Origin: Chloroflexota bacterium | Lineage (GTDB): Bacteria > Chloroflexota > Dehalococcoidia > DSTF01 > JACRBR01 | Direction of reading: 5' to 3' | Assembly (NCBI GenBank): GCA_037444005.1 | Contig: JBBING010000003.1 | Location: 15,006 to 79,005 of the forward strand | DNA length: 64,000 bases | In this document: positions 1 to 64,000 of the stretch, piece after piece | How positions within the stretch are numbered: position 1 is the first letter of the stretch | Layout of the letters: every line of letters begins with the position of its first letter | Notes under the pieces: generated by a model | Told to the model about the DNA's origin: nothing | Database searches by the model: none | Seen by the model: the letters and a program-made list of their open reading frames with translations, nothing else | Position numbers and translations under genes: made by a program

Positions 1-1
1 G

Positions 2-607
2 GCGCAGATCCTCGCGCGGATCCACCGCATCCCGTACGAACGATGGGGGCTCGAAGGCCTCCCCTCTTCTCCTCTGGACCGCTCGCCGGCCGAGGGCGAA
101 CTGGACCGCTATGAGCAGGTCTACCGGGCGATCGCCCTCGAGCCGCATCCGGCGTTCGAGCTGGCGTTTCGTTGGCTGCGGCATCGCCTGCCGAGAGGGG
201 GCGAGCGCGCGCTCGTGCACGGTGACTATCGCATCGGCAACGTCATCTTCGGACCCGAGGGCGTGCGCGCCGTGCTCGACTGGGAGCTGGCGCACATCGG
301 CGACCCTATGGAAGACCTCGGATGGATCTGCGTGCGGTCGTGGCGGTTCGGCGGTCCGTTGCCGGTCGGCGGCATTGGCGAGCGTGAGGCATTCTGGCGC
401 GCGTACGAGGCGGCGGGCGGTTACCCCGTCGACCCCGAGCGCGTCCGCTTCTGGGAGCTCTTCGGCAACCTGCGGTGGGGCATCATTTGCATCTCGCAGG
501 CGCGGACGCATCTCGACGGACGCAGTCCGAGCGTGGAGCTGGCGAGCATCGGGCGTCGCATCTCCGAGACGGAGTGGGAGCTGTTGAATCTGATGGAGGC
601 GGGCTGA
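2..607 (+). CDS. Phosphotransferase (aminoglycoside/choline-kinase APH family), 5'-truncated at window edge
   Basis: Frame-2 ORF runs from the window edge to the TGA at 605-607. It has the HGDYRIGNVIF (Brenner HGD) and DWE motifs typical of the APH/ChoK kinase fold. Confidence 0.8.
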   Translation, partial: AQILARIHRIPYERWGLEGLPSSPLDRSPAEGELDRYEQVYRAIALEPHPAFELAFRWLRHRLPRGGERALVHGDYRIGNVIFGPEGVRAVLDWELAHIGDPMEDLGWICVRSWRFGGPLPVGGIGEREAFWRAYEAAGGYPVDPERVRFWELFGNLRWGIICISQARTHLDGRSPSVELASIGRRISETEWELLNLMEAG

Positions 608-999
608 TGCAGGACCGTCCAACCGCCGTCGAACTACTGAAGGCGGTCGAACGCTTCCTGGACGACGAGATCGTGCCGAACACGCAGGGGACCCGTCAGT
701 TCCACGCGCGCGTCGCGGCCAACGTGATGCGTATCCTCGCGCGGGAGTGGGAGCAGGAGGAGGAGCAGCTCGACGCCGAATGGGCCGGCCTCGATGAGCT
801 GCTGGGAGCGGAGCCGCGTCCACCCTCGCGCCGGTCGCTGCGCGACGCCATCGCGCGGCGCACCGCCATCCTGTGCGAGCGCATCCGCGCGGGCGAAGCG
901 GACGAAGGCCCCTTTCGCGAACAGGTGCTCGCCCATGTGCGCAGGACGGTGCGGGACAAGCTCCTGGTGAACAACCCCGGCTGGCTCGAACAGCCCTGA
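607..999 (+). CDS. Hypothetical protein, translationally coupled to upstream kinase
   Basis: The ATG at 607 overlaps the upstream TGA (ATGA). 130-aa ORF MQDRPTAVELLKAVERFLDDEIVP... with no recognisable catalytic motif. Confidence 0.5.
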   Translation: MQDRPTAVELLKAVERFLDDEIVPNTQGTRQFHARVAANVMRILAREWEQEEEQLDAEWAGLDELLGAEPRPPSRRSLRDAIARRTAILCERIRAGEADEGPFREQVLAHVRRTVRDKLLVNNPGWLEQP

Positions 1000-1005
1000 T
1001 CGGAC

Positions 1006-2301
1006 TCAGAGCGAGCGGATCCGCCGCGAACCGAGGCCGGCGAACCATGCGGCGACGATGGCGGCGCCCGCCATCGTCGCGATGGCGTGCGGCGTGCCGA
1101 TGACCTCGGCGAGCGAGCCCATCGCCAGGCTCCCGAACGGATTGAGCCCTTGCACCATCGTGAAGAGCGAGAGGACGCGGCTGCGGTACTCGTCGTCGAC
1201 GTAGAGCTGGAGCAGCGTCTGGTTGAACGTATTGAAGACGATGAGGTTCATGCCGCCCAGCACCAGCAGTCCGAACGACAGCGGCACGGTGCGAGAGAAC
1301 GAGAAGGCGAGGATCATGCTCATGTAGAGCATGAGGGCGGCGCCCATGATGCGGCCCTTGCGGCGCACATCCGAAAAGCGCGCCACGACGAGCGTCATGG
1401 CAATGGAGCCGACGCCGACGCCCGTCTGGAGGAACCCGAAGCCCCGAGGCCCGAGGCCGAGGTAGTCGGCTGCCATCGAGGGCATGAGCTGGAGGTACGG
1501 GTACACCATCAGCGTCGGCACCGCCTGGAGCAGCACGATGCGCGAAAGCACGGGGTGGCGGCGCAAGTACGACACGCCGAGGCGCACGCTGCGAAACACC
1601 GGTTCGCCCGCCGGACGCTCCGTCGACAGCAGGCGGAGCTGCAGGAGCGTCAGAGTCGCGCTGGCGAAGAACAGCGACTCGGCGAAGAACGACGACTGCA
1701 CGCCGAAGTATCCGATGACCGCGCCGCTCACATTGGGTGCGACCACGCGGGACATGTTGTTCGCGCCCGCGTTGAGGGCAATGGCGTTGGTCAGGTGCTC
1801 AGGCCCCACGGCGCTGTAAACGAGATGCTGACGCACAGGGTTGTACACGCTGCTGGCGAGCCCGCCGACGAACGCCGTGACGTAGAGCTGCCAGACTTCG
1901 ATGACGCCCGCGCTGACCAGCAGCCCCACTGCGAGCGCATTCAGGCCGTTCACGGCCGTCGCCAGCGCGGCGAGCTTCTTGCGGTCCACGCGCTCGGCGA
2001 CGGCACCGATGAAGGGCGACGTGAACAGGATGCAGAATCCCCGAATGAACTGGACTAGGCCGAGCTGAAACGGCGAGCCGGTCACTTCGTGCACGAGCCA
2101 GCCCTGTCCGATCTGCTCCATCCACATTGCGAAGCTGCTGGCGACGGTACCGGAGAACAGGAGGCGGAAATTGGGATTGGCGAGAGAACTGAACGCGCCA
2201 CCTCGCGGGCGAAGCGCAGGGGGCAGCGTCAGCTCGTCCGTCGACGCCTGCGGGGAGGATGTGTGAGCGGAAGACCGGGCCATGGGCGATGCGAAGCCCA
2301 T
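1006..2301 (-). CDS. MFS transporter (EntS/macrolide-efflux-like family)
   Basis: 431-aa ORF with about 12 hydrophobic helices, an N-terminal NPNFRLLFSG motif and a GAVAERVDRKKL loop 2-3 motif. Confidence 0.85.
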   Translation of the reverse strand: MGFASPMARSSAHTSSPQASTDELTLPPALRPRGGAFSSLANPNFRLLFSGTVASSFAMWMEQIGQGWLVHEVTGSPFQLGLVQFIRGFCILFTSPFIGAVAERVDRKKLAALATAVNGLNALAVGLLVSAGVIEVWQLYVTAFVGGLASSVYNPVRQHLVYSAVGPEHLTNAIALNAGANNMSRVVAPNVSGAVIGYFGVQSSFFAESLFFASATLTLLQLRLLSTERPAGEPVFRSVRLGVSYLRRHPVLSRIVLLQAVPTLMVYPYLQLMPSMAADYLGLGPRGFGFLQTGVGVGSIAMTLVVARFSDVRRKGRIMGAALMLYMSMILAFSFSRTVPLSFGLLVLGGMNLIVFNTFNQTLLQLYVDDEYRSRVLSLFTMVQGLNPFGSLAMGSLAEVIGTPHAIATMAGAAIVAAWFAGLGSRRIRSL

Positions 2302-2339
2302 GGTACTCGTTCCCTTAACGTAAACGGAAGGTCAGGACG

Positions 2340-3116
2340 TCACACCCGGGTGGCGTACACGAGCACGCGATAGCTGTAGTCGCGGCCCGACCATACGCCG
2401 CCGCACGTGATCAGCGTCACCGAGTCGACGCCCGTGGCCCGAAGGTACGGCGATGCGTCCTCGTACGGGGAGATGCGATAGATCTGCTGCACGGCGTACA
2501 CCAGCGGGCCGGTCGGCGTGTTCACGATGATCTGGTCGCCGGGGACCAGCGTCTCGATGTAGCCGAAGACGACCTTGCCTATCCGGACGTAGTCGACGTG
2601 GCCGGCGAAGACGGCGTTCCCGCCCTCACCCGGAAAGCCGCCGAGGCCGGGGTGGTTCGGGAAGTCGTACCACACCACATCCCATGGCCCGGAGGGGTTG
2701 GGCATCACGCCGCTGCGGGGCACGGCCCGGGACGACAGCGCGGCGTGTACACCTAGCTTCGGGATGGAGAGGCTGTACCCGGCGATGGAGCGGGCGGTGG
2801 TGACTCCCGGATCGTACGAACCGGAGCTGGAGTATGAGCCCCCGCCTGACGACGTGGTGGCCCCTTGTGGCGGAGGCGGAGGCGCTGGCGTCGGCGTGGG
2901 AGGAACCGGCGTCGGGGTCGGCGACGGGTACGCGAGGTCGCTCGCTGGATAGCCCGAGGCGAACCTGCTCGACGACGCGAACGGGCGCTCCGGCTCGGCG
3001 CCGCCCCGGTTCAGCGTGAACAGCGCGGCGCCCGCGGCGACGGCGACGAGCAGCCCGAGCACAGCGAGGGCCAGCCGGCCCCGGCCCGCGCTGTCGATGA
3101 TGCGTCGAATGGACAT
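2340..3116 (-). CDS. Sortase family protein (class E/F-like) with Pro/Thr-rich linker
   Basis: The C-terminal TLITCGG motif is the sortase active-site Cys, preceded by a His-containing beta-barrel region (AGHVDY). N-terminal TM anchor (LALAVLGLLVAVAAGAALF) followed by a PTPTPVPPTPTPAPPPPP linker. Start taken at MSIRRII. Confidence 0.7.
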   Translation of the reverse strand: MSIRRIIDSAGRGRLALAVLGLLVAVAAGAALFTLNRGGAEPERPFASSSRFASGYPASDLAYPSPTPTPVPPTPTPAPPPPPQGATTSSGGGSYSSSGSYDPGVTTARSIAGYSLSIPKLGVHAALSSRAVPRSGVMPNPSGPWDVVWYDFPNHPGLGGFPGEGGNAVFAGHVDYVRIGKVVFGYIETLVPGDQIIVNTPTGPLVYAVQQIYRISPYEDASPYLRATGVDSVTLITCGGVWSGRDYSYRVLVYATRV

Positions 3117-3225
3117 CGCCTCCTCCCCCGCTGAACTATCGGCTCCCGCGACTGCGATGTTCAGATGTTCAGGAGTATGCCACAAACGGGGACGCTCGTC
3201 GCCTCGTCCCGTGAACGAATCGCCC

Positions 3226-3648
3226 TTACGTCTGGAGGCGGGCGCCGCGAAGTCGGCCCATCAGGGAAACGGCGAGCCCAGCGGCGAGGCCAGTCGGCGC
3301 GCCGAGGAAGACCGCATGCGCGAAGACGAGCGCCGCCGCCCGCGCCGCGGGAGAGTCGAACGACTCGAAGAAGTCGAAGCGTTCGCCGCGCACGGCGTGC
3401 AGCACGACGCTCGCCGCCGCTGAGGTCGCCCACATGAGCGTGCCGAATGCGAGCGCGGCGATAACGGGAACCGCGGGCCGCCGAGCGACCGGAGCGCCGC
3501 GAAGCCACAGGAGGGTCGCCACGGCTGTGGCCACGCCCGCGACCGGCGGCTGGACGAACGGCCAGCGGCCGACGAATTCGGCGGAGAGGGCGAGGCCGAG
3601 AGCGGACGCGAGGGTCAGGGCGAGGGCGAACGCCTGGGTGCGGCCCAT
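3226..3648 (-). CDS. Hypothetical polytopic membrane protein (about 4 TM)
   Basis: 141-aa ORF starting 5 nt after the radical-SAM stop. Hydrophobic helices MGRTQAFALALTLASALGLAL..., no known motif. Confidence 0.5.
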   Translation of the reverse strand: MGRTQAFALALTLASALGLALSAEFVGRWPFVQPPVAGVATAVATLLWLRGAPVARRPAVPVIAALAFGTLMWATSAAASVVLHAVRGERFDFFESFDSPAARAAALVFAHAVFLGAPTGLAAGLAVSLMGRLRGARLQT

Positions 3649-3652
3649 CGCC

Positions 3653-4948
3653 TCAGCGGGCGGGGGCCTGCGCTTCGAAGAGCGCGATGGCTTCGTCGCT
3701 GGTGCGGTACGGGTCGGGCGCGCCGACGCCCGCTTCGCGGGCCGCCGGAGAGACGTAGACGCAGTAGGGTTCGCTCTCGAGGTAGTCGCCGGTGACGCCG
3801 AAGGCGCGCGCGCGCGAGCCGCCGCAGACGTCACGGAAGTCACAGAGGCCGCACTTGCCCTTCAGCTTCGTGTAGTCGCGGAGCTCGCGGAAGAGCGGAG
3901 AGTTGCGATAGATGTCGACGAAGCTCTGGGTGCGGACGTTTCCGGCCGGGATCTGGAGGAAGCCCGAAGGGCAGACGTCGCCGATGTGGCTGATGAACGC
4001 GAAGCCGTTGCCGTCGTTGACGCCCTTCATGGTCGACTGGCCCAGGCCGTCCGCGAAGCTGTAGCCGGCGCCGGTCAGGAACATTGAGCCGCCGGGGCCT
4101 GTCGGCGGTCCGCTCGCCTCGCCGCGGCGGGCGGCCTCCGCCGCCTCCTGGCGCCGTCGCTGGATGACCACCCGACGGTAATGCTGCGCCGCCGTGGAGC
4201 GCACGTCGAACGGCGCCACCTTCGAGAGGTCGTACATCCAATTGAAGACCTGCTCGTGCTCCTCGGGCGAGATCATGTCCTCGTGCGATCCGCGGCCCGT
4301 CGGCACCAGGAAGAAGAAATTGAGCATCACCGCCTTCCGCTCGGCGGCGATTTCGGCGATGCGGTCGAGCTCGTGCAGGTTGTGGCGGCTGACCGTCGTG
4401 CCGATCTGCAGCGACATGCCCAGGTCGGCCAGCATATCCATGATTTCGAGCGTCCGCTTGAAGGACCCAGGCGTCTTGCGGAAGGCGTCATGGCTCTCCG
4501 CCGTGGCGCCGTCGAGCGAAATATGCGTCCGGGTCACACCGGCGTCACGCGCCTTCTTCAGCCGCTCGCGCGTCACCAGCGCCGTCGCGGAGGGCGACAT
4601 CGCGACGCGGAGGCCCGACTGCGTCGCGTACGAGATCAGGTCGAAGAGGTCCGGCCGCATCATCGGGTCGCCGCCGGTGATGATGAGAATCGGGCCGCCG
4701 ATCTCGACGAGCTGGTCGATGAGGCGGAAGCCTTCCTCGGTGGTCAGCTCGCGGGGGTCGCGGCGCGGGATCGCTTCGGCCCTGCAGTGGACGCAGCGGA
4801 GCGCGCAGGCGCGAGTGGTCTCCCACGCGACGGTGAAGGGCGTCTTGTCGAAGTCGACGTCGGCGACCGGCGGTTTCGGGCGCGTCCCTCTGTCCGCGAT
4901 CTCCGAATGTCGCATCGTGGAGTCGACGATGGCGGGCCGGTCAGCCAT
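3653..4948 (-). CDS. Radical SAM / SPASM-domain protein (PqqE/AhbD-like maturase family)
   Basis: CxxxCxxC cluster (TTRACALRCVHC), GGDP glycine-rich SAM motif, and a C-terminal SPASM Cys cluster (GDVCPSGF...CGLCDFRDVCGGSRARAF). Start chosen at MADRPAIV (ATG 4948); an alternative ATG lies at 4915. Confidence 0.85.
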   Translation of the reverse strand: MADRPAIVDSTMRHSEIADRGTRPKPPVADVDFDKTPFTVAWETTRACALRCVHCRAEAIPRRDPRELTTEEGFRLIDQLVEIGGPILIITGGDPMMRPDLFDLISYATQSGLRVAMSPSATALVTRERLKKARDAGVTRTHISLDGATAESHDAFRKTPGSFKRTLEIMDMLADLGMSLQIGTTVSRHNLHELDRIAEIAAERKAVMLNFFFLVPTGRGSHEDMISPEEHEQVFNWMYDLSKVAPFDVRSTAAQHYRRVVIQRRRQEAAEAARRGEASGPPTGPGGSMFLTGAGYSFADGLGQSTMKGVNDGNGFAFISHIGDVCPSGFLQIPAGNVRTQSFVDIYRNSPLFRELRDYTKLKGKCGLCDFRDVCGGSRARAFGVTGDYLESEPYCVYVSPAAREAGVGAPDPYRTSDEAIALFEAQAPAR

Positions 4949-5038
4949 GACACGATCATTATCCGGGAGCCCCGATCCCCGGACAAGGGACGGTGGATAC
5001 AGCCGTCGCCGAGCTTTTCCGTGACTTCGGGTGAGGCT

Positions 5039-5602
5039 ATGCTGGCGACGATGGTGTCGCCACCCGTGAGCCGGGCGCCCGCGTCCCGTACGCCCGAGGC
5101 GGAATCGGATCCCGAATACGAGGCGTTGCTCGCGCTGGCGCGGGTCTGCGCGCGGCGCGGCCCCGACGCGCATCCGCTCGACAAGCTGCAGGATGTCGTC
5201 GACCTGGCGAGAGAGCTGACCGGGGCCCGCTACGCCGCGCTGGCCGTCACGGACGAACGAAACCGCACCGAGGGCTTCGTGGTGTCCGGCCTGGACTCCG
5301 CGACGCTCCGCCGCTTGAAGACGCCTCCACAGGGGCATGGCCCCCTCGGTGTCTTGCGGGCGGACGGCCGTCCGGTGCGATACGACAACCTGGATGCGGT
5401 GCGGAACGCGTTCGGCTTCCCGCCGAAGCACCCCGTGATGCGGACGCTCATGGGAACGCCCATCTGGGTACGCGGGACGGTCCGCGGGAGCCTGTACGTC
5501 ACCGATCGCGACGGCGGGAAGCCGTTCCGAGATCGGGACGAGGCGACGCTACTGACGCTCGCGCGACACGCCGCGAACATCATCGAGCGGGACTGGTACT
5601 GA
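5039..5602 (+). CDS. GAF domain-containing protein (stand-alone)
   Basis: 187-aa ORF with an RBS GGTGAGG before the ATG. GAF-like core (LDKLQDVVDLARELTGARYAALAV ... GSLYVTDR). Divergent from the radical SAM gene. Confidence 0.7.
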   Translation: MLATMVSPPVSRAPASRTPEAESDPEYEALLALARVCARRGPDAHPLDKLQDVVDLARELTGARYAALAVTDERNRTEGFVVSGLDSATLRRLKTPPQGHGPLGVLRADGRPVRYDNLDAVRNAFGFPPKHPVMRTLMGTPIWVRGTVRGSLYVTDRDGGKPFRDRDEATLLTLARHAANIIERDWY

Positions 5603-5605
5603 GCG

Positions 5606-6538
5606 GTGCGCCTGCTGACGTACGCTTCGCCGCGAGGTCCCCGTCTGGGGGCGGTGCTCGATGGCGTTGTGTTCGACCTCGCGGACGAGGCGAACGCGCT
5701 CGGCCTGCCCCCGCTTCCCTCTGACATGCTCGCGTTCATCGAGGCAGGGCTTGGTGCCCTCAGCGCCGCGCGAGCAACCCTCGACGCCGTGCGTGAGGCC
5801 GGCAGGACCGGCGTGCCACTCGAACGCGTACGTCTGCTCGCGCCCATCCCGCGCCCGCGCAAGAACGTGATGTGCGTCGGGTTAAACTACGCTGAGCACG
5901 CGCGGGAGTCGCAAAGCGTGAGCGGACCCGGCCTACCCGAGGTTCCGGTGTTCTTCACGAAGGCGCCGACCTGCGTCATCGGGCCCGACGAACCGATCCC
6001 GTATCCCGAGGGCGTGAGCGAGGCCGTGGACTGGGAGGCGGAGCTAGTCGCGGTCATCGGCCGACGGGTCCGCGACGTGGCGGCGTCGGCTGCGCTCGAG
6101 TGCGTGTTCGGGTACATGGCCGGGAACGACGTGACGGCCCGCGATTTGCAGAGAGCGCACCAGCAGTGGTTCAAGGGCAAGAGCCTCGACGGCTTCTATC
6201 CCCTCGGGCCGTGGATCGTGACCGCAGACGAAATCCCGGACCCGCAATCGCTCCAAATCCGCCTGCGGGTGGACGGCGTGACGAAGCAGGATGCAAGCAC
6301 AGCGGACATGATCACGCCCGTCGCAGGGCTCATCGCGTCGCTGTCGAGAGGGATGACGCTGGAGCCGGGCGACCTTTTGATGACGGGCACGCCGGCGGGT
6401 GTAGGCGTCGGAAGGACGCCGCCGGAGTTCCTGCGGCTGGGAAATGTCGTCGAGGTCGAGATCGAACGCATCGGCGTGTTGCGGAACCGGGTGGAGCTGA
6501 GGCGGGGTCCGGCGCTTTCGAGCGCGTCGGGCGCTTGA
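5606..6538 (+). CDS. Fumarylacetoacetate hydrolase (FAH) family protein
   Basis: GTG start 4 nt after the GAF stop. FAH-fold signatures: KNVMCVGLNYAEHA, DWEAELVAVIG, GDLLMTGTPAGVG. Confidence 0.88.
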   Translation: MRLLTYASPRGPRLGAVLDGVVFDLADEANALGLPPLPSDMLAFIEAGLGALSAARATLDAVREAGRTGVPLERVRLLAPIPRPRKNVMCVGLNYAEHARESQSVSGPGLPEVPVFFTKAPTCVIGPDEPIPYPEGVSEAVDWEAELVAVIGRRVRDVAASAALECVFGYMAGNDVTARDLQRAHQQWFKGKSLDGFYPLGPWIVTADEIPDPQSLQIRLRVDGVTKQDASTADMITPVAGLIASLSRGMTLEPGDLLMTGTPAGVGVGRTPPEFLRLGNVVEVEIERIGVLRNRVELRRGPALSSASGA

Positions 6539-6539
6539 G

Positions 6540-6545
6540 TACAAT
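6540..6545 (+). promoter_or_regulatory. Putative -10 element (TACAAT within GTACAATGGCCGC) upstream of galU
   Basis: TACAAT sits 33 nt upstream of the galU GTG. The same 13-mer recurs at the nfi start. Confidence 0.35.
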
Positions 6546-6578
6546 GGCCGCGCATCGGCCCCTCGGCAGGAGGCGCGC

Positions 6579-7445
6579 GTGAAGGTCCGAAAGGCTGTGG
6601 TGCTCGCCGCCGGGTACGGCACCCGTCTGCTGCCGGCGACCAAGGCGCAACCCAAGGAAGCGCTCCCCCTCGTCGACAAGCCCATCATCCAGTACACGGT
6701 CGAGGAAGCGGTCGAATCGGGCATCACGCACGTCATCATCGTGACCGCGATGGGTAAGCGGGCGATCGAGGATCATTTCGACCGCTCGCTCGAGCTGGAG
6801 ATGGCGCTCCGCGAGAAGGGGGATCTCGAGCGTCTCGCCGAGGTCCAGCGTATCTCCGAGCTGGCCAACATCGTGTACGTGCGCCAGAAGCAGCAGCTTG
6901 GCATCGGCCACGCCGTGCTGCAGACGCGAGACCTCGTGGGCAGCGAGCCCTTCGTCCTCTTCTTCCCCGATGACGTCATCGTGGCCGAGAGGCCGGTGGC
7001 GCTCCAGATGATCGGCGTGTTCAAGGAGTTCGACGGGCCAGTGCTGGGCGTGCAACGGGTGCCCAAAGAGGAGATCTCGCAGTACGGCGTCGTCGAAGGC
7101 GAGCCGGTACGTGAAGGAGTGTGGCGCGTCCGGTCGCTCGTCGAAAAGCCCGACCCCGATGAAGCGCCCTCCGACCTCGGTATCGTCGGCCGCTACGTCC
7201 TGACGCCCGACGTCTTCGACATCATCGAGCGCACCCCTCCCGGAAAAAACGGCGAAATCCAGATCACCGACGCGTTGAACACGCTAGCCGGCCGCCGGCC
7301 GATGTTCGCGTACCAGTTCGAGGGCAAGCGGTACGACACCGGGCGCCCGCTCGGCTTCCTTCAGGCGTCGGTGGAGCTCGCCCTCCGGCGCCCCGACATC
7401 GGGCCGAAGTTTCGCGAATACCTCCGGAACCTGGAGCTCGACTGA
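6579..7445 (+). CDS. galU: UTP--glucose-1-phosphate uridylyltransferase
   Basis: N-terminal KAVVLAAGYGTRLLPATKAQPKE (G-x-G-T-R nucleotidyltransferase motif) with VDKPIIQY and an AGGAGG RBS. The rest of the sequence reads as GalU throughout. Confidence 0.93.
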   Translation: MKVRKAVVLAAGYGTRLLPATKAQPKEALPLVDKPIIQYTVEEAVESGITHVIIVTAMGKRAIEDHFDRSLELEMALREKGDLERLAEVQRISELANIVYVRQKQQLGIGHAVLQTRDLVGSEPFVLFFPDDVIVAERPVALQMIGVFKEFDGPVLGVQRVPKEEISQYGVVEGEPVREGVWRVRSLVEKPDPDEAPSDLGIVGRYVLTPDVFDIIERTPPGKNGEIQITDALNTLAGRRPMFAYQFEGKRYDTGRPLGFLQASVELALRRPDIGPKFREYLRNLELD

Positions 7446-7447
7446 CC

Positions 7448-8752
7448 ATGCGCATCCTGTCCCTGGGGTTCCCGATGCCGGGACCGCGCGTGGACAACTA
7501 CAACTTCCTCAGCGCGCCCACGCTCTCCGACTACGAAGCCGTCGTCGTCGAGCCGGGCAGCTTCTCGCGCGTGGTCGAGGAAGTCGTCGCGGGCGAGGGC
7601 GAGCATCGCACGTTCTTCGATGAGCCCGTCGTGAACGGGACCACGGGACCGGGAGTGGTCGGCCTGGCCGACCTGCTACGGGATCGTCAGCGGCAGACGG
7701 CTCGATTGCTCGCCGGCGGCGGGACCGCGGTCGTGTTCGCGTACCCCGACGTCGTCCACACGAACGTGGCCGGCTTCACCGGATGCGACCGCTACTTCTG
7801 GCTCCCGGCGCCTGCGGGCCTCGCGTGGCGGGAACCCCACCTCGTACGGGCTGCGGGGGATCGCCTGGGCGACGTCGACCGCGACCACCCGTTCGCCGAA
7901 GCGGTCGACGCTATGGCGAAATACGTCGGCTTCCGGGCGGAGTTCACGGGTGAGGCGGTCAAGGCCGGCTCGGGAAAGGTCTTCTCCCGGAGTCCAGGCG
8001 GGAGCGCCATTGGTGTGGAGTTCCCCGTAGCGGGCGGCGTCGTGGTGTTCCTTCCGGCGCTGCGGAAGGCGCCCTCGGCCGACGACCGGTATCGCATTTC
8101 GAACGCGTTGCAGGACGCCATCGCGCGGACGGCCGGCCGGTTGGACGAGGCCGCGCCCGCATGGCTCGGCGACTACCCGCTTCCCGGACTCGCCGACGCG
8201 GAGGCCGAGCTGGCGGAGGCGCGCGTGCGCCTGGAAGAGGCGGCCGCCGAGGTCCGCGAGGCGCAAGCCCGCAAGACCGCGCTCGACCGACGCCGGCGCA
8301 TCCTGTGGCTGGGATCCGGCCCCGCTCTCGTGGACGCGCTCAAGGATGCCCTGAGCGTGCTCGGCTTCACCGTCGCCGGAGGCTTCGGTGAGCCGTTGAC
8401 CGCGACCATCGACGATCAGCGCGTCGCGGTCGAAGCGGCGGCCAGCGATGGCGAGGTCGGGCTGGACCCGCATTACCGGCTGCGCGCCCGGATCGAAGCT
8501 GCTATCGCAGAAGGGAAAGCAGTCCCGCGAGGGGTCGTCTTCGTGAACGGCTACCGGCAGCGGCCGCCCGCCGACCGGCCGACGCAGTACGCGCAGGCGC
8601 TTCGCGTGGCGGCCGAATCCATGCGATACTGCGTCGCGACGACGGACCAGCTCTATCAGGCGGTGCGGAGCGCGATGGAAGGCGAGCAGGGAACCGTCGC
8701 GCGGTTCCGGGAGTTGCTCCTCTCGACGGACGGAGCGCTGCGTCTCGATTGA
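7448..8752 (+). CDS. Conserved hypothetical protein (434 aa; N-domain, coiled-coil, C-domain)
   Basis: The ATG lies 3 nt after the galU stop. It has a central Ala/Glu/Arg-rich predicted coiled coil (EAELAEARVRLEEAAAEVREAQARKTALDRRRR) and no catalytic motif I recognise. Confidence 0.55.
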   Translation: MRILSLGFPMPGPRVDNYNFLSAPTLSDYEAVVVEPGSFSRVVEEVVAGEGEHRTFFDEPVVNGTTGPGVVGLADLLRDRQRQTARLLAGGGTAVVFAYPDVVHTNVAGFTGCDRYFWLPAPAGLAWREPHLVRAAGDRLGDVDRDHPFAEAVDAMAKYVGFRAEFTGEAVKAGSGKVFSRSPGGSAIGVEFPVAGGVVVFLPALRKAPSADDRYRISNALQDAIARTAGRLDEAAPAWLGDYPLPGLADAEAELAEARVRLEEAAAEVREAQARKTALDRRRRILWLGSGPALVDALKDALSVLGFTVAGGFGEPLTATIDDQRVAVEAAASDGEVGLDPHYRLRARIEAAIAEGKAVPRGVVFVNGYRQRPPADRPTQYAQALRVAAESMRYCVATTDQLYQAVRSAMEGEQGTVARFRELLLSTDGALRLD

Positions 8753-8765
8753 CAGGGAGGTGTGC

Positions 8766-9569
8766 ATGACGGCGGCTTCGGGTCCTGACTGGGCGCTGAT
8801 TCTGGGCGCATCCAGCGGGTTCGGCGGCGCGACGAGCCTCGAACTCGCGCGCGCCGGCCTGAACATTTTCGGCGTGCATCTCGACATGCGGGCCACGCTT
8901 CCGAACGCGGAACGGATCCGCGACGAGATTCTGGGCATGGGCCGGCAGGCCGTGTTCTTCAACGTGAACGCCGCTGACGCCGAGAAGCGACGGATGGTCG
9001 TCGACGCTATCCGCGAGCGATTCCAGCAGGACGGCGGGGGGCGCGTGCGCGTGCTCCTGCACTCGTTGGCGTTCGGTACGCTGAACCCGTTCATCGCTGA
9101 GTCGCCCAAGGATGCCATCACCCAGAAGCAAATGGAGATGACGCTGGACGTGATGGCGCACAGCCTCGTGTACTGGACGCAGGACCTGGTGGCGGCGGGC
9201 CTCCTGACGCGCGGCAGCCGCATCTTCGCGATGACGAGTTCGGGGTCGACCCGCGTCATCAAGTCCTACGGCGCTGTGTCCGCCGCCAAGGCGGCGCTCG
9301 AGTCGCACATCCGGCAGCTCGCGTTCGAGCTCGCGCCCATGGGCATCACGGCGAACGCGATTCGCGCGGGGGTGACGGACACGCCGGCGTTGCGCCGCAT
9401 TCCGGGAGGGGTCGAACTGCTCGAGCGCGCGCAGCGGCTCAACCCGAGCGGGCGCGCCACGCGGCCCGAAGACGTCGCCAAGGCGATCGCGGCGCTCATC
9501 GACGAGCGTTTGTACTGGATGACCGGGAACGTCATCGGTGTCGACGGCGGCGAGGACATCACCGGCTGA
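8766..9569 (+). CDS. Enoyl-ACP reductase-like SDR (FabI/FabL family)
   Basis: Rossmann GASSGFGGA motif and the Y-x6-K catalytic dyad (SYGAVSAAK) typical of FabI-type enoyl reductases. RBS AGGGAGG sits 6 nt before the ATG. Confidence 0.8.
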   Translation: MTAASGPDWALILGASSGFGGATSLELARAGLNIFGVHLDMRATLPNAERIRDEILGMGRQAVFFNVNAADAEKRRMVVDAIRERFQQDGGGRVRVLLHSLAFGTLNPFIAESPKDAITQKQMEMTLDVMAHSLVYWTQDLVAAGLLTRGSRIFAMTSSGSTRVIKSYGAVSAAKAALESHIRQLAFELAPMGITANAIRAGVTDTPALRRIPGGVELLERAQRLNPSGRATRPEDVAKAIAALIDERLYWMTGNVIGVDGGEDITG

Positions 9570-9590
9570 TCGCCGGCGCTCTCCCCGCAC

Positions 9591-10415
9591 ATGACCGCGA
9601 CGGTGCCCCCCGAGACGACCCCCGCGACGCGCGTGTTCGTCGCCCACGGCGCGCAGGTCTTCGCGCGTCTCTGGGACGGCGCCGAGCCAACCGTGCTGAT
9701 CCTCCACGGGTGGGGTAGCAAGGGCGAACGCTGGCTTCGCGTTGCCCAGGGGCTCGCCGAGGCAGGCTGGGCCGTCTGTCTCCCTGACCTGCCCGGCTTC
9801 GGCGAGAGCCCGCCACCGCCCGCGCCGTGGGCTGTGGAGGACTACGCGCACGCCGTCGACGAGATGACGCGCGAGCTCGGAGCCCCAACGACCTTCGTGG
9901 TCGCGCATTCGTTCGGCTCGAGGATCGCCATTCGCCTCGCTGCGACCGGACGGGCGGGCATCCGCGCTATGCTGCTCACCGGCGCGGCAGGGCTCCGGCC
10001 GCGGATCACGTGGCGACGGCGGCTACTGAGCCGGGCCGCGCGGGCCGGCGCCGCCGTCTTCGCGCTGCCCCCTCTGCGGCCAGCCGCCGACCTCGCGCGG
10101 CGGGCGCTGTATCGCGCGATCGGCTCCATGGACTACTACCTGGCCCGCGGGGTGATGCGGGACACGTTCCGGCTCGTGGTCGAAGAGGACCTGGCGAACG
10201 ACATGCGGGCGGTCAATGTGCCGGTGAAGCTGCTCTGGGGCGCCGACGACCGCGCGACGCCCCTCAGCGACGGCCGCCGTATGGCCGGCCTCATCCCCGG
10301 AGCGGAGCTCGAGGTCGTGGAGGGTGTGGGCCACGCCCTGCCCCACGAGCGCCCCGAGCTTCTCGTGTCTCGTGCGCGGGCGTTCTTCGAGACGGCGCGG
10401 GGAGCGGCCCGATGA
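9591..10415 (+). CDS. Alpha/beta hydrolase fold protein
   Basis: HGWGS oxyanion region, nucleophile elbow AHSFGS, and a C-terminal GVGHALPHE His motif. The stop overlaps the next start (ATGA). Confidence 0.85.
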   Translation: MTATVPPETTPATRVFVAHGAQVFARLWDGAEPTVLILHGWGSKGERWLRVAQGLAEAGWAVCLPDLPGFGESPPPPAPWAVEDYAHAVDEMTRELGAPTTFVVAHSFGSRIAIRLAATGRAGIRAMLLTGAAGLRPRITWRRRLLSRAARAGAAVFALPPLRPAADLARRALYRAIGSMDYYLARGVMRDTFRLVVEEDLANDMRAVNVPVKLLWGADDRATPLSDGRRMAGLIPGAELEVVEGVGHALPHERPELLVSRARAFFETARGAAR

Positions 10416-12049
10416 TTGCGCTCGCTCTCGCGGCGGCCGCGCTCGCCGCTCTGCGAACGGTGCGCGCGGCGCTGCTGTACATCAGCCTGTGGCAGGTTCG
10501 CGAGTACCGATGGGATCGCTTCCGCGCGTTCCTCGGCACGCGGGCGGCCCGGACGTTGGCGCTTCATCCGTTCCCGCTCGCGCGACTCGCGCTTCTCGCG
10601 GCGCTCGTCGCCATCGCTCGCTGGACGCAACCGGGGGAGGCGGCGCTGGGCGCGATCGTGGCGCTCTACGCGCTCGAGGTGGGGCTCGGCGCGAGGGAAG
10701 CAGTGGCACGGACGATCCGGCGTCCCGCGCGGACCTTCAGGGCGCTCGCCCTGACGGCGGCGGTCGTCTTCGCGGGTTGGGCCGCCATCGCGGCCGCGGT
10801 CGTGGTGGCGATGACCGCCGATCTCGATGACCACGTTCGCTGGTTTACCCTCGCCCTGGCGTTGCTCGCCATCGACCGCCTGCTGCCGTTTGCGGCGGGC
10901 GCGCTCGTGCTGGCTGCGCGGCTGCCCAATCAGGCGCTGGTGGCCCTGGATGTGCAGCGGGCGCGACGCGCGATGCGCGGCAGCCACGCGGTCGTCGTCG
11001 GCATCACCGGGAGCTACGGGAAGACGAGCACGAAGACGTTTCTCGCCACCATCCTCTCGCAGCGCCGCCGGGTCTGGGCGACCCCGGGCAGCGTCAATAC
11101 GCTCGTCGGCGTGGCCCGCCTCATCGCCCGGTCGGGCGCCGACTACGACGTCATGATCGTGGAGATGGGCGCCTATCGTGAGGGCGAAATCCGGGCCATC
11201 TGCGAGCTCGTGCGGCCTAGAATTGGCGTGCTCACCGCGGTCGCGGAGCAGCACCTTGCGCTCTTCGGGAGCATCGAGCGGACGCTCGAAGCGAAGTTCG
11301 AGCTCATCGAGGCGCTGCCGCGAGACGGGCTCGCGGTGCTGAACGGCAACGACGCGCGCATCAGGGCGCGGAGCGAGGGCGTGGCCGTACCCCGCCGGTT
11401 CTATTCTGCGACCGGCCCCTCGGACGTGTGGGCGAAGGATGTGACGGTCGGCCGGGATGCCCTCGAATTCACGGTCGTGTATGGTCAGGAAGAGGCGCGA
11501 TTCCGCTGCGGGGTGCTGGGCAGGCAGAACGTCGAGCCGCTGCTCGCCGCCACGGCGGTCGCGCTCGAGCTCGGCATGACGCTTGCGGAGGTTCGCGACG
11601 CCGCGTCGGCGGTGAAGCCGGTCCGCCGCACGCTGGAGCCAGGCCAGCTTCCCGGCGGCGCGACGTGTATCGACGACACGTTCAGCGCGAGCCGCGCGGC
11701 GATCCTGGCGGCGCTGGACTTCCTGGCGGAGGCGCCCGCGGAGCGCCGATTTATCGTCATCTCGGGGATCCCCGAGCTCGCCGAGCTGACCCGGCCCGTT
11801 CACGAGGAGATCGGCGTCAGGATGAGCCAGGTTTGCGACCGCATGATCTGCGTCAACGGCGACTACGCTCCCTTCTACGAGCGCGCGATGGACGAAGCGG
11901 CCCGAAACGGACGGTTCTTCTTCGAGCCGGACCCGGCGAAGGCGGCCGCGCTTCTCGCCGACCTCCGCGCGGGGGACATCGTGCTGTTCGAGGGACGGGG
12001 AGCCGAACGGGTGCTGGACCGGCTGCGCGTGCGCGCGGAGGCGACGTGA
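10412..12049 (+). CDS. Mur ligase family protein (MurF-like) with N-terminal multi-TM domain
   Basis: About 190 N-terminal hydrophobic residues (some 5-6 TM) followed by the Mur ligase P-loop VVGITGSYGKTSTK and central/C-terminal Mur ligase domains (NGNDARI, ISGIPELAEL). Confidence 0.85.
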   Translation: MIALALAAAALAALRTVRAALLYISLWQVREYRWDRFRAFLGTRAARTLALHPFPLARLALLAALVAIARWTQPGEAALGAIVALYALEVGLGAREAVARTIRRPARTFRALALTAAVVFAGWAAIAAAVVVAMTADLDDHVRWFTLALALLAIDRLLPFAAGALVLAARLPNQALVALDVQRARRAMRGSHAVVVGITGSYGKTSTKTFLATILSQRRRVWATPGSVNTLVGVARLIARSGADYDVMIVEMGAYREGEIRAICELVRPRIGVLTAVAEQHLALFGSIERTLEAKFELIEALPRDGLAVLNGNDARIRARSEGVAVPRRFYSATGPSDVWAKDVTVGRDALEFTVVYGQEEARFRCGVLGRQNVEPLLAATAVALELGMTLAEVRDAASAVKPVRRTLEPGQLPGGATCIDDTFSASRAAILAALDFLAEAPAERRFIVISGIPELAELTRPVHEEIGVRMSQVCDRMICVNGDYAPFYERAMDEAARNGRFFFEPDPAKAAALLADLRAGDIVLFEGRGAERVLDRLRVRAEAT

Positions 12050-13296
12050 CCCGCCCCATCGCTATCTCGATCTCTCCGAACACCGACGCCTCCGATGTGC
12101 GGGCCGCAGCGCGCGAGCTCGCGCGGCCGTGGACGTGGACGGACGAACGGGATGTGCGGGCGTTGGAGGCGCGGTTCGCGGCGCGGTTCGGGGGACGGGC
12201 GTTCGCGTTCGAGAGCGCCCGGTCGGGGCTGTACACGCTCCTGGCGGCGATGGGCCTGTCGTCCGAGGATGAAACGCTGCTGCAGGCTTTCACCTGTGTG
12301 GCCGTGCCGAACGCGGTGCTGTGGGCCGGCGGACGCCCTGTCTACGTGGACATGGACCCGCGGACGTACAACATCGACCCCGCGGACCTCGAACGAAAGC
12401 TGACGCCCCGCAGCCGGGCCGTGATCGTGCAGCACACGTTCGGCATTCCGTGCGACCTGGACGCGGTGATGGAGATCACCGGTCGCCGGCGACTGCTCCT
12501 CATCGAGGACTGCGCGCACGCGCTCGGGGGCTCGCACGACGGGCGCGAGCTGGGCACATTCGGAGACGCGGCGGTGTTCAGCTTTGGCCGGGACAAGGTC
12601 ATCTCGTCGGTGTTCGGCGGCATGCTGGTGGTTAGGGAGCCCGACATCGCGGCGAGGGTCGCGGCGCTATACGAGAGCATCCCGTTGCCCTCGCGGCGAT
12701 GGACCGCCCAGCAACTGCTGCATCCCGTTGCGACCAACATCGCCGTACTGCCGCTGTACTTCCGGGCGAGGATCGGCGTCGTGCTGCTGGTAGGCTTCCA
12801 GCGTGCGGGGCTGTTGTCCCGGGCCGTCGCCCCGGAGGAGTTGCGCGGGGGCCGGCCTCGTGGCTGGGTTCGACGCCTTCCGGTGCCGCTGGCGCGCCTC
12901 GCGGCCAGACAGCTCGACCGGCTCGAGGCTCTCAATGCGCATCGGCGAGCCATGGCCGACGTCTACCGCGCCGAGCTGGACGGGATGGTGCTTCCCGCGC
13001 TTCACGACCCGGGCGACGTGCCCGTGTACCTCCGCTTCCCTGTCGCGACGTGGGAGCGGGACGCCATCATCGCGCGGGCGCGCCAGAAGCGCATCCTTCT
13101 GGACAAATGGTACGACGCGCCGGTAGCGCCCGCGGGCGTCGACCTCGCGGCCGTGCGGTATGTTCCGGGGTCGTGTCCCAACGTCGAGGCCGCGTGCGCG
13201 ACCACCCTCAATCTGCCCACGCACCCGCGGATCGACGCCGGCGACGCCCGCGCCATCGCGCGTCTCGTCCGCGAACGGGTCGAGGTGGCGGCATGA
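12046..13296 (+). CDS. DegT/DnrJ/EryC1/StrS family PLP-dependent aminotransferase
   Basis: GTG overlapping the upstream TGA. PLP-lysine context SFGRDKVISSVFGG and the IEDCAHALG motif. Confidence 0.85.
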   Translation: MTRPIAISISPNTDASDVRAAARELARPWTWTDERDVRALEARFAARFGGRAFAFESARSGLYTLLAAMGLSSEDETLLQAFTCVAVPNAVLWAGGRPVYVDMDPRTYNIDPADLERKLTPRSRAVIVQHTFGIPCDLDAVMEITGRRRLLLIEDCAHALGGSHDGRELGTFGDAAVFSFGRDKVISSVFGGMLVVREPDIAARVAALYESIPLPSRRWTAQQLLHPVATNIAVLPLYFRARIGVVLLVGFQRAGLLSRAVAPEELRGGRPRGWVRRLPVPLARLAARQLDRLEALNAHRRAMADVYRAELDGMVLPALHDPGDVPVYLRFPVATWERDAIIARARQKRILLDKWYDAPVAPAGVDLAAVRYVPGSCPNVEAACATTLNLPTHPRIDAGDARAIARLVRERVEVAA

Positions 13297-14306
13297 TCGA
13301 CGTGCGGACGGTCGACGACCGGGAACGCTGGGACGCTTTTGTGACGGCGCAGCCCGGCCACACCTTCCTGCAATCGTCCAACTGGGGTGAGCTGAACGCC
13401 TCCCTGGGGCATCCGGCGCACTTTCTCGGGCTGTGGGAGGGGGGCGACCTCATCGGCGCCGCGCTCACGTTGGAGATGCGGTCGCGCCGGGGACGCTTTC
13501 TCTTTGTGCCGCACGGCCCTCTCATGCCGTGGTCCGAGCGCACGTTCGGCGCGCTCCTCGAGGCGCTGCGAGCGCTGGCGAGAGAGCGGCGGTGCGCATG
13601 GATTCGCATCAGTCCGGTGATCTCGCGCGACTCGGCGTTCGGGGCGCTGTTCCGGCAGCACGGCTTCCGTGGCGCGCCCATTCACGTGCACGCCGAGAGC
13701 ACATGGACGCTGGACGTGCGGCGCTCGGACGAGGAGCTGCTCGCTGGCATGCGGCAGACGATGCGGAACTCGATTCGCCGGGCGATCAAGGACGGGGTCG
13801 AAGTGCTGCGAGGGTGCGACCCGGGCCTGCGGGCGGCGTTCTCGAAGCTGTACTACGACACTGTCGAGCGGCAGCAGTTCACCCCGTACTCCGCGGCGTT
13901 TCTCGAGCGTGAGGTCGACTGCTTCGCCCGGGACAACCGTATCCAGGTCTACGTCGCGATGTACCAGGGGGAGGCGCTGGCGGGGGCGATCGTGGTCTTC
14001 TACGGGAATTCGGGCTTCTACCATCACGGGGCCACGGCGAACATCCATCGCAAAGTGCCCGCCTCGTACCTGGTGCAGTGGGAGGCCATCCGCGAGGCGC
14101 GGGAGCGCGGGTGCGCGTACTACAACTTCTGGGGCATCGCGCCGGACGACCGGCCCGACCACCCGTGGGTCGGGCTCACGCGGTTCAAGCAGGGATTCGG
14201 GGGCTTTCGGACGGACTACCTCCACGCGCAGGACCTTCCGCTCAGCCCCGCGTACTGGCTGAACTGGGTGGTGGAGACGGCGCGGCGCATCCGGCGGCGG
14301 TACTGA
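13293..14306 (+). CDS. FemAB-family peptidoglycan interpeptide-bridge peptidyltransferase (GNAT fold)
   Basis: The ATG overlaps the upstream TGA. Sequence reads as FemX/FemAB family (FLQSSNWGEL..., ...YHHGATANIHRKVPASYLVQWEAIREARERGCAYYNFWGI). Confidence 0.85.
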   Translation: MIDVRTVDDRERWDAFVTAQPGHTFLQSSNWGELNASLGHPAHFLGLWEGGDLIGAALTLEMRSRRGRFLFVPHGPLMPWSERTFGALLEALRALARERRCAWIRISPVISRDSAFGALFRQHGFRGAPIHVHAESTWTLDVRRSDEELLAGMRQTMRNSIRRAIKDGVEVLRGCDPGLRAAFSKLYYDTVERQQFTPYSAAFLEREVDCFARDNRIQVYVAMYQGEALAGAIVVFYGNSGFYHHGATANIHRKVPASYLVQWEAIREARERGCAYYNFWGIAPDDRPDHPWVGLTRFKQGFGGFRTDYLHAQDLPLSPAYWLNWVVETARRIRRRY

Positions 14307-14335
14307 ACGGCCGCATCGGGGGCTGTGGGCACGGC

Positions 14336-14366
14336 TTTGCCGGGGCGTTCGGGGCGCGTATACAAT
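14336..14366 (+). promoter_or_regulatory. Putative sigma70-type promoter for yebC (TTGCCG-17-TATACAAT)
   Basis: -35 TTGCCG at 14336-14341, a 17-nt spacer, then TATACAAT at 14359-14366. The GTG at 14399 follows after a GGGGAGG RBS. Confidence 0.4.
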
Positions 14367-14398
14367 GGCGCCGAAGCTAGGGGAGGACACGACGTCTC

Positions 14399-15145
14399 GT
14401 GGCCGGCCATTCCAAATGGGCGCAGATCAAGCGCCAGAAGGGCGTCGCGGACGCGCGACGCGGACAACTGTTCACCAAGCTCGGCCGCGAAATCGCGGTC
14501 GCTGTGCGTCAGGGAGGCCCCGACCCTGAGGCGAACTTCCGCCTGCGCCTCGCCATCCAGCGCGCTCGCGACAACAACATGCCCAACGAGACCATCGAGC
14601 GGGCGATCAAGCGGGCGGCCGGAGCGACCGACGGCGCGCGACTCGAGGAGGTCGTGTACGAAGGCTACGGGCCCGGAGGGGCGGCCATCCTCATCGAAGC
14701 GCTGACCGACAACAGGAACCGCACGGTCGCGGAGCTGCGGAACGCCTTCAGCAAGCTCGGCGGGAATCTCGGCGAATCGGGTAGCGTCGCTTGGATGTTC
14801 GAGACGCGAGGCGTGATCGACCTGACGGTGGAGCCCGAGCGCGCCGAAGAGCTCGCGCTCGTCGCCATCGACGCCGGGGCGCAGGACTTCAAGATCGAAG
14901 GCACGGCGATGGAGATCCACACGCGGCCCGAGGACCTCGAGCGGGTGCGGAAGGCGCTCGAAGACGCCGGAGCGACCGTAGCCGAGGCGCAGATCTCGCG
15001 CGTGCCCACCACGACCGTGCAGCTCGACGCCAAGCGCGCGGAGCAAACGCTGCGGCTCATCGACCGGCTCGAGGAGCTGGATGACGTGCAGCGCGTCTAC
15101 TTCAACGCCGAGTTCCCGGACGAGGTGCTCGCCGCATACGCCTGA
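14399..15145 (+). CDS. yebC: YebC/PmpR family DNA-binding transcriptional regulator
   Basis: Highly conserved N-terminus MAGHSKWAQIKRQKGVADARRG...LRLAIQRARDNNMPNETIERAIKRA. Confidence 0.95.
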   Translation: MAGHSKWAQIKRQKGVADARRGQLFTKLGREIAVAVRQGGPDPEANFRLRLAIQRARDNNMPNETIERAIKRAAGATDGARLEEVVYEGYGPGGAAILIEALTDNRNRTVAELRNAFSKLGGNLGESGSVAWMFETRGVIDLTVEPERAEELALVAIDAGAQDFKIEGTAMEIHTRPEDLERVRKALEDAGATVAEAQISRVPTTTVQLDAKRAEQTLRLIDRLEELDDVQRVYFNAEFPDEVLAAYA

Positions 15146-15161
15146 ACGGCAGGAGGCCGCC

Positions 15162-15683
15162 ATCGCCTCGCGGCTGACCGTTATCGGCATCGATCCAGGG
15201 CTCCGGGTGACCGGCTGGGGCGTCGTCTCGCGAGACGGCCCCGATGTCCGCGCGGTCGCGTACGGCGCGATCCGTCCCTCTGCCCGCGCCCCAGTTCCCG
15301 AGCGGCTCGTCACCATCTTCACGGACCTCGTGGCCATCATCCAGCGGTACGGCGTCTCAGCGGCGGCTGTGGAGACGCCTTATGTGCCACGCGTGAACGG
15401 CGGCAGCCATCGCAGCGCGTTGACCCTCGGGCAGGCGCTGGCGGCGGCCATGATCGCGGTCGCGCACAGTGGCCTCGAGGTTGCTGAGTACGCGCCGGGC
15501 GAGGTCAAGCTCGCGGTCGCGGGATACGGCCGGGGCGACAAGGCGCAGGTGCAGCGGATGGTGCGCCTGCAGCTCGGCCTGCCGGCGCCGCCGGAACCGA
15601 AGGACGCCGCCGATGCGCTCGCCGTCGCGCTCTGCCACGCGCTGCGTACACGTGAGCTCGCCGTGAAGGAGGCGGCGCCGTGA
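15162..15683 (+). CDS. ruvC: Crossover junction endodeoxyribonuclease RuvC
   Basis: VIGIDPGLRVTGWGVV (catalytic Asp) and DAADALAVALCHA motifs. No canonical ATG/GTG/TTG lies in frame just upstream of LTVIGIDPG, so the start near 15162-15174 is uncertain. An AGGAGG RBS lies at 15151-15156. Confidence 0.85.
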   Translation: MASRLTVIGIDPGLRVTGWGVVSRDGPDVRAVAYGAIRPSARAPVPERLVTIFTDLVAIIQRYGVSAAAVETPYVPRVNGGSHRSALTLGQALAAAMIAVAHSGLEVAEYAPGEVKLAVAGYGRGDKAQVQRMVRLQLGLPAPPEPKDAADALAVALCHALRTRELAVKEAAP

Positions 15684-16279
15684 GCCCCATCGCGCGGCTT
15701 CGGGGTGTAGTCGCGGCCGTCGGTCCCGACTGGGTGGTTGTGGACGTGGCCGGCGTAGGATTCAAAGCGTCGGTCCCCTCGGGCCTCTGCGCGTCACTCA
15801 CGGAAGGACGCGACGTCACGCTGTACACCCACCTGCTGGTGCGCGAGGACGGCATGGCGCTGTACGGCTTCGAGACGCCCACCGACCTCGAGGTGTTCGA
15901 GCAGCTCATCTCGGTGTCGGGCGTCGGGCCGCGGGCGGCGCTCGCGCTGCTCTCCGCGATGAGCGCGAGAGAGCTCGCGACGGCGGTGGTCCAGGGCGAC
16001 GTCGCGCGCCTGCGAGCCGTGCCGGGCATCGGGGAGAAGACGGCGGGGCGGCTGGTCCTCGACCTCCAGGCGCGCCTGGCGCCCCTCGCCGTGTCGGGCG
16101 ACGGAGCCGCGATGCGGCCGGTCGCGCCCCGGCCCGACGAGGACGTCGTGGCGGCGCTCGTCAGCCTCGGATATTCCCAGGCGGAGGCCACCGCCGCGGC
16201 GGCGGAAGCTGGCGACGCCGACCGGCCTCTCGAGGAGCGTATCCGCCGGGCGCTCGCCTGGTTCGCCCGAAAGCCGTAG
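15680..16279 (+). CDS. ruvA: Holliday junction DNA helicase subunit RuvA
   Basis: GTG overlapping the ruvC stop. HhH motifs VSGVGPRAALALL and VPGIGEKTAGRLVLDL. Confidence 0.93.
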   Translation: MSPIARLRGVVAAVGPDWVVVDVAGVGFKASVPSGLCASLTEGRDVTLYTHLLVREDGMALYGFETPTDLEVFEQLISVSGVGPRAALALLSAMSARELATAVVQGDVARLRAVPGIGEKTAGRLVLDLQARLAPLAVSGDGAAMRPVAPRPDEDVVAALVSLGYSQAEATAAAAEAGDADRPLEERIRRALAWFARKP

Positions 16280-16296
16280 ACGGGCGCCGGGCTGGC

Positions 16297-16302
16297 TATA
16301 CT
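16297..16302 (+). promoter_or_regulatory. Putative -10 element (TATACT) giving a near-leaderless uvrB transcript
   Basis: TATACT lies 11 nt upstream of the uvrB ATG. There is no SD sequence between them. Confidence 0.3.
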
Positions 16303-16313
16303 GAGACTGCGCG

Positions 16314-18428
16314 ATGCCCGGCTTCAAGCTCGTCTCCGATTTCCGTCCCACAGGGGATCAGCCGCAGGCCATCGACGCCCTGGTCGAGGGCGTCCTGAAG
16401 GGCTACCGGCGGCAGACGCTGCTCGGCGTCACCGGGTCGGGGAAGACGTTCACGATGGCGAACGTCATCGCGCGGGTGAATCGTCCGACGCTCGTCCTCG
16501 CCCCCAACCGGACCCTGGCCGCGCAACTCTGCTCCGAGTTCAAGGAGTTCTTCCCCGAGAACGCGGTCGAATACTTCGTCTCGTACTACGACTACTACCA
16601 GCCAGAGGCGTACATCCCGCGGACGGACACGTACATCGCGAAGGACGCCGACATCAACGACGAGATCGACAAGCTGCGCCACGCTGCGACGCGGGCGCTG
16701 TTCGAGCGCCGCGACGTGCTGATCGTGGCGTCGGTGTCGTGCGTCTACGGCCTCGGCGAGCCGGAGGAGTATCAGTCGTTCGTGCTGCGGTTCGAGCGGG
16801 GCAAGCCGTTCAACCGGGCGCGGGCCATGCGAAGGCTCGTGGACATGCAGTACGAACGGAACGACATGACGCTCACGCGCGGCCGCTTCCGCCTCCGTGG
16901 CGACAGCATCACGATCCAGCCCTCGTACGAAGAGGTAGCCGTCCGTATCGACTTCTTCGGCGACGAAGTCGAGCGCATCATCGAGATCGACCCGCTGACC
17001 GGCGAGGTGCTCGGTGAGCGCGACTGGGTCGACATCTATCCCGCGAAGCACTTCGTGACGTCGCGGGAGAAGCTCGAGCAAGCCATCGCGGACATCGAGA
17101 TCGAGCTACGGGAGCGCGTCGAGGAGCTTCGGGCGCAAGGGAAGCTGCTGGAGGCGGCCCGCCTGGAGGAACGCACGCAGTACGACATCGAGGCGCTCCG
17201 AGAAGCCGGGTACTGCTCGGGGATCGAGAACTACTCCTGCCACCTGGCGCGGCGCCATCGCCCGGCCGACGGAAAGATGGCCGTCACGTGCGGGTCGACC
17301 CCGTGGACGCTGCTGGACTACTTCCCGGACGACTTCCTCATGTTCATCGACGAGTCTCACATCGCCGTGCCCCAGGTGCGCGGTATGTACCACGGCGACG
17401 TCTCGCGGAAGCAGACGCTCGTCGACTACGGGTTCAGGTTGCCGTCGGCCATCGACAACCGGCCCCTGAGCTTCGAGGAGTTCGAGCGCCGCCTCAACCA
17501 GGTCATCTTCGTCTCGGCGACGCCGGGACCCTACGAGCTCGAGGTCAGCGAGCAGGTCGTCGAGCAGGTCATCCGTCCTACCGGCCTCCTGGACCCGACC
17601 ATCGAGGTGAAGCCGACCAAGAATCAGATCGACGACCTCCTGCACGAGATTCGCGTTCGGGTCGACCGCGGGGAACGCGCGCTGGTGACGACGCTGACCA
17701 AGAAGATGGCGGAAGACCTCGCGGACTACCTGCAGGAGATGGGGATCCGGACGCACTACCTGCACAGCGAGATCGACACGCTGGAGCGGGTCGAAATCCT
17801 GCGCGACCTGCGGCAGGGCGTGTACGACGTCGTGGTGGGGATCAACCTGCTCCGCGAGGGTCTGGACCTTCCCGAAGTGTCGCTGGTGGCCATCCTCGAC
17901 GCGGACAAAGAGGGGTATCTCCGGTCGGGCGGCTCGCTCATCCAGACCATCGGGCGTGCGGCGCGGCACGTGAACGGCCACGTCATCATGTACGCCGACA
18001 CCATCACGGACTCCATGCGCCACGCCATCGACGAGACGAACCGCCGCCGGGCGATTCAGGAGGCGTACAACCGCGAGCACGGCATCACGCCCGAGGGCAT
18101 CCACAAGGCGATCCGCGACATCACGGACCACGTCAAGAAGGCCGCCGAGCAGCCGGTGGAGTACATGGGTCCGGTCGACCTCCCGAAGGACCAGATGTTC
18201 CGGCTGATCAAGGACCTCGAGGCGGAGATGAAGGCGGCGGCGAAGGCGATGGAGTTCGAACGCGCGGCGTTGCTCCGCGACCAGATCTTCGAGCTACGCC
18301 GGCAGCTCGCCGCCACGGCCGAGGGCGACCTGCTCCACGAGTTCGCGCGGACGGCGTACGGGTCACTTCGCGGCCGCCGCGAGGGACGACGTTCCGGTCG
18401 CATCAGCACGAGCCGCCGGTACCGGTAA
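16314..18428 (+). CDS. uvrB: Excinuclease ABC subunit B
   Basis: 704 aa. Walker A GVTGSGKT, a beta-hairpin region ([10 protein letters not shown]), helicase motifs, and the UvrB/UvrC interaction domain ([14 protein letters not shown]). Confidence 0.97.
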
Positions 18429-18435
18429 CGCGCGG

Positions 18436-19451
18436 TCAGGCCTCGGGGAGGCGGCCGGCGTCCCTGACCTCGCGGCGGGTCGCGGCGATGAGGAGCACCA
18501 GCGCCAGGCTGGTCCACCCCAGGAGCGGCATCGTCAGCTCGAAGGTCGCCCACTGGGCGAGCGCCCCGATGGGCAGCGTCAGCGCCTGAGAGATGCCTTG
18601 GCTCATCATGAACAGGCTCATCACGCGCCCCTGAACGTCGTTGGGCACCGTCCGTTGCACGAGCGACGTCGCCGACACCGACTGGACGGTGAGCAGCCCG
18701 CCAAGTCCGAGGTTCAGCGTCGCTGACAGCGGGATGAGCCTCGAGTAGCCGAAGCCGACGACGCAGGCGGAAAAGCCCGCTGCCGCGGCGATGAGGAGCC
18801 AGCCCTTCCGCGGGAAGTGGCCCACGTTCGTCATGGCGAGCGAGGCGACCATCGACCCTATGCCCCACGTCATCGCGAGGAGCCCCACGCCTGTCGCCGA
18901 CAGGCCGAGGACCCGGCTCGTCCACACGGGTCCGAGGTTCGCCACGACGGGAAACCCGAGGCCGCTCACGGAAAACGTGAGCAGGATGATCCACAGGACC
19001 GCGGGGTGCGACCGCGCGTACTGGGCGCGTCGACGGCGCCGAGGCCGGACGCGACGAAGATCAGGACCAGGAACAGCGCGACCGTGACTGCGTCTCCCCC
19101 GGGCGAGGTCAGCATCACCACGGCCACGGCGGCGCTGGTGAGCATCCCCAGCGTCTGGGTGACCATGAGCAGCTTCCGCCGGTCGAAGCGGTCGGCCAAG
19201 GCGCCCCCGAAGAGGCTGAACCCGAGCATGGCGCCGCCGCGGGTGGCGCCGAGCAGGCCGGCGAGCACCAGCCTCGAGCCTTCGCCCGTGCGGTCGGCGA
19301 GGAACAGCACCTGCGTCACGAACTGCATAGGCATCAGCGCGCTGCCCATGAACATGCCGAGCCAGAGCAGCGTGTAATCGCGGTGGCGAAACGAACGGAA
19401 GGGCGACGGCCGACGGCTGCGGGACGACGTGGATTCAGTCGCCGTCGTCAT
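18436..19451 (-). pseudogene. MFS transporter disrupted by a 1-nt frameshift (two ORFs 18966-19451 and 18436-18969)
   Basis: The upstream ORF carries TM1-4 and the MFS loop motif GGALADRFDRRKLL. Its frame ends in non-protein-like text (APSTRGRTPRSCGSSCSRFP*), while the -1 frame continues as TM sequence (RRRAQYARSHPAVLWIILLTFSVSGLGF...). The frames switch near 19024-19040. Confidence 0.6.
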
Positions 19452-19546
19452 GTTCCGGAGTATGACGGTCCGGACGCGATGGCGCCATCGCGCATCTGTC
19501 TCTGAACGGCCCAGGTCGTCCTACGATAGGTCTATCCGCCGACGAT

Positions 19547-20791
19547 TTAGCGCTCGGGCGGCACAGTCAGAAGGGCGACGGCCCCGGCGGTGCGGCGCTG
19601 CCGCCGGGTGATCTGGAGATGCCAGAGGGTCAGGATGAGGGCGACGATGAGGAGCAGGGCGCCGAACTTGAACGGCGCGAGCGGTCCGTACATCTCTCCG
19701 ACGCGTCCGCCGAGGGCCTGGCCCAGCGCCCCACCGAGACCCTGGATCGCCGTCATCGCCCCGAGAAGCAGTCCGCGGCTCCCGATGTCAGTGGCGTCGA
19801 GCGCGGCGGCGCTCCACGCCGGCAGGCTGACGGCGTACGCCAGCCCCGCCAGCACCGCCAGGTTGACCGCGAGCAAGGGGTTCCGCGTGAGTGTGAGCAG
19901 GAACAGCGACAGCGCGGCCAGGAACAACCCTGCGATGAGCGGCACATGGCGCCCGAGCCTGTCGGCGACGTGACCGAACTTGACCACGACGATGGCGGCG
20001 ACCGTCGCCGACGGGATGAGGAAGAGGGCCATGATGTAGAGCTTGGTGTCCAGCACCTCAGTGACGTACCGGCCCACGACGGGCGTGTGGATCGTCGTGC
20101 CGAGGCTCAGGAACAGGACGATGGCGGCCAGCGAAACCACCGCCGGCGTCAGCGTTCGGCCTCCGTCAGGCGTGGCGCATTTCGGCGCGCAGACGACGGG
20201 CGTGACCCGGAACGAACACTTGCGGGCCGCGAGGGCGAGCGCGAGGCCGTTGAACCCGAGGCACGCGGCGAACGCAGCCTGGTACGAGATGAAGTCCATG
20301 AGCACGACGCCGACCACCGTGCCGAGGCCGAGCCCCACCATGCCCGCCGCATTCATGGCGCTCATCACGGAGCCCCGGCGGTTCTGCGGAAGCGTCTCGC
20401 CCAGGTGTGCCATGAAGGCGGGCCACATGGTGGCGGCGCTCAGACCCAGGAGCGCGCTCAGGCCCAGGAACGCGTGAGGTTCGGGGACCTGAAGCATCAG
20501 GAACAGCGTCGGGATGCCGATGGCCATCCCGATCACCATCGTGAGGCGGCGGCCGATGCGGTCGGCGATCCACCCGGCGGGTGTCTGCCAGAGGAACCGG
20601 ACGCCTCCGTAGATGGCCATCGCATAGCCGGGAAACGCGGGGCTCGCGTCGAGCTGGACGGGAAGGTACTGCTGGACGATCGATAGAAAGAACACCCCGA
20701 CGGAGGCTTGCCAGAGGAAGACGACCGCGATGAATTCGGCGATGTGCGCCGGGGCGCTACGCGGTAACACCATCCGTGCGATGCGGTTCAT
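19547..20791 (-). CDS. MFS transporter
   Basis: 414-aa ORF with 12 predicted TM helices and an ADRIGRR loop motif. Confidence 0.85.
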   Translation of the reverse strand: MNRIARMVLPRSAPAHIAEFIAVVFLWQASVGVFFLSIVQQYLPVQLDASPAFPGYAMAIYGGVRFLWQTPAGWIADRIGRRLTMVIGMAIGIPTLFLMLQVPEPHAFLGLSALLGLSAATMWPAFMAHLGETLPQNRRGSVMSAMNAAGMVGLGLGTVVGVVLMDFISYQAAFAACLGFNGLALALAARKCSFRVTPVVCAPKCATPDGGRTLTPAVVSLAAIVLFLSLGTTIHTPVVGRYVTEVLDTKLYIMALFLIPSATVAAIVVVKFGHVADRLGRHVPLIAGLFLAALSLFLLTLTRNPLLAVNLAVLAGLAYAVSLPAWSAAALDATDIGSRGLLLGAMTAIQGLGGALGQALGGRVGEMYGPLAPFKFGALLLIVALILTLWHLQITRRQRRTAGAVALLTVPPER

Positions 20792-20905
20792 AGCTCGGTC
20801 CGTTCCCTGTCTCTCCGTTGTTCTCGGCCGGGGGAGCTCCTAAGCTCTCTCCCTGATTGTCGGCACGCGTCCCAGCGGCCTGCACGTCTCGAAGTTACGT
20901 CTCCG

Positions 20906-21799
20906 TCACGATTCGGCGCTCTGCTCCGCGATCAGCGCTACCGCCCCGAGCGCTCCCGCTCGCTCCCCCAGGGAACCGACCGCTACACGGAGGTCGGCGA
21001 ACGCCTGCGGGAAGGCCCTCCGCTGGAGCTCTTCCCGCGCCGGCGTGAGGTACGCATCCCCGAGATTGGTCAGTCCGCCCCCGAGCACCAGGGTGTCCGG
21101 GTTGAGGACGTTGACCAGGCCGGCCAGGCCCATTCCCAGCCAACGGCCGGCACGCTGAATAATAGCGGCTGCGTCGGCGTCTCCGAGCGACGCGGCCTCT
21201 GCGACGGTCTCGGCCGTCACCTCGCGCCCTTCCGCGGCGAGCCGCCGGAGGACGGAGCATTGGCCCCGGCGCAGCGCCGCTTCCGCCTCGCGGGCGATGG
21301 CGAGCCCCGACGCCATGGCCTCGAGGTCGCCCGGATGACCCGCGCCGCACGGCGGGCCGTCGGGGTCGAGGGGGACGTGCCCGACCTCTCCTGCGGCCCC
21401 CGACGCGCCGTGGTACACCCGGCCGTCCAACACGATACCGCCCCCGATGCCCGTCGAGACAGTGACGAACAGCAGGTTCCGCGCGCCTCTTCCGGCCCCG
21501 AACCGGTATTCACCGTACCCTTGCGCGTTGGCGTCGTTCTCGAGCAGCACCGGAACGCCGAACGCGGCCGAAAGCAAGTCCCTGAGCGGCACGTCGCGCC
21601 ACCCGGGAAGATTCGGAGGCGTGGTGATCACGCCCCGAGCGAGGTCGAGAGGGCCAGCGGCCATCGCGCCGACCCCGGCGATGCGGTCCATCGTCACGCC
21701 CGCATCGTCGAGGGCTTCCCGGGCGCATTCGACGATGCGCTGGACGACCGCCGCGGGCCCCTCACGGGCGTCCGTCGGGCGGCGACACGAAGCCAGCAC
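20906..21799 (-). CDS. ROK family sugar kinase (probable glucokinase); N-terminus likely extends to about 21877
   Basis: ROK signatures VSTGIGGGIVLDG, GHVPLDPDGPPCGAGHPGDLEA (Zn-binding Cys/His) and LVLGGGL. The conserved N-terminal FIGVDLGATKV lies upstream of the first canonical start (GTG 21799) and has no in-frame ATG/GTG/TTG before it. Confidence 0.8.
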   Translation of the reverse strand: MLASCRRPTDAREGPAAVVQRIVECAREALDDAGVTMDRIAGVGAMAAGPLDLARGVITTPPNLPGWRDVPLRDLLSAAFGVPVLLENDANAQGYGEYRFGAGRGARNLLFVTVSTGIGGGIVLDGRVYHGASGAAGEVGHVPLDPDGPPCGAGHPGDLEAMASGLAIAREAEAALRRGQCSVLRRLAAEGREVTAETVAEAASLGDADAAAIIQRAGRWLGMGLAGLVNVLNPDTLVLGGGLTNLGDAYLTPAREELQRRAFPQAFADLRVAVGSLGERAGALGAVALIAEQSAES

Positions 21800-21878
21800 T
21801 TCGCCCGTCGCCCGGGCGACGAGCGCGAGGACCTTGGTGGCTCCGAGGTCGACGCCGATGAACAGCCTGTCGTCGATG

Positions 21879-23360
21879 TCACGCCTCCGTCGGGGCGCGG
21901 GCGGCTGCGCGGGCCTCCATGGCCTGCCGGTACAGGTCCACGTACTGTCCGGCCGCCTGTCCCCAGGAGAAGTCGCGCGCCATGCAGCGGCGCTGGAGCG
22001 CGCGCCAGGCCTCGCGGTCGGCGAAGGCCGCGAACGCCTTCATGAGGGCGTCCGCGAGCGCCTGCGGCGTGGGTTCGTCGAACAAGAAGCCCGTCCCGGT
22101 CTGGGCAACCGGGTCGAACGCCTCCACCGTGTCCGCAAGCCCCCCGGTCCGTCGCACCACCGGGACCGCCCCGTACCGCTGCGCGATCATCTGGCCCAGC
22201 CCGCAGGGTTCGTAGCGGGATGGCATGAGAAAGAGGTCGCAGCCACCGTAAATGCGTTGCCCCAACGGGACGTCGAAGGCGATGTGAGCCCTGACCTGCT
22301 CGGGGAAGCGGGATTCGACAGCTCGCAGCCGCTCGTGCAAGGACTCGTCGCCCGTCCCGAGGACGACGAGCTGCAGGTCGTCGCCCGCCTCCAGTCGCTG
22401 GGACACCGCGTCCAGCATGATGTCGGCGCCCTTCTGGTGAAACAGCCTCCCGACGAATCCGAGCAGCGGCGTCTCGTCGCGAACGGCGAAGCCCGACCGG
22501 CGCTGCAGCTCTCGCTTGTTCTCGATTCGGCGGTCGAGGGTCGCGGCGTCGAAGTTGACGATATGCGGGTCTGTCGCCGGATTCCACTCGTCGTAGTCGA
22601 TGCCATTGACGATGCCGGTGACGCGGTCCGCTCGCGCCCGGAGCAGCGGGTCGAAGCCGAAGCCGTATTGCGGGGTCAAGATCTCGCAGGCGTAGGTCTT
22701 GCTCACCGTGCTCACGTAATCGGCGTGCAGAATTCCCTGCGCCATGCCCGAGTACGCGAGCCCCGGATCGGCGCCTTCGGGCACGACGAGCGCCCGTTCC
22801 GGAAATCCCAGCGCCCGCGCAAGCCCGGCGTCGAAGGGGCCGGGTAGGCCGAGGTTGTGGATCGTGAACAGCGTGCCGCATGCCTGCCAGGGATGGTCTG
22901 CGTCGAGCAGCCGGGTGAGCACGAATGCCGTGTGCCAGTCGTGAAGGTGCAGGACCTCGGGCGCGAAGTCGAGCGCCTCCGCGCTCGCGAGAAGGGCGTC
23001 GCAGAAGAACACCCACCGCTCGACGTCGTCGTCGTATCCGTACACGCGCTCGCGTCCGAAGAAGCGCTGGTTCTCGACGAGGTACAGAGGCACGCCCTTG
23101 ACGGACGCACGCCACAGCGTCGCGCGATCGGTGCCGTCGCGAGTGCGAACGGTGAGCTCCGCTGCGGGCGAAGCGTCCAAAGAGGCTCGGTCGATCACCG
23201 CGTGGAACGGCATCGCGAGACGGACGTCGGCGCCCAACCTGCGAAGCGCGACGGGAAGCGAGCCGGCGACGTCCGCGAGGCCGCCGACCTTAGCCAGCGG
23301 GCTCATCTCGACGGAGACGAAGAGGACGCGGGGCGACCCTGCGCGAGGCGAATCAGCCAT
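21879..23360 (-). CDS. glgA: Glycogen synthase (ADP-glucose type, GT5)
   Basis: N-terminal RVLFVSVEMSPLAKVGGLADV (K-x-G-G-L motif) and a typical GT-B C-terminal domain. Start at MADSP (ATG 23360); an alternative upstream ATG is at 23399. Confidence 0.93.
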   Translation of the reverse strand: MADSPRAGSPRVLFVSVEMSPLAKVGGLADVAGSLPVALRRLGADVRLAMPFHAVIDRASLDASPAAELTVRTRDGTDRATLWRASVKGVPLYLVENQRFFGRERVYGYDDDVERWVFFCDALLASAEALDFAPEVLHLHDWHTAFVLTRLLDADHPWQACGTLFTIHNLGLPGPFDAGLARALGFPERALVVPEGADPGLAYSGMAQGILHADYVSTVSKTYACEILTPQYGFGFDPLLRARADRVTGIVNGIDYDEWNPATDPHIVNFDAATLDRRIENKRELQRRSGFAVRDETPLLGFVGRLFHQKGADIMLDAVSQRLEAGDDLQLVVLGTGDESLHERLRAVESRFPEQVRAHIAFDVPLGQRIYGGCDLFLMPSRYEPCGLGQMIAQRYGAVPVVRRTGGLADTVEAFDPVAQTGTGFLFDEPTPQALADALMKAFAAFADREAWRALQRRCMARDFSWGQAAGQYVDLYRQAMEARAAARAPTEA

Positions 23361-23411
23361 GTCCCGCCATGTGTACCGGACGCGAGGCCGCGCGGGCAAG
23401 CGGCAGCCGCA

Positions 23412-23834
23412 TCAGTTCGAGGCCGCGTTGCGCAGGACGGTGATTCTGCGGGCCACGAAGTTGTTGTCGTCGGCTGGCGTCTCGCACACCAGCCAGAACG
23501 AGCCCACCGCGCGCGGCACGAACGAGAGGTCGAACGAGCCCGCTTCGGGCGTCTGGCGCGGGTCGGTCGGGTCAGCGCCGGGCATGGCGGGAATGGTCTC
23601 GCGGCCGAGGACCTGCACGGTCCGCTTGCCCTTCTTCAGAACGCACTCGACGTCGATATCGACGGGATACGGCTGTTCGTAGGTGACGGTAAGCCGCGCG
23701 GGTTCCCCGGCCCGAACCTCCCTCGGCGCCTGGAGGCGAACGAAGACTTCCGTACCTTCCGAACCGCCGCCGAATCCGATACCGCAGGCCGCGAGGATGA
23801 CGCCGACCGCGCCGAGCGCCCAGATGCGAATCAT
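23412..23834 (-). CDS. Putative lipoprotein (hypothetical)
   Basis: Signal peptide plus lipobox MIRIWALGAVGVILAACG, followed by a soluble domain with no known motif. Confidence 0.5.
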   Translation of the reverse strand: MIRIWALGAVGVILAACGIGFGGGSEGTEVFVRLQAPREVRAGEPARLTVTYEQPYPVDIDVECVLKKGKRTVQVLGRETIPAMPGADPTDPRQTPEAGSFDLSFVPRAVGSFWLVCETPADDNNFVARRITVLRNAASN

Positions 23835-23888
23835 GCGGACCCATGCTAGAAGGCGGAAAGGCCGCGAACAAGCCGAGCCAGGCGTACA

Positions 23889-24605
23889 ATGGCCGCAGTG
23901 GACGTTCGCAACCTGCATTCATGGGACCTGTCGTACCGCGAGGCGATCGAGACCCAACGCCGGCTCGCCCCGCTGGTGGTGCGCGACGGAGACTTGCCCG
24001 AGTCCGCCGTGCGGCTGATCGGGGGCGCGGACATCGCGGCGGGGCGCAGAGGCGGCGTCGCCGTCGCAGCCGTGGTAGTCGTGTCGTACCCCGACCTGGA
24101 GCCGGTCGAGACCGTGGTCGTCGAAGCCCCCGTCACGACGGCATATATCCCCGGGCTTCTGTCGTTTCGTGAAGCGCCGATTCTGTGCGAGGCGTTCCGG
24201 AGGCTCCGTTCGGTACCCGATCTCCTCATCGTCGACGGGCAGGGCTACGCCCACCCGCGACGGTTCGGGCTCGCCTGCCATCTCGGCCTGCTGTTGGACC
24301 TGCCGGCCGTCGGCTGCGCGAAATCGCGCCTGTGCGGGGTCGAGACGCCCCCGGGGCCGGAGCGCGGAAGCGTAACGCCCCTGGTCGACGATGGAGAGGT
24401 CATCGGCAGCGTCGTGCGTACCCAGACGGGCGTCCGCCCCGTGTACGTCTCCGTGGGACACAGGCTCAGCCTTTCTGCGTGCGAGGCCTGGACGCTGCGG
24501 TGCGCACCCAGGTTCAGGTTGCCCGAGCCGACTCGTTTGGCCGACCATGCCGCCCGCGAGCGGAAGCGCGCGCTCCTTGCGCAGTCGGTTTCCGCTTCGG
24601 CATGA
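23889..24605 (+). CDS. nfi: Endonuclease V (deoxyinosine 3' endonuclease)
   Basis: YIPGLLSFRE, a DGQGYAHPRRFGLA region and HRLS motifs. The ATG is embedded in a TACAATGGCCGC element; the GTG at 23898 is an alternative leaderless start. Confidence 0.9.
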   Translation: MAAVDVRNLHSWDLSYREAIETQRRLAPLVVRDGDLPESAVRLIGGADIAAGRRGGVAVAAVVVVSYPDLEPVETVVVEAPVTTAYIPGLLSFREAPILCEAFRRLRSVPDLLIVDGQGYAHPRRFGLACHLGLLLDLPAVGCAKSRLCGVETPPGPERGSVTPLVDDGEVIGSVVRTQTGVRPVYVSVGHRLSLSACEAWTLRCAPRFRLPEPTRLADHAARERKRALLAQSVSASA

Positions 24606-24648
24606 TGCAGACGGGACACCACAGAGCGAATCGAGGCAGGACATATCG

Positions 24649-25762
24649 ATGGAAGAACTCCGGAAGCGGTTGCAGCGCCTTCTCGACCAGATCACGCACG
24701 TCATGGTGCGTCTTTGACATCGACGCCCTCGAACAAGAAGCCTCCGATCTCGAACGCGAATCCTCTCGTCCTGACTTCTGGAGCGACCCGCAGGCCGCAC
24801 AGACCACCATGCGCCGTCTCGCGCAGCTACGGCGTACCATCGACACCTGGAGGGGGCTCGCAGCGCGCGTACGCGATCTCCTAGGCCTCGTCGACCTCGC
24901 CATCGAAGAGGGCGACGAGTCGCTGGCGGCCGAACTCGAACGCGAGGCCGGTGAGGTCGAACAGCGGTTCGCCGATCTCGAATTCGAGCTGTCGTTCTCG
25001 GGGCCGTACGACGACCGCAACGCCATTCTCGCTGTGCACGCGGGCGCGGGGGGCACGGACTCGCAGGACTGGGCGCAGATGCTGCTGCGCATGTACGTGC
25101 GCTGGGCCGAGCGCCACGGCTTCGAGGTCGAATTGCTGGACGAAACGCCGGGCGAGGAAGCGGGCATCAAGAGCGCGACGGTGGAAATCCGGGGCCCGTA
25201 CGCCTACGGCTGGCTTCGCGGCGAGCGCGGCGTTCACCGGCTCGTGCGCCTGTCGCCGTTCGACGCCGCCCACGCCCGGCACACGTCGTTCGCGAAGGTC
25301 GAAGTGATGCCGGAGGCCGAGGGACCCTCGGAGGTTCACATCGACGAAGACGACATCCGGATCGACGTGTTCCGTGCGAGCGGACACGGCGGGCAGAACG
25401 TCCAGAAGAACTCGACGGCGGTGCGGATCACGCACATCCCGACGGGCATTGTGGTGACCTGTCAGAACGAACGCTCCCAGCATCGAAACCGTGAGGCCGC
25501 GATGAAGGTGCTCGAAGCGCGGCTCCTCGAACTCGAGATGCGGCGTCACGCCGAGGAGCAGGCGAAGCTCAAGGGCGAGCATGTGCCTGCCGAGTGGGGC
25601 AACCAGATCCGCAGCTATGTCTTGCACCCGTACAAGCTGGTGAGGGACTATCGCTCGGGGGCCGAGATCAGGGACTCGAAACAGGTCGAAGCCGTCCTCG
25701 ACGGGGAGATCGACGAGCTGGTGAAGGCCTACCTCAAGGCCACGGTAGGAGCCGCGTCGTGA
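24649..25762 (+). CDS. prfB: Peptide chain release factor 2, with programmed +1 ribosomal frameshift
   Basis: Frame 0 gives MEELRKRLQRLLDQITHVMVRL, then an in-frame TGA at 24715-24717 inside the conserved CTT TGA C slippery site. The +1 frame continues DIDALEQEASDLE..., with the SPF motif and GGQ motif (RASGHGGQNVQK). Confidence 0.95.
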
Positions 25763-27054
25763 CCGCGCGCGGCCCGTTCCGCTGGGGAGCGGCGCTCGTC
25801 GCGGCGGTCCTCGCGCTCGGCGCGATCGCCGGGCTTTCGCGCAGCGTCGGCGCGCAGACGCTGCACGTCGACAGCGTCGAGGCGACGAACGCGTTTCCCG
25901 CGGGCGCGGTGTTCTCCATCTTCGCCCGGATCCCTGAGCCTCCGAAAGAGGTGCGCCTGCGGTACAGCATCGCCCCCGACGGCACCGAGGCGATGCGCGT
26001 GGCGGAGTGCTCGGGGATGAACCCCATCGGCTGTCGCGCCACCGTGGGCGACACGTTGGACACGTTTATGATCCCGGGCGCCGAAGTGACGTTCTCATGG
26101 GAGTTCACGCTTCCTGACGGCACGCGGCTCACTACCGACCCGCAGCGCTTCGTCTACGAGGACACGCGGTTCGAGTGGAACACGGAGTCGGCCGGCAACG
26201 TCACGGTCTACTACTACGGCTCCAATCGCGACCTGGCGCGCCGCGCGCTGGCGGCTGCGGAGGAAACGCTGGACCGTCTCGGAGGCATGCTCGGCGTCCG
26301 CGTGGCCTTCCCTGTCAAGGTCTTTCTGTACGAAGACGCCTCTACGATGAGGCCCGCCATTCTGTCCAACCCGCGCGCGGGCGTGGTGACGCTGGGCGAG
26401 GTCTACTTCTCGGATACGGCGATGGTGGCGGCAGACGTCGCGCCCGAGGACGTGACCCGGCACGAAGTCGCGCACATCGTGATCCGCGAGGCCACGCGCG
26501 GGCCATTTGGTGTGCCCGCCTGGCTCAACGAGGGCACGGCGGTCTGGGCGCAGGAGGAACCGCTGGGCGGCGAACTGGATGCGCTCGACGCCGCCATCGC
26601 GCGGGACCGCGTGCTCCCGCTTCAGGTGTTGAGCTCTTCGAGCGCGGCGGGCAATCCCGACACCGTGAGTCTGTTCTACGGGCAGTCGTACTCCGTCGTG
26701 AACTATCTCATCACGACGTACGGCGAGGAGAAGTTCCGTCAGCTCTTCGCGGTGTTCAAGGAAGGCGCCACCACAGACAAGGCCCTGCGCACCGTCTATG
26801 GGCTGGGCGTGCGGGAGCTCGAGAACGCCTGGCGGGCGTCCCTGGGCCTGCCGCCGAGGGCGATTCCTTCGCCTACCGTGGAAGCGACTCCTGCCGGCAC
26901 GCGGACGCCTGTCGGCGCGACCTCGGGCCAACAGCCTGCGGGCGACGACGGTGGGTTCCCTGTGGCGGTCGTGGTGGCGATCGCCGCCGGCGCGCTCGCG
27001 TTGGCGGGCGCCATCGTGGGGCTGGGCGTCATCGCTGCGAGGAAGGCGAGCTAG
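25759..27054 (+). CDS. Secreted zinc metallopeptidase (gluzincin-like HEXXH...NEG), C-terminal TM anchor
   Basis: GTG overlapping the prfB stop. Signal peptide, then HEVAHIV plus a downstream WLNEGTA motif, and a C-terminal hydrophobic helix VAVVVAIAAGALALAGAIVGLGVIAA. Confidence 0.7.
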   Translation: MTARGPFRWGAALVAAVLALGAIAGLSRSVGAQTLHVDSVEATNAFPAGAVFSIFARIPEPPKEVRLRYSIAPDGTEAMRVAECSGMNPIGCRATVGDTLDTFMIPGAEVTFSWEFTLPDGTRLTTDPQRFVYEDTRFEWNTESAGNVTVYYYGSNRDLARRALAAAEETLDRLGGMLGVRVAFPVKVFLYEDASTMRPAILSNPRAGVVTLGEVYFSDTAMVAADVAPEDVTRHEVAHIVIREATRGPFGVPAWLNEGTAVWAQEEPLGGELDALDAAIARDRVLPLQVLSSSSAAGNPDTVSLFYGQSYSVVNYLITTYGEEKFRQLFAVFKEGATTDKALRTVYGLGVRELENAWRASLGLPPRAIPSPTVEATPAGTRTPVGATSGQQPAGDDGGFPVAVVVAIAAGALALAGAIVGLGVIAARKAS

Positions 27055-28574
27055 CGGTCGGTGCGGGCCGCGCCCGCGCTCTCCGATGGGCTCTCGCGGC
27101 TCGTGGGCAGCTCCTCGGCGCCGTAGTACCCCGGGCGATATTTGAAGACGTTCACCGTGCTGCGGGCCACGTCGGGGACGTAGAAGAACCGGTAGCCCTG
27201 CCCCTTGAGGCGCAAGAAGGTCTCGTACTCGAGAAGCCAGACGTAGAGGATGTCCCGCTTGTGGTCGATGGTCACGCCTCGATCCGAGAGCATGCTGATG
27301 GCGCGGTAGTCCTTCTCGAGAATGGCGTTCTCGAACCGGTCGTGGTTCAGCACCGCGAAGTGGGGGTACGTGAAGCCCATCATCACGACTGAGTGCTCGG
27401 GGATCGGGATGTCGTCGCGGACCTCGTTCGCGAACTCGATCTGGTTGTCCATGGTTTCCAGGGACGACAAGAGCATCCCTTTTCCGACGCGGGCGTTGGT
27501 GAAGGCCTCGAGGTTGATTTCGTCGCCCGGAGACGTGAGGTCGACGAACCCCGCGAGCAGGATCACGGCGAGGGTCGAGACGAGAAGCCATCGTGGGAAG
27601 TAGCGCGCCATCAAGAAGAAGCCGAAGGGGAAGAGGGGGATGAGGTACGCGATCTCGTGCGGCAGCCGCGTGAAGGAAGCGAAATACAGCACGATGACGC
27701 TGAGCCACATCCACAGATGCGGCTCGCGCCGCAGGTCCGACGGCAGGCGCGCGAACTTCGGCAGAGCGATCCCCAGGGCCACCAGCGTCCATATGGCGCC
27801 GACGAGTCCCAGGCCGTCCTTCCCCAGCAGCCTCAGGAAGTTCAGCCACGGCACCTTCTGGTCGTAGAAGTTCCAGAAGTCGAGCTTGTAGACCCACAGC
27901 ACGGGAGCGAACGCCACGGCCGTGACGACCGTGGCCGCGGCGGCGAGAGGGGCGGCGTCGCGGGTTCGGCCGGAGCGCCACAGGTACAACGCGAGGGGCA
28001 GCGCCATCCCGAGGTACGTCAGGCGGAAGCCCGCGGCGACCCCCACCAGGGCGCCGGCCAACAACGGGCGCCTCCTCAGGGCCGCGAGGTACGCCGCGAG
28101 CCCGAATGTCAGCGCCCACATGTAGTCCATCGTGGTGACGCTGTTGATCCAGAGCAGCGGCGCGAAGGCGAAGGCCACGGTCAGCGCTCCCTGCGCGGGC
28201 AGACGGAGCTCTCGCACGAGCTGCGCGAAGACCCAGACCCCCGCCAGCGACGCGAGAACCGTCGAGAGGTTCGTGGCGGGCGCGCCGCCCTTGATGAACG
28301 CGGCGGTCACGAATTCGTGCAGGGGATACCCGGGCAGCCGCGAGGGCCAGTATTCGCCGTGGTCCCACAGGTAGTTCGCCGTGAGCGCGACACGCCAGGC
28401 GTCGGGGTCGGTGCCGTACCCGTGCCAGAGCCACGGCACGCGCGAGAGGACAAAAGCGACCGCGAGCGCCGCAAAGGCGAGGGGCCGTGTAAAGTCGAAC
28501 TCGAGGGCTCGTTCGAGGAGCCCCGAGACGGCGAGCGCGGGACTGCGTTCGACGGAAGGCGCCTCCGCGGTCAT
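27051..28574 (-). CDS. GT-C superfamily membrane glycosyltransferase (PMT/ArnT/PimE-like)
   Basis: 507-aa polytopic membrane protein with an N-terminal periplasmic loop carrying Asp motifs (GTDPDAWR) and many TM helices. It is the last gene of the PI/PIM-like operon. Confidence 0.65.
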   Translation of the reverse strand: MTAEAPSVERSPALAVSGLLERALEFDFTRPLAFAALAVAFVLSRVPWLWHGYGTDPDAWRVALTANYLWDHGEYWPSRLPGYPLHEFVTAAFIKGGAPATNLSTVLASLAGVWVFAQLVRELRLPAQGALTVAFAFAPLLWINSVTTMDYMWALTFGLAAYLAALRRRPLLAGALVGVAAGFRLTYLGMALPLALYLWRSGRTRDAAPLAAAATVVTAVAFAPVLWVYKLDFWNFYDQKVPWLNFLRLLGKDGLGLVGAIWTLVALGIALPKFARLPSDLRREPHLWMWLSVIVLYFASFTRLPHEIAYLIPLFPFGFFLMARYFPRWLLVSTLAVILLAGFVDLTSPGDEINLEAFTNARVGKGMLLSSLETMDNQIEFANEVRDDIPIPEHSVVMMGFTYPHFAVLNHDRFENAILEKDYRAISMLSDRGVTIDHKRDILYVWLLEYETFLRLKGQGYRFFYVPDVARSTVNVFKYRPGYYGAEELPTSRESPSESAGAARTDR

Positions 28575-28578
28575 CGGT

Positions 28579-29385
28579 TCATCGTCCCGGCAGGATGAGG
28601 CCGCTCTGCGTCCTGCGAAACGAGGGGGCTTCTTCCGAAGACGGGCGGGGCGGCGGCCCGACCGGCGTCGCCGGGCCGACGTGACGCCGCGACGTCGTGG
28701 CGAGGGGCGACGGCTCCTCCGCAGACGCTTCGACGAGCGCGTCCGCCAGGTCCTCTTCGAACTCGACCTCGCCGACCAGCGCGATCCTTCCGTCCATGAT
28801 GGTGGTCGGGACCTCGCGCACTTCGTGACGCTCCATGAGGTCGGGGAACTCGGTGACCTCGACGACGGACGCATGCACTCGCGGGCTGGCGAGCGCGAGC
28901 CGCGCCGCGATGAGCGCCATCGCGGCGGAATGCGGGCACGGGGGCGCCACCAGGACAGTAAGGTCGACGTCGCGGCGCATCTTTTTGAGGATTCGCGCCG
29001 TCTCTCTCGAGACCATGGGCTCGCCATGGGACGCCGCGATGATCGCGTCGACGAAGGCCGGGAACAGGTCGGCCGCGGGGATGCCGAAGAATCGCAGCGG
29101 ACGGTTCAAGATGCCCCGGACGACGATGCCGGGAATGCGGTCGACGCCGAGCCGCGCCGCGGCGGCGCGCTCTTCGGAGAACTCATGCACGGTGAGGACG
29201 ATGCGCTCGGACAGGCTCGCCAACTCGCGGAGCATCTTCCGCACGTCTTCGCAGAAGGCGCACTCCTCGCGACCGGGCAGGACCAGCTTCGAGGGCCGCT
29301 GGGTGAAGAAATCGATGCGAACTCTGCCGCCGAGCTCTCTCTCGAAGAGCGATCGAATCGCTTCCTGCTCGCGCAGCGGGATCAC
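28579..29385 (-). CDS. PDO/glutaredoxin-like thioredoxin-fold protein (two Trx units: CAFC and CPHS)
   Basis: Two thioredoxin-fold repeats with CAFC and CPHS active-site motifs. The ATG overlaps the upstream stop (ATGA). Confidence 0.75.
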   Translation of the reverse strand: MIPLREQEAIRSLFERELGGRVRIDFFTQRPSKLVLPGREECAFCEDVRKMLRELASLSERIVLTVHEFSEERAAAARLGVDRIPGIVVRGILNRPLRFFGIPAADLFPAFVDAIIAASHGEPMVSRETARILKKMRRDVDLTVLVAPPCPHSAAMALIAARLALASPRVHASVVEVTEFPDLMERHEVREVPTTIMDGRIALVGEVEFEEDLADALVEASAEEPSPLATTSRRHVGPATPVGPPPRPSSEEAPSFRRTQSGLILPGR

Positions 29386-30017
29386 TTCGGGCCTCCCTCG
29401 GAATCTATGGAATCGGCCTCACGCAGGGCCTGCCGCACGGCGAGCAGCCGCTGGACCGCGGTGAGGTTCGCCAGGACGGCGAGCGCCCAGAGGGCGATGC
29501 GCACGGCGGGCGGCCAGGCCTGTCCTATGATAAGGGCCGCGCCCGTCAGGAGCACACGTTCTGCCCGCGTGAACAGCCCTTCGCGCAGGTCGACGCCGAC
29601 ACCCTGGGCCCTGGCTCGCACGTAGCTCACGAGCACCGAGCCGACGACGGCGGCGAAGATGACGCCCGCCATCGTGGCGTCGCTGTCGCCGGCGGTGTAG
29701 TGGTACAGCAGCCCGCCGAGGACCGCGGCTTCCGAAAGCCGGTCGAGCACCGAATCGTACACGGCCCCGAAGCGCGTCACGCGGCCCGTCGCCCGGGCCA
29801 GCGCGCCGTCGAGCAGATCCAGCGCGCTCGCCGCGAGCGTCGTCAGGCCGGCCGCGAGAAACCATCCCGATCCGGCGAAGGCGCCGGCGCCGACGTTGCC
29901 CAGAAAGCCCAGCGTCGACAGCGCGTTGGGCGTGATCCCCATTCGCGCCAGGACAGCTACGACCGGATCGAGGACCTGCGCGGGCGCCCGGCGCGGAAGC
30001 AGTTGCAGCGACGGCAT
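29382..30017 (-). CDS. CDP-alcohol phosphatidyltransferase (phosphatidylinositol-phosphate synthase-like)
   Basis: CDP-OH_P_transf motif DLLDGALARATGRVTRFGAVYDSVLDRLSE (D-G-x2-A-R...G...D-x3-D). Its position beside a PimA-like GT4 and ino1 mirrors pgsA1 in actinobacterial PI/PIM loci. Confidence 0.85.
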   Translation of the reverse strand: MPSLQLLPRRAPAQVLDPVVAVLARMGITPNALSTLGFLGNVGAGAFAGSGWFLAAGLTTLAASALDLLDGALARATGRVTRFGAVYDSVLDRLSEAAVLGGLLYHYTAGDSDATMAGVIFAAVVGSVLVSYVRARAQGVGVDLREGLFTRAERVLLTGAALIIGQAWPPAVRIALWALAVLANLTAVQRLLAVRQALREADSIDSEGGPK

Positions 30018-30018
30018 C

Positions 30019-31176
30019 CTATCGCCCCGCTTCCTGCGCCGCGTCGAGCGTCGGGTGTCGCCGAATGACCGCGCGCTCGTAGAGGAGACGCTCGTAGTAC
30101 GAGAGGACTTGCTGCGCGATCCGCCGCCAGTCGTACTGTTGCACGTGCTGCCGTCCTTCCTGGCTCATGCGGCGGCGCCGCTCCTCGTCCAGCAACAGGT
30201 CCGTGAGGGCGAAAGCGAGCGCCTCTGCGTCGCGAGGCGGCACGAGCACCCCCTGGACGCCATGGGTGATGACGAGCGCGAACCCCTCGATGTTGGACGC
30301 GACGATGGGCAGCCCCGCCGCCATCGCTTCGAGCAGCACGATGCCCTGACTCTCGTAGCCCGTGTTGGGCGCGCAAAAGACGTGACAGGACTGGTAGTAC
30401 CGGGGCAGTTCGTCGAACGGGACGTGACTCCGGAAGATCACGTCGCGCACGCCGGCGCGCCGCATGCTGCGCTCGTAGCGCTCGAACGAACCGGCGCCCA
30501 CCACCACGAGCCGGGCCGTCGGGATGCGCTGCTTCACGCCTACGAACGCGCGCAGCAGATAGCTCAGCCCCTTCCGCCGCTCGGGACGCCCCACGAAGAG
30601 GATGTTGGGGCCGCCGGCGAGCTCCGGCAGTGGTTCGCGCGGCCTGGCGAAATGTTCCACATCGATGCCGTTCGGGATGATGTTGTAGTAGCCGGGAAAA
30701 TACCGTGAGACGTGACGGGCGGCCGCCGCCGAGACCGCGATCTTGCCGTCGAGGCGCCGAAACCAGCGCCGGATGAGTCGCCTCCCGTACACGTAGTAGA
30801 CGTTCGACTCCGCGGCCGCGTGGAAGGTGCCGACGTTGACGGCTTCCGAATAGCGCAGGAACTGAATCGGGAGCTGGGGCACGAACGGCTCGTGGACGTG
30901 GACCACGTCGAACTGATGCTCGGCGAGCAGGCGGCGGACCGGTTTCGCCATGCGCAACGACAGGGAGATGCGGGCGATGGACCCGCCGACCCGCCAGGGA
31001 ATCGGCCGTCCCAGCGCCACCACCGGGCAGTCCGCCGCCATCGGCTGGCCGGACGACGGGCCCACGATGAGGCACTCGTGGCCCCGGCGCACGAACTCGC
31101 GGGCGAGGTGCCGGATGTGGTTGTTCACACCGCCGGGTACCGCGAGGTCGTAGGGCGAGACGAGAGCGACCTTCAC
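30019..31176 (-). CDS. GT4 family glycosyltransferase (PimA-like phosphatidylinositol mannosyltransferase)
   Basis: GT-B fold with an N-terminal MKVALVSPYDLAVPGGVNNHI and a C-terminal E-x7-E region (ESQGIVLLEAMAAGLPIVAS). Confidence 0.85.
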   Translation of the reverse strand: MKVALVSPYDLAVPGGVNNHIRHLAREFVRRGHECLIVGPSSGQPMAADCPVVALGRPIPWRVGGSIARISLSLRMAKPVRRLLAEHQFDVVHVHEPFVPQLPIQFLRYSEAVNVGTFHAAAESNVYYVYGRRLIRRWFRRLDGKIAVSAAAARHVSRYFPGYYNIIPNGIDVEHFARPREPLPELAGGPNILFVGRPERRKGLSYLLRAFVGVKQRIPTARLVVVGAGSFERYERSMRRAGVRDVIFRSHVPFDELPRYYQSCHVFCAPNTGYESQGIVLLEAMAAGLPIVASNIEGFALVITHGVQGVLVPPRDAEALAFALTDLLLDEERRRRMSQEGRQHVQQYDWRRIAQQVLSYYERLLYERAVIRRHPTLDAAQEAGR

Positions 31177-31925
31177 GGCAGCACCCGCTTGATGAAGCTA
31201 CGGACCGTCGGAATCCAGCCCTGGGCGCGCGGCGTGGCCATCAGGCCTCGCCATTGTTGGACCGCGATGTTCCTCCATCCGAGGTCCGAGAGCCGGGGGT
31301 ATCGCCCCGCGACCGCGCGGGTGGCGCGAGCCTCGATGGCGCGCCTGAGGTCCTGCGCCGTGGCCCCTTCGAATTCCGTGTACGCGCTCCCGATGGCCTG
31401 CAGGAAGTGAGCGTCGCTGCCGGCGATATCGGCGAGATGGTAGCGGGCGCCGTTCAGCGATGACGCCTTCCGCATGCCGATGCGGCCCGCGGGGCCGAGA
31501 TTCACGGTCTCGATGCCGTCGAACGCGACCCCCGGAACGCCTTCGGCGAGGATGCGCTCGATAACGCGCTGCCCGACGCTGCGCGTCAGCCAGCTCATCG
31601 GATGGGGAATGATGCAGAGGCCCCCCAGGCGATGCACGGCGGCGAGCGTCTCGCGGAGGGGCCGCAGGCTCGGGACCGGCTCCTCGATGAACAGCGCGAT
31701 GAGATGGCCTTCGATCGTGGTGATCTCCTCGCCCACCACCAGGTCGAAGCGATAGCGTCCGGCGGCCCATCGCTCGCGGGCGTCCAGAGCGGCGTCGAGC
31801 CGATCGTGCTCGGTGATCGCGATGACCGAAAGGTCCGTGCGCTCCTCGACATACTCGAGGATTTCTTCGACGCCGGCCATGCCGTCGCCGTAGGTGGTGT
31901 GAATGTGGAGGTCCGCCTTGCCCAC
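31173..31925 (-). CDS. PHP (polymerase/histidinol-phosphatase) domain phosphoesterase
   Basis: Metal-binding motifs ADLHIHTTYGDG, ITEHD, IIPHP and SDAH. The GTG at 31925 avoids overlap with the upstream acyltransferase; a longer ATG 32027 form would overlap it by 94 nt. Confidence 0.8.
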   Translation of the reverse strand: MGKADLHIHTTYGDGMAGVEEILEYVEERTDLSVIAITEHDRLDAALDARERWAAGRYRFDLVVGEEITTIEGHLIALFIEEPVPSLRPLRETLAAVHRLGGLCIIPHPMSWLTRSVGQRVIERILAEGVPGVAFDGIETVNLGPAGRIGMRKASSLNGARYHLADIAGSDAHFLQAIGSAYTEFEGATAQDLRRAIEARATRAVAGRYPRLSDLGWRNIAVQQWRGLMATPRAQGWIPTVRSFIKRVLP

Positions 31926-31933
31926 GTCGCGCG

Positions 31934-32896
31934 CTATTGTACCGCAGGGGTCGCCGGCGACCGGCCTTCGGCGGCCGAGCCTTCCGTCGAGGGTTCTTCC
32001 CAGCAGATGCGCTCGACCACGGTCCACTGACCTGGGTCGGCGGCCATGTGCTCCTCGAAGACCGCCATGAGCCGCGCGAGGTTTTCCCTGAGGTCTCGTT
32101 CGCGGTCGCCGGTGACTGTGAGGGGCATGGCCGGGCCGAGCTTCGCGTGCAGCGTGTAGCGTCCGGTGCGGCGAACCATCGCCGGGAACACGATCGCGCC
32201 CGTGCGCAGGGCGAGGTCGATGACGCCAGTGGGCGCGCGCATCATCCTGCCGCGGAATGGGACCATGACGCCCGTCCCCTGAATGTCGCGGTCGAACAGG
32301 ACGGCGACGATCTCTCCGCTGCGGAGCCGGCGGATAGCCTCCTTGATGCCGTCGAAGCTGGCCGTGCGGTAGATGTGGCCGTGCGCCTCGCGGAGCCGGT
32401 GCGTGAGATCCGAGAGCTGTCGCGGCTGGAGGGGTTCGGTCAGCGCGAACACGCGGATGCCGAGCGGGGCCAGCCCCTGAACAGCGATCTCGGGGTTCCC
32501 GTAGTGGGCGCTGGCCAGCACCACGCCCTTCCCGGTGGCGGCAGCCGCTCGCAGATCGTCGATGCCGTCGATGACGAGCCGCTTCCTCAGGAATTCGTCG
32601 AGGTCCATCCGCGGGAAGGCGATGAGGTCGGCGTAGTAGTACGCGGTATGACGGGCGGCTCTCCGGGCAGCGCGATCGATAGCGTCCTCGCTCGCGCCCG
32701 GGCCGAGCGCCAGACGCATGTTATGTTGCAGCGAGGCCCTGATGCCCGGGGCGAAGCGGTAGACGCGGTCGGCCACGAAGTCGGCGATGGCGTATCGCGC
32801 GCGCAGCGGCAGCCGCCCGATCGTCTGATAGACGATCCAGAGCAGCCAGAACTTCCAGATGCCGCCGGCGCTGCGACGGCTTCCCGGGAGGCTCAC
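31934..32896 (-). CDS. LpxL/HtrB-family lysophospholipid acyltransferase (PIM acyltransferase-like)
   Basis: N-terminal TM (WKFWLLWIVYQTIG) and an acyltransferase region containing HYGNPE and AVLFDRD. Confidence 0.8.
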   Translation of the reverse strand: MSLPGSRRSAGGIWKFWLLWIVYQTIGRLPLRARYAIADFVADRVYRFAPGIRASLQHNMRLALGPGASEDAIDRAARRAARHTAYYYADLIAFPRMDLDEFLRKRLVIDGIDDLRAAAATGKGVVLASAHYGNPEIAVQGLAPLGIRVFALTEPLQPRQLSDLTHRLREAHGHIYRTASFDGIKEAIRRLRSGEIVAVLFDRDIQGTGVMVPFRGRMMRAPTGVIDLALRTGAIVFPAMVRRTGRYTLHAKLGPAMPLTVTGDRERDLRENLARLMAVFEEHMAADPGQWTVVERICWEEPSTEGSAAEGRSPATPAVQ

Positions 32897-33765
32897 TCGG
32901 CAGGCTCCTCGGCCGGAGGCGCCGCTTCATCGAACCACGACGACGCCCACATCCGCCGGAAGATGTACCACTGTTCGGGGTGTTTGCGCACCTGCCGTTC
33001 GAGGGAACGCATGATGGCCTGCGTCAGCGCTCGCACATCCGCCTCCTCGTCGCCCGTCGGCTTGAAGCGGAGGCTGGCGTCGATCACGGGGATGACGTGC
33101 GTCGGGTCGTCGTCACCTCTGAGGACGACGGCCGGCATCACGGCCGCGCCCATGCGCAGCGCCAGGCGCGCGGGCCCGGCGGACACGGTTGTCGGCGCGC
33201 CGAAGAACTCGACCGTCACGCTTTGGCCGGGCGCATCGACATCGATGAGCAGCGCGACCATCTCGCCGCGGCGCAGCGCCCGGACCAGGCCGGGGCCCAC
33301 ACCGGTGACAGGAACCACCTTCATGCCCAGGCGCTCGCGCGACTGAAAGACCAGCTCGGTGAGCTTCGGGTACGGAAAGACGTCGCCGACGGCGTTGACC
33401 GGGTAGTCGTAGGCGGCGAGAGAGGCGGCGCCCAGATCCCACACGCCGAAGTGCAGAGTAACGATGACGACGCCCTTGCCCTGACGATACAGGGCGTTGA
33501 GATTGTCCCAATCGTCGAAGCGCAGCCGGCGGCGGATTTCGTCGCGGGTCATCGTGGGGAAATGGACGAAATCGACGACGAAGCGGCCGAAGTTGCGGAA
33601 CGCGCGGCGGGCGACGCGGTCGACCTCGCGGCGGTCCCGGGTCGCGAGCACGCGGGCGAGGTTCTCGTTGAGGCTGCGCCGCTGGCGCCGGAACAGCGGA
33701 TAGCAGATGTCCGCCACCCGGGCCGCCACGAAATAGGCGGTCCGAAGGGGCAGCGGGCGCATCAC
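32893..33765 (-). CDS. LpxL/HtrB-family lysophospholipid acyltransferase (second paralogue)
   Basis: Paralogous to the downstream gene (HFGVWD, ALLIDVDAPG). Its stop overlaps the next start. Confidence 0.8.
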   Translation of the reverse strand: MMRPLPLRTAYFVAARVADICYPLFRRQRRSLNENLARVLATRDRREVDRVARRAFRNFGRFVVDFVHFPTMTRDEIRRRLRFDDWDNLNALYRQGKGVVIVTLHFGVWDLGAASLAAYDYPVNAVGDVFPYPKLTELVFQSRERLGMKVVPVTGVGPGLVRALRRGEMVALLIDVDAPGQSVTVEFFGAPTTVSAGPARLALRMGAAVMPAVVLRGDDDPTHVIPVIDASLRFKPTGDEEADVRALTQAIMRSLERQVRKHPEQWYIFRRMWASSWFDEAAPPAEEPAE

Positions 33766-33823
33766 GAGAATCGTGAGGCGAAACAGCCAGTAGATGACGC
33801 GCCAGAGGTTGTAGCGCCAGAAA

Positions 33824-35185
33824 TCAGGCGGTGGCTGCGACCCCTGCGATGAACTCCTCCGTGAGCCGACGCGCTTCCTCGTCGCTGTATTGCCGGGGCG
33901 GCGACTTCATGAAGTACGCCGAGGGGCCCTCCAGCGGCCCGCTCAGGCCCCAATCGAGGGCAAGCTTACAGCACCGGATCGCGTCGATCACCACGCCGGC
34001 CGAGTTGGGGCTGTCCCACACCTCCAGCTTCAATTCGAGGTTGAGCGGCACGTTACCGAAGGTCGTGCCCTCCATCCGGATGTAGCACCACTTCCGGTCG
34101 AGCAACCACGGCACGTGGTCGCTCGGCCCGACATGGACGTCGTCCGAGGGCAGTTCGTAATCGAGCTGAGAGGTGACGGCCCCCGTCTTCGAGATCTTCT
34201 TCGATTCGAGACGCTCGCGCTCGAGCATGTTCAAGAAGTCGGTGTTGCCCCCGAAGTTGAGCTGGTACGTCCGGTCGAGGCGCACACCACGGTCTCGGAA
34301 CAGCTTCGTGAGCACCCGGTGGACGATGGTGGCGCCGACCTGGGACTTGATGTCGTCGCCGATGATCGGCAGGCCCGCGTCCTGGAACCGGCGGGGCCAG
34401 TAGCCGTTGGGGTCGCGGGCGATGAAGACAGGGATGCAGTTCACGAAGCCGCAGCCCGCCGCCAGCACCTGCTCGACGTACCACTTGGTGGCCTCCTCCG
34501 AGCCCACCGGCAGGTAGTTCACGACCACGTGCGTCTGGGTCTCCTTGAGGATGCGCACGATATCGGCGGTGCCGCCGGGCGCTTTGTAGATGACCTGCGA
34601 GAGGTACTTCCCCAGGCCGTCGTGGGTCATGCCGCGGGCGACGGTCACGCCCGTGAGAGGGACGTCGCAGAACTTGTAGGTGTTGTTCGGCGGGGTAAAG
34701 ATGGCCTCGGCGAGATCCTTGCCGACTTTGTTGGCGTCGATGTCGATGGCGGCGACGAAGCGGATATCGCGCACGTGGTAGCCGCCCAGGTTGACGTGCA
34801 TCAAGCCCGGCACGAACTCGTCCTCGCGGGCGTCCTGGTAGAAGTAGACGCCCTGGACCAGCGACGACGCGCAGTTGCCGATTCCGATGATGGCGACGTT
34901 GATGGGGCCCTTGTCTCCTGGCATGAGTGCCTCCTGCGAAGGGCGCCGCCCCCGCGTAGGCCGGGCCGACTCCGGCTCGAAGAGCTCGCGCTCCGGCAGC
35001 CCGAGGATGTCGGCGACCGCCTCACGAAAGCTGCGGCTGGGCCGCTTGGCGCCCGACTTTACCAGCGAGAGGTAGCTCTCGCTGAATCGCTGTCCGCGCC
35101 GGGCCAACTCGGCCAACAGCCATCGCTGCGTCCGGCCCTGCGCTTCCAGCACGTCGAACAATCGCGGCTTTACTCGATCCGGCAT
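33824..35185 (-). CDS. ino1: myo-Inositol-1-phosphate synthase with in-frame N-terminal HTH-XRE domain (internal RBS+ATG at 34924 gives stand-alone MIPS)
   Basis: The MIPS core runs from [25 protein letters not shown] to the end (366 aa). The 87 in-frame codons upstream encode a canonical HTH_XRE ([44 protein letters not shown]). A perfect AGGAGG RBS lies 5 nt before the internal ATG at 34924. Confidence 0.85.
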
Positions 35186-35199
35186 GAGAATCGGACGAT

Positions 35200-35217
35200 G
35201 GTAAAGATAGCCTTACC
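35200..35217 (-). promoter_or_regulatory. Imperfect palindrome GGTAAGGCTATCTTTACC 15 nt upstream of the HTH-ino1 start (candidate operator)
   Basis: Inverted repeat GGTAA-N8-TTACC read on the minus strand, immediately 5' of the ATG at 35185. Confidence 0.3.
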
Positions 35218-35278
35218 ACGGTCGAGCATACGTCACCGCAGCGGCGCCGTCAATGGTGAAGTCGGGGTAAAGTTCGGG

Positions 35279-36187
35279 TCAGGACGGGCGAAGGTGCGAG
35301 GCGAGCCCTTCGCGGAGCGGCGTTAGGCGCAGCTCCAGCGCCGCCAGCAGAGGGCCGTTGTCCGCCACCGCGCTGTGCGTGATGAAGTCCACCGCGTCCG
35401 CAGAGAGTGGGGGATTTGGCAAGAGCGAGGCCACGCGACCGATGAGCTTCCCGAGGACGACGGGCTGATGCAGGATGAACCGGCGCTTCCCGGCGACCTC
35501 GAGGGCGGTGCGGATGACCTCGTCCATCGTCATGACGTCCGGCCCGCCGATCTCGAACGTCTGGTTGACGCACGCGGGCGTCTGCAGGGAGAGCACGACC
35601 GCTTTCGCCACGTCTTCCACGAACACCGGCTGCATGAGCTGCTTGCCATCGCCGAAGGTCGGCACGAACGGGAGGAACTTCGCGAAGCCCAGGAAGCGGT
35701 TCAGTGCCACGTCTTCAGGGCCGTACACCCAGGTCGGCCGGAAGATGGTAAACGGGATGCCGCTGGCGCGGATCGCCTCCTCGGCCTGCCACTTGAACCG
35801 GAACCAGTGCTTGTCGGCGTCGGGCGCGGCGCCAACGCCGCTCAGGTATACGATGCGCTTGACCCCCGCCGCCTTCGACGCCTCCACGAGGTTGACGGTT
35901 CCCCGGTAGTCGACGTTCTCGAACGTCCAGCCTTTCCGCGGGATTTCGATGGGGGACGTCGGAAACTGAACGCAGTTGATCACCGTGTCGACGCCGCGGA
36001 GGGCGGTGGTGAGGGATGCGGGATCCGTGACGTCGCCGCCGCGCGCCTCCAGGGTGTACTCGGGAAAGCGCTGCGCTACCTTCGAGGGGATGCGCGAGAG
36101 CACCGCCACCGGCGCGGGCCGCTGGCGCATCAACTCGCGCACGATGGCCGATCCGATGAATCCGGTGCCTCCCGCGACGAGGATCAT
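35279..36187 (-). CDS. NAD(P)H-binding atypical SDR / NAD-dependent epimerase-dehydratase family protein
   Basis: MILVAGGTGFIGSAIV Rossmann motif preceded by an AAGGAG RBS. NmrA/complex-I NDUFA9-like length and motifs. Confidence 0.8.
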   Translation of the reverse strand: MILVAGGTGFIGSAIVRELMRQRPAPVAVLSRIPSKVAQRFPEYTLEARGGDVTDPASLTTALRGVDTVINCVQFPTSPIEIPRKGWTFENVDYRGTVNLVEASKAAGVKRIVYLSGVGAAPDADKHWFRFKWQAEEAIRASGIPFTIFRPTWVYGPEDVALNRFLGFAKFLPFVPTFGDGKQLMQPVFVEDVAKAVVLSLQTPACVNQTFEIGGPDVMTMDEVIRTALEVAGKRRFILHQPVVLGKLIGRVASLLPNPPLSADAVDFITHSAVADNGPLLAALELRLTPLREGLASHLRPS

Positions 36188-36267
36188 GGTGTAGGCTCCT
36201 TCCAGCGTGCGCGCCAACGAGCGGCGGGCTTCATGCTTCCACGGCGTCGCGTGCGAGTCAAGCAGTG

Positions 36268-36477
36268 TCAGAAGGCGAGCCGTAGCAACGGCACGAGCAG
36301 AGCCAGGACGAACAACGCCGCGACGAGCGCGATCATCCACGGGCGCAGCGGCGAAGGGCGCGGCTCCCAGTCGCTGTAACCGTGCGCCTCGGTCAGATCC
36401 CAGTCGGGGTCGTCCGGGTCTGGGTCCCAGTACGTCTCGTCGTCTTGCGTTCGGCCGTTCGGGTCGTCGGGCCACAT
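36268..36477 (-). CDS. Small hypothetical membrane-anchored protein (acidic, Trp/Asp/Pro-rich N-terminus)
   Basis: 69 aa: MWPDDPNGRTQDDETYWDPDPDDPDWDLTEAHGYSDWEPRPSPLRPW followed by one TM helix. A GGAGG RBS sits 8 nt upstream. Confidence 0.4.
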   Translation of the reverse strand: MWPDDPNGRTQDDETYWDPDPDDPDWDLTEAHGYSDWEPRPSPLRPWMIALVAALFVLALLVPLLRLAF

Positions 36478-36619
36478 CGCTGTCGCCTCCGCGGTGGGTC
36501 CCATTGTACCGCTGCGCCAGGAACGTGAGCGGACGGGTTCAGCCAAACCGACGAGGGGTGTATCATCCGCTTCGCTCGCCCGGACTGGAAGGCGGCGAGA
36601 GAAAGCGAGGATGTGCGAC

Positions 36620-37651
36620 ATGAAAGTCGAGACGGGCGTTCGACAGGACGACCTCACGAAGGTGGCGGAGAGCGCGCGGGAAGCGGAAGCGCTGGGCTAC
36701 GACGGCATCATCACCGCTCACACCGCGCACGATCCGCTGCTGCCGCTGGCCATCGCGGCGGTGAACACCGAGCGGATCACCCTCGGGACGGCGGTGCTGA
36801 TCGCCTTCCCGCGGACTCCGATGGTGACAGCCATGGAGGCGTGGGACCTGCAGAAGGCGTCGAAAGGGCGCCTACTGCTGGGCCTCGGCACGCAAGTCAA
36901 AGGGCACAACATCCGTCGATTCAGCGTCGAGTGGCTGCCGCCAGGCCCGCGCCTGCGAGAGTACATTCAGTGCCTGCGGTCCATCTGGGATTGCTGGCAG
37001 AACGGGACGAAGCCGGAGTTCGTGGGGAAGTACTACCAGTTCACGCTAATGACGCCCTTCTTCAACCCGGGGCCCATCGAGCATCCTCACATCCCCATCT
37101 ACGTCTCCGCCGTCAACCCGTACAACTGCCAGACCATCGGGATGCTGTGCGATGGCGCCCGCATCCACGGGTTCAACACGCCGAAGTATCTGCGCGAGGT
37201 CATCCTGCCGAACATCGAGGCGGGCGCGATGAAGGTCGGCCGCTCCCTGAAAGACATCGACATCGCCGGCGGCGGCTTCGTTGCCACCGGAAAGACGTGG
37301 GACGACGTCGAGCGTGCGCGGGAGCAGGTGCGCAGCCAGGTCGCGTTCTACGCGTCTACCCGGACGTACAAGGCCGTGCTCGACCTCCATGGATGGGGAG
37401 AGACGTGCGACAAGCTCAACCGGATGGTCGCGGAGGGCAAGTGGAACGAGCTGAGCAAGGAGATCACCGACGAGATGCTGGACCAGTTCTGTGTGTCCGG
37501 CACGTACGACGACATCGTTCCGCGCATCCAGAAGCATTTCGACGGCATGGTGAACCGGCTGATGATCGGGCTGCCGTCGCGGACCGAGGAAGAGCGGGAG
37601 ATCGCGCGGCACCTCATCGACCAGCTCCACCGGCTCGAGCCGTCGAGCTAG
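36620..37651 (+). CDS. LLM-class (luciferase-like) flavin/F420-dependent oxidoreductase
   Basis: TIM-barrel LLM signatures ([27 protein letters not shown]). GAGG RBS 9 nt before the ATG. Confidence 0.8.
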
Positions 37652-37658
37652 TCGCGCC

Positions 37659-38648
37659 ATGGCCAGCGGCGAGCGGCCCCGCGTCTTCGTGACCCGCCGG
37701 CTGCCCGGGGACGCCCTCGAGCGTCTGAGCGCGGCCGCTCACGTGGACGTGTGGGAGGGCGAGCTACCGCCGTCACGGGACGAGTTGATCGCGGGCGTCC
37801 GTGAAGCCGACGGCCTCATCTGCCTGCTCACGGACCGGATCGACGCCGGGGTGCTCGACGCGGCGCCGCGACTGCGAGTCGTCAGCACCATGGCCGTCGG
37901 GTACGACCACATCGATGTGGCGGTGGCGACGGCCCGCGGCATCCCTGTCGGTCACACGCCCGGCGTGCTCACGGAGACCACCGCCGACCTCGCGTGGGCG
38001 CTGCTCCTGGCGACGGCGCGGCGCGTCGTCGAAGGGGACCGCTTCGTCCGCGAAGGCCGCTGGAAGACGTGGGACCCGAACCTGCTGTTGGGCTACGACG
38101 TACACGGCGCGACACTGGGCATCGTGGGCATGGGGGCCATCGGACAGGCGGTGGCGCGACGCGCCCTCGGATTCGGGATGCGGGTCCTGTACACGCGGCG
38201 ATCGGCAGGCGAGGCGGAGATCGGCCGGCGAGTCTCGCTCGATGAGCTGCTCAGGGAGAGCGACTTCGTGTCGCTCCACGTGCCCCTCACGCCAGAAACG
38301 CGGCACCTCATCGGGGAGCGAGAGTTGCGGCTCATGAAGCGCACCGCGATCCTGATCAACACGGCGCGGGGCCCCGTCGTCGACCAGGCGGCGCTGGCGG
38401 CGGCCCTCCGCGAGGGCGTCATCGCGGGGGCGGGCGTCGACGTGACCGAGGTCGAACCGATCCCGCCCGACGATCCGCTGCTGGCGGCGCCGAACGTGGT
38501 GATCCTGCCGCATATCGGCAGCGCGAGCCACGCGACGCGCACGCGGATGGCCGAGATGGCGGTGGAGAACTGCATCGCTGGTCTCGAGGGACGGCCGCTG
38601 CCTCACTGCGTGAACCCCGAGGTCGAACGGGAACGGAAGTCGACATAA
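37659..38648 (+). CDS. D-isomer-specific 2-hydroxyacid dehydrogenase (glyoxylate/hydroxypyruvate reductase-like)
   Basis: NAD-binding [16 protein letters not shown] motif. Catalytic residues sit in the typical context (NTARG...D, HIGSAS). Confidence 0.9.
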
Positions 38649-38668
38649 CGAAGCAAGGAGCGAGACAG

Positions 38669-39649
38669 TTGCGCGCGATTCGATTCCACGAGCTCGGTGG
38701 CCCGGAGGTCCTGCGGTACGAGGACGCGCCCGACCCGTCCCCCGGCGCCGGCGAAGTGCTGGTTCGGGTGCGGGCTGCGGGCGTGAACTACGCGGACACG
38801 ATGTTCACCCGCGGCCGATATTTTCTCCAGCCGCGGTTCCCGCAGATCCCGGGCCTGGAGATCGCGGGTGAAGTTGTGGCGCTGGGGGAAGGCGTGAAGG
38901 GCTTCGCGCCCGGCGATCGAGTGATGGCGGCGCTGGCCAACGCCGGCGGCTACGCAGAGCTCGCGGCCGTGCCGGCGCATCACCTGACACGCATCCCCGA
39001 CGGGCTCGGCTGGACGGAAGCCGCCGCCATCCCGGTGCAGGCGGTGACGGCAGACCAGGTGCTGCATCTCGCGGGGCGCCTTCAGGCCGGGGAGACGGTG
39101 CTCGTACACGCGGCGGCCGGCGGCGTCGGCGTGATGCTCGTGCAGATGGCGAAGCTGGCCGGGGCCCGGGTGGTCGCGACGGCGTCGACCGAGCAGAAGC
39201 GGGAGCTCGCCCGCACGCTCGGGGCCGACGTCGCGATCGACTACACGAAGCCCGGTTGGGCCGACGCGGTGCTCGAGGCCACGGACGGCAGAGGCGCCGA
39301 CGTCATCTGCGAGATGGTGGGAGGCGATGTCTTCGCTCAGAGCCTGCGGTGCCTCGCGCCGTGGGGCCGTCTCGTGGTGTTCGGCGTCGCGGGTCCGGAG
39401 ATGCCGTCACTGAATCCAGCGGTCCTGATGCGCCTCAACCAGACCGTGGTCGGATACTACTTGACGACGGCGATGGAGCGCGCCGATCTCATGGCGCCGA
39501 CCCATGAGCGCATCTTCCGGGCTCTCGAGGGCGGATGGCTGCGGATCGTCGTCGGCGAGACGGCGCCACTGTCGGCCGCCGCTGACGTGCACCGGCGGAT
39601 GGTGGCGCGGGAGACCACGGGAAAGCTCGTGCTCATCCCGGACGCGTAA
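38669..39649 (+). CDS. NADPH:quinone oxidoreductase / zinc-type MDR family dehydrogenase
   Basis: TTG start with an AAGGAG RBS. MDR fold with cofactor motif AAGGVGVMLVQMAKLAGA. Confidence 0.85.
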   Translation: MRAIRFHELGGPEVLRYEDAPDPSPGAGEVLVRVRAAGVNYADTMFTRGRYFLQPRFPQIPGLEIAGEVVALGEGVKGFAPGDRVMAALANAGGYAELAAVPAHHLTRIPDGLGWTEAAAIPVQAVTADQVLHLAGRLQAGETVLVHAAAGGVGVMLVQMAKLAGARVVATASTEQKRELARTLGADVAIDYTKPGWADAVLEATDGRGADVICEMVGGDVFAQSLRCLAPWGRLVVFGVAGPEMPSLNPAVLMRLNQTVVGYYLTTAMERADLMAPTHERIFRALEGGWLRIVVGETAPLSAAADVHRRMVARETTGKLVLIPDA

Positions 39650-40549
39650 CTATCGCGCCGGGTTCGCCCGGACGAAGTCCACGATCACCTGCGCGAGCTC
39701 CTCGCCTTTGTCCTCCTGGAGGAAGTGCCCGGCGCCCTCGATGGTGGCGTGAGGCTGCCCGCGCGCCCCGGGGACTCGCGCCCGAAAGATGGCGTCGGCG
39801 CCGCGCGTGATGGGATCGCTATCGCTGAACGCCGTCAGAAACGGCTTCTCCCACCGCTCGAGCACGGCCCACGCGCGCCGGTTGGCTTCTGACGCCGGGT
39901 CATCCGGCCGCGTGGGCACAAGCATCGGAAAGGCGCGCGCGCCGGCCTTGTACCGCTCGTCGGGGAAGGGCGCGTCGTAGGCGGCGACGACCTCGGGCGG
40001 GAGCTCCGAGACACAGCCGCGGCTCACGATGAAGCCAATGGGCAGCTCGGGCGCTTCCTGCGAGAACCGCTGCCATCGCAGAAACGCCTCTCCCGGCGGG
40101 CGGTCCCCCGTGGGAAGAAAGGTGTTCGCCGCCACGATCCGGGCGAAGCGTTCGGGATGCTCGGCGGCGACGCGCAGTCCGATGAGCCCGCCCCAGTCCT
40201 GCCCCACGAGCGTGATCCCGCGCAGGTCGAGCGCCTGGATGAACTCCCACAGGCTGTCGACGTGGAAGTGGTACGAGTAGTCGTCTCGGCTCGCGGGTTT
40301 GTCGGAGCGACCGAAGCCGAAGAAGTCGGGCGCGACGGCTCGCAGGCCGGCGTCGACCAGCGCGGGAATCATCTTGCGGTAGAGGTAGGACCACGACGGC
40401 TCGCCGTGGAGCAAAAGGACCGGCTCCCGATCCGGTGGGCCCTCGTCCACGTAGTGCATCCGCAGGCCGCGGATCTCGACGTAGCGGGGGGCGAAGGGAT
40501 AGCCCGGCAGGTTGGAGAGGCGCTCGTCCGGAGTGCGCAACACGTCCAT
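39650..40549 (-). CDS. Haloalkane dehalogenase-like alpha/beta hydrolase
   Basis: HGEPSWSYLYR oxyanion/N-terminal signature, nucleophile elbow GQDWGG, and a C-terminal GHFLQED His motif. Confidence 0.85.
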   Translation of the reverse strand: MDVLRTPDERLSNLPGYPFAPRYVEIRGLRMHYVDEGPPDREPVLLLHGEPSWSYLYRKMIPALVDAGLRAVAPDFFGFGRSDKPASRDDYSYHFHVDSLWEFIQALDLRGITLVGQDWGGLIGLRVAAEHPERFARIVAANTFLPTGDRPPGEAFLRWQRFSQEAPELPIGFIVSRGCVSELPPEVVAAYDAPFPDERYKAGARAFPMLVPTRPDDPASEANRRAWAVLERWEKPFLTAFSDSDPITRGADAIFRARVPGARGQPHATIEGAGHFLQEDKGEELAQVIVDFVRANPAR

Positions 40550-40563
40550 ACAGTCGTCCTCGG

Positions 40564-41064
40564 TCAGGAGGCCGCCCGCTGGGCGAGCTGGCGGTCCACC
40601 ATCAGGAGGGCGGCCCCGCTGTCGCCCGCGAGCCGCAGCATCGCCAGGATCTCCGCGGCCGACTTCTCCTCCTCTACCTGCTCGTCCACATACCACTGGA
40701 GCAACGCCTGGGCGGCGTAGTCCTTCTCGGTGACCGCGAGGTCGTACAGGCGGTAGATGGCAGCCGTGACCTCCTGTTCGTGCGACAGCACCTGCTCGAA
40801 GATCGCCGTGAGCGAGCCGAACTGGGCCGGAGGCGCCTCGATACCGCCGAGGGTGACCTCGCCGCCGCGCTCGGTCACGTAGTCGATGAGCTTGGTGGCG
40901 TGCCCCAACTCCTCCTGCCACTGGAGGCGGAGCCAGTGGGCGGCGCCCGTGAGGTTTCGCTGGTCGCAGAACGCGGACATGCTCAGGTAGAGGTAGGCGG
41001 AAGCGAGCTCGGCGTTGATCTGTTCGTTGAGGGCCTTGCGCATGGCGTCCGAGAGTGCGGGCAT
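40564..41064 (-). CDS. ftn: Ferritin (non-haem ferritin-like diiron protein)
   Basis: 166 aa. Ferroxidase-centre glutamates/His in NEQINAELASAYLYLSMSAF and QEELGHATKL. GAGGAGG RBS. Confidence 0.88.
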   Translation of the reverse strand: MPALSDAMRKALNEQINAELASAYLYLSMSAFCDQRNLTGAAHWLRLQWQEELGHATKLIDYVTERGGEVTLGGIEAPPAQFGSLTAIFEQVLSHEQEVTAAIYRLYDLAVTEKDYAAQALLQWYVDEQVEEEKSAAEILAMLRLAGDSGAALLMVDRQLAQRAAS

Positions 41065-41213
41065 GGGAGAACCTCCTCGTTCTTTGGCGGTATGGTACGG
41101 CCTTCCGCCGCCGAGCGCATCCTCTGCAGCGACTGGCCGCGGAAACGCCGACAGGAAATGTCGCTGACGTCCGATAGTATCCTGGAACGTTCGCGTATTT
41201 TGAAAGGAGAGGC

Positions 41214-41480
41214 ATGCTGCGCTTCTTTGCAGGGTTTCTGGCGGGCGTCGCCATCGTCGCGGGCGTGCTGACCGGGAAGATGGCGTTCGCAAGCCCGGAA
41301 CGTCAGACGCTGTGGTCGGACTTCTGCATCTACCGGGTTGAGGACGTCTCGTACTGGCTCGATCTGCCATACGGAAGCGCGAAGATGATCACGGGGGTCG
41401 CGGGCAATTGGGACGGCTGGATCAGCGACTATCAGGTGGTGAACGCCGTCGGCGCCTTCGGTTGCCAGCGCGTGTACTGA
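41214..41480 (+). CDS. Small hypothetical protein with N-terminal TM helix
   Basis: 88 aa with an AGGAG RBS 6 nt upstream of the ATG. No known motif. Confidence 0.45.
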   Translation: MLRFFAGFLAGVAIVAGVLTGKMAFASPERQTLWSDFCIYRVEDVSYWLDLPYGSAKMITGVAGNWDGWISDYQVVNAVGAFGCQRVY

Positions 41481-41544
41481 GAGGTCTATCGATCGCGTCC
41501 CCTCGATGTGACCGAATGCCCGTCTAAGCGTGACAGGATCGTGG

Positions 41545-41621
41545 TGGCGCCCTCGGCAGGACTCGAACCTGCGACCTACTGATTCGAAGTCAGGCGCTCT
41601 ATCCGACTGAGCTACGAGGGC
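41545..41621 (-). tRNA. tRNA-Arg (anticodon TCG)
   Basis: Reverse complement folds as a cloverleaf: acceptor GCCCTCG/CGAGGGC, D-arm GCTC..GAGC, anticodon loop CTTCGAA, T-arm GCAGG-TTCGAGT-CCTGC, and an encoded CCA. Confidence 0.85.
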
Positions 41622-41828
41622 GCGGCGTCGAAGGGCGCCACCCCGTGGTTGCGTCCCTCGCCCAAAGCCTTTACAGTGCCAGAGGAGGCGCCGGAACGCC
41701 ATTCGTGGTGGCTCTGGCGCAGTCTACCATGGGTTCGAATTCGCTCTCAATGCAACTCGAGGCGTCTTCCAATCCGGAGGGCCCGGGCGATCGTCGCTCG
41801 TGGGCCCTGACATGGGACATTCACGGTT

Positions 41829-43181
41829 ATGGCGGTGGAAGCTCGCCAGCAGCAGCTTCTCGACGAGGTGCGCGCGCTCGTCGAGTCGGGCGAGGTGCGC
41901 AAGGCGCTCTCGCTGCTGGCTGCGCTTCACCCGGCCGACCAGGCTGACGTCATAGAGGAGCTGGGCCCCGCCCTCCGCGAGCCCCTGCTCCGCACCTTCT
42001 CCCCCGACGAAACCGCCGAAATCCTCGAACATCTCGCCGAAGAGCCCCGCGAACGGCTGGTCCGCACCCTGGCCCCCGAGTTCCTCGGGCCGGTGCTCGA
42101 CCACGTCCACGAGGACGTAGCCGCGGACATCCTCCAGGCCCTCGACCGCGAACAGGCGGAAGCGGTCCTCGCCCGCATGGAGGAGCCCGACCGCGTGCGC
42201 AGCCTCCTGGCGCACGAGGAGGAGACGGCCGGCGGGCGCATGACGCCCGCGGTCGTGGCTCTGCACAAGGGGTGGACCGTCGACGAGGCCATCGCCTACC
42301 TCCGCTCGCAGAAGCCGGACGTCGACTACCCGTACTACCTCTACGTGGTCGACGCCGACCACCGGCTCGAAGGCATCGTGAGTATGCGCCAGCTCATCGT
42401 GTCCGACCCGGGCACGAAGCTGGGCGACATCATGGACCGCGACGTCATCAGCGTCGCCGCTGGCGCGGACCAGGAGGTGGCCGCGGAGAAGATGCGGCAC
42501 TACGACCTGATGGCGCTGCCCGTGGTCGACGACGACGGGCGCCTGGTGGGCGTCATCACCGCCGATGACGTGCTCGATGTGCAGGTGGAGGAGGCGACGG
42601 AGGACATCTACCGGCAGGCCGGCCTCGACGTGCAGGAGTCGGTGCTCAGCCCCGTCGGGACGGCGCTGCGCCGCCGGGTGCCGTGGCTGCTCGTCAACCT
42701 CACGACGGCGTTCGTGGCCGCGCTCACGGTGAGCGCGTTCGAGGGGACGATCTCGCGGGTCGCGATGCTGGCGGCCTTCATGCCCATCATCGCGGGACAT
42801 GGCGGGAACACGGGTACACAGGCGACGACGCTCGTGGTGCGCGGGCTCGCCCTGGGCGAGGTCAGCGTGCGGGACGCCGCGCGCGTCGCCGCTAAGGAGA
42901 TTGCGTTCGGATTCATCCACGGGCTCATCGCCGGGCTCCTGACCGCGGGGCTGGCGCTTGCCCTGTCGCAGAACGTGTGGCTCTCGCTCGTGGTGCTGGT
43001 CGCGATGGTGGGGAATCTCGTGGTCGCGGGGCTCGCCGGCGCGCTCATTCCTCTCGGACTCAAGGCTATCCGGATCGACCCCGCCCTGGCGTCGGCGATC
43101 TGGCTCACCACCTTCACGGACGTGATGGGCTTCCTGTTCCTGCTCGGGCTAGGGAGCCTGCTGGTGGACCGGCTGGCGTAA
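41829..43181 (+). CDS. mgtE: Magnesium transporter MgtE
   Basis: N-terminal domain, tandem CBS domains, and a C-terminal TM domain with IIAGHGGNTGTQATT and the MgtE-family TM signature. Confidence 0.93.
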   Translation: MAVEARQQQLLDEVRALVESGEVRKALSLLAALHPADQADVIEELGPALREPLLRTFSPDETAEILEHLAEEPRERLVRTLAPEFLGPVLDHVHEDVAADILQALDREQAEAVLARMEEPDRVRSLLAHEEETAGGRMTPAVVALHKGWTVDEAIAYLRSQKPDVDYPYYLYVVDADHRLEGIVSMRQLIVSDPGTKLGDIMDRDVISVAAGADQEVAAEKMRHYDLMALPVVDDDGRLVGVITADDVLDVQVEEATEDIYRQAGLDVQESVLSPVGTALRRRVPWLLVNLTTAFVAALTVSAFEGTISRVAMLAAFMPIIAGHGGNTGTQATTLVVRGLALGEVSVRDAARVAAKEIAFGFIHGLIAGLLTAGLALALSQNVWLSLVVLVAMVGNLVVAGLAGALIPLGLKAIRIDPALASAIWLTTFTDVMGFLFLLGLGSLLVDRLA

Positions 43182-43203
43182 GGCCGGCGCGCGCCTCCGG
43201 ACG

Positions 43204-44187
43204 CTAGTTCTCTTCGCGGGTCGAGCGGTCGACTACGAGGTCGATGCGGGTGTAGCCCTCGTGCGCGTCGTCCTCCGAGGCGGTGACGGCGCCGGTGAAC
43301 CGCTCATCGGGGTCGTTGAAGGACATGGTGTCCTCGCCGCCGGCCGACGCGTCGTCGACATTCCAGCCCTGTTCCTCGAAGGCGCCGCGGTAGAAGTCCA
43401 TCACCGCGGCGATGTTGTCGCGCGTGAGGGCGGAGAGGAAGAATCGCGTCGAGCCCGGCTGCTTCAGGAACGCCGCGTCGGTGACGACCGCCTCCGGGTA
43501 CACGGGGACCTCGGCGGGAAAATCGGGCGGCAGCGCGCGGCTTTCCTCGACAGGAGGCTCGCCCGTGTCCTCGTGGGGCGCCTGCACCACGGTGAGGATG
43601 GTCGTCGTGCCCTGCTTCTGGCTCCGGATGTTCACCGCGCCCTGCACGTCGGGGTCCTCGACGTTCGAGAACTGCACGGCGACGATGTCAGGGCTGGACG
43701 AGCCGCCGGTCACCTGCCACGGGTCCTCATCGAGCGCCTCGAGGAAGTACGCGACGACCGCGTCTTCCGCCTCGTCGACCCGGCTTACGAGCAGGTAGGT
43801 GTCCGTGCCGTCGCCCAGGCTCAGGCGGTAGGAGACGACGAGGCGGGCGTCGGGATGCGCGGGGAGATCGTCCGGCAGCGAGTCGGGTGTGGCCGCGATG
43901 AATTCGTCGAACCGGGAATCGCTGTCGCCCGAGAGCGCGAGGATCGCAGCGATGGACGCCGCGGTCTGGCGGTCGGCGTCGACCTCGCTTCCGCCGCGGT
44001 CGACCAGAAGGAACGCCGCGGCTACGGCGCCTCCCGCTACGATCGCGCCCACGAGCGCCGCAAGCGCGAGCGCGAACCGGCCCGAACGGCGCGGGCGGTC
44101 GAAGCCGTACTCGAAGGTGCGGAGGGGTGCGCTCTCGTCGGGCGGGGGCGGCGCCGGTGGTTCAGCGGGAGGGACGGATTCGGGCAC
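43204..44187 (-). CDS. Hypothetical membrane-anchored acidic protein (Pro-rich N-terminus, single TM)
   Basis: The longer in-frame ORF would overlap tRNA-His. A GTG start downstream of the tRNA gives PESVPPAEPPAPPPPDE..., then a TM helix (FALALAALVGAIVAGGAVAAAFLLV) and an Asp/Glu-rich extracytoplasmic domain. Confidence 0.5.
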   Translation of the reverse strand: MPESVPPAEPPAPPPPDESAPLRTFEYGFDRPRRSGRFALALAALVGAIVAGGAVAAAFLLVDRGGSEVDADRQTAASIAAILALSGDSDSRFDEFIAATPDSLPDDLPAHPDARLVVSYRLSLGDGTDTYLLVSRVDEAEDAVVAYFLEALDEDPWQVTGGSSSPDIVAVQFSNVEDPDVQGAVNIRSQKQGTTTILTVVQAPHEDTGEPPVEESRALPPDFPAEVPVYPEAVVTDAAFLKQPGSTRFFLSALTRDNIAAVMDFYRGAFEEQGWNVDDASAGGEDTMSFNDPDERFTGAVTASEDDAHEGYTRIDLVVDRSTREEN

Positions 44188-44220
44188 GTGACCCCCGGGC
44201 GTGATCGCGAAGGTGGATGA

Positions 44221-44297
44221 TGGGGTGGACGGAGGGATTCGAACCCTCGATCTCCTGGGCCACAACCAGGCGCATTAACCGCTATGCAACGCCCACC
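44221..44297 (-). tRNA. tRNA-His (anticodon GTG) with genomically encoded G-1
   Basis: Acceptor GTGGGCG/CGTCCAC with one G-U pair, an extra 5' G opposite discriminator C73, anticodon loop TTGTGGC, T-loop TTCGAAT, and an encoded CCA. Confidence 0.88.
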
Positions 44298-44300
44298 GCG

Positions 44301-44326
44301 AAAAAAGTGTGCCCTTTCGGGGGCAC
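44301..44326 (-). terminator. Rho-independent terminator (GUGCCC-CCGAAA-GGGCAC + U-tract) downstream of the metallophosphoesterase gene
   Basis: On the minus strand: a 6-bp GC-rich stem GTGCCC/GGGCAC, loop CCGAAA, then ACTTTTTT. Confidence 0.7.
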
Positions 44327-44429
44327 GTCGGCGCTGGCGAACCCTGACGTCAGCCTCACGATAGCGGACGCCCGAAGGGCGGGTCAAGGCGAACTCGCCG
44401 CGCCCTGGAGACGGGCGCCTCCGCACTGA

Positions 44430-44993
44430 TTACGCGCGTCTTGGGATGGGCTCGGCGCCCGGCAACCACTCCACCCAGGCGCGCGCAGTCCCGCCGTCGA
44501 TCTCGAGGAAGCCGATGGTACCTTTGCGCGTGGTGTAGTTCCGCGGAAACGTGGGCGAGCCGGGATTCACGAGGAGCACGCCCTTGAGTTCGGACACCTC
44601 CTCGACGTGCGTATCGCCGTAGACGATGACGTCGACGGGCCCGCCGAAATGATGGTCCATCATGGACTCGAGCGTCCGATGGGGTGGCCACTCTGGCAAG
44701 GCGAGGTCGTGGACCAGACCGACGCGCAGACCGCCGAAGGTGAGGACGTGGGCGCGTTTGAGGCGCGGGTCGTCCGGGGTCACCGGCCTGCCGCCCCCTC
44801 CGTCGTCTCCGTTGCCGCGCGCGGCGAACACCGGGACGCCGCAGCGCTGTTCGAGCCAGTCCAGCACCTCGATCGCGTGCAGATCGCCCGCATGCAGGAT
44901 GGCGTCGACATCGCGAAAGGCGTCGTACACCTCGGGCCAGAGGGCGTCTCGCGCCTCCGGGATGTGGGTGTCCGAGATGAGCCCGATGCGCAT
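44430..44993 (-). CDS. Metallophosphoesterase (YfcE/MJ0936-like phosphodiesterase)
   Basis: Motifs IGLISDTHIP, LHAGDL, GNGD and GDTH. The longer upstream ORF extension reads as low-complexity, non-protein-like sequence. Confidence 0.85.
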   Translation of the reverse strand: MRIGLISDTHIPEARDALWPEVYDAFRDVDAILHAGDLHAIEVLDWLEQRCGVPVFAARGNGDDGGGGRPVTPDDPRLKRAHVLTFGGLRVGLVHDLALPEWPPHRTLESMMDHHFGGPVDVIVYGDTHVEEVSELKGVLLVNPGSPTFPRNYTTRKGTIGFLEIDGGTARAWVEWLPGAEPIPRRA

Positions 44994-45108
44994 ACGCGAA
45001 GGATAACAGAGCTTCGGCTGGGGCGGGCCGGCCCCCACTCGGACGTGCCGACGAGGAGCGCGTTCCGATAGAATTGGGGCGCGGGACCACGCAGCAGGAG
45101 TTCTAGCG

Positions 45109-46029
45109 ATGGCCATGGAGAGCGAACGGTCGAAGAACGGCGACGGCGCCGCCACGGGGACGTGGACGGTCAAGAAGGGCCTCGCCCAGATGCTCAAGGG
45201 CGGCGTCATCATGGACGTGGTGACGCCAGAGCAGGCGAAGATCGCGGAGGAGGCCGGCGCGTGCGCCGTCATGGCGCTCGAACGGGTGCCGGCGGACATT
45301 CGGGCGGCGGGGGGCGTCGCCCGCATGGCTGACCCCGAGGTCATCATTCGCATCATGGAGGCCGTGACGATTCCCGTGATGGCGAAGTGCCGCATTGGTC
45401 ACTTCGTCGAGGCGCAGGTGCTCGAGGCCATCGGCGTCGACTACATCGACGAGTCTGAAGTGCTGACCCCGGCGGACGAGGCGCACCACGTCAACAAGCA
45501 TCTGTTCAAGGTGCCGTTCGTGTGCGGGGCCCGGGACCTGGGTGAGGCCCTGCGGCGTATCGGCGAGGGCGCGGCGATGATCCGCACGAAGGGCGAGGCG
45601 GGCACCGGCAATATCGTGGAAGCGGTGCGGCACATGCGGGCCGTATGGGACGGGATCCGCCGCATTCAGAACATGCCGGACGAAGAGCTCATGGCGGAAG
45701 CGAAGAACCTGGGCGCCCCGTACGAGCTCGTCAAGATGGTGAAGGAAGAGGGCCGGCTCCCCGTGGTCAACTTCGCTGCCGGCGGCGTGGCCACGCCGGC
45801 CGACGCGGCGCTCATGATGCAGCTCGGCGCCGACGGCGTCTTCGTGGGGTCGGGCATCTTCAAGTCGGAGAACCCCGAGAAGCGGGCGCGGGCCATCGTC
45901 CGGGCCGTGACGCACTACAACGACCCGAAGATCATCGCAGAGGTCTCCCGCGGGCTGGGCGAGCCGATGCGCGGGCTCGACATCGCCTCTATTCCCAGGG
46001 AAGAGCTGCTGGCGGGTCGCGGCTGGTAA
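45109..46029 (+). CDS. pdxS: Pyridoxal 5'-phosphate synthase lyase subunit PdxS
   Basis: Near-identical conserved blocks [20 protein letters not shown] and [16 protein letters not shown]. Confidence 0.97.
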
Positions 46030-46059
46030 CCCCGCGACGTTGGCAGGAAGGAGCCGTTC

Positions 46060-46752
46060 ATGCCCCTGCTTACGGAGGATCAGCGCACCCAGATCAAGGA
46101 ACATCTCGAGCAGCGCCTGGTCGACCCCGTCGAGATCGTCCATTTCACGCAAGCGGAGTCCCCGCTCATCGTGCCGGGGCGCCACGAGTGCCAGTACTGC
46201 AAAGAGACGCGCGAGCTGCTCGCCGAGGTGAGCGAGCTCTCCGACAAGATCCGGCTCACCGTCTACGACCTGGTGCGCGATCGCGAACAGGCCGAGCGGT
46301 ACGGCGTCGACAGCGTTCCCGCCACGATCTTTTCCAGTCAGCACACGAAGGGTGTCGTCCGCTACTTCGGCGTGCCCTCGGGGTACGAGTTCGCGGCTGT
46401 GCTCGAGGACCTGGTCGACCTGTCGACCTCGGCGTCAGGGCTCAGCGCCGACACGCTCGCCAAGCTGGGGGCGCTAACGCAGGATGTGCACATCCGTGTC
46501 TTCGTCACCCCCACCTGACCGTACTGCCCCCAGGCGGCCAGGTTGGCCCACGAGATGGCGAAGGCGAGCGAACGGGTGACCGCGGACGTGATCGAAGCGA
46601 TCGAGTTTCCGCATCTGGCGCAGAAGTACCGCGTGATGGGCGTCCCCAAGACGGTCATCAACGACCGCGTCGAGATCGTGGGGGCCGTGCCGGAATCGCA
46701 TCTCATCACGAAGGTCATGGAAGCGGTGGAGGGACCCGCCGCCTCCGGCTAG
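46060..46752 (+). CDS. PDO/glutaredoxin-like thioredoxin-fold protein with in-frame TGA at 46516-46518 (candidate selenocysteine; alternatively a nonsense-disrupted gene)
   Basis: AAGGAG RBS. Unit 1 carries CQYC. The frame-1 TGA falls exactly where the first Cys of the second active site is expected (VFVTPT-[TGA]-PYCPQAARLAHEMAKAS), and the same frame continues 234 nt to a stop at 46752. Confidence 0.55.
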
Positions 46753-46781
46753 CGCCGGCGTCCCTGCGTTACAATGTCAAC

Positions 46782-47390
46782 GTGAGAGCCGGCGTACTCG
46801 CCCTGCAAGGCGACTTCGAGGAACACGTGTCGATGCTCCGGCGCCTCGGCGTGGAGGCCGTCGAGGTGCGATTGCCGCAGCATCTCGAAGGGCTCGACGG
46901 CATCATTCTTCCCGGGGGCGAGAGCACGACCATCGTTCGCCTTATCGACGAGTACGGCCTGCGTGAGCCGCTGCGCAAGTTCGCGGAAGCGGGCGGCGCC
47001 CTCTGGGGCACCTGCGCCGGCATGATCGTGCTCGGGCGCCGCGTGCCTGACCTCGACCGGCCGCCACTGGGATTGATGGACCTGACGGTTCGCCGCAACG
47101 CGTTCGGCAGGCAGATCGATAGCTTCGAGGCGTGGGTCGAGGTGCGCGGGATGGACGGCGGGCCGTTCCCGGCCGTCTTCATCCGCGCGCCGCGCATCGA
47201 GGAGGTGGGACCCGAGGTCGACGTGCTGGCGACGCTAGACGACGGCACGATGGTCGCGGCGCGCCAGGGGAGCATGCTCGCGACCGCGTTTCATCCGGAG
47301 CTGACGGACGATACGAGATTCCACCGCCTGTTTCTCGAGCTCGCGAGCGGCGCCCGGGGCGGGGCTCGCCTCGCGGCGGGGACGAGTTGA
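46782..47390 (+). CDS. pdxT: Pyridoxal 5'-phosphate synthase glutaminase subunit PdxT
   Basis: GTG start 6 nt after a TACAAT (leaderless-like). VRAGVLALQGDFEEH..., catalytic GTCAGMI, C-terminal FHPEL. Confidence 0.9.
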   Translation: MRAGVLALQGDFEEHVSMLRRLGVEAVEVRLPQHLEGLDGIILPGGESTTIVRLIDEYGLREPLRKFAEAGGALWGTCAGMIVLGRRVPDLDRPPLGLMDLTVRRNAFGRQIDSFEAWVEVRGMDGGPFPAVFIRAPRIEEVGPEVDVLATLDDGTMVAARQGSMLATAFHPELTDDTRFHRLFLELASGARGGARLAAGTS

Positions 47391-47434
47391 GCGCCGGCGC
47401 CAGATCGACCCGACAGGAGGTCGAACCGAGGGGA

Positions 47435-48376
47435 ATGCCTAGCGCGCGCGCGCCGCTGCCCACGGACCTCGTGGCGCTGGTCCTACACGACGGCCGGCGT
47501 TGTCCCAACGAAGCCGTCACCTGGGATCGCATCGGAAAGGGGGACGCCCCAGGGCCGCTGGAGACGGCGGTCGAGCAGTGGCTGTCGTTCGCCACGGGCC
47601 GGCACACGTGGATCAGCGTGAAAGGGCGCACGCTCCGAGGGCTGGCCTCGGCGCGCGTCCGCGGGTCGCGGCAGGCCTGGGAGATCGACTGCCTGATCGA
47701 CGCGGCCGAAGACGACGAGGGCGTGCTCATCAACCTGCTCGACCGAGTGGTCGCCGACGCTGGACGCTCCCGGGCCGAGAAGGTCTTCGTCCGACTGGAT
47801 GCGGCGAGCGCCGCGCTGGACACGGCGCTGCGCTGCGGCTTCTCGATCGTCTCGACCGAGGGGCTGTACTACCGCCCGAACCCTGCGCCGGTGGACCCGG
47901 CCCACGCCGACCCCGGGTGGCGGCGCCGCCTCAAGACCGACGCCTACGCTCTGTACCGGCTGTACAACGCCGCAGTGCCGGAGTCGGTGCGCCGTGTCGA
48001 AGCGGCGACGCTGCCCGAGTGGGTGGCGGCGCAGGAGCGGCTGTCGGCGCCCCGGCGCACGCACCAGTTCGTGGTCGAGCGCGACGGCCGCGTGCTGGCG
48101 TGGGCGCGAACGGCGGTGGACGGCGACGTCGGACGCTTCCAGGTGGTGGCCGCGCCCGGCGAGCCCGAACTTTTGGACCGGGTGTTGCACGCCGCCATTC
48201 TGCGCCTGGCTCAAGCGTCTGCCCTCTACACGCTCGCGCCGCTCTACGACGGGGCGCTGATCCGGCGCCTGGAGGACCTGGGATTCGGACGGATCACCGA
48301 GTTCGCGGTGCTGGCGCGGAGGACCGCCGAGACGGTGAAGGCCCCGCGGTTCGCGCCGGCAAACCTTGTGGGATAA
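47435..48376 (+). CDS. Hypothetical protein, tandem GNAT-like fold (acetyltransferase-like)
   Basis: 313 aa. Two repeats resembling GNAT C-terminal halves ([13 protein letters not shown]; [19 protein letters not shown]). No firm family assignment. Confidence 0.5.
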
Positions 48377-48386
48377 GAGGAACGGT

Positions 48387-49976
48387 ATGCCTGTACAGCG
48401 TGAAATCACCGATGACCTCGACGCGCTGCTGGACGCGCTGCCGCCGCATATCAGCAGGCCGCTGCGCGAACGGAAGGATAATTTCGAGCTGCTCGAGGTC
48501 GTGATGGACCTGGGACGCCTCCCCGAAGCGCGCTACCCGGGGCGCGACGTCGTGCTCTCCGACGGCGAGGTCACGGAGGCCGACATCGAATACGTGGTCT
48601 CGCGCATCGGCGAGTTCGGTGACGACAACCGGGCCGGCATCGAGCGGACGCTGCACCGCATCTCGTGCATCCGGAACCGCCGGGGCAGGATCGTGGGCCT
48701 GACGTGCCGCGTCGGACGCGCGGTCTTCGGCACCATCCGCATCATCGAGGACCTCGTCCGGACGGGGAAGAGCATCCTGCTGCTCGGAAGGCCGGGTGTC
48801 GGCAAGACCACGATGTTGCGGGAGGTCGCCCGGGTGCTCGCCGACGACATGAACAAGCGGGTGGTCATCGTCGACACGTCGAACGAAATCGCCGGCGACG
48901 GCGACATCCCGCACCCGGGGATCGGGGCGGCGCGACGCATGCAGGTGGCTCACCCGTCGCTCCAGCACGCCGTGATGATCGAGGCCGTTGAGAACCATAT
49001 GCCCGAGGTCATCGTCATCGACGAGATCGGCACGGAGCTCGAAGCGCTGGCGGCGCGCACCATTGCCGAGCGTGGGGTGCAACTCGTCGCCACGGCGCAC
49101 GGGAACGAGCTCGAGAACCTGATGATGAACCCGACGCTCTCCGACCTCATCGGCGGCATTCAGTCGGTGACGCTGAGCGACGAAGAGGCCCGCCGCCGGG
49201 GCACGCAGAAGTCGATCCTCGAACGCAAGGCGCCGCCGACCTTCGACGTCGTCATCGAGATCCAGTCGTGGGACCGCGTGGCGGTGCACCGCGACGTCGC
49301 TGAAACGGTCGACTCGATCCTGCGCGGGTACCCCATCGCGCCCGAGGTGCGCGAGATCGGCGAAGACGGCGAGGTGCGCATCGTGTCCGGCCCCGGCGTC
49401 CCGCGGGAGCGGCGCGGCGCACGCGAGGCGCCCCTGCCCGGAGGGAACGGCGAGCGCCGGACCCCCGTTCGGTTGATCTATCCCTTCGGTGTGTCGCGGA
49501 AGCGCCTGGAGCAGGCCATCCGCCAGACGGGGTCTCCCGTGGGCATCGCGGAACACCTGTATGAGGCGGACACCGTCCTGACGCTGAAGAACTACTACCG
49601 GCGGAAGCCGCAGGCGCTGCGGGAGGCCGAGGCGAGAGGCATTCCGGTCTATGTGCTGAAGAGCAACACGCTGCTGCAGATCGAGCAGTCGCTCCTGTCG
49701 ATGCAGGAGACGGTGCGGCGCGGTGGCGATCCCGTGGCGCGGGCGATGCGTGAGGCCGAAGACGCCATCGGCGAGCTGATGAGCGAGGGCACGAGCGGGG
49801 TGGTCGAGCTCTCACCGCAGAACGCGTACATCCGCCGCCTGCAGCATCAGATGGCGCAGCGCTACAACGTCGCGTCGCGGTCCGTGGGCCGGGAGCCGTT
49901 CCGGCGCGTGCAGATCTACCGCTTGCCCGCCAACGAGCAACCGCTGTTCAGCACGGACGAGGGCGAAGAGGAATAA
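48387..49976 (+). CDS. R3H-domain AAA-type ATPase (Ycf45/SpoIIIAA-like)
   Basis: AAGAGGAA RBS. Walker [10 protein letters not shown], Walker B VIVIDEIG and a C-terminal R3H-like region. Confidence 0.8.
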
Positions 49977-49987
49977 CACGGCGCGCG

Positions 49988-51139
49988 TCAGTGCGCGGCC
50001 TCCGACCGCAAGGGGCGCCGTACGGCCCGCTCCCAGACATCCCACGCAGGCTTCGGCGAGCCGTCTTCCCGGCGGAGACCCACGTAGCGAAACGTGTCTA
50101 ACGGTGGGTCGGTCGCGTACGGAAGGTCCCACGCGGCCAGCCAGACGACGAACCGCATCTTCAGAGCCTCGGCCTCGAGCAGGATACGGACGAGGAACTC
50201 CTCCTGCAGGGGCTCCGTGCCCAGATTCAGCCCCCGTCGTCCGGGACCGGAGGAATATCCCATCTCCGCGATGGCGAGGGGCAGGCCCGTCCGACGCTGC
50301 GCGCGTGTGTAGTAGTCGGCGGGGATCGCCTTCACGCGCTGATAGGCCAGACTCGGAAACGTGGAGATGGCGAACAGGTCGAGCCGACCGCCGAAGCGCG
50401 CGACCAGGTCCCAGTCGGGCGGGTGCTCCTCCACTGTCGGCAACACGCCGTTGAGGTCTTCGTACTGGAAGGTCACGAAGACTGCGGTCTCCGGCGAGGT
50501 CTCCTTTACGGCGTCGTAGATCCTGCGGTACACCTCCACGAACGCTTCGAAGTCGTCCGGGTGGATGCGGGCGTACAGGTTGATGTCGGTGGCCACGGCC
50601 AGGTACCGGGGGCGATAGTTCTTGACGACGTATTCAGCGTAGGTGAACAGCGCGTGCTGGATGTCGGGGTGGGCGAATCCCGCCCCTCGCAGTCGCTCGG
50701 GCAGCCCGGCCAGCCGGCCCCGGTCGAGAGGGTCGGTCGGGTCGATGGCGAAGAAGAGGCCGAGGCCTCGTTCTCGGATGAGCGACCGCTCGCGCTCCGT
50801 GATGGAGGCCGTTTCGTCGGAGATGCGGCCGCCAGGCAAGACCTCTTCCCACGGGGGCGTGCGCTTGACGAGCACGATCTCGCCCGCCTGGGCGGCGAGA
50901 TCCATGACGCGGATGTATCCGTCGTCCGTGAGCTCCAGGGGCAGCGAGCTGATCCCCATTTCGAAGGGGCGCGGAGGGCCCTCCGCGACGCGTGTCGGGG
51001 TGGAAGCCGGGGAGGGGGCGACGTCGCGGCACGCGGCGAGGGAGAGGGATGCGAGGGTCGCGATGACGAACGCGAAAGCCTTCGGAAAACCCGTCCACGC
51101 GGCGCGCCCGGTCGTACAGGGGATGCGCGCGACCATCAT
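49988..51139 (-). CDS. Putative glycoside hydrolase lipoprotein (clan GH-A-like TIM barrel)
   Basis: Signal peptide plus lipobox (LASLSLAAC) and an IAEMGY nucleophile-like motif. Confidence 0.5.
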   Translation of the reverse strand: MMVARIPCTTGRAAWTGFPKAFAFVIATLASLSLAACRDVAPSPASTPTRVAEGPPRPFEMGISSLPLELTDDGYIRVMDLAAQAGEIVLVKRTPPWEEVLPGGRISDETASITERERSLIRERGLGLFFAIDPTDPLDRGRLAGLPERLRGAGFAHPDIQHALFTYAEYVVKNYRPRYLAVATDINLYARIHPDDFEAFVEVYRRIYDAVKETSPETAVFVTFQYEDLNGVLPTVEEHPPDWDLVARFGGRLDLFAISTFPSLAYQRVKAIPADYYTRAQRRTGLPLAIAEMGYSSGPGRRGLNLGTEPLQEEFLVRILLEAEALKMRFVVWLAAWDLPYATDPPLDTFRYVGLRREDGSPKPAWDVWERAVRRPLRSEAAH

Positions 51140-51621
51140 CGTGCCGATGCGGGAAGCGTGCGCGGCGCCGGGGTCACGCCGTCCCGGTGGGTGGTGTCGG
51201 GCACGGTGCGCTCGAAGCGAATCCGTGGCGCGCGCTCGCGATAGGCGTCGCAGCCGGCCTGGTCGAGGCGGGCGATCTCCTCGACGCACCGCCGCAGGTC
51301 CGCGACGAGCCGCGCCACGTCGACGCCGAGGTACGCGGGAGCGAACGGCTCCAGCTTCGCGATGGCGAGCGGCAGGAGCTTGAGGGCGCCTGCAGGTTCG
51401 CGGCGGGCGAGATGAACGAACGCCGCCGCCGCCTGAATGACGCCCTGGAAGAACTGCCTCACGGGCCAAGGGGAGACGAACCACAGGTCTTCCAGCGTCT
51501 CGTGCGCCTCGAACCAGAACCCCAAGTTGAACTCATCGAGCGCCTTCCAAAGTTCGGGGAGGCGCTCGATCACCTCGGCGTCGGTGAGCAGGACGGCGTT
51601 ACGTCGGCGCGCGGTGGCCAT
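51136..51621 (-). CDS. DUF309-like protein (AHExLExLW motif)
   Basis: FWFEAHETLEDLW motif. The ATG at 51621 has a GGGGAG RBS; an upstream ATG at 51675 lacks one. Confidence 0.6.
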   Translation of the reverse strand: MATARRRNAVLLTDAEVIERLPELWKALDEFNLGFWFEAHETLEDLWFVSPWPVRQFFQGVIQAAAAFVHLARREPAGALKLLPLAIAKLEPFAPAYLGVDVARLVADLRRCVEEIARLDQAGCDAYRERAPRIRFERTVPDTTHRDGVTPAPRTLPASAR

Positions 51622-51755
51622 GTTCCGGCTCCCCGTGTCCATCCGGCCGTTGTCCGTAGCGTTTACCTCGGTCATTCTAGGCCCGCGATAGGTCCGGCGC
51701 GAAGGGCGCCGGGCGCAGATGAGTCGTGTGAACGCAGCGTCGAGCGGAGGAGACG

Positions 51756-52787
51756 ATGAAGGCAGCGCGAATTCATGAGTCCGGCGGTGTCGAAAGCTAC
51801 GTGTACGAGGACGCCCCCGACCCCGTTGCGGGGCCCGGTGAAGTCCGCGTACGCGTCCGGGCCGTGGCCCTGAACCACCTCGAGGCGTGGGCCGCCAAGG
51901 CGCCGCCGGGCGCGAAGTACGACCCCCCGCGCATTCTCGGGGCCGACGTCGCGGGCGAGATCGACACCGTCGGGCCCGGCGTGACCCACGTGAAGCCGGG
52001 CGACGCCGTGATGGTGCACCCGGGCGTGAGCTGCGGCCACTGCCTCGCGTGCCTTCGCGGAGAAGACAACCGCTGTCGGGAGTACCGGCTCCTGGGCCAG
52101 GGTCGCGACGGAGGGCTCGCTGAATACGTGGTCGTGCCGGCGGTCAACGTGTTCCCGAAGCCTGATCGGCTCTCCTTCGAGGAGGCGGCGTCCATCCCCC
52201 TCGTCTTCGTGACGGCGTGGCACATGCTGATGGACCGGGCCAAGCTGCGGCGAGGCGACGTCGTGCTGGTGAACGGCGCCGGCTCGGGCGTGGGGTCGGC
52301 GGCGATCCAGATCGCGCGCCTGCACGGCGCCGGGCGGATCATCGCGACGGCGGGCTCGGCGGCGAAGCTCGAGAAGGCGCGGGAGCTCGGGGCCGACGAC
52401 GTCATCGATTACACGAAGGCCAGGGTCGACGAGGAGGCGCGGCGGCTCACAGGGGGCCGGGGCGTCGACGTCGTCGTGGAGCACGTCGGGGGAGAGATCT
52501 TCGAGGCTTCGGTGCGGGCGCTGGCGCCCGATGGCCGCCTCGTGACGTGCGGCGCCACCGCCGGCCCGAACGCCACGCTGAACGTGACGCGGTTCTTTTT
52601 AGCGCACCAGACGATCCTCGGTTCTTTTATGGGGCGCAAGGAAGAGCTCTTGCAGGCGATGCCGTACTTCGAGCGGGGCGAACTCCGTCCGGTGGTCGAC
52701 CGCGTCTATCCGCTCTCGGAAATCAGATCCGCGGTCGCGCGGATGCTCAACCGGGAGCAGTTCGGCAAGATCGTCCTCGTGCCGTGA
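51756..52787 (+). CDS. Zinc-dependent alcohol dehydrogenase (MDR family)
   Basis: GGAGG RBS. Structural and catalytic Zn motif GHCLACLRGEDNRC and an NAD(P) motif GAGSGVGSAAIQ. Confidence 0.9.
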   Translation: MKAARIHESGGVESYVYEDAPDPVAGPGEVRVRVRAVALNHLEAWAAKAPPGAKYDPPRILGADVAGEIDTVGPGVTHVKPGDAVMVHPGVSCGHCLACLRGEDNRCREYRLLGQGRDGGLAEYVVVPAVNVFPKPDRLSFEEAASIPLVFVTAWHMLMDRAKLRRGDVVLVNGAGSGVGSAAIQIARLHGAGRIIATAGSAAKLEKARELGADDVIDYTKARVDEEARRLTGGRGVDVVVEHVGGEIFEASVRALAPDGRLVTCGATAGPNATLNVTRFFLAHQTILGSFMGRKEELLQAMPYFERGELRPVVDRVYPLSEIRSAVARMLNREQFGKIVLVP

Positions 52788-52793
52788 CGTGCG

Positions 52794-53000
52794 TCAGTCG
52801 TCCGCGGGAGGCTCGATGGGAGTGGTGACCAGCGCGCGGCCGATCCAGAACGCCACGTAGAGCGCGCCCAGGAACCCGGCGGTGACGGGGATGGCCAGCG
52901 CCATGTAGCTCCGCCGGAGCACCCCACCGAGGAAGACGATGCCCGTGAGCACGCTGAGGACGCAGATGATCATGCCGTACGTGCGGGACCGCTGGGCCAT
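52794..53000 (-). CDS. Small hypothetical membrane protein (2 TM)
   Basis: 68 aa with an AGGAG RBS 9 nt upstream of the ATG. Two hydrophobic helices. Confidence 0.4.
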   Translation of the reverse strand: MAQRSRTYGMIICVLSVLTGIVFLGGVLRRSYMALAIPVTAGFLGALYVAFWIGRALVTTPIEPPADD

Positions 53001-53082
53001 GACGGGGGCTCCTGTCGCCATCGCATTCCGTCCTGCGGAAGTGGGGTCGACGAGCGCGGCTCGCCGGCAGGCAGCGTTATAG

Positions 53083-55004
<1,922 letters not shown>

Positions 55005-55136
55005 CGGGCAGTCTCCTCGCGGCGAAGCTGTCCGCTATGGTAGCGCCCGCCCGGCGAAGGCGATAGCGGCGCTGGCGCCGTGGCTCGCCTTTCGCGCACA
55101 ATAGCGCCACATCGAACACAGGAGGAGACGGGCGCG

Positions 55137-56375
55137 ATGGAGAAGCGGAGGCTCGGCATCGGGTTCGTGGGAGCGGGTTTCATGAACCGCTTCCACGTGC
55201 AGAGTCTGGTCGGCGTGCGCGACGCCGACGTCGCCGGCGTCTTCAGCCCCACCCGTCAGCGAGCCGAGGCGCTGGCGGCGCTCTCGAAGGAGCTGGCAGT
55301 AGGTGAGCCCAAGGTCCACCGTTCGGTGACGGACCTGGTGGCGGACCCGGCCGTCGACGCTATCTGGATCGCGGCGACCAACGACACGCGCGTCGAAATC
55401 GTCGAAGAGATCGTGGACGCTGTCCGCTCGGGGAAGGGCGAGCTCGTGGGCGTCGCCTGCGAGAAGCCGCTCGCGCGGAATGTGGCCGAAGCCCGACGCA
55501 TGGTCGAGCTCGTCGAACAGACCCCGTTGCTCCACGGCTATTTGGAGAACCAGGTCTTCGCGCCGAGCGTTACCCGCGGGAAAGAGATTATCTGGCGACG
55601 AGCCGTGCCCATCGCCGGGCGTCCGTATCTCGCGCGAGCGGCGGAGGAGCACAGCGGGCCGCACATGCCGTGGTTCTGGGACGGCCGGCGTCAGGGCGGG
55701 GGCGTCCTCAACGACATGCTGTGCCACAGCTACGAGGTCGCGCGCTTCCTGCTCACGGCGCCGGGCGAGCCGCGCGAGGCCCTGACGGTCGAAGAGGTGA
55801 GCGCGCAGATCGCGTCCCTCAAATGGACACGGCGGGAATACGCCGAGGCGCTCCGGGAGATGACCGGCGGCCTCGTCGACTACGCCACCGCTCCGGCGGA
55901 GGACTTCGCGCGGGCGGCCGTGCGTCTTCGCGGTCCGAACGGCGAACGGCTGCTGGTCGAAGCCACGACATCGTGGAACTTCGTGGGCGCCGGGCTGCGT
56001 CTGCGCACAGAGCTCCTCGGCCCGGAATACGCCATGCAGATCGATAGCCTCAACACCGATCTCACGGTGTTCATGAGCCGGCGGGTTCAGGGTGAAGCGG
56101 GGGAGGACCTGGTCGAAAAGCAGAACGCCGAGCAGGGCCTCATGCCTGTCGTCGCCGACGAGCCTGCGACCTACGGGTACACGGCGGAGAACCGGCACAT
56201 GGTCCGATCGTTCCTGGAGGGACGCATGCCCGACGAGACCTGGCGAGACGGGCTCGCCGTCGTCGAGGTCCTCATGGCCTGTTACAAGTCGGCTGAGGAG
56301 GGGCGCTCGGTGCCGTTCCCGGTGGATTTGGGCGACTTCGTGCCGGCCGTGGCGCAGGGACGGTGGAAGGCGTAG
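55137..56375 (+). CDS. Gfo/Idh/MocA family oxidoreductase
   Basis: AGGAGGAG RBS. N-terminal Rossmann motif LGIGFVGAGFMNRFHV and a conserved EKP motif (VACEKPLA). Confidence 0.88.
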   Translation: MEKRRLGIGFVGAGFMNRFHVQSLVGVRDADVAGVFSPTRQRAEALAALSKELAVGEPKVHRSVTDLVADPAVDAIWIAATNDTRVEIVEEIVDAVRSGKGELVGVACEKPLARNVAEARRMVELVEQTPLLHGYLENQVFAPSVTRGKEIIWRRAVPIAGRPYLARAAEEHSGPHMPWFWDGRRQGGGVLNDMLCHSYEVARFLLTAPGEPREALTVEEVSAQIASLKWTRREYAEALREMTGGLVDYATAPAEDFARAAVRLRGPNGERLLVEATTSWNFVGAGLRLRTELLGPEYAMQIDSLNTDLTVFMSRRVQGEAGEDLVEKQNAEQGLMPVVADEPATYGYTAENRHMVRSFLEGRMPDETWRDGLAVVEVLMACYKSAEEGRSVPFPVDLGDFVPAVAQGRWKA

Positions 56376-56944
56376 CTGTCCCCGCGGGCAGTTCCCCGCC
56401 AGACCCTGGGGCGCGCGAGGTTGGCCCCATTGGTCATCTCGCCGCGGCGGCTGTCGCGGTCGCCGGGGCGCTGGTCGCGGCTCCTGTGGCGGTCATCGAA
56501 GAGCTCTCGTCCGGACTCGGGTTGCTGCTCCTGCCCTTCGTCGCAGCGCCGACGATCGAGGAGATTCTGAAGCCCGCCGGCGTGTATTTGCTTCTCGTCC
56601 GCTGGCCGCGTCTCGTGCGAGGGCAGCTCCACGCGGCGCTCCTGGCCGCGCTGGCGGGCTTCTCGTTCGGGCTGCTGGAGAGCGCCGCGTTCGTCACGGT
56701 TTCCGTCGATGAGCCGGCGCGAGCGTTCGTCGCGTACCGGTTCACCGCTCCGATCGCGATGCACGCGACGGCGAGCTTCATCGCTGGTTCGGGCATCGGA
56801 CCCGACCTCATCGCGTGGGCGAGGAGCGGTTCGGCGCTGCCGCGGAGGACGGTCTGGCGCTTCGGCGCGGCCATCGCGCTCCACGCGGCGTACAACGTGA
56901 CCGCGGTGGCGCTGGCGCTGAGCGGAGCGCTCGACTTCGGTTAG
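56363..56944 (+). CDS. PrsW-family intramembrane protease-like protein
   Basis: A multi-TM protein carrying EExxK (IEEILKPAG), FxxxE (FGLLESAAF) and HxxxN (ALHAAYN) motifs. Confidence 0.6.
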   Translation: MEGVAVPAGSSPPDPGAREVGPIGHLAAAAVAVAGALVAAPVAVIEELSSGLGLLLLPFVAAPTIEEILKPAGVYLLLVRWPRLVRGQLHAALLAALAGFSFGLLESAAFVTVSVDEPARAFVAYRFTAPIAMHATASFIAGSGIGPDLIAWARSGSALPRRTVWRFGAAIALHAAYNVTAVALALSGALDFG

Positions 56945-57996
56945 GGGCCTTCGCCGGCGGGTTCCACCGGGACTTCGCATCCCTCAGCGGCGGAACGGTA
57001 CGCGGCTTCCAGGATGCGTTGGACGTTGATGGTCTCGGCGGGCCTCACGGCGGGCTCGGCTTCGCCGCGAAGGACCTGCACCCAGTGCGCCATCTCGCGC
57101 TCGTACATCCGGGTCTCCGCGACCTGGAGCCGCTCATCGGCGGGGATGCCCTCGCGGTTACGGTAGATCACGGGCGGATGGGTCGTGGCGCCCGCTTCGT
57201 CGCCGCACAGCGTCACGTTGAAGACCTGCTTCTCGATGTGAGCGGCCCAGGTCGCCCGGACGAGCAGCGTGGCGCCGTTGGCGAAGCGCACCAGCGCGAC
57301 GGCAAAGTCCTCGACGTCGAACCGCTCGGGGTCCCAGGCGTTCCGGAACATGCGGGCGATGTCGGGCCGATGCCCGAACCGGCGTTGCATCGACGCTGAC
57401 ACGCGCGCTGGCTCGGGGTTCCCCATGAGCCAGATCGCCAGGTCGAGCATGTGCACGCCGATGTCGAGGAGCGCCCCGCCGGCCGCGTGGGAGGACTGGT
57501 GAAACGTGCCCCACGTGGGAATACCCATCCGGCGCATCGCTGTTGCTTCGGCGTAGTAGATGTCGCCGAGGTGCCCCGCCTGCGCCACTCGGTGGATGGC
57601 GCGCGGTCCGGCGTCGAAGCGGAAGCTTTGCGCAGCCATGAGGATGCGGCCGTGGCGGGCGGCCGCGGTGAACATCTCGCGGGCCTCGGCGGCGGTGACC
57701 GCGAGGGGCTTTTCGCACAGGACATGGGCGCCCGCCTCGAGCGCCGCGAGCACCGGCTCTCGGTGGAACCGGTTGGGCACGCAGACGCTCACGGCGTCGA
57801 GCCGCTCGTTCGCCAGCATCTCGCGCCAGTCGGTGTGCACGCGGGGGATGTCGTACTGCTCGGCGAGCGCCCGCGCAGGCTCGGGGTTGATGTCGCAGAT
57901 GGCCGTGACCCGCTGCCCGGCCGCGCGGAAGCCGGGCAGGTGCACCACCCGGGCGGCCCAGCCTGCGCCGACGATCCCGATCCTCAGTTCGCTCAT
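56941..57996 (-). CDS. Gfo/Idh/MocA family oxidoreductase
   Basis: Rossmann motif RIGIVGAGWAARVVHLPG and the EKP motif (LCEKPLA). GGAGG RBS. Confidence 0.88.
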   Translation of the reverse strand: MSELRIGIVGAGWAARVVHLPGFRAAGQRVTAICDINPEPARALAEQYDIPRVHTDWREMLANERLDAVSVCVPNRFHREPVLAALEAGAHVLCEKPLAVTAAEAREMFTAAARHGRILMAAQSFRFDAGPRAIHRVAQAGHLGDIYYAEATAMRRMGIPTWGTFHQSSHAAGGALLDIGVHMLDLAIWLMGNPEPARVSASMQRRFGHRPDIARMFRNAWDPERFDVEDFAVALVRFANGATLLVRATWAAHIEKQVFNVTLCGDEAGATTHPPVIYRNREGIPADERLQVAETRMYEREMAHWVQVLRGEAEPAVRPAETINVQRILEAAYRSAAEGCEVPVEPAGEGP

Positions 57997-58811
57997 GCGC
58001 CTCCGCCTTCCGGGGTTCCCTGCAGCCGTTCGAGCAGGCGTTTCGCTGCGAGGATGCCCTGACGTTCGGGGAGTCGTTCGCCCTCGTACTCGATGCCGAC
58101 GTACCCGTGATAGCCCGCGCCTACGACGATGTCGAGCATGCGGGCGAAATCGATGGTCGTCTCGTTGCCGTCGGGGCCGAAATCGTAACACTTAGCGCTG
58201 ACGGCCTTGGCGTACGGCATCAGCTTCGCGATGGCCTCGTACCGGTCGACTTCCGGCGGGAAGTTCCCGAAATCAGGCAGCGTTCCGAACCAGGGGGAAT
58301 CGACGGCCTCCACGAGCGCGGCAAGCCAGTCGGGATCGGACGAGAGGCCGCCGTGATTCTCCACGAGCACGCTGACTCCCGACGCGCGGGCGTAGTCCAC
58401 CAGCGCGGAGAAGCTCTCGACGCAACGCTCCAGGGCGCTATCATCCCCCGGGCGCGCGCCGGTGTTGCACCGGATCGAGTCGCACCCGAGCACCGCCGCA
58501 ACGTCGACCCACTTATGGTGGTTCCTGGCGGCGAGGAGCCGTCGCTCTCGCTCCGGCGCCGCCATGCTTCCCTCGCCGTCGCACATGATGAGCAGCAACC
58601 TGACGCCCCGGTCCTCGGCCCGGCGCCGCAGCTCCTTCAGATAGGCGTACTGCGGCGACGGGAAGAAGGTGTTGACCAGCTCCAGCGCTTCGATGCCGAA
58701 ATCGGCGCACAGATCGACCATGCCGAGCTGATCGATCTCGCGGGCGAAGAACATGCGATGCATGGACCAGGCGGCGAGCGAGATACGGAACCGAGGGACG
58801 GACGCGCTCAC
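57993..58811 (-). CDS. Sugar phosphate isomerase/epimerase (xylose-isomerase-like TIM barrel)
   Basis: AP-endonuclease-2/XI TIM-barrel signatures (LVENHGG, GYHGYVGIEYEGE). GTG start with an AGGAG RBS. Its stop overlaps the downstream start (ATGA). Confidence 0.8.
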   Translation of the reverse strand: MSASVPRFRISLAAWSMHRMFFAREIDQLGMVDLCADFGIEALELVNTFFPSPQYAYLKELRRRAEDRGVRLLLIMCDGEGSMAAPERERRLLAARNHHKWVDVAAVLGCDSIRCNTGARPGDDSALERCVESFSALVDYARASGVSVLVENHGGLSSDPDWLAALVEAVDSPWFGTLPDFGNFPPEVDRYEAIAKLMPYAKAVSAKCYDFGPDGNETTIDFARMLDIVVGAGYHGYVGIEYEGERLPERQGILAAKRLLERLQGTPEGGGA

Positions 58812-59014
58812 AGCGGAAGCTCTCCTGAGCGAGGCCCTGATTCGTGGGCCTAGCATACGGCGTGTCGCGGCGTGAGTCATCTGCCGGAAATTGCGGCGCC
58901 TGTACCGCGAAATAATGCATTTTCCCCACGACTGACATCGTGAAAATCGAAACAATGTAGCCGCCGGTCGGCAGCCGGGGCCGATGCGCGTCCCGGAGCG
59001 AAGACGAGGAGAGC

Positions 59015-60079
59015 ATGAAGCGCGACATTCTCATCGCCGGCGTGTTGTGGCTTGCGCTGACCGTCGTCGGTCTCTTCTTTGTCGGGCGCATTGACTACTT
59101 CCCGTCGACGATGTCCGACAAGGGCGAAGAGGTCGAGCACGCGTTCCGGGTCCTGGCGCTCCTCGCCGTCCCCGTGGCCGCTCTGGTCGTCACGGTCCTG
59201 TTCTACAGCGTCATCGTCCATCGCTCGAAGGGCGACCCCGTCGAAGACGGCCCGCCCATCATGGGACGAGGCGCGTTCCCTATGGCCTGGTTCGGGATCA
59301 CCTCCGGACTGACGCTGCTGGTGATGATCTATCCGGGCCTGACGAGCCTCGCGAAGATGATCGACAACCCGACACCAGACCTCGTCGTGAACGTCGAGGG
59401 CGTCCAGTGGACGTGGCTCGTCAGCTATCCGCAGCAAGACGTGCGGAACGTCCGCGAACTCGTTCTGCCGGTCGACCGAACGGTGCGGTTCGACATCACG
59501 AGCCGGGACGTACTCCACTCGTTCTGGGTCCCCGCGTTCCTGATGAAGATCGACGCGGTCCCGGGAAGGACGACGACGGTAACCTTCAAGCCCACCGAGA
59601 CGGGCTCGTATCAAGAAGACTCGTCCCTCAGGCTGCAGTGCGCTGAACTCTGCGGCCTCAGTCACTCCCGGATGATGCTGCCCGTGCGGGTGGTGACGGA
59701 GGAGGAGTTCCAGGCGTGGGTCGAGAAGAATCGCCGGCCGCCGGCCACGCCCGCGCCCACAGCCGGGCCTGGTGCAGAGGTGGAAGAAGTCACCATCGTG
59801 GCGAAGAACGTGCTCTTCGACCTGAAGGAGATTCGGGTGAAGGCCGGCTCGCAGGTGAAGCTCACGGTCGACAACCAGGACGCCGGCGTTCCCCACAACT
59901 GGTCGCTGTACGAGAGCGAGGACGCGGCGAAAGCCGGCGAGACGCCGCTCGCCGCCACCGAGGTCGAGACGGGCCCGGTGACGCAGGAGCTGACCTTCCC
60001 CGCTCCGGACCCGGGCGTCTACTTCTTCCGCTGCGATGTGCACCCGACCACGATGGTCGGTACCTTCATCGTCGAATGA
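59015..60079 (+). CDS. ctaC: Cytochrome c oxidase subunit II with fused C-terminal cupredoxin (blue-copper) domain
   Basis: Two N-terminal TM helices. CuA ligands HSFWVP ... CAELCGLSHSRM. An extra approximately 100-aa C-terminal domain carries type-1 copper ligands (VPHNW ... FRCDVHPTTM). Confidence 0.9.
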   Translation: MKRDILIAGVLWLALTVVGLFFVGRIDYFPSTMSDKGEEVEHAFRVLALLAVPVAALVVTVLFYSVIVHRSKGDPVEDGPPIMGRGAFPMAWFGITSGLTLLVMIYPGLTSLAKMIDNPTPDLVVNVEGVQWTWLVSYPQQDVRNVRELVLPVDRTVRFDITSRDVLHSFWVPAFLMKIDAVPGRTTTVTFKPTETGSYQEDSSLRLQCAELCGLSHSRMMLPVRVVTEEEFQAWVEKNRRPPATPAPTAGPGAEVEEVTIVAKNVLFDLKEIRVKAGSQVKLTVDNQDAGVPHNWSLYESEDAAKAGETPLAATEVETGPVTQELTFPAPDPGVYFFRCDVHPTTMVGTFIVE

Positions 60080-60107
60080 GAGCGCGGGAGCTCGAGGAGC
60101 GAGTGCG

Positions 60108-61991
60108 ATGACCGGAGCGGTTGTGCAGCCCAACGAAGAGCGGCCGAGCCTCGCGAGCGCGTTCGTTCCCATGCTGCGCGGGCTGCTGTGGGGCGCCGTC
60201 GGGTTCGCGGTGGGTGCGGGCCTGACCGCGCTGGCGCGCGTGGCGTCAGGGGAGAGCGCCTGGTGGCTCGAACTGAACTTCACGGTCGGTTACGCCTTCG
60301 GGCTCGTGGGCTGGCTCCTCGGGGTCGGCATGTGGGAGCGGTGGGGCCGCGAGTGGTTCGGACTTCAGACCCGGCGCGATCTCACCGACTGGCGGAGGTT
60401 TTTCGCCTTCACCACCGACCACAAGGTCATCGGAGTGCAATACCTGGTGACCTTCCTGCTCCTGTTTCTGGCGGCGGGTCTGCTCGCCATGCTCATCCGG
60501 ATGCAGCTCCTGCAGCCGGACGGCGCGGTGATGAGCGACGGCACGTACAACCGCGTGATGAGCCTGCACGGGATCATCATGATCGCCGTGGCCGTCGCGG
60601 CTGTGATCGGCGGGTTCGGGAACTACTTTGTGCCCCTGCTCATCGGCGCCCGCGACATGGCGTTTCCGCGGCTCAACGCCCTCAGCTTCTGGCTCGTGCC
60701 GCCCGTGGCGGTCCTCCTGCTCGCCGCGCAGGCCGCGGGAGGATGGGACTCCGGCTGGACCGCGTACCCGCCCCTCAGTGTCCGGAACGCGGCCGGGCAG
60801 GTCTTCTTCAACCTCGCGATCATCACGTTCGGACTGTCCTCCATCCTCGGCGGCCTCAACTTCATCGTGACCGTCTTCCACATGCGGGCGAAGGGCATGA
60901 CCTGGGGACGGCTGCCCATCTTCGTCTGGTCCATGTTCGCCGCAGCATGGCTCGCGCTGACGTTCACGCAGTTCTTCGCGGCGGCGATGCTGATGATCAC
61001 GCTGGACCGCCTGGCGGGCACGTCGTTCTTCGTGGCGGACCAGGGTGGGAAGCCGCTGCTGTACCAGCACATCTTCTGGTTCTACTCGCACCCGGCGGTG
61101 TACATCTTCGTCCTGCCCGGGTTCGGCATCACCCTCGAAGTCCTGGCGCACTTCTCGCGCAAGCCGCTGTTCGCGTACAAGTGGGCGGTCGGTGGCTTTC
61201 TCGGCATCGTCGCGGTGAGCGGCATCGTCTGGGCCCACCACATGTTCGTGAGCGGTATGGACAACAAGCTGCTCGCGCCGTTTCTCGTAACGACCGAGAT
61301 CATCTCGATCCCGACGGGCCTGGTCTTCCTGTCGGCGCTGGGCACCATCTGGCAGGGGCGCCTGTGGCTGAAGACGCCGATGCTGTTTGCCCTGGGGATG
61401 GTGTTCAACTTCCTAATCGGCGGCGTCACGGGCATCTTCCTGGCGGACGTGCCGACGGACATCAACCTGTCGGACACGTACTTCGTGGTGGCGCACTTCC
61501 ACTACACCATCATCGGCGGCGAGATCTTCGCGTTGTTCGCCGGGCTCTACTACTGGTTCCCGAAGATGACGGGACGGATGTACAACGAGCGGCTCGGCCA
61601 GCTCCACTTCTGGCTGATGATCATCGCGTTCAACCTGACGTTCCTCCCGATGTTCTGGGCCGGCCTGCACGGCATGAACCGGCGCATCGCCACGTACCCG
61701 GAGGACCTGCAGGCGCTGAACGTGTTCATCAGCGTCATGGGCTTCCTGCTGGCGAGCAGCTTCCTGTTCTTCGTGGCGAACATAGTGTGGTCGCTGGTCA
61801 AGGGGCCGAAGGCTGCGGCCGACCCCTGGCGCGCCCGGACGCTCGAGTGGCGGGTGTCGTCGCCGCCGCCCATCGAGAACTTCCCGGCGCCGCCCGTGGT
61901 CAGCGGCCATCCCTATGACTACGGCGTGCGGGGAGCGCCGGCTCACGCCCTGCTCGGCGTCGCCGGCGCGAGTGGAGAGGCGAAGGTATGA
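60108..61991 (+). CDS. ctaD: Cytochrome c oxidase subunit I (haem-copper oxidase, A-type)
   Basis: GAGGAG RBS. Conserved His ligands in WFYSHPAVYIFVLPGFG, GIVWAHHMF and VVAHFHY. About 12 or more TM helices, with an approximately 60-aa N-terminal extension. Confidence 0.96.
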   Translation: MTGAVVQPNEERPSLASAFVPMLRGLLWGAVGFAVGAGLTALARVASGESAWWLELNFTVGYAFGLVGWLLGVGMWERWGREWFGLQTRRDLTDWRRFFAFTTDHKVIGVQYLVTFLLLFLAAGLLAMLIRMQLLQPDGAVMSDGTYNRVMSLHGIIMIAVAVAAVIGGFGNYFVPLLIGARDMAFPRLNALSFWLVPPVAVLLLAAQAAGGWDSGWTAYPPLSVRNAAGQVFFNLAIITFGLSSILGGLNFIVTVFHMRAKGMTWGRLPIFVWSMFAAAWLALTFTQFFAAAMLMITLDRLAGTSFFVADQGGKPLLYQHIFWFYSHPAVYIFVLPGFGITLEVLAHFSRKPLFAYKWAVGGFLGIVAVSGIVWAHHMFVSGMDNKLLAPFLVTTEIISIPTGLVFLSALGTIWQGRLWLKTPMLFALGMVFNFLIGGVTGIFLADVPTDINLSDTYFVVAHFHYTIIGGEIFALFAGLYYWFPKMTGRMYNERLGQLHFWLMIIAFNLTFLPMFWAGLHGMNRRIATYPEDLQALNVFISVMGFLLASSFLFFVANIVWSLVKGPKAAADPWRARTLEWRVSSPPPIENFPAPPVVSGHPYDYGVRGAPAHALLGVAGASGEAKV

Positions 61992-62230
61992 CGGGAAACG
62001 GTCACAGCGGAGACGGCCACGGGCCGGGAGAGGGCGTGTCGGCCGCGGTTCGAACCGGATGGATGGTCTTTGTGGCCCTCGCGGCGCTGACCATCGTCGA
62101 GTACATCGTCGCGGTGAGCGTTGACGCGAACCTCCCGGTCATCGCGATCATCGCCGTCGCGAAGGCCGCGTTCATCGTCTACTACTTCATGCATGTCGTG
62201 CGCGCCTGGCGCAGAGAGGCAGGGCACTGA
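61988..62230 (+). CDS. ctaF: Cytochrome c oxidase subunit IV (small CtaF-like subunit)
   Basis: 80 aa, two TM helices. The ATG overlaps the ctaD stop (ATGA). Confidence 0.7.
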   Translation: MTGNGHSGDGHGPGEGVSAAVRTGWMVFVALAALTIVEYIVAVSVDANLPVIAIIAVAKAAFIVYYFMHVVRAWRREAGH

Positions 62231-62814
62231 TGGCGATCGCGAGCACGTACGCCGAGGCCCGCGCGGCCGTCGAACATCACGAAGAGCACCGCCCGGCGAT
62301 GAATCAGCTCGGGCTGTGGCTGTTCTTCGTCTCGGAGTCCTTTCTGTTCGCGGCGCTGCTGGCCGCGCGGTTCTACCTGGCGGGCACGGACAAGCCGGAG
62401 CACCTGAACCAGTTCCTCGGGCTCATCATTACGTCGGTGCTCCTGTTGAGCAGCTTCACGGCCTACCGGGCGGAGACAGCCATCGCTCATGGCGACCGCT
62501 CGGCGTTCCTGCGCAATCTGCTGGCGACTATCATCATGGGCGCCGTGTTCGTCGTGGGCGTCGGGTTCGAGTGGAGCACCGCCGAATTCTCCCGCCACGA
62601 GCCGTACGGCACGGCGTTCTTCTCCATGACCGGGCTGCATGCGTCCCACGTCATCAGCGGCGTCGCGATGCTCGCGCTCGTCTTCGTTCTCGGGCTGCGC
62701 GGGCACTTCTCTCCGGAGGGCTACTGGGGCGTCGAGGCGACCATCAAGTACTGGCACTTCGTCGACGTCGTGTGGGTCTTCTTCTACCCCGCCCTGTATC
62801 TGATGGGGTGGTGA
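62230..62814 (+). CDS. ctaE: Cytochrome c oxidase subunit III
   Basis: FFVSESFLFAALLAARFYL, TGLHASHVISG and YWHFVDVVWVFFY signatures. Confidence 0.93.
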   Translation: MAIASTYAEARAAVEHHEEHRPAMNQLGLWLFFVSESFLFAALLAARFYLAGTDKPEHLNQFLGLIITSVLLLSSFTAYRAETAIAHGDRSAFLRNLLATIIMGAVFVVGVGFEWSTAEFSRHEPYGTAFFSMTGLHASHVISGVAMLALVFVLGLRGHFSPEGYWGVEATIKYWHFVDVVWVFFYPALYLMGW

Positions 62815-62817
62815 CGG

Positions 62818-63357
62818 GTGATCGCCGGGGCGACCCGGACCGACGCCGAAGCGACTGAGCGCCGAAGCAGCGCCCTGCCATGGGGGACCATCGCATGGTG
62901 GGCGCTCTCGCTTTTCGCCGGCCTTGCGCTGGCCGGAGGCGTCAGCGTGGCGTCGTGGTTCGCGCTGTCGGACGGGCCGACGCGCGCGCCGAAACCCGTC
63001 GAGATCGCCATCCCCGCAGGCACGTACGATCGCATCCGGTCGGGCGCGGCGCTATCGCCCATGCCGAGCACGCTCGAGTTCGTGCAAGGCGACACGCTCA
63101 TCGTGCGGAACGAGGACCGGGTCCAACACCAGATCGGCTCGTTTTCCATTCCGCCCGGTGGCGTCACCAGTATCCCGCTGACGCAGGCGAGCTCGCAGTC
63201 GTTTCTGTGCAGCTTTCACCCGGCGGGCGTGATCGGCCTGAACGTGAAGGCGCGGTCCAATCCGTGGGGCATCCTGTGGCCGACGTTCTTGCTCGGGGTC
63301 CCGTTCGGGATGGCGATCGGCGGCGTAGGCGCGATCCTGCGCAGGATCGAGTGGTGA
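62818..63357 (+). CDS. Hypothetical membrane protein downstream of cox operon (periplasmic beta-rich domain with His/Cys)
   Basis: GTG 4 nt after the ctaE stop. N- and C-terminal TM helices flank an approximately 110-aa domain containing HQIGSF...FLCSFHPAG. Confidence 0.5.
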   Translation: MIAGATRTDAEATERRSSALPWGTIAWWALSLFAGLALAGGVSVASWFALSDGPTRAPKPVEIAIPAGTYDRIRSGAALSPMPSTLEFVQGDTLIVRNEDRVQHQIGSFSIPPGGVTSIPLTQASSQSFLCSFHPAGVIGLNVKARSNPWGILWPTFLLGVPFGMAIGGVGAILRRIEW

Positions 63358-63361
63358 ACGG

Positions 63362-64000
63362 CTACCCGAAGCTGTGAGCGCGGTCGGGCAGGACGTCGGC
63401 GGGCGCCAGGGGCTCGAAGCGCTCTGCGATGACGTTGACCGCCGCCTGCTCGCGTTCGACCCGGCCGTGCACGATGAGGGCCGGGGCGAACTGGATGAGG
63501 TACGGATACCGCGACACCAGCGCCGGGCGGGTGATGATGTTGATCATCCCGAAGTCGTCCTCAAGAGTGTGGAACACGAAGCCCTTGGCGGTGCCCGGCG
63601 CCTGACGCACCGCCACGATGCCCGCCACCGTCACTGGCGTGCCGCTCTCGAGCTGCTCCAGCCGCCGGCTCGAGGTGATGCCCTCGTGCAGGTAGGGCCG
63701 CACCAGATCCATGGAGCGCCCGCGGATGGCGATCCCGGACCATGCGAGGTCCGCCATGACGCGCTCTTCGTGCGTCATGGCGGGCGGAGCGAAGGCGTCG
63801 CCCTCGAACGACAGCGGTAGTGGAAGCTGGTCTCCCAGCGGCCGGTAGAAGAGTCCGAGCTGCCAGAGCAGCTCGCGTTCGTGCAGGCCGGTCCAGGCGA
63901 AGGCGCCGACCTCGATGAGGCGCTCGATGGGCTCGCGGGGGAGCCGGGTACGGCGCCAGAAGTCCCAGAGGGAACGGTACGGGCCATTGGCCCGCTCCGC
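63362..64000 (-). CDS. dnaE2: DNA polymerase III alpha subunit, C-terminal part (error-prone DnaE2-like); 5' end beyond window
   Basis: C-terminal OB-fold TVAGIVAVRQAPGTAKGFVFHTLEDDFGMINIIT with a short tail after it (DnaE2-like). The in-frame sequence continues without stops to the window edge. Confidence 0.6.
   Translation of the reverse strand, partial: AERANGPYRSLWDFWRRTRLPREPIERLIEVGAFAWTGLHERELLWQLGLFYRPLGDQLPLPLSFEGDAFAPPAMTHEERVMADLAWSGIAIRGRSMDLVRPYLHEGITSSRRLEQLESGTPVTVAGIVAVRQAPGTAKGFVFHTLEDDFGMINIITRPALVSRYPYLIQFAPALIVHGRVEREQAAVNVIAERFEPLAPADVLPDRAHSFG

Follow-up and report, generated by a model that had tools for sequence, protein, structure and literature searches.

Coproheme is decarboxylated by ChdC (HemQ) in the coproporphyrin-dependent pathway; in the siroheme-dependent (AHB) pathway the radical SAM haem b synthase is AhbD, characterised in Methanosarcina barkeri and Desulfovibrio. 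AhbD-like radical SAM enzymes have already been proposed as anaerobic coproheme decarboxylases where other AHB genes are missing (PMC10114771, PMC13564367). Reviews still call the anaerobic coproheme decarboxylase step of coproporphyrin-pathway organisms unconfirmed.

Here we analyse a radical SAM/SPASM gene and its surroundings in a stretch of Chloroflexota DNA of 64 kb (the window). Our results make it likely that the encoded protein is a Dehalococcoidia AhbD-type haem b synthase of family TIGR04053, that the small protein with four transmembrane helices (4-TM) encoded directly downstream is a membrane accessory, and that the nearby sortase, MFS, GAF and FAH genes are neighbours by descent.

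Layout of the locus

An earlier note, made from this sequence alone, had listed the genes, their order and their strands, and all of these genes are present as it gave them. Together with a promoter-like site, they are:

1006-2301, minus strand: MFS transporter of the MFS_3 (EntS-like) type (PF05977, 141.8 bits; PF07690, 110.4 bits)
2340-3116, minus strand: sortase, 258 aa, with an N-terminal TM anchor and a Pro/Thr-rich linker (PF04203, 63.8 bits)
3226-3648, minus strand: 4-TM protein, 140 aa (no match in Pfam or NCBIfam)
3653-4948, minus strand: radical SAM protein, 431 aa (PF04055 and PF13186, SPASM)
4958-4986, minus strand: promoter-like site TTGTCC-17 nt-GATAAT (consensus search and conservation)
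5039-5602, plus strand: stand-alone GAF protein, 187 aa (homologue of DevS/DosT GAF-A)
5606-6538, plus strand: FAH-family hydrolase (PF01557, 263 bits)

The gaps in the co-directional run from the radical SAM gene to the MFS gene are 4, 109 and 38 nt. The first of these had been given as 5 nt; it is the 4-nt stretch GGCG, which separates the stop codon of the radical SAM gene from the ATG of the 4-TM gene. The divergent region (4949-5038) does measure 90 bp, as claimed, and holds no peptide ORF. On the other strand, the FAH gene starts 3 nt past the GAF stop codon. Apart from the radical SAM gene, no haem gene was found in the window. An Rfam search of the window returned just two tRNAs, far from the locus, and no riboswitch at the locus itself, and a repeat search gave only short two-copy matches, as expected by chance.

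The promoter-like site is the sole consensus match in positions 900-6700. From its end to the first ATG of the radical SAM ORF there are 9 nt, and the radical SAM mRNA may be leaderless or short-leadered. Five members of the lineage have identical hexamers at the same spacing, despite a dS of about 0.7-0.9. The true start of the protein may be the conserved internal Met12, with its ATG at 4915.

The radical SAM protein is a TIGR04053 member nearest to AhbD

A profile search against the SPASM subfamilies, which the earlier note had suggested, placed TIGR04053 best and AhbD next. The protein scores 468.4 bits against NCBIfam TIGR04053, above the curated cut-off of 395, and is matched over the full length of the model (residues 31-399 against profile positions 1-365 of 366). 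TIGR04053 is a widespread radical SAM/SPASM family without an assigned function; a literature search under that name gave nothing, and neither did a search for AhbD together with Dehalococcoidia. The nearest characterised family is AhbD (TIGR04545), with 372.7 bits over two stretches. Since this score does not reach the equivalog cut-off of 500, we place the protein in a sister family of AhbD rather than with canonical AhbD. Other tetrapyrrole models follow at 250 (NirJ2), 186 (NirJ1) and 178 bits (AhbC), and the models of PqqE (113.9 bits, cut-off 381) and MftC (162.1 bits, cut-off 265) do not reach their thresholds. Six homologues from other gene contexts match the same profile, with AhbD scores of 298-382 bits; those from ahbAB-type and hem-type clusters, too, match TIGR04053 over its full length and above its cut-off.

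The cysteines agree with this placement. Cys48, Cys52 and Cys55 form a CX3CX2C motif, with Cys48 kept in 32 of the 33 aligned homologues, and Cys366, Cys369, Cys375 and Cys396, invariant or nearly so in the same alignment, form a CX2CX5CX20C motif. The latter agrees with the CX2CX5CX20-21C auxiliary motif reported for NirJ, AhbC and AhbD (PMC10114771). The C-terminal cysteines number five, Cys326 not being invariant, and the protein lacks the seven-cysteine SPASM set for two auxiliary clusters. The gene is under strong purifying selection (dN/dS of 0.03-0.06 within the window lineage), and its product retains 52-83% identity between Chloroflexota classes.

Haem genes beside related radical SAM genes

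We compared the locus with 41 more distant related loci from other genomes that carry TIGR04053 homologues. Haem biosynthesis genes adjoin the homologue in 25 of these (ahbA/B in 9, hem genes in 16), and the 16 loci with no haem neighbour are mostly from Planctomycetota. Close Dehalococcoidia relatives, whose enzymes are 68-86% identical to that of the window, encode AhbA (121-129 bits) and AhbB (180 bits, cut-off 125) directly downstream; one MAG has two copies of the radical SAM gene (L013 and L014), with ahbA after each. In Anaerolineales the enzyme gene lies between hemB and hemE, in clusters with hemA, hemC, hemD, hemB, hemE and hemY. A neighbour-joining tree nests the window lineage within the ahbAB-adjacent clade.

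From the family membership, the cysteine motifs, the purifying selection and the haem-gene neighbourhoods of the orthologues we infer that the radical SAM protein is most likely an oxygen-independent coproheme decarboxylase, that is, a haem b synthase. The mechanism of AhbD is established, and its steps, transferred to the window protein, would be as follows. The [4Fe-4S] cluster on CX3CX2C would reductively cleave S-adenosylmethionine, and the 5'-deoxyadenosyl radical would abstract hydrogen at the ring A and ring B propionates of Fe-coproporphyrin III (coproheme). Oxidative decarboxylation would turn these propionates into vinyl groups, yielding haem b without oxygen, with the electron being removed via an auxiliary cluster on CX2CX5CX20C.

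The earlier note had preferred a cofactor role (PqqE/AhbD-like) to that of a peptide maturase, and this preference is borne out by the TIGR04053 membership, by AhbD as the nearest family and by the orthologues in haem clusters. A function can be inferred for TIGR04053 from these haem contexts. Its presence beside ahbAB and within hemA-C-D-B/hemE/hemY clusters also gives genomic-context support to the proposal of AhbD-like anaerobic coproheme decarboxylases.

A candidate membrane accessory of the haem pathway

The 4-TM ORF is a real gene, since its dN/dS is 0.20-0.44, although it evolves much faster than the radical SAM enzyme. An AlphaFold2 model of the protein is a four-helix bundle (pLDDT 93.4), for which a fold search gave just generic four-helix TM bundle matches. 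The family is rare, with 36 representative clusters among 1.84 billion. A first metagenome scan with the 4-TM alignment as query gave nothing, and a second, with P0009 as query, gave the loci L055 and L056.

In five other lineages (L055-L060), 4-TM homologues head tight operons of the order 4TM-TM2-ahbA-ahbB, where TM2 is a 151-aa protein with no match in Pfam or NCBIfam. At the 4-TM junctions, which lie after the ahbD-like gene in the window lineage and before ahbAB in the five others, stop and start codons overlap or are at most 4 nt apart, and the genes on the other flank differ (SerS, F420 ligase or an HTH regulator). Glu24, His84 and His111 are invariant in the family and Asp92 is nearly so; an LGxPTG motif is common to the main subfamily, and a divergent subfamily is solitary.

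Because its family elsewhere heads 4TM-TM2-ahbA-ahbB operons, the 4-TM protein most likely assists the siroheme-dependent haem pathway at the membrane; it may handle haem or coproheme or serve as an electron outlet. Its gene is co-transcribed with the radical SAM gene, and probably translationally coupled to it. The membrane protein had been read as a pointer to the cell envelope; its family points to haem biosynthesis and not to a secreted product. By prediction, Glu, His and Asp residues conserved in the family point to the outer side of the membrane.

We tentatively suggest a more specific possibility, namely that in Dehalococcoidia 4-TM and TM2 together are a so far unrecognised part of the siroheme-dependent haem pathway, located in the membrane. 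They could be a unit for handling or exporting haem or coproheme, or an electron outlet for the radical SAM decarboxylation; Glu24, His84, His111, Asp92 and LGxPTG would be a putative binding site near the outer face, and the GAF protein could then respond to haem or gas as a partner specific to this lineage, its gene using the same conserved divergent promoter region. The literature that we searched describes no membrane component of the AHB pathway, and 4-TM and TM2 are testable candidates for one.

It is conceivable, if somewhat doubtful, that the 4-TM protein is unrelated to haem, and that its place beside the ahbD-like gene or ahbAB is a relic from a single ancestor's gene order within one bacterial class. 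The informative contexts all come from 4TM-TM2-ahbAB lineages. Their contigs, of which one is named Dehalococcoidia, may all derive from related organisms, and they have the downstream TreT-TreT-GlgC-like genes in common, so that some of the synteny is inherited. The solitary distant subfamily, the generic fold matches and the fast evolution are in line with such a relic. However, the family adjoins two different haem gene sets, ahbD-like and ahbAB, and its close junctions are like those of translationally coupled operons, with differing flanks on the other side.

A possible role at another step of tetrapyrrole metabolism

The radical SAM protein might instead act at another tetrapyrrole step, as an AhbC-like enzyme (didecarboxysiroheme to coproheme), as a NirJ-like enzyme, or in both the AhbC and the AhbD steps; we consider this improbable. 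In its favour, no separate ahbC lies beside ahbAB in the related loci, and where ahbA-ahbB follow the radical SAM gene, no radical SAM gene other than that of TIGR04053 was seen within about 8 kb. The matches to the NirJ2, NirJ1 and AhbC models and the paired copies in one MAG also fit such an activity. Yet AhbD reaches 373 bits, while no other characterised model exceeds 250, and no haem d1 genes were seen nearby. Moreover, the Anaerolineales cluster is of the coproporphyrin type (hemE, hemY); didecarboxysiroheme is no intermediate there, and therefore only the coproheme-to-haem step fits.

Neighbours by descent

The earlier note had seen in the neighbouring genes a hint of an envelope-directed product, which the comparison of loci does not support. 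The GAF/4-TM/sortase/MFS arrangement is limited to one narrow lineage with radical SAM proteins at least 91% identical (L001-L010), in which the surroundings are collinear over the full reach of every contig compared. The sortase and MFS neighbours are gone once enzyme identity is 86% or less, and none of the 41 more distant loci has the GAF, 4-TM, sortase or MFS gene beside the radical SAM gene. No sortase homologue occurs in these 41 loci, and an MFS gene adjoins the radical SAM gene in L001-L010 only. We conclude that sortase, MFS, GAF and FAH are neighbours by descent and not parts of a radical SAM system. The note had set its reading against an assignment to the AhbC/AhbD haem clade with neighbours not conserved in other genomes, which is essentially what we found: the neighbours are not conserved, though the AhbD score stays below its cut-off.

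That the radical SAM/SPASM enzyme matures a distant peptide or protein, with the 4-TM protein, sortase and MFS transporter processing, anchoring or exporting the product, is very improbable: the four genes are closely spaced and co-directional, their arrangement is kept in all close relatives examined and a SPASM domain is typical of peptide maturases, but there is no precursor-like ORF in positions 1-10000 and no partner set conserved outside the narrow lineage, the C-terminal cysteines are five and not seven, peptide-maturase models score far below TIGR04053 and AhbD, and the enzyme, by its cross-class identity and low dN/dS, is unlike fast-evolving maturases. The precursor scan covered ORFs of 20-70 aa outside genes and Cys-rich ORFs in positions 1-10000 and found none intergenic, Cys/Gly-rich small ORFs included. 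A locus that could be taken for a new radical SAM system, making a natural product or acting at the envelope, most likely carries an ordinary gene for an oxygen-independent haem synthase whose surroundings are accidental.

The longest sortase ORF spans 2340-3185, and the ATG at 3116 is preceded by the Shine-Dalgarno sequence GGGGGAGGAGG; independent gene calls likewise give 258 aa. The catalytic residues are present: His (in VFAGHVDY), Cys (in TLITCGG, of the form TLxTC) and Arg (in YRVLVYA). The sortase had been called housekeeping-type, which is not established; no class is assignable, as even NCBIfam class model F, the best of them, reaches 60 bits where 166 are required. A search of the window for LPXTG-type substrates was negative; the sole C-terminally anchored protein there, a Peptidase_MA_2, is without the motif. 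The interval between the 4-TM gene and the sortase has no terminator-like site; a hairpin noticed there on visual inspection was rejected, being no more stable than folds of shuffled sequence (z = -0.37).

The GAF protein matches PDB entries 2y79, 2w3d and 2vzw at E = 1e-25 to 1e-29, and its sequence makes it a homologue of the haem-binding DevS/DosT GAF-A domain, with haem binding predicted. Its His131 corresponds to DevS His149, the proximal haem ligand, and its Tyr153 to the distal DevS Tyr171; both are invariant in 120 homologues. The protein has a GAF domain only and is not part of a sensor histidine kinase. The 120 homologues listed are all 151-205 aa long, and homologues occur in unrelated gene contexts. 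Adjacency of GAF and radical SAM genes is not conserved. The GAF and FAH genes, a GalU-like gene and further ones form an operon-like series, and in one related locus (L012) an FAH-GalU-hypothetical-SDR-hydrolase run stands beside the radical SAM gene, with GAF absent. Nothing evident ties the FAH hydrolase to the radical SAM gene.

Comparison with known systems

The GAF protein resembles the GAF-A domain of Mycobacterium tuberculosis DevS/DosT (2w3d, 2vzw) over about 130 aligned residues at E = 1e-29. It differs from DevS in having Ala and Thr at the positions of Glu87 and His89, and from both in standing alone, without a kinase or other output domain.

Compared with AhbD (TIGR04545), the radical SAM protein matches nearly the whole profile and shares the CX3CX2C motif and the C-terminal auxiliary-cluster cysteines, and its orthologues adjoin ahbA-ahbB. 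In contrast to AhbD, it has an extra stretch of about 30 residues (268-300), which splits the AhbD match in two, and its gene in the window adjoins no other ahb gene.

If the radical SAM protein acts as proposed, it would carry out the same overall reaction as ChdC (HemQ), from coproheme to haem b. ChdC, however, is unrelated in fold and chemistry, being a chlorite-dismutase-like haem enzyme that depends on oxygen or peroxide, whereas the window protein is a radical SAM protein with predicted [4Fe-4S] clusters. The Anaerolineales TIGR04053 gene fills the slot in a hemE/hemY-type cluster that is expected for such an enzyme (PMC10114771).

Gene content of the radical SAM locus

All of the genes that an earlier, sequence-only note had named at this locus are present, in a Dehalococcoidia MAG whose window has a GC content of ~69% and is carried with identical sequence by GCA_964582925.1 and DATLZC010000058.1.

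Genes of the radical SAM locus (window positions)
1006-2301, minus strand: MFS transporter
2340-3116, minus strand: sortase, 258 aa by independent gene calls, its ATG start preceded by a strong Shine-Dalgarno sequence
3226-3648, minus strand: four-helix membrane protein (4-TM), 140 aa
3653-4948, minus strand: radical SAM/SPASM protein (the enzyme), 431 aa
5039-5602, plus strand: GAF protein, divergent from the radical SAM gene
5606-6538, plus strand: FAH-family hydrolase, starting 3 nt past the GAF gene

Only 4 nt separate the radical SAM stop codon from the 4-TM ATG. An ORF scan of positions 1-10000 found no candidate peptide ORF in the 90-bp divergent region, where the earlier note had likewise seen no precursor, or in the remaining intergenic stretches. 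Further along, between GalU-like and SDR genes, lies a gene (7448-8752) for a 434-aa conserved protein without a Pfam match, which is present in all lineage relatives and also in L012, a homologous locus from another genome (59% identity).

The radical SAM enzyme and its family

In an NCBIfam profile search the enzyme scored 468.4 bits against TIGR04053 (curated cut-off 395), and by this score it is a member of an already known AhbD-like radical SAM family. The second-best model was AhbD, the haem b synthase of the siroheme-dependent (AHB) pathway, at 372.7 bits and under its cut-off of 500; the NirJ2, NirJ1, AhbC, MftC, PqqE and peptide maturase models all scored lower than AhbD. The enzyme has eight cysteines. 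In an alignment of 33 homologues those of the radical SAM motif CX3CX2C (Cys48, Cys52 and Cys55) and of a CX2CX5CX20C motif (Cys366, Cys369, Cys375 and Cys396) are invariant or nearly so, and Cys326 is conserved in most. The dN/dS within the lineage is 0.03-0.06, indicating very strong constraint, and many metagenomic homologues are still 65-83% identical, a pattern that fits a housekeeping enzyme and not a peptide maturase.

Haem genes adjoin the enzyme gene in other genomes

We fetched 42 homologous loci, one genome per species, tested all window genes against them, and identified the replacement neighbours by neighbour clustering and NCBIfam scans. The GAF, 4-TM, sortase and MFS genes adjoin the enzyme only in the narrow window lineage (L001-L010, enzyme at least 91% identical), where the region around the enzyme is collinear up to the end of each fetched contig; none of the 41 other loci carries any of the four. 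The envelope-directed product suggested in the earlier note does not survive the synteny comparison which that note had proposed: sortase, MFS transporter and 4-TM genes adjoin the enzyme only in that lineage.

Haem genes, by contrast with these four, adjoin the enzyme gene in 25 of the 41 loci. AhbA and then AhbB, the siroheme decarboxylase subunits, directly follow the enzyme in L011, L013-L018 and L048, eight loci whose enzymes are ~68-86% identical to that of the window, and also in L040; in these loci AhbA scores 121-129 bits, slightly below the cut-off of 140, and AhbB 180 bits against a cut-off of 125. In Anaerolineales (L022-L034, L044, L046 and L049; ~56% identity) the enzyme gene is flanked by hemB and hemE, and the clusters also hold hemA, hemC, hemD and hemY where the fetched contig extends far enough (hemC, hemE and the hemY-type oxidase were confirmed by NCBIfam). 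Enzymes from both the ahbAB and the hem contexts score above the cut-off for TIGR04053, with the AhbD model second. In a neighbour-joining tree the window lineage falls within the ahbAB-adjacent clade, with L012 as its sister; L012 has the FAH-GalU side of the locus in common with the window and lacks the GAF gene. No further haem genes were detected by NCBIfam scans within the 64-kb window itself. With TIGR04053 as its family, AhbD as the next-best model and orthologues beside haem genes, the lean of the earlier note towards a cofactor role proves right.

One MAG (MFD04408.bin.2.164) contains two radical SAM-ahbA loci, L013 and L014, with unlike upstream genes and enzymes 83% and 82% identical to that of the window. 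These could be true paralogues, possibly splitting AhbC-like and AhbD-like roles, or could reflect a mixed bin.

The conversion of coproheme to haem b, which is the AhbD reaction, is the sole reaction common to the siroheme and coproporphyrin routes. This, together with a proposal made in reviews, is why we read the enzyme as AhbD-type: from its observed family membership and gene context we infer that it acts as a haem b synthase. The reviews propose an AhbD-like radical SAM enzyme as the candidate for the anaerobic conversion of coproheme to haem b where other AHB genes are absent (PMC10114771, PMC13564367, PMC10965808). The hemB-enzyme-hemE arrangement of Anaerolineales is context evidence that TIGR04053 provides the coproporphyrin pathway with its oxygen-independent coproheme decarboxylase.

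Two membrane protein families linked to ahb genes

The 4-TM protein has no matches in Pfam or NCBIfam. Its reading frame is intact in relatives 65-75% identical and its dN/dS is 0.20-0.44, establishing it as a real gene. AlphaFold2 predicts a confident four-helix bundle (pLDDT 93.4), for which a fold search returned generic four-helix transmembrane bundles. This is a rare family, with 36 clusters among 1.84 billion representatives in an exhaustive profile search, and all its members are short (52-214 aa). Among aligned homologues Glu24 (in an AEF motif), Trp73, His84 (H-x-x-R-G) and His111 are invariant and Asp92 nearly so; an LGxPTG motif is common to the main subfamily, and a divergent subfamily without it consists of solitary genes. 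The positive-inside rule predicts a cytoplasmic N-terminus, TM2-TM3 loop and C-terminus; with this topology Glu24, His84, Asp92 and His111 would lie at the outer side of the membrane or close to it.

More distant 4-TM members occur in the order 4-TM, TM2, AhbA, AhbB (L055, L056, L057, L058/L059 and L060), with stop and start codons that overlap or nearly abut. Here TM2 denotes a conserved 151-aa membrane protein, always encoded between the 4-TM gene and ahbA, 57-68% identical across loci and without a match in Pfam or NCBIfam. It carries an invariant N-terminal PQLPL motif and a C-terminal LRLPTTE motif, and it is absent from the window.

TM2 genes (positions within each locus)
L055, 1591-2046
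L056, about 511-972
L057, 6516-6971
L058, 6480-6935
L060, 450-905

In L057, L058 and L060 ahbB is followed by a pair of genes for TreT-like GT4 glycosyltransferases and one for a GlgC-like nucleotidyltransferase, as it is in radical SAM-ahbA-ahbB loci (L013, L017 and L018), which is probably inherited synteny. The 4-TM family therefore stands beside two distinct haem-pathway gene sets: in the window lineage it follows the ahbD-like gene, and in five other lineages it precedes ahbAB. A single ancestral order, ahbD-4TM-TM2-ahbA-ahbB, would, as a hypothesis, account for all three arrangements; no intact locus of this kind was found. A functional tie of 4-TM to haem biosynthesis or haem handling is likely but unproven. 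That the AHB haem pathway has a membrane component made up of 4-TM and TM2 is a more tentative idea, which we consider somewhat improbable. What is new here, modestly, is the link of these two membrane protein families, both without a name, to ahb genes.

The sortase and its surroundings

All three catalytic residues of the sortase (His, Cys and Arg) are in place. The earlier note had called it housekeeping-type; we leave it without a class, since the best model (class F), at 60 bits, falls short of its cut-off of 166. No recognisable sortase substrate was found in the window. Its only C-terminally anchored protein is a 486-aa Peptidase_MA_2 protein (25594-27054), with a C-terminal hydrophobic anchor, a basic tail and no LPXTG-type motif, and nothing found in the window marks it as a sortase substrate. 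No terminator-like site was found between the 4-TM gene and the sortase, which may or may not be co-transcribed. No evidence of a link between the enzyme and either the sortase or the MFS transporter emerged from the window or the 41 loci compared. At ~10400-15000 (643-4537 of L001), Mur-ligase-like, DegT/DnrJ/EryC1 aminotransferase and FemAB-family genes stand in a row. They resemble a cluster for the modification of cell-wall peptides or sugars, and the sortase may have more to do with them than with the radical SAM gene.

The divergent region and the GAF protein

Within the well-conserved divergent region, a promoter-like TTGTCC-17 nt-GATAAT site ends 9 nt 5' of the first radical SAM ATG. 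It does not vary among five lineage members and suggests that the radical SAM mRNA is leaderless or has a short leader. On the GAF side (5005-5045), just 5' of the GAF start and Shine-Dalgarno sequence, GAAGTCACGG is invariant in five lineage members although synonymous sites are saturated, and may act as a regulatory site for both of the divergent genes.

GAF homologues occur in unrelated contexts and L012 lacks the gene, so that its adjacency to a haem synthase here is suggestive at most. One homologue (L052) has a gene for a universal stress protein next to it, reminiscent of the DosR regulon. The window protein matches PDB 2y79, 2w3d and 2vzw (E = 1e-25 to 1e-29), and neither its proximal His (His131) nor its distal Tyr (Tyr153) varies among the 120 homologues listed, all of them 151-205 aa long and without other domains. 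The window GAF protein, a member of a family well conserved in Chloroflexota, probably binds haem; it is homologous to the haem-binding GAF-A domain of DevS/DosT, but differs from it in being a stand-alone protein.

What the first reader, a model, noticed from the sequence alone, without database searches (positions are those of the whole stretch)
9591..14306. Translationally coupled operon: alpha/beta hydrolase - membrane-anchored MurF-like ligase - DegT aminotransferase - FemAB peptidyltransferase
Four genes with 4-nt overlaps at every junction (10412/10415, 12046/12049, 13293/13296). The Mur ligase carries an unusual roughly 190-aa N-terminal multi-TM domain fused to a complete MurF-type ATP-dependent amide ligase; canonical Mur ligases are soluble.

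Together with a sugar 4-aminotransferase (DegT family) and a FemAB aminoacyl-tRNA-dependent peptidyltransferase, this looks like a pathway building a peptide-decorated amino-sugar cell-envelope polymer, rather than core peptidoglycan synthesis. galU, a conserved hypothetical and a FabI-like SDR lie immediately upstream.
Basis: partly seen in the sequence, partly recalled or inferred. Interest (0 to 1): 0.55.

Follow-up and report, generated by a model that had tools for sequence, protein, structure and literature searches.

The report
Membrane-anchored MurF cell-wall operon
This four-gene operon encodes an unusual membrane-embedded version of the cell-wall enzyme MurF with three partner enzymes, and comparison with other genomes suggests it is the organism's main peptidoglycan-precursor machinery, not a side pathway.

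Summary
Four + strand genes (9591-14306) overlap by ATGA/GTGA/ATGA. They encode an alpha/beta hydrolase, a 545-aa Mur ligase, a DegT-type aminotransferase and a FemX-like transferase.

The ligase N-terminus is a real, conserved five-helix membrane domain, not a mis-called start. However, the ligase is not a "complete" MurF. The membrane domain replaces MurF domain 1, and the protein scores below the TIGR01143 cut-off (238 vs 288.6 bits).

- The hydrolase plus TM-MurF pair occurs in about 72 of 80 species loci, in CPR/Patescibacteria, Chloroflexota, Poribacteria, Bacteroidales and Clostridia.
- In Poribacteria the pair sits exactly in the murF slot: murE-hyd-TMF-ddl-mraY-murD-ftsW-murG-murC.
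- In CPR peptidoglycan superclusters it is the only MurF-like gene.
- About 25 CPR loci carry the same hyd-TMF-DegT-Fem order as the window.

My best reading (about 0.6) is a membrane-tethered MurF isoform finishing the stem peptide next to MraY, with a FemX-like enzyme adding a branch. The roles of the hydrolase and DegT are unresolved.

I could not scan the source genome for a second, canonical murF. I found no paper describing this architecture.

The parts
9591..10415 (+). Alpha/beta-fold serine hydrolase (274 aa), no TM segment. It is the obligate partner of the TM-MurF.
   Evidence: Pfam Abhydrolase_1 3.7e-27. The Ser107-Asp220-His248 triad is conserved in 69 of 71 homologues found next to TM-MurF genes. 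It lies directly upstream of the ligase in about 72 of 80 GTDB loci and is fused to the ligase in P0117. The best PDB match is 6I8W at 4.6e-17.
10412..10975 (+). N-terminal membrane domain of the ligase (residues 1-188). It has five TM helices, N-terminus out and C-terminus in. The conserved cytoplasmic-face motifs are WQxxEYxxxRF and (K/R)(K/R)PxxTxK.
10976..12049 (+). MurF-type ATP-dependent ligase, central and C-terminal domains (residues about 189-545). MurF domain 1 is absent.
   Evidence: Mur_ligase_M and Mur_ligase_C. TIGR01143 murF scores 238.4 bits (cut-off 288.6), covering model positions 63-405; the next-best single-function family, murD, scores 67.9 bits. E. coli MurF 1GG4 matches at 3.4e-35. 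Foldseek top hit is MurF 3ZL8, TM-score 0.78. The P-loop, E251, H281, K295 and N311 are conserved.
12046..13296 (+). DegT/DnrJ/EryC1-family PLP aminotransferase (416 aa). Its C-terminal half is diverged and it carries a conserved hydrophobic insert of about 40 aa (residues about 215-265).
   Evidence: Pfam 3e-60. PDB matches cover only residues about 26-219 (perosamine synthetase, 4.8e-39). Lys184 and Asp155 are conserved in all 27-28 aligned homologues. Insert is conserved, KD 1.83. It follows the TM-MurF in about 25 CPR loci.
13293..14306 (+). FemX-like aminoacyl-tRNA-dependent transferase (337 aa) without the coiled-coil insertion.
   Evidence: Pfam FemAB 1.3e-38 and Acetyltransf_6 1e-12. 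NCBIfam gives FemX 66.9 bits, well below its cut-off of 500. PDB matches are S. aureus FemX 6SNR at 2.2e-23, with a gap over residues 231-300 of 6SNR, and Weissella FemX 4II9 at 4.4e-11.
14337..14366 (+). Promoter-like site between the Fem gene and yebC. It marks the probable downstream end of the transcription unit.
   Evidence: TTGCCG-18-TACAAT, the only sigma-70-like match in 5000-16500. This is a consensus match only.
6579..9569 (+). Lineage-specific co-directional upstream neighbours: galU (6579-7445), a 434-aa ORF with no family hit (7448-8752) and a FabL/FabI-like SDR (8760-9569). Gaps are 2, 7 and 21 nt. They may belong to the same transcript.
   Evidence: The same order is present in relatives L086 and L087. 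It is not present in CPR, Poribacteria or Bacteroidales loci.

Best explanation
The operon is the final part of this lineage's peptidoglycan-precursor pathway. It is built around a non-canonical, membrane-integral MurF.

Shown:
- Four overlapping genes are co-translated.
- Gene 2 has five TM helices, N-terminus out and catalytic part in the cytoplasm. These helices replace MurF domain 1, which in soluble Mur ligases holds the UDP-MurNAc part of the substrate.
- The ATP-binding and catalytic residues of the central domain are intact, and the fold is MurF.

Inferred from gene context in other phyla:
- The enzyme performs the MurF step. It adds the C-terminal D-Ala-D-Ala (or this clade's equivalent) to the MurNAc-tripeptide precursor at the inner face of the membrane, next to MraY.
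- The invariant polar residues on the cytoplasmic loops (Q28, Y32, R36, P105, T108) take over the substrate-holding role of domain 1.
- The FemX-like enzyme then transfers an amino acid from an aminoacyl-tRNA to the side-chain amine at stem position 3. This would give a branched precursor for indirect cross-links. Its short form, without a coiled coil, resembles Weissella FemX, which acts on the UDP-linked precursor.

Not resolved:
- The alpha/beta hydrolase is catalytically intact and is the universal partner of this ligase. Candidate roles are editing or trimming of precursors, or an acyl-transfer step.
- The substrate of the DegT-like PLP enzyme is unknown. Its hydrophobic insert suggests that it also works at the membrane surface.
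For: 1. MurF identity of the catalytic part. TIGR01143 is by far the best single-function family (238 bits, against 68 for murD). PDB MurF structures are the best sequence and fold matches.

2. Position in Poribacteria. In six loci the order is rsmH, small ORF, ftsI, murE, hyd, TMF, ddl, mraY, murD, ftsW, murG, murC, ftsQ-like.

3. Position in CPR. The superclusters L020, L027, L031 and L082 hold murE, murC, murB, murA, glmU, glmS, hyd, TMF, DegT, Fem, an undecaprenol-kinase-like gene, mraY, murI, murD, ftsW and murG. None of the 30 other Mur-ligase ORFs in the 85 loci analysed is MurF-like.

4. Link to D-Ala-D-Ala. A bona fide D-Ala-D-Ala ligase (TIGR01205 291-293 bits, cut-off 245.65) lies immediately downstream in about 32 loci. 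In Chloroflexota chromosomes TMF, mraY and ddl are adjacent.

5. Conservation of the window's arrangement. The exact order hyd-TMF-DegT-Fem occurs in about 25 CPR loci, usually followed by ftsQ and preceded by mreC/ftsI, at 31-39% identity.

6. The TM domain is a conserved domain specific to this architecture. Its model is confident.

7. Catalytic residues of the hydrolase and DegT are conserved family-wide.

8. Two Fem paralogues occur in L017 and L035. This fits stepwise bridge building, as with FemX/A/B.
Against: - In this lineage the cluster is not next to any dcw gene. There is no mur, mraY, ddl, ftsW or PBP gene in the 64-kb window. It sits downstream of galU and an SDR.
- I could not scan the source genome, so a canonical murF elsewhere is not excluded.
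- The protein is below the curated MurF cut-off and lacks domain 1.
- The subfamily found with DegT/Fem (the window and CPR) lacks the Arg of the (G/H)R(L/M) motif. That Arg is conserved in E. coli MurF and in all Ddl-linked members. This subfamily has no ddl nearby, so its added substrate may differ.
- No biochemical data exist for any member.
- The role proposed for the cytoplasmic loops is inference from a model whose coordinates I could not inspect.
Confidence: 0.6

Rival explanations
1. The operon is an accessory pathway. The ligase, aminotransferase and Fem enzyme decorate an amino-sugar-containing secondary cell-envelope polymer with a peptide. A separate canonical murF serves peptidoglycan.
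For: In this lineage the cluster is detached from the dcw genes. It lies directly downstream of a true galU and an SDR that could supply a UDP-keto-sugar. All solved structures matching the DegT gene are keto-sugar or inosose aminotransferases and related dehydratases. The ligase lacks the UDP-binding domain 1 and is below the MurF cut-off. The DegT/Fem-linked subfamily lacks a conserved Mur-ligase Arg and has no ddl nearby.
Against: The same four genes in CPR lie inside peptidoglycan and division clusters, with no other MurF candidate. CPR genomes are small, and one chromosome here is only 655 kb, so a second dedicated polymer pathway at that conserved position is unlikely. The galU-hypothetical-SDR genes are not linked to the module outside this lineage. 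The sister subfamily sits in the murF slot, next to ddl and mraY.
Confidence: 0.15
2. The ligase acts on a lipid-linked intermediate (undecaprenyl-PP-MurNAc-tripeptide, or lipid II lacking D-Ala-D-Ala) rather than on the UDP-linked one. The TM domain would bind the polyprenyl-pyrophosphate anchor. The last peptide-building step would then move to after MraY.
For: Domain 1, the UDP-substrate-binding domain of Mur ligases (PMC10214165), is replaced by an integral membrane domain. That domain has invariant polar residues exactly at the membrane-cytoplasm interface. From my own knowledge there is a precedent: MurT, a Mur-ligase homologue without domain 1, acts on lipid II. The hydrolase's best solved relative is 6I8W. 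I recall this entry as the membrane phospholipase PlaF, but that is from memory. The DegT-like protein has a hydrophobic insert.
Against: Gene order in Poribacteria keeps TMF and ddl upstream of mraY, as in the canonical pathway. Sequence similarity is to MurF, not MurT (MurT E = 5.8e-4 against MurF 1.4e-70). Membrane tethering alone, for channelling to MraY, explains the architecture equally well. MurD-FtsW chimeras already show Mur ligases tethered to membrane proteins.
Confidence: 0.15
3. The TM region is an annotation artefact, and the true start lies near the P-loop.
For: The maximal ORF in this high-GC sequence extends far upstream, to 9827. Long spurious extensions are therefore possible in principle.
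Against: GC3 supports this coding frame from about 10390. An ATGA overlap and an SD-like GGGAG motif sit at 10412. The same start is called in relatives. The N-terminal 186 residues are conserved across phyla and give 560 hits at E <= 1e-10. The AF2 model is confident.
Confidence: 0.01

Closest known systems
Canonical MurF (UDP-MurNAc-tripeptide:D-Ala-D-Ala ligase; E. coli 1GG4, T. maritima 3ZL8)
   Same: The central ATPase and C-terminal domains, the P-loop, the Glu/His/Lys catalytic residues and the fold are shared. Relatives occupy the murF position in dcw clusters and neighbour ddl and mraY.
   Different: Domain 1 is replaced by a 5-TM domain. The score is below the TIGR01143 cut-off. The GDMxELG motif of E. 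coli MurF (VVGDMAELG) reads PGxIELG in the family and SGIPELA in the window. In the window's subfamily the (G/H)R(L/M) arginine is lost. The ligase is always paired with an alpha/beta hydrolase.
MurT of the MurT/GatD lipid II amidotransferase (PMC6085368 and PMC6113224 appeared in searches; their content is recalled from my own knowledge)
   Same: It is a Mur-ligase-fold enzyme without the UDP-binding domain 1, and it works on a membrane-bound peptidoglycan precursor together with a partner enzyme.
   Different: MurT is soluble and carries a DUF1727 C-terminal domain. Its partner is a glutaminase. Sequence similarity to the window protein is marginal (E = 5.8e-4).
Natural Mur chimeras such as MurD-FtsW and MurE-MurF (PMC10214165)
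   Same: These are precedents for Mur ligases being tethered to membrane proteins, or fused to pathway partners, for channelling.
   Different: They fuse two known complete enzymes. Here the membrane part is a dedicated domain of unknown fold relationship that replaces a ligase domain. That survey does not mention TM-MurF or hydrolase fusions: 'transmembrane' and 'hydrolase' each occur 0 times.
FemX of Weissella viridescens and FemX/A/B of S. aureus
   Same: The FemAB fold is shared. The length (337 aa) and lack of a coiled coil match Weissella FemX. The context is peptidoglycan synthesis.
   Different: The score is only 66.9 bits against a FemX equivalog cut-off of 500. Donor tRNA and acceptor are unknown.
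Alternative peptidoglycan-precursor enzymes MurD2/MurL of Xanthomonas (PMC8788868)
   Same: A lineage-restricted variant Mur ligase works with a new partner enzyme in an otherwise canonical pathway (the enzyme names are from my own knowledge).
   Different: It concerns a different step (D-Glu addition), soluble enzymes and no membrane domain.

Membership tests
MurF (TIGR01143; HAMAP-type three-domain MurF) | Score at or above the curated family cut-off | tested here: not met
   238.4 bits against a cut-off of 288.6. The Poribacteria homologue scores 250.8.
MurF (TIGR01143; HAMAP-type three-domain MurF) | N-terminal domain 1 that binds the UDP-MurNAc-peptide substrate | tested here: not met
   No PF01225. 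The model match starts at position 63. PDB alignments start at E. coli residue 99. Five TM helices occupy residues 1-188 instead.
MurF (TIGR01143; HAMAP-type three-domain MurF) | Central ATPase domain with P-loop GxxGKT/S and the conserved Glu, His and Lys; C-terminal domain | tested here: met
   GITGSYGKTS, E251, H281 and K295 are invariant or nearly so. Mur_ligase_M and Mur_ligase_C are present. Foldseek TM-score to 3ZL8 is 0.78.
MurF (TIGR01143; HAMAP-type three-domain MurF) | Conserved Arg of the (G/H)R(L/M) motif at the start of domain 3 | tested here: not met
   The window has R-R-T-L, with Thr at the Arg column. CPR members have T, G, A or S there. Ddl-linked members keep H-R-L.
MurF (TIGR01143; HAMAP-type three-domain MurF) | Genomic role as the only MurF of the peptidoglycan pathway (dcw position, ddl/mraY neighbours) | tested here: inconclusive
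   Met for relatives in Poribacteria, CPR and Chloroflexota. Not testable for the window's own genome: there are no dcw genes in the 64 kb.
MurF (TIGR01143; HAMAP-type three-domain MurF) | ATP-dependent addition of D-Ala-D-Ala to UDP-MurNAc-tripeptide | not testable with these tools
   This needs an enzyme assay or genetic complementation.
FemAB family (PF02388) / FemX | FemAB fold with two GNAT-like domains and a score above the Pfam cut-off | tested here: met
   133.3 bits against a cut-off of 24. Matches to 6SNR and 4II9 span the full length.
FemAB family (PF02388) / FemX | Equivalog-level identity with UDP-MurNAc-pentapeptide:L-Ala transferase FemX | tested here: not met
   NF047883 scores 66.9 bits against a cut-off of 500.
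DegT/DnrJ/EryC1/StrS aminotransferases (PF01041) | PLP-binding Lys and Asp, and a score above the cut-off | tested here: met
   204.8 bits against a cut-off of 19.8. K184 and D155 are conserved in all 27-28 aligned homologues.
DegT/DnrJ/EryC1/StrS aminotransferases (PF01041) | Membership of a characterised equivalog (PseC, ArnB, DesI, WecE and others) | tested here: not met
   The best is PseC at 133.8 bits against a cut-off of 423.5. Only the N-terminal half aligns.
Alpha/beta hydrolase fold (PF00561) | Nucleophile elbow Sm-x-S-x-G plus the Asp and His of the triad | tested here: met
   AHSFG Ser107, Asp220 and His248 are conserved in 69 of 71 sequences.
MurT (lipid II isoglutaminyl synthase subunit) | Score at the NF045635 cut-off | tested here: not met
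   18.9 bits against a cut-off of 800.
PgsB/CapB poly-gamma-glutamate synthase (membrane-associated Mur-ligase relative) | Any family-level match | tested here: not met
   No PgsB/CapB model appears among the 22 NCBIfam hits at E <= 0.01.
Van-type resistance cluster with accessory MurF and FemAB-like VanK | D-Ala-D-Lac or D-Ala-D-Ser ligase and VanH/X genes in the neighbourhood | tested here: not met
   The ligases next to TMF score as D-Ala-D-Ala ligase above cut-off and far below the Van cut-offs. There are no such genes in the window.

The most novel reading that the evidence does not exclude
The TM-MurF family works on a lipid-anchored precursor rather than the UDP-linked one. Alternatively, in the DegT/Fem-linked subfamily that lacks the conserved Arg and a nearby ddl, it adds something other than Ddl-made D-Ala-D-Ala. 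In either case the always-present serine hydrolase, and in this subfamily the DegT-like PLP enzyme, would be integral catalytic partners. That would make this a re-wired late cytoplasmic stage of peptidoglycan synthesis, shared by CPR bacteria and a basal Chloroflexota lineage.
Probability: 0.15. Interest if true: 0.85.

Novelty: new variant of a known kind. Interest (0 to 1): 0.6.

Why it matters
Textbook and review accounts treat MurC-F as soluble cytoplasmic enzymes with an N-terminal UDP-substrate domain (PMC10214165). Here one of them is an integral membrane protein that has lost that domain and always travels with a catalytically intact serine hydrolase.

The family is not marginal. The membrane domain alone finds about 1,500 50%-identity clusters. 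A Bacteroidales member finds 7,853 proteins at E <= 1e-40. The family appears to be the only MurF in CPR peptidoglycan clusters.

Practical consequences:
1. HMM surveys that apply the TIGR01143 cut-off will score MurF as missing in these lineages. One Chloroflexota survey uses that model (PMC10608941).
2. MurF inhibitors, and models of a cytoplasmic Mur complex, may not transfer to these organisms.
3. The hydrolase and the DegT-like enzyme are candidate new peptidoglycan-pathway enzymes.
4. The shared hyd-TMF-DegT-Fem cluster is a possible marker linking CPR with a basal Dehalococcoidia-like lineage.
5. It may bear on the odd cell-wall amino-acid composition reported for Tepidiforma: Thr, Ala and Pro, with no DAP or Lys (PMC10284905).

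Tried and rejected
1. Mis-called start. Rejected on GC3, conservation, gene calls in relatives and the AF2 model.

2. PgsB/CapB, MurT, cyanophycin synthetase or a Van-type accessory MurF. All score far lower than MurF, or the required context is absent.

3. Exact-sequence look-up of the window protein in public assemblies found nothing. The closest protein is 95% identical, from a 'Dehalococcoidia bacterium' MAG.

4. Search of the 64-kb window for ddl, mraY, murC/D/E, ftsW, murG, a PBP, ftsQ and serS found none.

6. The idea that DegT plus Fem functionally replace Ddl, because in L083 ddl sits where DegT-Fem sit elsewhere. I set this aside. Four loci have Fem without DegT, two loci have two Fem paralogues, and aminoacyl-tRNA chemistry does not give D-Ala-D-Ala. 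I could not test ddl presence genome-wide.

7. Genes inserted between DegT and Fem in CPR loci were checked for a partner oxidoreductase. They are miscellaneous: CvpA/CAP, a metallo-beta-lactamase-fold protein, DUF4015, an M20 peptidase and a NUDIX protein.

8. Eight full-text literature searches for a membrane-bound or TM MurF, for CPR or Chloroflexota MurF, and for a Fem/DegT linkage found no description. The library holds open-access papers only.

9. Rfam and tRNA scans of the window found only tRNA-Arg and tRNA-His, far from the operon.

Full report
**1. Observation**

The window is about 69% G+C. Four + strand ORFs lie at 9591-10415, 10412-12049, 12046-13296 and 13293-14306 (translations).

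The junction sequences are ATGA, GTGA and ATGA, exactly at the stated positions. Each start has a GGAG-like motif 4-6 nt upstream.

Pfam assigns Abhydrolase_1, Mur_ligase_M plus Mur_ligase_C, DegT_DnrJ_EryC1 and FemAB.

Upstream lie a true GalU (TIGR01099 above cut-off), a 434-aa ORF without any family hit, and a FabL/FabI-like SDR. Downstream lie yebC, ruvC, ruvA and uvrB.

A promoter-like site lies between the Fem gene and yebC. Two relatives with 79% and 72% identical ligases show the same 13-gene neighbourhood and the same gene boundaries, from independent gene callers.

**2. The membrane domain is real**

- Third-position GC switches into the ligase frame at about 10390 and stays high through the first 190 codons.
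- The region has five hydrophobic segments.
- AlphaFold2 with a 24-sequence alignment gives pLDDT 91.2 and pTM 0.85. Helices run 2-29, 53-68, 75-98, 109-135 and 140-188, and the last one continues into the cytoplasm.
- Arg-rich loops (30-52 and 99-108) fall on the side of the ligase domain, so the N-terminus is outside and the enzyme inside.
- These two loops carry the family's invariant residues: Q28, Y32, R36 in WQxxEYxxxRF, and P105, T108 in (K/R)(K/R)PxxTxK.
- A profile of the domain alone finds 1485 representative proteins (560 at E <= 1e-10) among 1.84 billion. Most are 510-585 aa with the domain at residues 1 to about 190. Shorter hits look like fragments.

**3. The ligase is MurF-like but not a complete MurF**

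TIGR01143 is the best single-function family (238.4 bits, against 67.9 for murD). However, the score is below the cut-off of 288.6, and the match begins at model position 63.

E. coli MurF aligns from its residue 99. The best fold match is T. maritima MurF, TM-score 0.78 on the target.

The membrane domain therefore replaces domain 1, the part that binds the UDP-MurNAc-peptide in Mur ligases (PMC10214165). The P-loop, E251, H281, K295 and N311 are conserved.

**4. Comparative genomics**

A protein search returned hundreds of 540-560 aa homologues with only the M and C Pfam domains. They come from Chloroflexota and CPR. The closest is 95% identical, from a Dehalococcoidia MAG. One is a natural fusion with an alpha/beta hydrolase.

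A scan of one genome per GTDB species gave 80 loci. I called ORFs in them, searched them with the four window proteins, clustered the neighbours and annotated cluster representatives.

The hydrolase is directly upstream in about 72 of 80 loci. Two arrangements exist.

(A) hyd-TMF-ddl, in about 32 loci: Poribacteria, Bacteroidales, Clostridia, Anaerolineae and one CPR.
- In Poribacteria this is embedded as rsmH, small ORF, ftsI, murE, hyd, TMF, ddl, mraY, murD, ftsW, murG, murC, ftsQ-like. The Mur ligases were confirmed by NCBIfam.
- In two complete Chloroflexota chromosomes TMF is followed by mraY (TIGR00445, 189 bits, cut-off 192) and a true ddl.

(B) hyd-TMF-DegT-Fem, in about 25 CPR loci.
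- It is typically mreC, x, ftsI, greA, a class II aaRS, serS, hyd, TMF, DegT, Fem, ftsQ.
- In L020, L027, L031 and L082 it sits inside a full precursor cluster: ftsI, murE, x, murC, murB, murA, glmU, glmS, hyd, TMF, DegT, ..., Fem, a DAGK-like kinase, mraY, murI, murD, ftsW, murG.

All 30 additional Mur-ligase ORFs in the loci classify as MurC, MurD or MurE. None is MurF-like. The TM-MurF therefore fills the MurF slot.

The window has arrangement B at 31-39% identity to CPR proteins. It also has B-type sequence signatures: Y255, G286, H464 and E-G-R at 527-529.

**5. Partner enzymes**

- Hydrolase. The Ser107-Asp220-His248 triad is conserved in 69 of 71 sequences. It has no TM segment. In the fusion it follows the cytoplasmic C-terminus of the ligase, so it acts in the cytoplasm or at the inner leaflet. 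The closest solved structure is 6I8W at 4.6e-17.
- DegT-like protein. It keeps the PLP lysine and aspartate. Only its N-terminal half resembles known sugar aminotransferases. It carries a conserved hydrophobic insert.
- Fem protein. It is closest to S. aureus FemX and to Weissella FemX and lacks the coiled-coil insertion. Some CPR loci have two Fem paralogues, or Fem without DegT.

**6. Interpretation**

The simplest account is that this is the lineage's MurF step carried out at the membrane, followed by Fem-type branching of the stem peptide. The hydrolase and the PLP enzyme would be additional pathway components that remain uncharacterised.

It is not excluded here. The window has no dcw genes, it has galU and an SDR upstream, and I could not scan the whole genome.

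A more novel possibility is action on a lipid-linked precursor, or use of a different added substrate in subfamily B. That subfamily lacks the (G/H)R(L/M) arginine kept by E. coli MurF and subfamily A, and it has no ddl nearby.

**7. Novelty**

Databases name these proteins MurF. Eight full-text searches found no description of a membrane-integral MurF or of its hydrolase partner. The 2023 survey of Mur chimeras does not mention them.

I rate it a new variant of a known kind. The literature library is open-access only, so this rating is limited by what could be searched.

Noticed in passing
window 7448-8752 (+): A 434-aa ORF with no Pfam or NCBIfam hit and no hydrophobic segments lies between galU and the SDR, 2 nt and 7 nt from its neighbours. 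It is conserved at the same place in relatives L086 (431 aa) and L087 (434 aa).
   Followed up: partly
window 10412-12049; relevance to HMM surveys: TM-MurF proteins score 238-251 bits on TIGR01143, below the 288.6 cut-off. Surveys that apply this model with its curated threshold would report MurF as absent in these lineages. A Chloroflexota/Dehalococcoidia survey (PMC10608941) uses this model.
   Followed up: partly
L083 10001-10981 and neighbours (Doudnabacteria, MFEF01000002.1): This CPR locus has hyd-TMF-ddl-ftsQ. Here ddl sits exactly where DegT-Fem sit in about 25 other CPR loci. No ddl was seen within 10 kb in any DegT/Fem-type locus.
   Followed up: partly
window residues 404-408 of the ligase (about 11621-11635); alignment: The arginine of the (G/H)R(L/M) motif is invariant in the 35 Ddl-linked TM-MurFs and present in E. 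coli MurF. In the window and in CPR members it is replaced by Thr, Gly, Ala or Ser. The two subfamilies also differ at the C-terminus (NDLPD against EGR).
   Followed up: partly
P0117 / L004 7933-10494, L005 1890-4451: A natural 853-aa fusion joins TM-MurF to an alpha/beta hydrolase at its C-terminus. This is Rosetta-stone support for a functional complex of the two proteins.
   Followed up: partly
L017 1-936 and 4178-5248; L035 8214-9212 and 12574-13626: Two Fem paralogues flank the TM-MurF in these CPR loci. In most CPR loci seryl-tRNA synthetase and a class II (Asp/Lys/Asn-type) tRNA synthetase lie directly upstream of the hydrolase.
   Followed up: no
window 12046-13296, residues about 215-265 of the DegT-like protein: A conserved insert of about 40 aa contains a hydrophobic hairpin (Kyte-Doolittle 1.83) and the motif WIxQQLLHP...GK...ILSKAV..KEKRG. 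It is shared by all CPR homologues. Alignments to solved DegT-family structures stop just before it (at about residue 219).
   Followed up: partly
L080 9434-11032: The Bacteroidales version of TM-MurF is very abundant: 7,853 proteins at E <= 1e-40, with clusters of more than 2,000 members. It always occurs with the hydrolase upstream and usually with ddl downstream, away from the dcw cluster. Whether these genomes also have a canonical MurF was not determined.
   Followed up: partly
window 3653-5431 (-); L086 1966-2742, L087 58-843: A radical SAM/SPASM protein is encoded on the opposite strand upstream of the cluster. In the two relatives a sortase gene lies just beyond it, consistent with a monoderm-type wall with anchored surface proteins.
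   Followed up: no
window 41545-41621 and 44221-44296 (-): These are tRNA-Arg(TCG) and tRNA-His(GTG), the only RNA genes detected in the window.
   Followed up: yes
L002 9641-9847: A 68-aa DUF5652 protein is inserted between TM-MurF and DegT in one CPR-like genome (GCA_040960315.1).
   Followed up: no

Follow-up and report, generated by a model that had tools for sequence, protein, structure and literature searches.

An XRE-type helix-turn-helix domain fused in frame to inositol-1-phosphate synthase at the head of a putative inositol-lipid operon: a candidate autoregulating enzyme with two isoforms

The window analysed here is the whole stretch of DNA, 64,000 nucleotides (64 kb) in length. An open reading frame on its minus strand (33824..35185), beginning with ATG and containing no in-frame stop codon, encodes a protein of 453 amino acids, the long isoform, in which the following parts have been identified in order from the N-terminus; (i) a helix-turn-helix (HTH) domain of the XRE/Cro-C1 type at residues 9-68 (34982..35161, minus strand), (ii) a flexible linker at residues 70-94 (34904..34978, minus strand), and (iii) a myo-inositol-1-phosphate synthase (MIPS) matched over residues 88-453. 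The preliminary description of this DNA had placed the HTH upstream of MIPS in a single frame with no stop between the two, and the uninterrupted reading frame bears this out. A DNA-binding domain and a complete enzyme are joined in one polypeptide, which is the layout of a trigger enzyme. Within the linker lies the codon of Met88 (34922..34924, minus strand), preceded, just as had been described, by a perfect Shine-Dalgarno sequence AGGAGG (34930..34935, minus strand) at a distance of 5 nt (CACTC). Initiation at this codon would yield a short isoform (33824..34924, minus strand), a MIPS of 366 amino acids devoid of the HTH, a reading supported by alignments with 1GR0 and TIGR03450.

The genes downstream of the fused gene form a block at 28579..33765 on the same strand. 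Pfam analysis assigns to them, successively, two lipid-A-type acyltransferases (32893..33765 and 31934..32896), a PHP_C protein (31173..32027), a GT4 glycosyltransferase (30019..31176), a CDP-alcohol phosphatidyltransferase (29382..30017) and a thioredoxin-like protein (28579..29385). An identical gene order has been found downstream of the fused gene in related loci (L161/L162 and L165), and the predicted functions suggest that the fused gene most likely heads a phosphatidylinositol/PIM-like operon.

The enzyme part matches Ino1 of Mycobacterium tuberculosis (1GR0) along its full length (E = 1.5e-146), the alignment comprising 355 residues and spanning residues 7-361 of the short form, with conservation of the DSPNSAG motif and of one 24-residue segment. 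The Pfam family Inos-1-P_synth (PF01658) is recognized at residues 284-392 with 125.8 bits against a cut-off of 27 (E = 1e-36). The profile TIGR03450, which represents the mycothiol-type INO1 equivalog, aligns to residues 95-446 with 531.8 bits, under its cut-off of 638; judged by these scores, the MIPS part is homologous to the actinobacterial equivalog yet lies outside it. Because the match to M. tuberculosis Ino1 is full-length and the operon contains a CDP-alcohol phosphatidyltransferase, the MIPS part is probably active as an enzyme.

The structure of the HTH has been predicted with high confidence (pLDDT 92-96 over residues 9-68). AlphaFold places helices at residues 9-15, 20-29, 36-44, 51-61 and 65-68, giving the five-helix lambda-repressor-like fold in which helices 2 and 3 constitute the HTH. 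In Foldseek comparisons the domain matches CylR2 (1utx; TM 0.77/0.84, rmsd 1.3 A), and the scores against CylR2, dr_2454 and an Xre antitoxin (3omt) reach TM 0.75-0.84 at a probability of 1.00, with further matches to EspR, C.AhdI and CI. At the level of sequence profiles the domain scores 22.3 bits with HTH_31 (E = 1.6e-4) and 15.4 bits with HTH_3 (E = 0.019), under the Pfam cut-offs of 27 (gathering) and 23, respectively, and a precomputed PF13560 match exists in one of 120 homologues; a profile of the HTH family searched against PDB sequences retrieves ClgR (3.4e-4) and SinR (6e-4). The earlier label of a textbook XRE HTH is thus justified for the fold and fails for the sequence profiles; the domain is a divergent XRE subfamily. 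Lack of conservation of the HTH, named beforehand as an observation that would speak against the fusion, was not encountered, as 14 residues are invariant across 33 diverse sequences. The diversity of the HTH region by codon position is 0.24/0.18/0.47 (71 sequences), the third position being 2-2.6 times more diverse than positions 1 and 2. This is the pattern of a translated region, and the HTH region is therefore regarded as translated.

The same HTH is present in 119 of the 120 best homologues, and the in-frame fusion has been found in 77 of 77 informative metagenome loci gathered with a profile of the HTH alone, counts which overstate the number of independent events because the fused sequences are phylogenetically related and share ancestry. 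Among these relatives the linker differs in sequence, and its length ranges over 18-63 codons, taking 24 values among 68 unique sequences; the frame is always kept, even at loci with a G+C content as low as 54%. In the window the linker is predicted to be disordered (pLDDT <50 at residues 73-90). The comparison of related ino1 loci proposed in the preliminary description has therefore been decided in favour of a fused HTH. An in-frame stop in orthologues had been named as the opposite outcome, and the only interruption found was at one locus (L164), where an HTH reading frame of 68 amino acids is followed by a separate MIPS of 379 amino acids. This split stems from a 1-nt frameshift inside the HTH, seen in just one long-read contig, where the remainder of the domain can be read on in the next frame, and L164 has been rejected as a genuine split HTH/MIPS pair. 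On the strength of these comparisons, the HTH-MIPS fusion is considered real and selected.

An exhaustive search with the HTH profile revealed no genuine stand-alone copy of the domain. It returned 16 matches above 100 bits, followed by a gap and then by a match of 65 bits, and all 16 candidates turned out to derive from the fused gene, as fragments at contig ends, as frameshifted pieces or as chimeras. The word-indexed HTH search retrieved only 17 short partial proteins and is of no use for sizing the family. The closest true stand-alone relative of the HTH (P0138) lies beside an integrase gene and a divergent HTH gene, away from ino1. In species-representative genomes, no such HTH occurs within 4 kb at 78 of the 80 best MIPS loci, and an HMM search of six-frame translations detected no separate HTH gene adjoining the unfused MIPS genes (L003-L080). 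The coupling of an HTH to ino1 is, as had been supposed, unusual; the literature search also yielded nothing describing HTH-MIPS fusions or MIPS in Chloroflexota. In a quick neighbour-joining tree the fused enzymes group together with a few unfused sequences interspersed, and monophyly of the fused enzymes is not claimed, the tree being too crude to tell a single origin from secondary losses. Among the assemblies carrying the fusion for which a taxonomic label was read, the labels are Dehalococcoidia, Chloroflexota and, for one short contig, a bin assigned to Acidobacteriota; the fusion has so far been seen in mostly Chloroflexota-labelled assemblies.

The internal start site has likewise been examined among the relatives. 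The duplex of AGGAGG with the anti-Shine-Dalgarno sequence has an energy of -10.3 kcal/mol in the window, and 70 of the 76 fused loci retain a linker ATG in frame. Of these linker ATGs, 91% have a Shine-Dalgarno motif ahead of them, versus 5.5% of the in-frame ATGs of the enzyme core (p = 2e-38), with mean duplex energies of -10.0 and -2.9 kcal/mol, respectively. A linker with more than one ATG, which is the case at few loci, was represented by the ATG having the strongest Shine-Dalgarno sequence. Occurrences of GGAG/GAGG in the relatives form a sharp peak at -18..-7, with a spacing of 5-11 nt, so that an internal start with its own ribosome-binding site is conserved at the sequence level. The start of the HTH has a weak Shine-Dalgarno sequence across the relatives (mean -6.2 kcal/mol, motif present in 43%) and none in the window (35185). 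The linker contains no ATG, GTG or TTG at 5 loci and GTG only at one; at the former the fusion must therefore supply the enzyme, and the short isoform is consequently dispensable in some lineages (5-6 loci). The NCBI pipeline starts related proteins at the internal Met, giving 380 and 354 amino acids. The two options considered earlier, a fusion protein or read-through combined with internal initiation, are both supported, by the frame common to all informative loci and by the linker Shine-Dalgarno-ATG pair at about 90% of loci, which suggests that both the long and the short isoform are made.

Upstream of the fused gene, a sigma-70-like promoter, TTGACG-17 nt-TATGCT (35225..35253, minus strand), is the only promoter-like match in the region 33600-35400, and 56 of the 67 relatives have a TTGAC that is placed identically with respect to the operators. 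The imperfect palindrome GGTAA-N8-TTACC (GGTAAGGCTATCTTTACC, 35200..35217), already reported for this DNA and present as reported, extends to TGGTAA...TTACCA (35218..35199). This putative operator, op2, begins 7 nt after the -10 element and should thereby cover the transcription start. A weak op1-like region (35255..35283, minus strand), identified by means of the operator matrix and the relatives, consists of ACTTTACC (35273..35266) and CTTCACC (35261..35255); it abuts the -35 element and overlaps the stop codon of the epimerase-like gene that lies upstream. Its site at 35266-35283 scores 7.1 bits and takes rank 4 among the matrix matches in the window. The op1 site is weak in the window and in its two closest relatives, where ACTTTAC is conserved, and a strong op1, GGTAAAGTTnTCnTAAC, abuts the -35 element in most other clades.

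The operator matrix applied to the window was trained without the window and without its two closest relatives. It ranks the site at 35200-35217 first in the 64 kb (18.3/15.3 bits on the two strands, versus 8.1 bits for the next locus), which agrees with the earlier proposal of this palindrome as a plausible operator. No further operator site above 8.1 bits has been found in the window, so that the window offers no additional candidates for the regulon. Among the relatives, an upstream site of at least 10 bits is present at 63 of 71 fused loci and in 10 of 2158 control windows, two sites flank the promoter at 57 of the 71, and the matrix scan found no upstream operator at 8 of the 71; these counts use the training regions of the matrix, the independent tests being those of the window and of the unfused loci. 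At unfused MIPS loci such sites were detected in 0 of 47 cases. The op2 half-site, TTAAC versus TTTAC, tracks residue 34 of the HTH. By these alignments and scans, the GGTAA-N8-TTACC sites strictly co-occur with the HTH and are conserved putative operators. The centre-to-centre distances between op1 and op2 cluster at 43-44, 47-51 and 53-57 bp; operator spacing as a sign of looping has not been counted as independent evidence, because promoter geometry constrains the distances anyway. An Rfam search revealed nothing meaningful in 33500-35600, and a riboswitch-type leader is therefore not supported.

It is probable, in our judgement, that the locus encodes an autoregulating enzyme-repressor made as two isoforms from one mRNA at the head of an inositol-lipid operon. 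According to this model, the promoter at 35253-35225 would drive an operon for the synthesis of inositol phosphate and of phosphatidylinositol/PIM-like lipids. Translation from the first ATG (35185), which has no Shine-Dalgarno sequence, would produce little of the 453-residue protein, composed of the XRE-type HTH, a flexible linker of about 25 residues and a full MIPS, and translation from the internal ATG (34924) with its perfect AGGAGG would produce the 366-residue MIPS, which is probably more abundant. Since MIPS enzymes form tetramers, co-assembly of the long and short subunits is to be expected, and the enzyme core could supply the oligomerisation required by small XRE domains for binding to a palindrome. 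Paired HTH domains would then bind GGTAA-N8-TTACC at the transcription start and, in most relatives, also the second, inverted copy abutting the -35 element. Such binding would repress the operon and thereby establish negative feedback by its own first enzyme, possibly adjusted through the proportion of long and short subunits or, more speculatively, by ligand binding to the enzyme. Production of both isoforms, binding of DNA by the HTH, repression as its consequence and the formation of mixed tetramers are predictions from sequence. A bolder proposal, which we put forward tentatively and consider slightly less likely than not, sees the protein as a natural "missing link": an active tetrameric lipid-precursor enzyme with tethered XRE heads, the number of heads per tetramer being set by the ratio of the two starts, and the amount of enzyme or its ligand state being read through an operator pair that clamps the promoter. 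It may then represent an undescribed class of autoregulatory trigger enzyme.

The model depends on the fusion being genuine, and two doubts bear on this point. The true start could be Met88, the 87 codons upstream being a chance open frame or an untranslated leader. The G+C content of about 67%, at which long spurious reading frames are frequent in the window, would allow for this, as would the missing Shine-Dalgarno sequence at the HTH start, the 380- and 354-residue versions called by NCBI and the sub-threshold Pfam scores of the HTH. However, the invariant HTH residues, the excess of third-position diversity, a pLDDT above 90 with a fold matching XRE proteins, and the maintenance of the frame over 24 linker lengths and down to 54% G+C make such an annotation artefact highly improbable. 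Hardly any more credible is an error of sequencing or assembly, in which a stop or frameshift separating an HTH regulator from ino1 was missed. L164, with its separate HTH and MIPS frames, has the expected appearance, but it owes this to one nucleotide in one contig, whereas many independent assemblies show the fusion, at all 77 remaining loci that were informative and in 119 of the 120 protein clusters.

Other objections accept the fusion and concern the function of its elements. The internal Shine-Dalgarno sequence and ATG might be an unused relic of an old ino1 start, left when an upstream regulator lost its stop, so that only the fusion matters. The K/A-rich stretch following the linker Met, similar to the N-terminal tails of unfused MIPS, fits such an origin, and the loci that have no linker start codon or GTG alone mark the internal start as dispensable. 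An unused relic would nevertheless decay like the linker around it, whereas the ATG persists at 70 of 76 loci although the linker varies freely, the Shine-Dalgarno sequence retains its spacing of 5-11 nt at about 90% of them, and pairing with the anti-Shine-Dalgarno sequence is far stronger at the internal site than at the start of the HTH; we regard this explanation as unlikely. We would also be surprised if the HTH were not a repressor of its own promoter, serving instead as an activator, as a binder of other targets or as a module for protein-protein interaction or localisation, with the repeats belonging to another factor. The single strong site in the window and the 8 fused loci without a site point in that direction. 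Against it stand the restriction of the sites to fused loci (63 of 71, none of the 47 unfused), their palindromic form, as expected for XRE dimers, their location on the -35 element and the transcription start, which are classic repressor positions, and the half-site variant that follows HTH residue 34.

To our knowledge, almost nothing is known about the control of inositol-lipid synthesis outside Actinobacteria. A regulator apparently built into the first enzyme of an inositol-lipid operon offers a testable handle on this control in a mostly Chloroflexota-labelled group known largely from metagenomes. [quoted passage not shown] Annotation hides the fusion, the NCBI pipeline choosing the internal Met and other gene callers the long reading frame; since the HTH is also sub-threshold in Pfam, surveys of domain-architecture databases would miss it. 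If the bolder proposal is true, the synthesis of membrane inositol lipids would be under the control of an autoregulatory trigger enzyme of a class not described before.

Compared to known systems, the enzyme part resembles M. tuberculosis Ino1 over the 355 aligned residues, and the operon resembles actinobacterial PI/PIM genes in its CDP-alcohol phosphatidyltransferase, acyltransferases and GT4 glycosyltransferase, whereas the mycobacterial Ino1, like the 78 unfused loci studied, has neither an HTH nor GGTAA-N8-TTACC sites. A dedicated transcription factor for ino1 is also represented by IpsA, an inositol-responsive activator encoded elsewhere in the genome. IpsA belongs to the LacI family and, in Corynebacterium and Mycobacterium, regulates ino1 and thereby inositol-derived cell-envelope lipids (PMC3899939). 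In contrast to the HTH described here, it is a protein separate from the enzyme and does not belong to the XRE family.

Two in-frame isoforms generated by means of an internal start are known for IF2 alpha/beta, ClpB and the long and short forms of CheA. These resemble the fused gene in having, within the reading frame, a second start provided with a Shine-Dalgarno sequence of its own, a short form without the N-terminal functional domain, and the possibility of co-assembly. The difference is that the short form here is a metabolic enzyme lacking its DNA-binding domain, so the isoform ratio would set the number of DNA-binding heads per oligomer.

BirA, NadR and PutA are bifunctional enzyme-repressors ("trigger enzymes") acting at the promoter of their own pathway, the enzyme part providing oligomerisation and sensing of a pathway metabolite. 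[quoted passage not shown] The components differ: a winged HTH on biotin ligase in BirA, an HTH on NMN adenylyltransferase in NadR, a ribbon-helix-helix on proline dehydrogenase in PutA, and an XRE HTH on the NAD-dependent MIPS in the present fusion. We know of no case among these three in which untethered enzyme is also made from a conserved internal start.

A matching arrangement of domains is that of BzdR, in which a linker connects an XRE-type HTH to a shikimate-kinase-like domain that has lost catalysis and retains effector binding only (PMC3602430). Both proteins carry an XRE-type HTH at the N-terminus, followed by a linker and by a C-terminal domain derived from an enzyme, and both are associated with control of an operon, catabolic in one case and, as proposed here, biosynthetic in the other. 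[quoted passage not shown] In contrast to BzdR, the C-terminal domain of the present fusion is a MIPS matching 1GR0 over the full length rather than a shikimate-kinase-like effector domain, and in some lineages the fused enzyme is the sole form encoded at the locus. From its sequence, the HTH-MIPS fusion resembles a naturally occurring counterpart of the active-enzyme intermediate built for BzdR.

The gene at 33824..35185 (minus strand) is a single uninterrupted reading frame of 453 amino acids that starts with ATG, so that the helix-turn-helix (HTH) region continues into myo-inositol-1-phosphate synthase (MIPS), as claimed in the preliminary description. The alignment of residues 88-453 to M. 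tuberculosis Ino1 (PDB 1GR0, E = 1.5e-146) is full-length, with the catalytic-region segments, DSPNSAG among them, intact; residues 284-392 match Inos-1-P_synth (Pfam, E = 1e-36) and residues 95-446 are aligned by the NCBIfam INO1 model. Within the enzyme core, a 55-residue stretch that contains a conserved segment (residues 310-364, about 34094..34258) is modelled by AlphaFold with a confidence below 50. Should it become ordered only when a ligand binds, it would be a candidate link between catalysis and DNA binding.

The N-terminal part had been called a "textbook" XRE-family HTH, which is upheld for the fold but not at the sequence level. The wording overstates the sequence evidence, because the match of the first 87 residues to HTH_31 (Pfam) is weak, 22.3 bits (E = 1.6e-4), and under the cut-off of 27. 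The fold evidence for an XRE-type domain is clear in the predicted structure: AlphaFold with the family alignment gives five helices in residues 9-68 (pLDDT 92-96), followed by a linker at residues 73-90 (pLDDT below 50), and Foldseek matches the HTH model to CylR2 (TM 0.77/0.84, rmsd 1.3 A) and further to the XRE-type proteins Xre antitoxin, EspR, C.AhdI and phage CI. The family profile of the HTH matched ClgR, SinR and EspR among PDB sequences. Fourteen residues are invariant in 33 representative HTH sequences (G17, Q20, R21, W22, G31, S35, Y38, S40, K43, G45, P49, F53, L68 and F69), and pairwise nucleotide diversity in this region is 0.24/0.18/0.47 at codon positions 1/2/3, a comparative signature of translated, constrained sequence.

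The comparison of ino1 loci proposed earlier as a check identifies the fusion, at the level of sequence, as a conserved family and no accident of a G+C-rich genome. The same N-terminal domain is present in 119 of the 120 best homologues of the protein collection (72-95% identity, 436-485 aa). When metagenome contigs were scanned with an HTH-only profile, 80 loci came up, three of which run off the contig; in all 77 informative loci the HTH continues in frame into MIPS. The linker varies from 18 to 63 codons (24 distinct lengths in 68 unique linkers), and the frame is never broken. A real, functional fusion is nearly certain. The coupling is also as unusual as had been supposed: among the 80 best MIPS loci from species-representative genomes (Chloroflexota for the most part), 78 lack a fused or neighbouring HTH of this kind. 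Annotators place the gene start of relatives differently; the NCBI pipeline chooses the internal Met (380 aa, MBF6599762.1; 354 aa, MEX2247684.1) and JGI gives about 450 aa. A precomputed HTH Pfam match exists for just one of 120 homologues, and databases therefore hardly show this architecture.

Separate HTH and MIPS genes were considered for the relative L164 (3001-4363), where a 68-aa ORF precedes a 379-aa MIPS; this candidate was rejected, as the split results from a 1-nt frameshift within the HTH in one long-read contig, probably an assembly error or, possibly, a real pseudogenised HTH. No genuine stand-alone copy of the fused-family HTH emerged when 1.8 billion representative proteins were searched exhaustively with the profile; the 16 matches above 100 bits, followed by a gap to 65 bits, all derive from the fused gene as fragments, frameshifted pieces or chimeras. 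Among true stand-alone relatives the nearest is P0138 (95 aa, L166 3272-3559). Its neighbours are a phage-type integrase and an HTH gene transcribed divergently; this setting looks like a mobile element and hints that the domain was taken over from a Cro/CI-type regulator of such an element.

The palindrome GGTAA-N8-TTACC (35217..35200), the AGGAGG (34935..34930, minus strand) and the Met88 codon 5 nt downstream of it (34924..34922) all lie where the preliminary description had placed them. A single sigma-70-like promoter, TTGACG-17-TATGCT (35253..35225), was identified by promoter scan in 33600-35400; the palindrome begins 7 nt past its -10 and should therefore cover the transcription start. 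In relatives, inspection by eye revealed an 18-nt element abutting a TTGAC -35, the -10 after a spacer of about 17 nt, and a second, inverted copy between the -10 and the HTH start. A matrix of this element (consensus AGTAAAGAAAACTTTACC) was built from 68 upstream regions, leaving out the window and its two closest relatives. Scanned on both strands of the whole 64-kb window, it scores best at 35200-35217 (18.3 and 15.3 bits), the next locus reaching 8.1 bits; the fourth-best match, 35266-35283 (7.1 bits), is directly upstream of the -35, where the weak repeats ACTTTACC and CTTCACC abut it. Blocks conserved between the window and its two nearest relatives are ACTTTAC, the -35, the -10 and the right half of the palindrome.

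A site of at least 10 bits occurs within 120 nt before the HTH start in 63 of 71 fused loci, a partly circular count as the matrix was trained there, and 57 of the 71 have two well-separated sites. Ten of 2158 control windows reach 10 bits, and such a site is absent within 350 nt upstream of all 47 unfused MIPS loci, which served as an independent control. The palindrome, earlier considered a plausible operator, is thus a conserved, predicted operator, and its binding by the HTH is probable. Across clades the half-site variant of the copy past the -10 (TTAAC or TTTAC) tracks HTH residue 34 (V/I or F/L), which is suggestive of co-evolution, confounded by phylogeny. Seven fused loci have no recognisable operator 5' of the HTH start (L097, L112, L119, L124, L131, L145, L150) and an eighth, L082, has a weak site alone; in several of the eight the reading frame stays open far upstream. 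These genes could be cotranscribed with the one before them or be under another control.

Two products from this gene, as suggested earlier, gain comparative support. Although the linker is otherwise unconserved, 70 of 76 fused loci have an in-frame ATG in it. The chosen linker ATG is accompanied at -18..-4 by 4 nt or more of the AGGAGG core in 91% of loci, versus 5.5% of 348 in-frame enzyme-core ATGs of the same genes, with mean anti-Shine-Dalgarno duplex energies of -10.0 and -2.9 kcal/mol, respectively (Mann-Whitney p = 2e-38). The spacing is 5-11 nt, and the positional profile of GGAG/GAGG peaks at -18..-7 (102 occurrences, 63 unique sequences), with background level elsewhere. The HTH start averages -6.2 kcal/mol, with the motif in 43% of loci; the window's first ATG has no Shine-Dalgarno sequence (+0.3 kcal/mol). 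In several relatives the operator runs straight into the first ATG, and in many (L002, L087, L103, L111, L114, L128, L151) GGTAAAG, the left half-site of the operator consensus, lies directly 5' of it; it may act as a third half-site or stand in for a ribosome-binding sequence. Internal initiation is considered highly probable. Of the remaining loci, L146 has GTG alone, and L099, L101, L105, L108 and L145 lack any ATG, GTG or TTG in the linker and should thus encode the long form only. These five show that a locus can encode the enzyme solely as the fusion, and provide a natural test case for its sufficiency.

The fused gene heads a conserved operon, followed successively by two lipid-A-type acyltransferases, a PHP_C protein, a GT4 glycosyltransferase, a CDP-alcohol phosphatidyltransferase and a thioredoxin-like protein, in an order identical in two distant relatives. 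By analogy with actinobacterial genes, family membership points to a phosphatidylinositol/PIM-type lipid pathway. The PHP_C-domain protein, conserved between the acyltransferases and the glycosyltransferase (window 31173..32027, minus strand; L161 9310-10104; L165 10222-10929), could be a putative phosphatase converting phosphatidylinositol phosphate to phosphatidylinositol. Downstream, a 658-aa ORF (27051..29027, minus strand) overlaps, by its coordinates, the end of the thioredoxin-like gene; its match to GT87 (membrane mannosyltransferase-like) is weak and below threshold (E = 4e-4) and, if real, would fit PIM-type elongation. Two tRNA genes, 41548..41621 and 44224..44296 (both minus strand), are the sole Rfam matches above gathering score in the 64-kb window.

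The proposed product would be an autoregulating enzyme-repressor. MIPS enzymes are tetramers, and the MIPS core would supply oligomerisation, while HTH heads on flexible tethers would bind the palindromes at the -35 and the transcription start and repress the operon. One mRNA would yield little long HTH-MIPS and more short MIPS from the conserved internal start. Since untethered and tethered subunits probably co-assemble, how many DNA-binding heads an oligomer carries would be set by the relative use of the two starts. Repression is moderately favoured over activation.

No description of an HTH-MIPS fusion was found in the literature searched; the fusion is well supported by comparative sequence evidence, and all its functions are predicted. 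The known ino1 regulator, IpsA, differs in being a separate, unrelated protein of LacI type (PMC3899939). The HTH-MIPS fusion would follow the logic of BirA, NadR and PutA, enzymes that double as repressors of their pathways. Its layout is shared with BzdR, an XRE HTH joined by a linker to an enzyme-derived domain, which in BzdR is inactive; an intermediate combining an active enzyme with a DNA-binding domain was built artificially in that study (PMC3602430). The HTH-MIPS family looks like a natural version of this intermediate.

Follow-up and report, generated by a model that had tools for sequence, protein, structure and literature searches.

A PDO gene with an in-frame TGA, located between pdxS and pdxT in Dehalococcoidia, belongs to a catalogued selenoprotein family and very probably encodes selenocysteine

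Introduction

What does the in-frame TGA in a thioredoxin-fold gene of the PDO type, located between pdxS and pdxT in a Dehalococcoidia metagenome-assembled genome (MAG), stand for? The gene lies in a stretch of DNA of 64,000 nucleotides (64 kb), analyzed here as a whole and referred to as the window, and its TGA falls in the second of two CxxC-type redox motifs. A sequence-only reading of the window had proposed that the codon specifies selenocysteine (Sec) in place of the attacking Cys of this motif, and had named a single TGC>TGA nonsense mutation or a sequencing error as the alternative. We followed up this proposal by comparing the gene with its protein family, with the corresponding loci of relatives and with metagenome contigs.

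Results

The open reading frame occupies positions 46060-46752 on the forward strand, and yields, by read-through, a two-unit PDO protein of 230 aa with Sec predicted as residue 153. By sequence inspection, a Shine-Dalgarno-like AAGGAG (46048-46053, forward strand) is found 6 nt 5' of the ATG at 46060. The N-terminal thioredoxin-fold unit carries the redox motif CQYC (46189-46200, forward strand; residues 44-47), which is kept in all orthologues, and the U-P-Y-C motif (46516-46527, forward strand; residues 153-156) consists of TGA at 46516-46518 followed by CCG TAC TGC. This TGA, in the context VFVTPT-TGA-PYCPQAARLAHEMAKAS, is the single in-frame TGA of the frame. The part 3' of it (46519-46749, forward strand) adds 77 codons by read-through, completing the C-terminal thioredoxin-fold unit, up to a TAG stop codon that sequence inspection places at 46750-46752 on the same strand. 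The frame, its CQYC motif, TGA and stop, and the hairpin discussed below were thus all recovered as the sequence-only reading had described them, as was the paralogue at 28579-29385 (reverse strand), which does read CAFC / CPHS.

The window has a GC content of 68.6% and a GC3 of about 0.85-0.9, and the coding signature (GC3 0.90-0.92) runs on across the TGA of the PDO gene. Both strands of the window were scanned for in-frame TGA codons with strand-consistent high GC3 on both sides, which returned the PDO site and one further site near 63218 on the reverse strand. The latter was rejected as a second selenoprotein candidate since it is antisense to a forward-strand gene at 62818-63357, leaving the PDO TGA as the sole real candidate in the window.

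With Cys written for Sec, the read-through protein scored 272.7 bits (E 1.6e-81) on the NCBIfam model TIGR02187 (PDO_seleno_TRX), whose curated cutoff is 185 bits, and the match spans positions 2-209 of the 209 in the profile. The closest solved structures, 1J08 and 1A8L, align end to end at E of about 1e-48, in keeping with the two-unit layout of CQYC at residues 44-47 and UPYC at 153-156, and the PDO protein shows a weaker alignment with the N-terminal domain of AhpF. Across the solved PDOs, from P. horikoshii (1J08), P. furiosus (1A8L), A. aeolicus (2AYT/2YWM) and A. pernix (2HLS), the alignments are full-length with E from 1e-48 to 2e-26. 1J08 shares the CQYC of unit 1, and its FVTPTCPYCP aligns with FVTPT-U-PYCP of the window gene, differing in that it has Cys where the window gene has the TGA.

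The TIGR02187-type UxxC family is classed among the high-confidence predicted selenoproteins (PMC13188914, PMC9312934). An earlier survey names Carboxydothermus hydrogenoformans and Symbiobacterium thermophilum as carriers (PMC1794560); the reference member of the family is ABB15282.1 from C. hydrogenoformans, and Asgard archaea have also been reported to carry it. The window gene shares with this family a TIGR02187 score above the cutoff, a UxxC motif with one Sec, the two units and an abundance of Cys homologues; ABB15282.1 entered this comparison by its description. Membership in TIGR02187 together with these surveys makes the gene one of an already known kind: it extends a catalogued selenoprotein family, named as such in NCBIfam, by one member from a Dehalococcoidia clade. 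What differs is the setting. The present host is a Dehalococcoidia MAG of 68.6% GC and of aerobic type, as judged from the cytochrome c oxidase operon (COX2, COX1, COX3) in the window, whereas the members listed in PMC1794560 comprise one anaerobic and one microaerophilic thermophile. According to a recent review, aerobes seldom keep selenoproteins (PMC13188914). The placement between pdxS and pdxT is likewise a feature of the window's clade only.

Relatives were sought with the read-through protein, Cys replacing Sec, and the contigs of the matches were then inspected. Protein search and contigs together gave nine distinct orthologues with 73-99% identity, in which the same column is occupied by TGA. 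In addition, metagenome contigs were scanned for the exact pattern encoding F-V-T-P-T-TGA-x-Y-C-P, which was detected in at least 120 of them (the matches listed are L016-L135). Where the listed contigs reach far enough, 70-130 open codons (mostly 70-90) follow the TGA, and the read-through frames end roughly where PDO proteins end; pairwise identity among the listed read-through proteins goes down to about 28-35%.

The candidate bacterial SECIS hairpin occupies 46534-46549 on the forward strand, with its core at 46536-46548 (GGCC-AGGTT-GGCC; GGCCAGGYTGGCC), and 17 nt separate the TGA from the GGCC stem. The core 13-mer GGCCAGGYTGGCC is unique within the 64 kb window, where 0.02 occurrences are expected. 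Counting from the first base after UGA, the pairs are G16-C31, G18-C30, G19-C29, C20-G28, C21-G27 and A22-U26, with C17 as a bulge; the loop is G23-G24-U25, or AGGUU when the closing A-U is counted with the loop, and the hairpin codons encode A-A-R-L-A. For comparison, the apical loop of the E. coli fdhF SECIS is A-GGUC-U.

As outlined in PMC13188914, the bSECIS model is a stem-loop immediately 3' of the UGA inside the coding sequence, whose apical loop measures 3-9 nt and whose upper stem has 4-16 bp (Fig. 2 legend); the loop has G in its first two positions, usually in the form N1-G[G/U]-N-N2 with N1 and N2 paired, the UGA-to-loop distance is 16-37 nt, and the MFE is at most -7.5 kcal/mol. 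Measured against this outline, the window hairpin has the position within the coding sequence, the loop (A-GGU-U), the stem (4 bp or more in its upper part) and the spacing (21-22 nt from UGA to loop) of a bSECIS element, and its energy of -7.3 kcal/mol lies just short of the -7.5 threshold (ensemble energy -8.18). It is also smaller than its counterparts, having 4-6 bp and -7.3 kcal/mol as opposed to 6-8 bp and -10.5 to -11.1 kcal/mol in the relatives. The window hairpin is no more stable than shuffled sequences, with z from -0.3 to -0.6 against dinucleotide shuffles and 0.05 against synonymous-codon shuffles. In a 45-nt context RNAfold favours a competing fold, and a similar GGCC-N5-GGCC hairpin can arise in Cys-type homologues merely from their A-x-x-L-A codons. 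An Rfam search of the whole window returned no SECIS family, and neither did one at a permissive E-value around the TGA, whose sole match was a chance sRNA. The window hairpin taken alone is therefore thermodynamically weak and indistinguishable from chance, which agrees with the sequence-only reading's own description of it as SECIS-like but weak, and its folding energy was left out as evidence for the window itself because the shuffle tests were not significant.

Comparison among relatives is more informative. The two loop codons, AGG and TTG, are rare in window genes (5.1% of Arg and 5.2% of Leu codons, respectively), and all clade members retain AGG-TTG or AGG-CTG even though dS is about 0.4-0.8; unrelated Cys forms have CGG, CGA or CTG followed by CTG at this position. 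About 40 loci have the 13-mer motif of the hairpin at this same offset. In an alignment of 49 sequences in the window's register (A1), columns 21 and 33 covary (GC 36, CG 6, GU 4, AU 3); these columns form the outermost of the four pairs that make up the GGCC/GGCC core, and the CG type arises through two synonymous Ala changes. A second alignment, of 44 sequences (A2), shows a hairpin in another register, GCGAGC-CGUGGU-GCUCGC, in which one pair is represented as GC 24, AU 11 and CG 8. Both alignments were selected by stem pairing, which inflates their "percent paired" values, so only the compensatory pair types and a synonymous-shuffle test were used. This test, which is unbiased, was performed on 116 distinct sequences over positions +9 to +39 and showed them to be 3.5 kcal/mol more stable than their synonymous shuffles, with a mean z of -1.53 and 43% of the sequences in the lowest 5%. 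These comparative data point to the hairpin as a SECIS-type element. If the two registers, built from different codon sets, evolved as non-homologous hairpins, they would record repeated interconversion between Cys and Sec, and under this two-hairpin reading, which we consider rather unlikely, the Cys forms L012 and L137 would be "SECIS fossils".

A gene for the Sec machinery was found next to the window. Contig CAZOUD010000001.1 (GCA_964582925.1, 91,951 bp), found via COX3 of the window, is 100% identical to window positions 52230-64000 over 11,771 bp and carries selA (472 aa; L139, 17852-19270, reverse strand), with a full-length TIGR00474 match of 567.5 bits (cutoff 267.9). This gene is located 6.1-7.5 kb past the right end of the window, and about 23.3 kb downstream of the PDO TGA. 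Furthermore, three metagenome contigs (L026, L105, L114) contain an NCBIfam-verified selA within 3-4 kb of their TGA-containing PDO gene. SelA is not known to have a role besides the making of Sec-tRNA(Sec). When approximate E. coli SelD, SelA and SelB probes were run by tblastn over all loci, they matched selA only, in the same three contigs; with such probes, the lack of selB and selD matches in the window and about 0.9 Mb of loci carries little weight. Pfam annotation of 30 larger ORFs of the window gave no sel genes. A tRNA-Sec was not found in the window (ARAGORN, Rfam), where tRNA-Arg and tRNA-His are the only tRNAs, or in roughly 0.9 Mb of further loci (ARAGORN). The sequence-only reading had held that a genome with no Sec machinery would speak against Sec, a point that is answered here for selA and for selA only.

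These results bear on the best surviving alternative, in which near-cognate decoding of a leaky UGA-C puts in one of the standard amino acids (Trp, Cys or Arg), or the codon is reassigned, and no Sec is involved. It draws on the thermodynamically unremarkable hairpin of the window and on SelB, SelD and tRNA-Sec not being found in the window and about 0.9 Mb of further loci. Reassignment is rejected because TGA is the most frequent stop in window genes, closing 32 of the 57 high-GC3 ORFs, pdxT included, and many of the TGA-containing PDO genes on metagenome contigs themselves end in TGA. The selA on a contig identical to the right end of the window also argues against a decoding that does without Sec, as do the position of the codon, which is that of the catalytic Cys in a catalogued UxxC selenoprotein family, and the SECIS-type loop upheld by rare codons and compensatory changes. 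We consider this alternative improbable.

The second alternative takes the TGA as a true stop, giving two polypeptides, one of 152 aa and another, thioredoxin-like, of 65-69 aa that starts from TTG 46543 or ATG 46552. It has the public annotation on its side: the gene calls of the nine relatives are each exactly 152 aa, which means that public gene callers cut all of them at the same codon, and all public records retrieved have a product of 65-66 aa next to the one of 152 aa. Small single-domain thioredoxins do exist, and the model TIGR00411 matches residues 143-218 of the read-through protein.

Substitutions on the 3' side of the TGA speak for one continuous protein. By the Nei-Gojobori method, applied to 70 codons 3' of the TGA, dN/dS within the clade is 0-0.15; the window differs from L015 by 25 synonymous and 1 non-synonymous substitutions over the 70 codons and from L006 by 16 and 0, and in comparison with the more distant L011 (73% identity) dN/dS is about 0.2-0.3, with an estimate of about 0.26. 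Over the eleven codons that lead from the TGA to the first internal ATG, all differences are synonymous (TAC/TAT, TGC/TGT, CCC/CCT, CAG/CAA, TTG/CTG) and the amino acids are conserved, which argues against the two-gene annotation. The substitution pattern thus indicates that the region 3' of the TGA is read in frame and is under strong purifying selection. In addition, a product from an internal start would begin 3' of the U/C-P-Y-C motif and of the first beta strand, and would be left without any redox centre; ATG 46552 has no Shine-Dalgarno-like sequence before it, and the full-length Cys homologues are single proteins. Two separate polypeptides are, in our judgment, very improbable.

The breadth of TGA conservation bears on the alternative that the sequence-only reading itself had raised. 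At this column TGA is present in the window and in L001, L005, L006/L007, L008-L010, L011, L013, L014, L015, L136 and L016-L135. The TGA recurs in independent assemblies (NCBI MAGs, JGI, Logan, ENA). L001, a Dehalococcoidia MAG, has 96% identity, contig DAOUCR010000027.1 is 99.99% identical to window positions 36060-56518, and L005, a Dehalococcoidia homologue of only 43% identity, has the codon too, as T-TGA-QYC. Cys (TGC/TGT) is found at this column in L002-L004, L012, L137 and L138, and Cys is also what the PDOs in the PDB have. To the question of whether orthologues have TGA, TGC or TGT, the answer is therefore TGA in all close orthologues except L012 (P0001; 91% identity), which has TGC. 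This pattern is what would be expected of a conserved functional codon, unlike sequencing errors scattered among Cys-coding genes. That the TGA is a TGC>TGA nonsense mutation or a sequencing or assembly error, in a pseudogene or a truly Cys-coding gene, has in its favour the TGC of L012 in otherwise near-identical DNA, and is ruled out for practical purposes by the comparative data, namely the independent assemblies, the carriage of TGA by nine orthologues, by the divergent L005 and by at least 120 diverse metagenome contigs, and a downstream dN/dS lower than a pseudogene would maintain with dS reaching about 1.

The neighbourhood of the gene was examined as well. It is flanked by pdxS (45109-46029, forward strand), encoding a PLP synthase subunit (PF01680 SOR_SNZ, 370 bits), which ends 30 nt 5' of the PDO gene, and by pdxT (46782-47390, forward strand), encoding the PLP synthase glutaminase subunit (TIGR03800, 232.5 bits, cutoff 105.55, profile positions 2-184), which starts after a gap of 29 nt from the PDO stop and ends in TGA. 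These scores bear out the earlier placement of the PDO gene between pdxS and pdxT. No promoter- or terminator-like site was found on the forward strand between the three genes, and co-transcription of the three is probable. The order pdxS-PDO-pdxT is common to the window's clade, the TGC variant L012 included, and is absent from the other Sec-PDO loci, at least 120 in number, and from L002-L005. We therefore rejected it as a general trait of the Sec-PDO family and regard it as a lineage-specific arrangement.

Discussion

The conserved TGA, the purifying selection 3' of it and the Cys homologues support the proposal that Sec takes the place of the attacking Cys in the second CxxC motif. UGA153 is, with high probability, decoded as Sec by the SelB/SECIS mechanism, a conclusion that we draw from comparative sequence data and by which selenium would be incorporated at this codon.

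The product of 46060-46752 would be a cytoplasmic protein of 230 residues, belonging to the PDO / AhpF N-terminal-domain family and made up of two thioredoxin-fold units. Sec153 would replace the nucleophilic (attacking) Cys of unit 2 and take over its catalytic role, and Cys156 would act as the resolving residue, forming a selenenylsulfide with Sec153. By the standard bacterial route, SelA would convert Ser-tRNA(Sec) into Sec-tRNA(Sec), and SelB, presumably encoded elsewhere in the genome, would bind the hairpin 16-31 nt past the UGA and deliver Sec-tRNA(Sec) to the ribosome. The same route presupposes that SelD and a tRNA-Sec are present in the host.

The location within the PLP synthase operon invites two further suggestions. 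The oxidoreductase could serve the redox upkeep of PLP synthase, for example of the catalytic Cys of PdxT. Alternatively, the selenoprotein could be co-regulated with the supply of PLP, which is the cofactor of SelA. A joint reading, in which the Sec-PDO was recruited to the PLP synthase operon for such a functional link and, separately, the family evolved two non-homologous SECIS hairpins, appears rather unlikely to us.

Current understanding of Sec decoding is unchanged by this gene, and its practical value lies in the correction of annotation. Every public record retrieved splits the gene into a 152-aa protein and a 65-66-aa "thioredoxin", which should be corrected to a single U-P-Y-C oxidoreductase of 230 aa. 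Of mild interest are the aerobic host, the insertion of the gene into the pdxST pair and the use of two SECIS registers, with possible Cys-form "fossils". The TGA form of the PDO family is widespread in metagenomes, and the gene described here would add one more selenoprotein to an organism with an aerobic respiratory chain. As a result of the mis-annotation of the gene as two, the selenoproteome of these Dehalococcoidia would be under-counted.

RNA hairpins and synonymous divergence in the PDO family

Among the matches listed for the Sec-PDO family (metagenome contigs L016-L135, with alignments A1 and A2, whose members were chosen by stem pairing), two different hairpin registers were found 3' of the UGA. 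One register, GCGAGC-CGUGGU-GCUCGC, is centred at about +20.5, and the other, GUGcGGCC-AGGUU-GGCCCAC, at +24. Protein phylogeny is partly tracked by the hairpin register, the nearest neighbour belonging to the same group for 91 of the 111 sequences. The GGCC-AGGTT-GGCC hairpin, which is built from rare codons, is still present in two PDO homologues that encode Cys (TGC), namely the close clade orthologue L012 (gene 487-1182; hairpin motif 963-975) and the more distant L137 (gene 1259-1963; hairpin motif 1729-1741), with the outer GUG/CAC stem likewise preserved in L137. Both homologues look like recent Sec-to-Cys conversions with a retained SECIS "fossil".

Synonymous divergence (dS) of the PDO gene was consistently lower 3' of the TGA (46519-46749) than 5' of it (46060-46515); for the window gene compared with L006, a close orthologue that also carries TGA, dS was 0.43 after the TGA versus 1.09 before. 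The C-terminal PDO unit is almost invariant in protein sequence within the clade. One possible cause of the lower dS is an additional RNA-level constraint imposed by the putative SECIS.

The PDO-like paralogue at 28579-29385 (minus strand), with CAFC in unit 1 and a monothiol CPHS in unit 2, scored 160.5 bits against TIGR02187, below the cutoff of 185. Its gene model is tentative, as it is overlapped in another frame by a longer ORF on the same strand (27051-29027), for which no Pfam match was found.

Genomic neighborhood of selA and the PDO genes

The gene for L-seryl-tRNA(Sec) selenium transferase, selA, is located on contig L139 (17852-19270, minus strand; TIGR00474, 567.5 bits), which is 100% identical to window 52230-64000. 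This selA corresponds to window-equivalent positions 70,081-71,499, i.e., 6.1-7.5 kb past the right end of the window, and is adjoined by an Aminotran_5-family aminotransferase gene and a PGDH (serA-like) gene. One metagenomic lineage has a conserved gene order of selA, M24-type peptidase, tsaD, ECF sigma factor and TGA-containing PDO (L026 4510-9100; L105 6155-11600; L114 1250-7246), the sigma factor being identified in L105 only.

Immediately downstream of the window PDO gene, public gene calls start pdxT at ATG 46833 (185 aa). The TIGR03800 profile alignment begins at residue 3 of a 202-aa version initiated at GTG 46782, and therefore the annotated start appears to be 17 codons too late (46782-46832). 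Directly 3' of pdxT lie two clade-conserved genes (47435-49976, plus strand). One encodes a 313-aa protein without a family match; the product of the other (536 aa) carries SpoIIIAA-like ATPase, PTPase and R3H domains.

Just past the right end of the window, L139 11133-15674 (minus strand) comprises genes for a 1043-aa PHP/DNA_pol3_alpha protein and an IMS-family polymerase, together with an ORF of 96 aa, a cluster which we take to resemble an ImuB/DnaE2 mutagenesis cassette. In the window itself, COX2, COX1, COX4_pro and COX3 form a cytochrome c oxidase operon (59015-62814, plus strand), and therefore the host of the selenoprotein possesses an aerobic respiratory chain.
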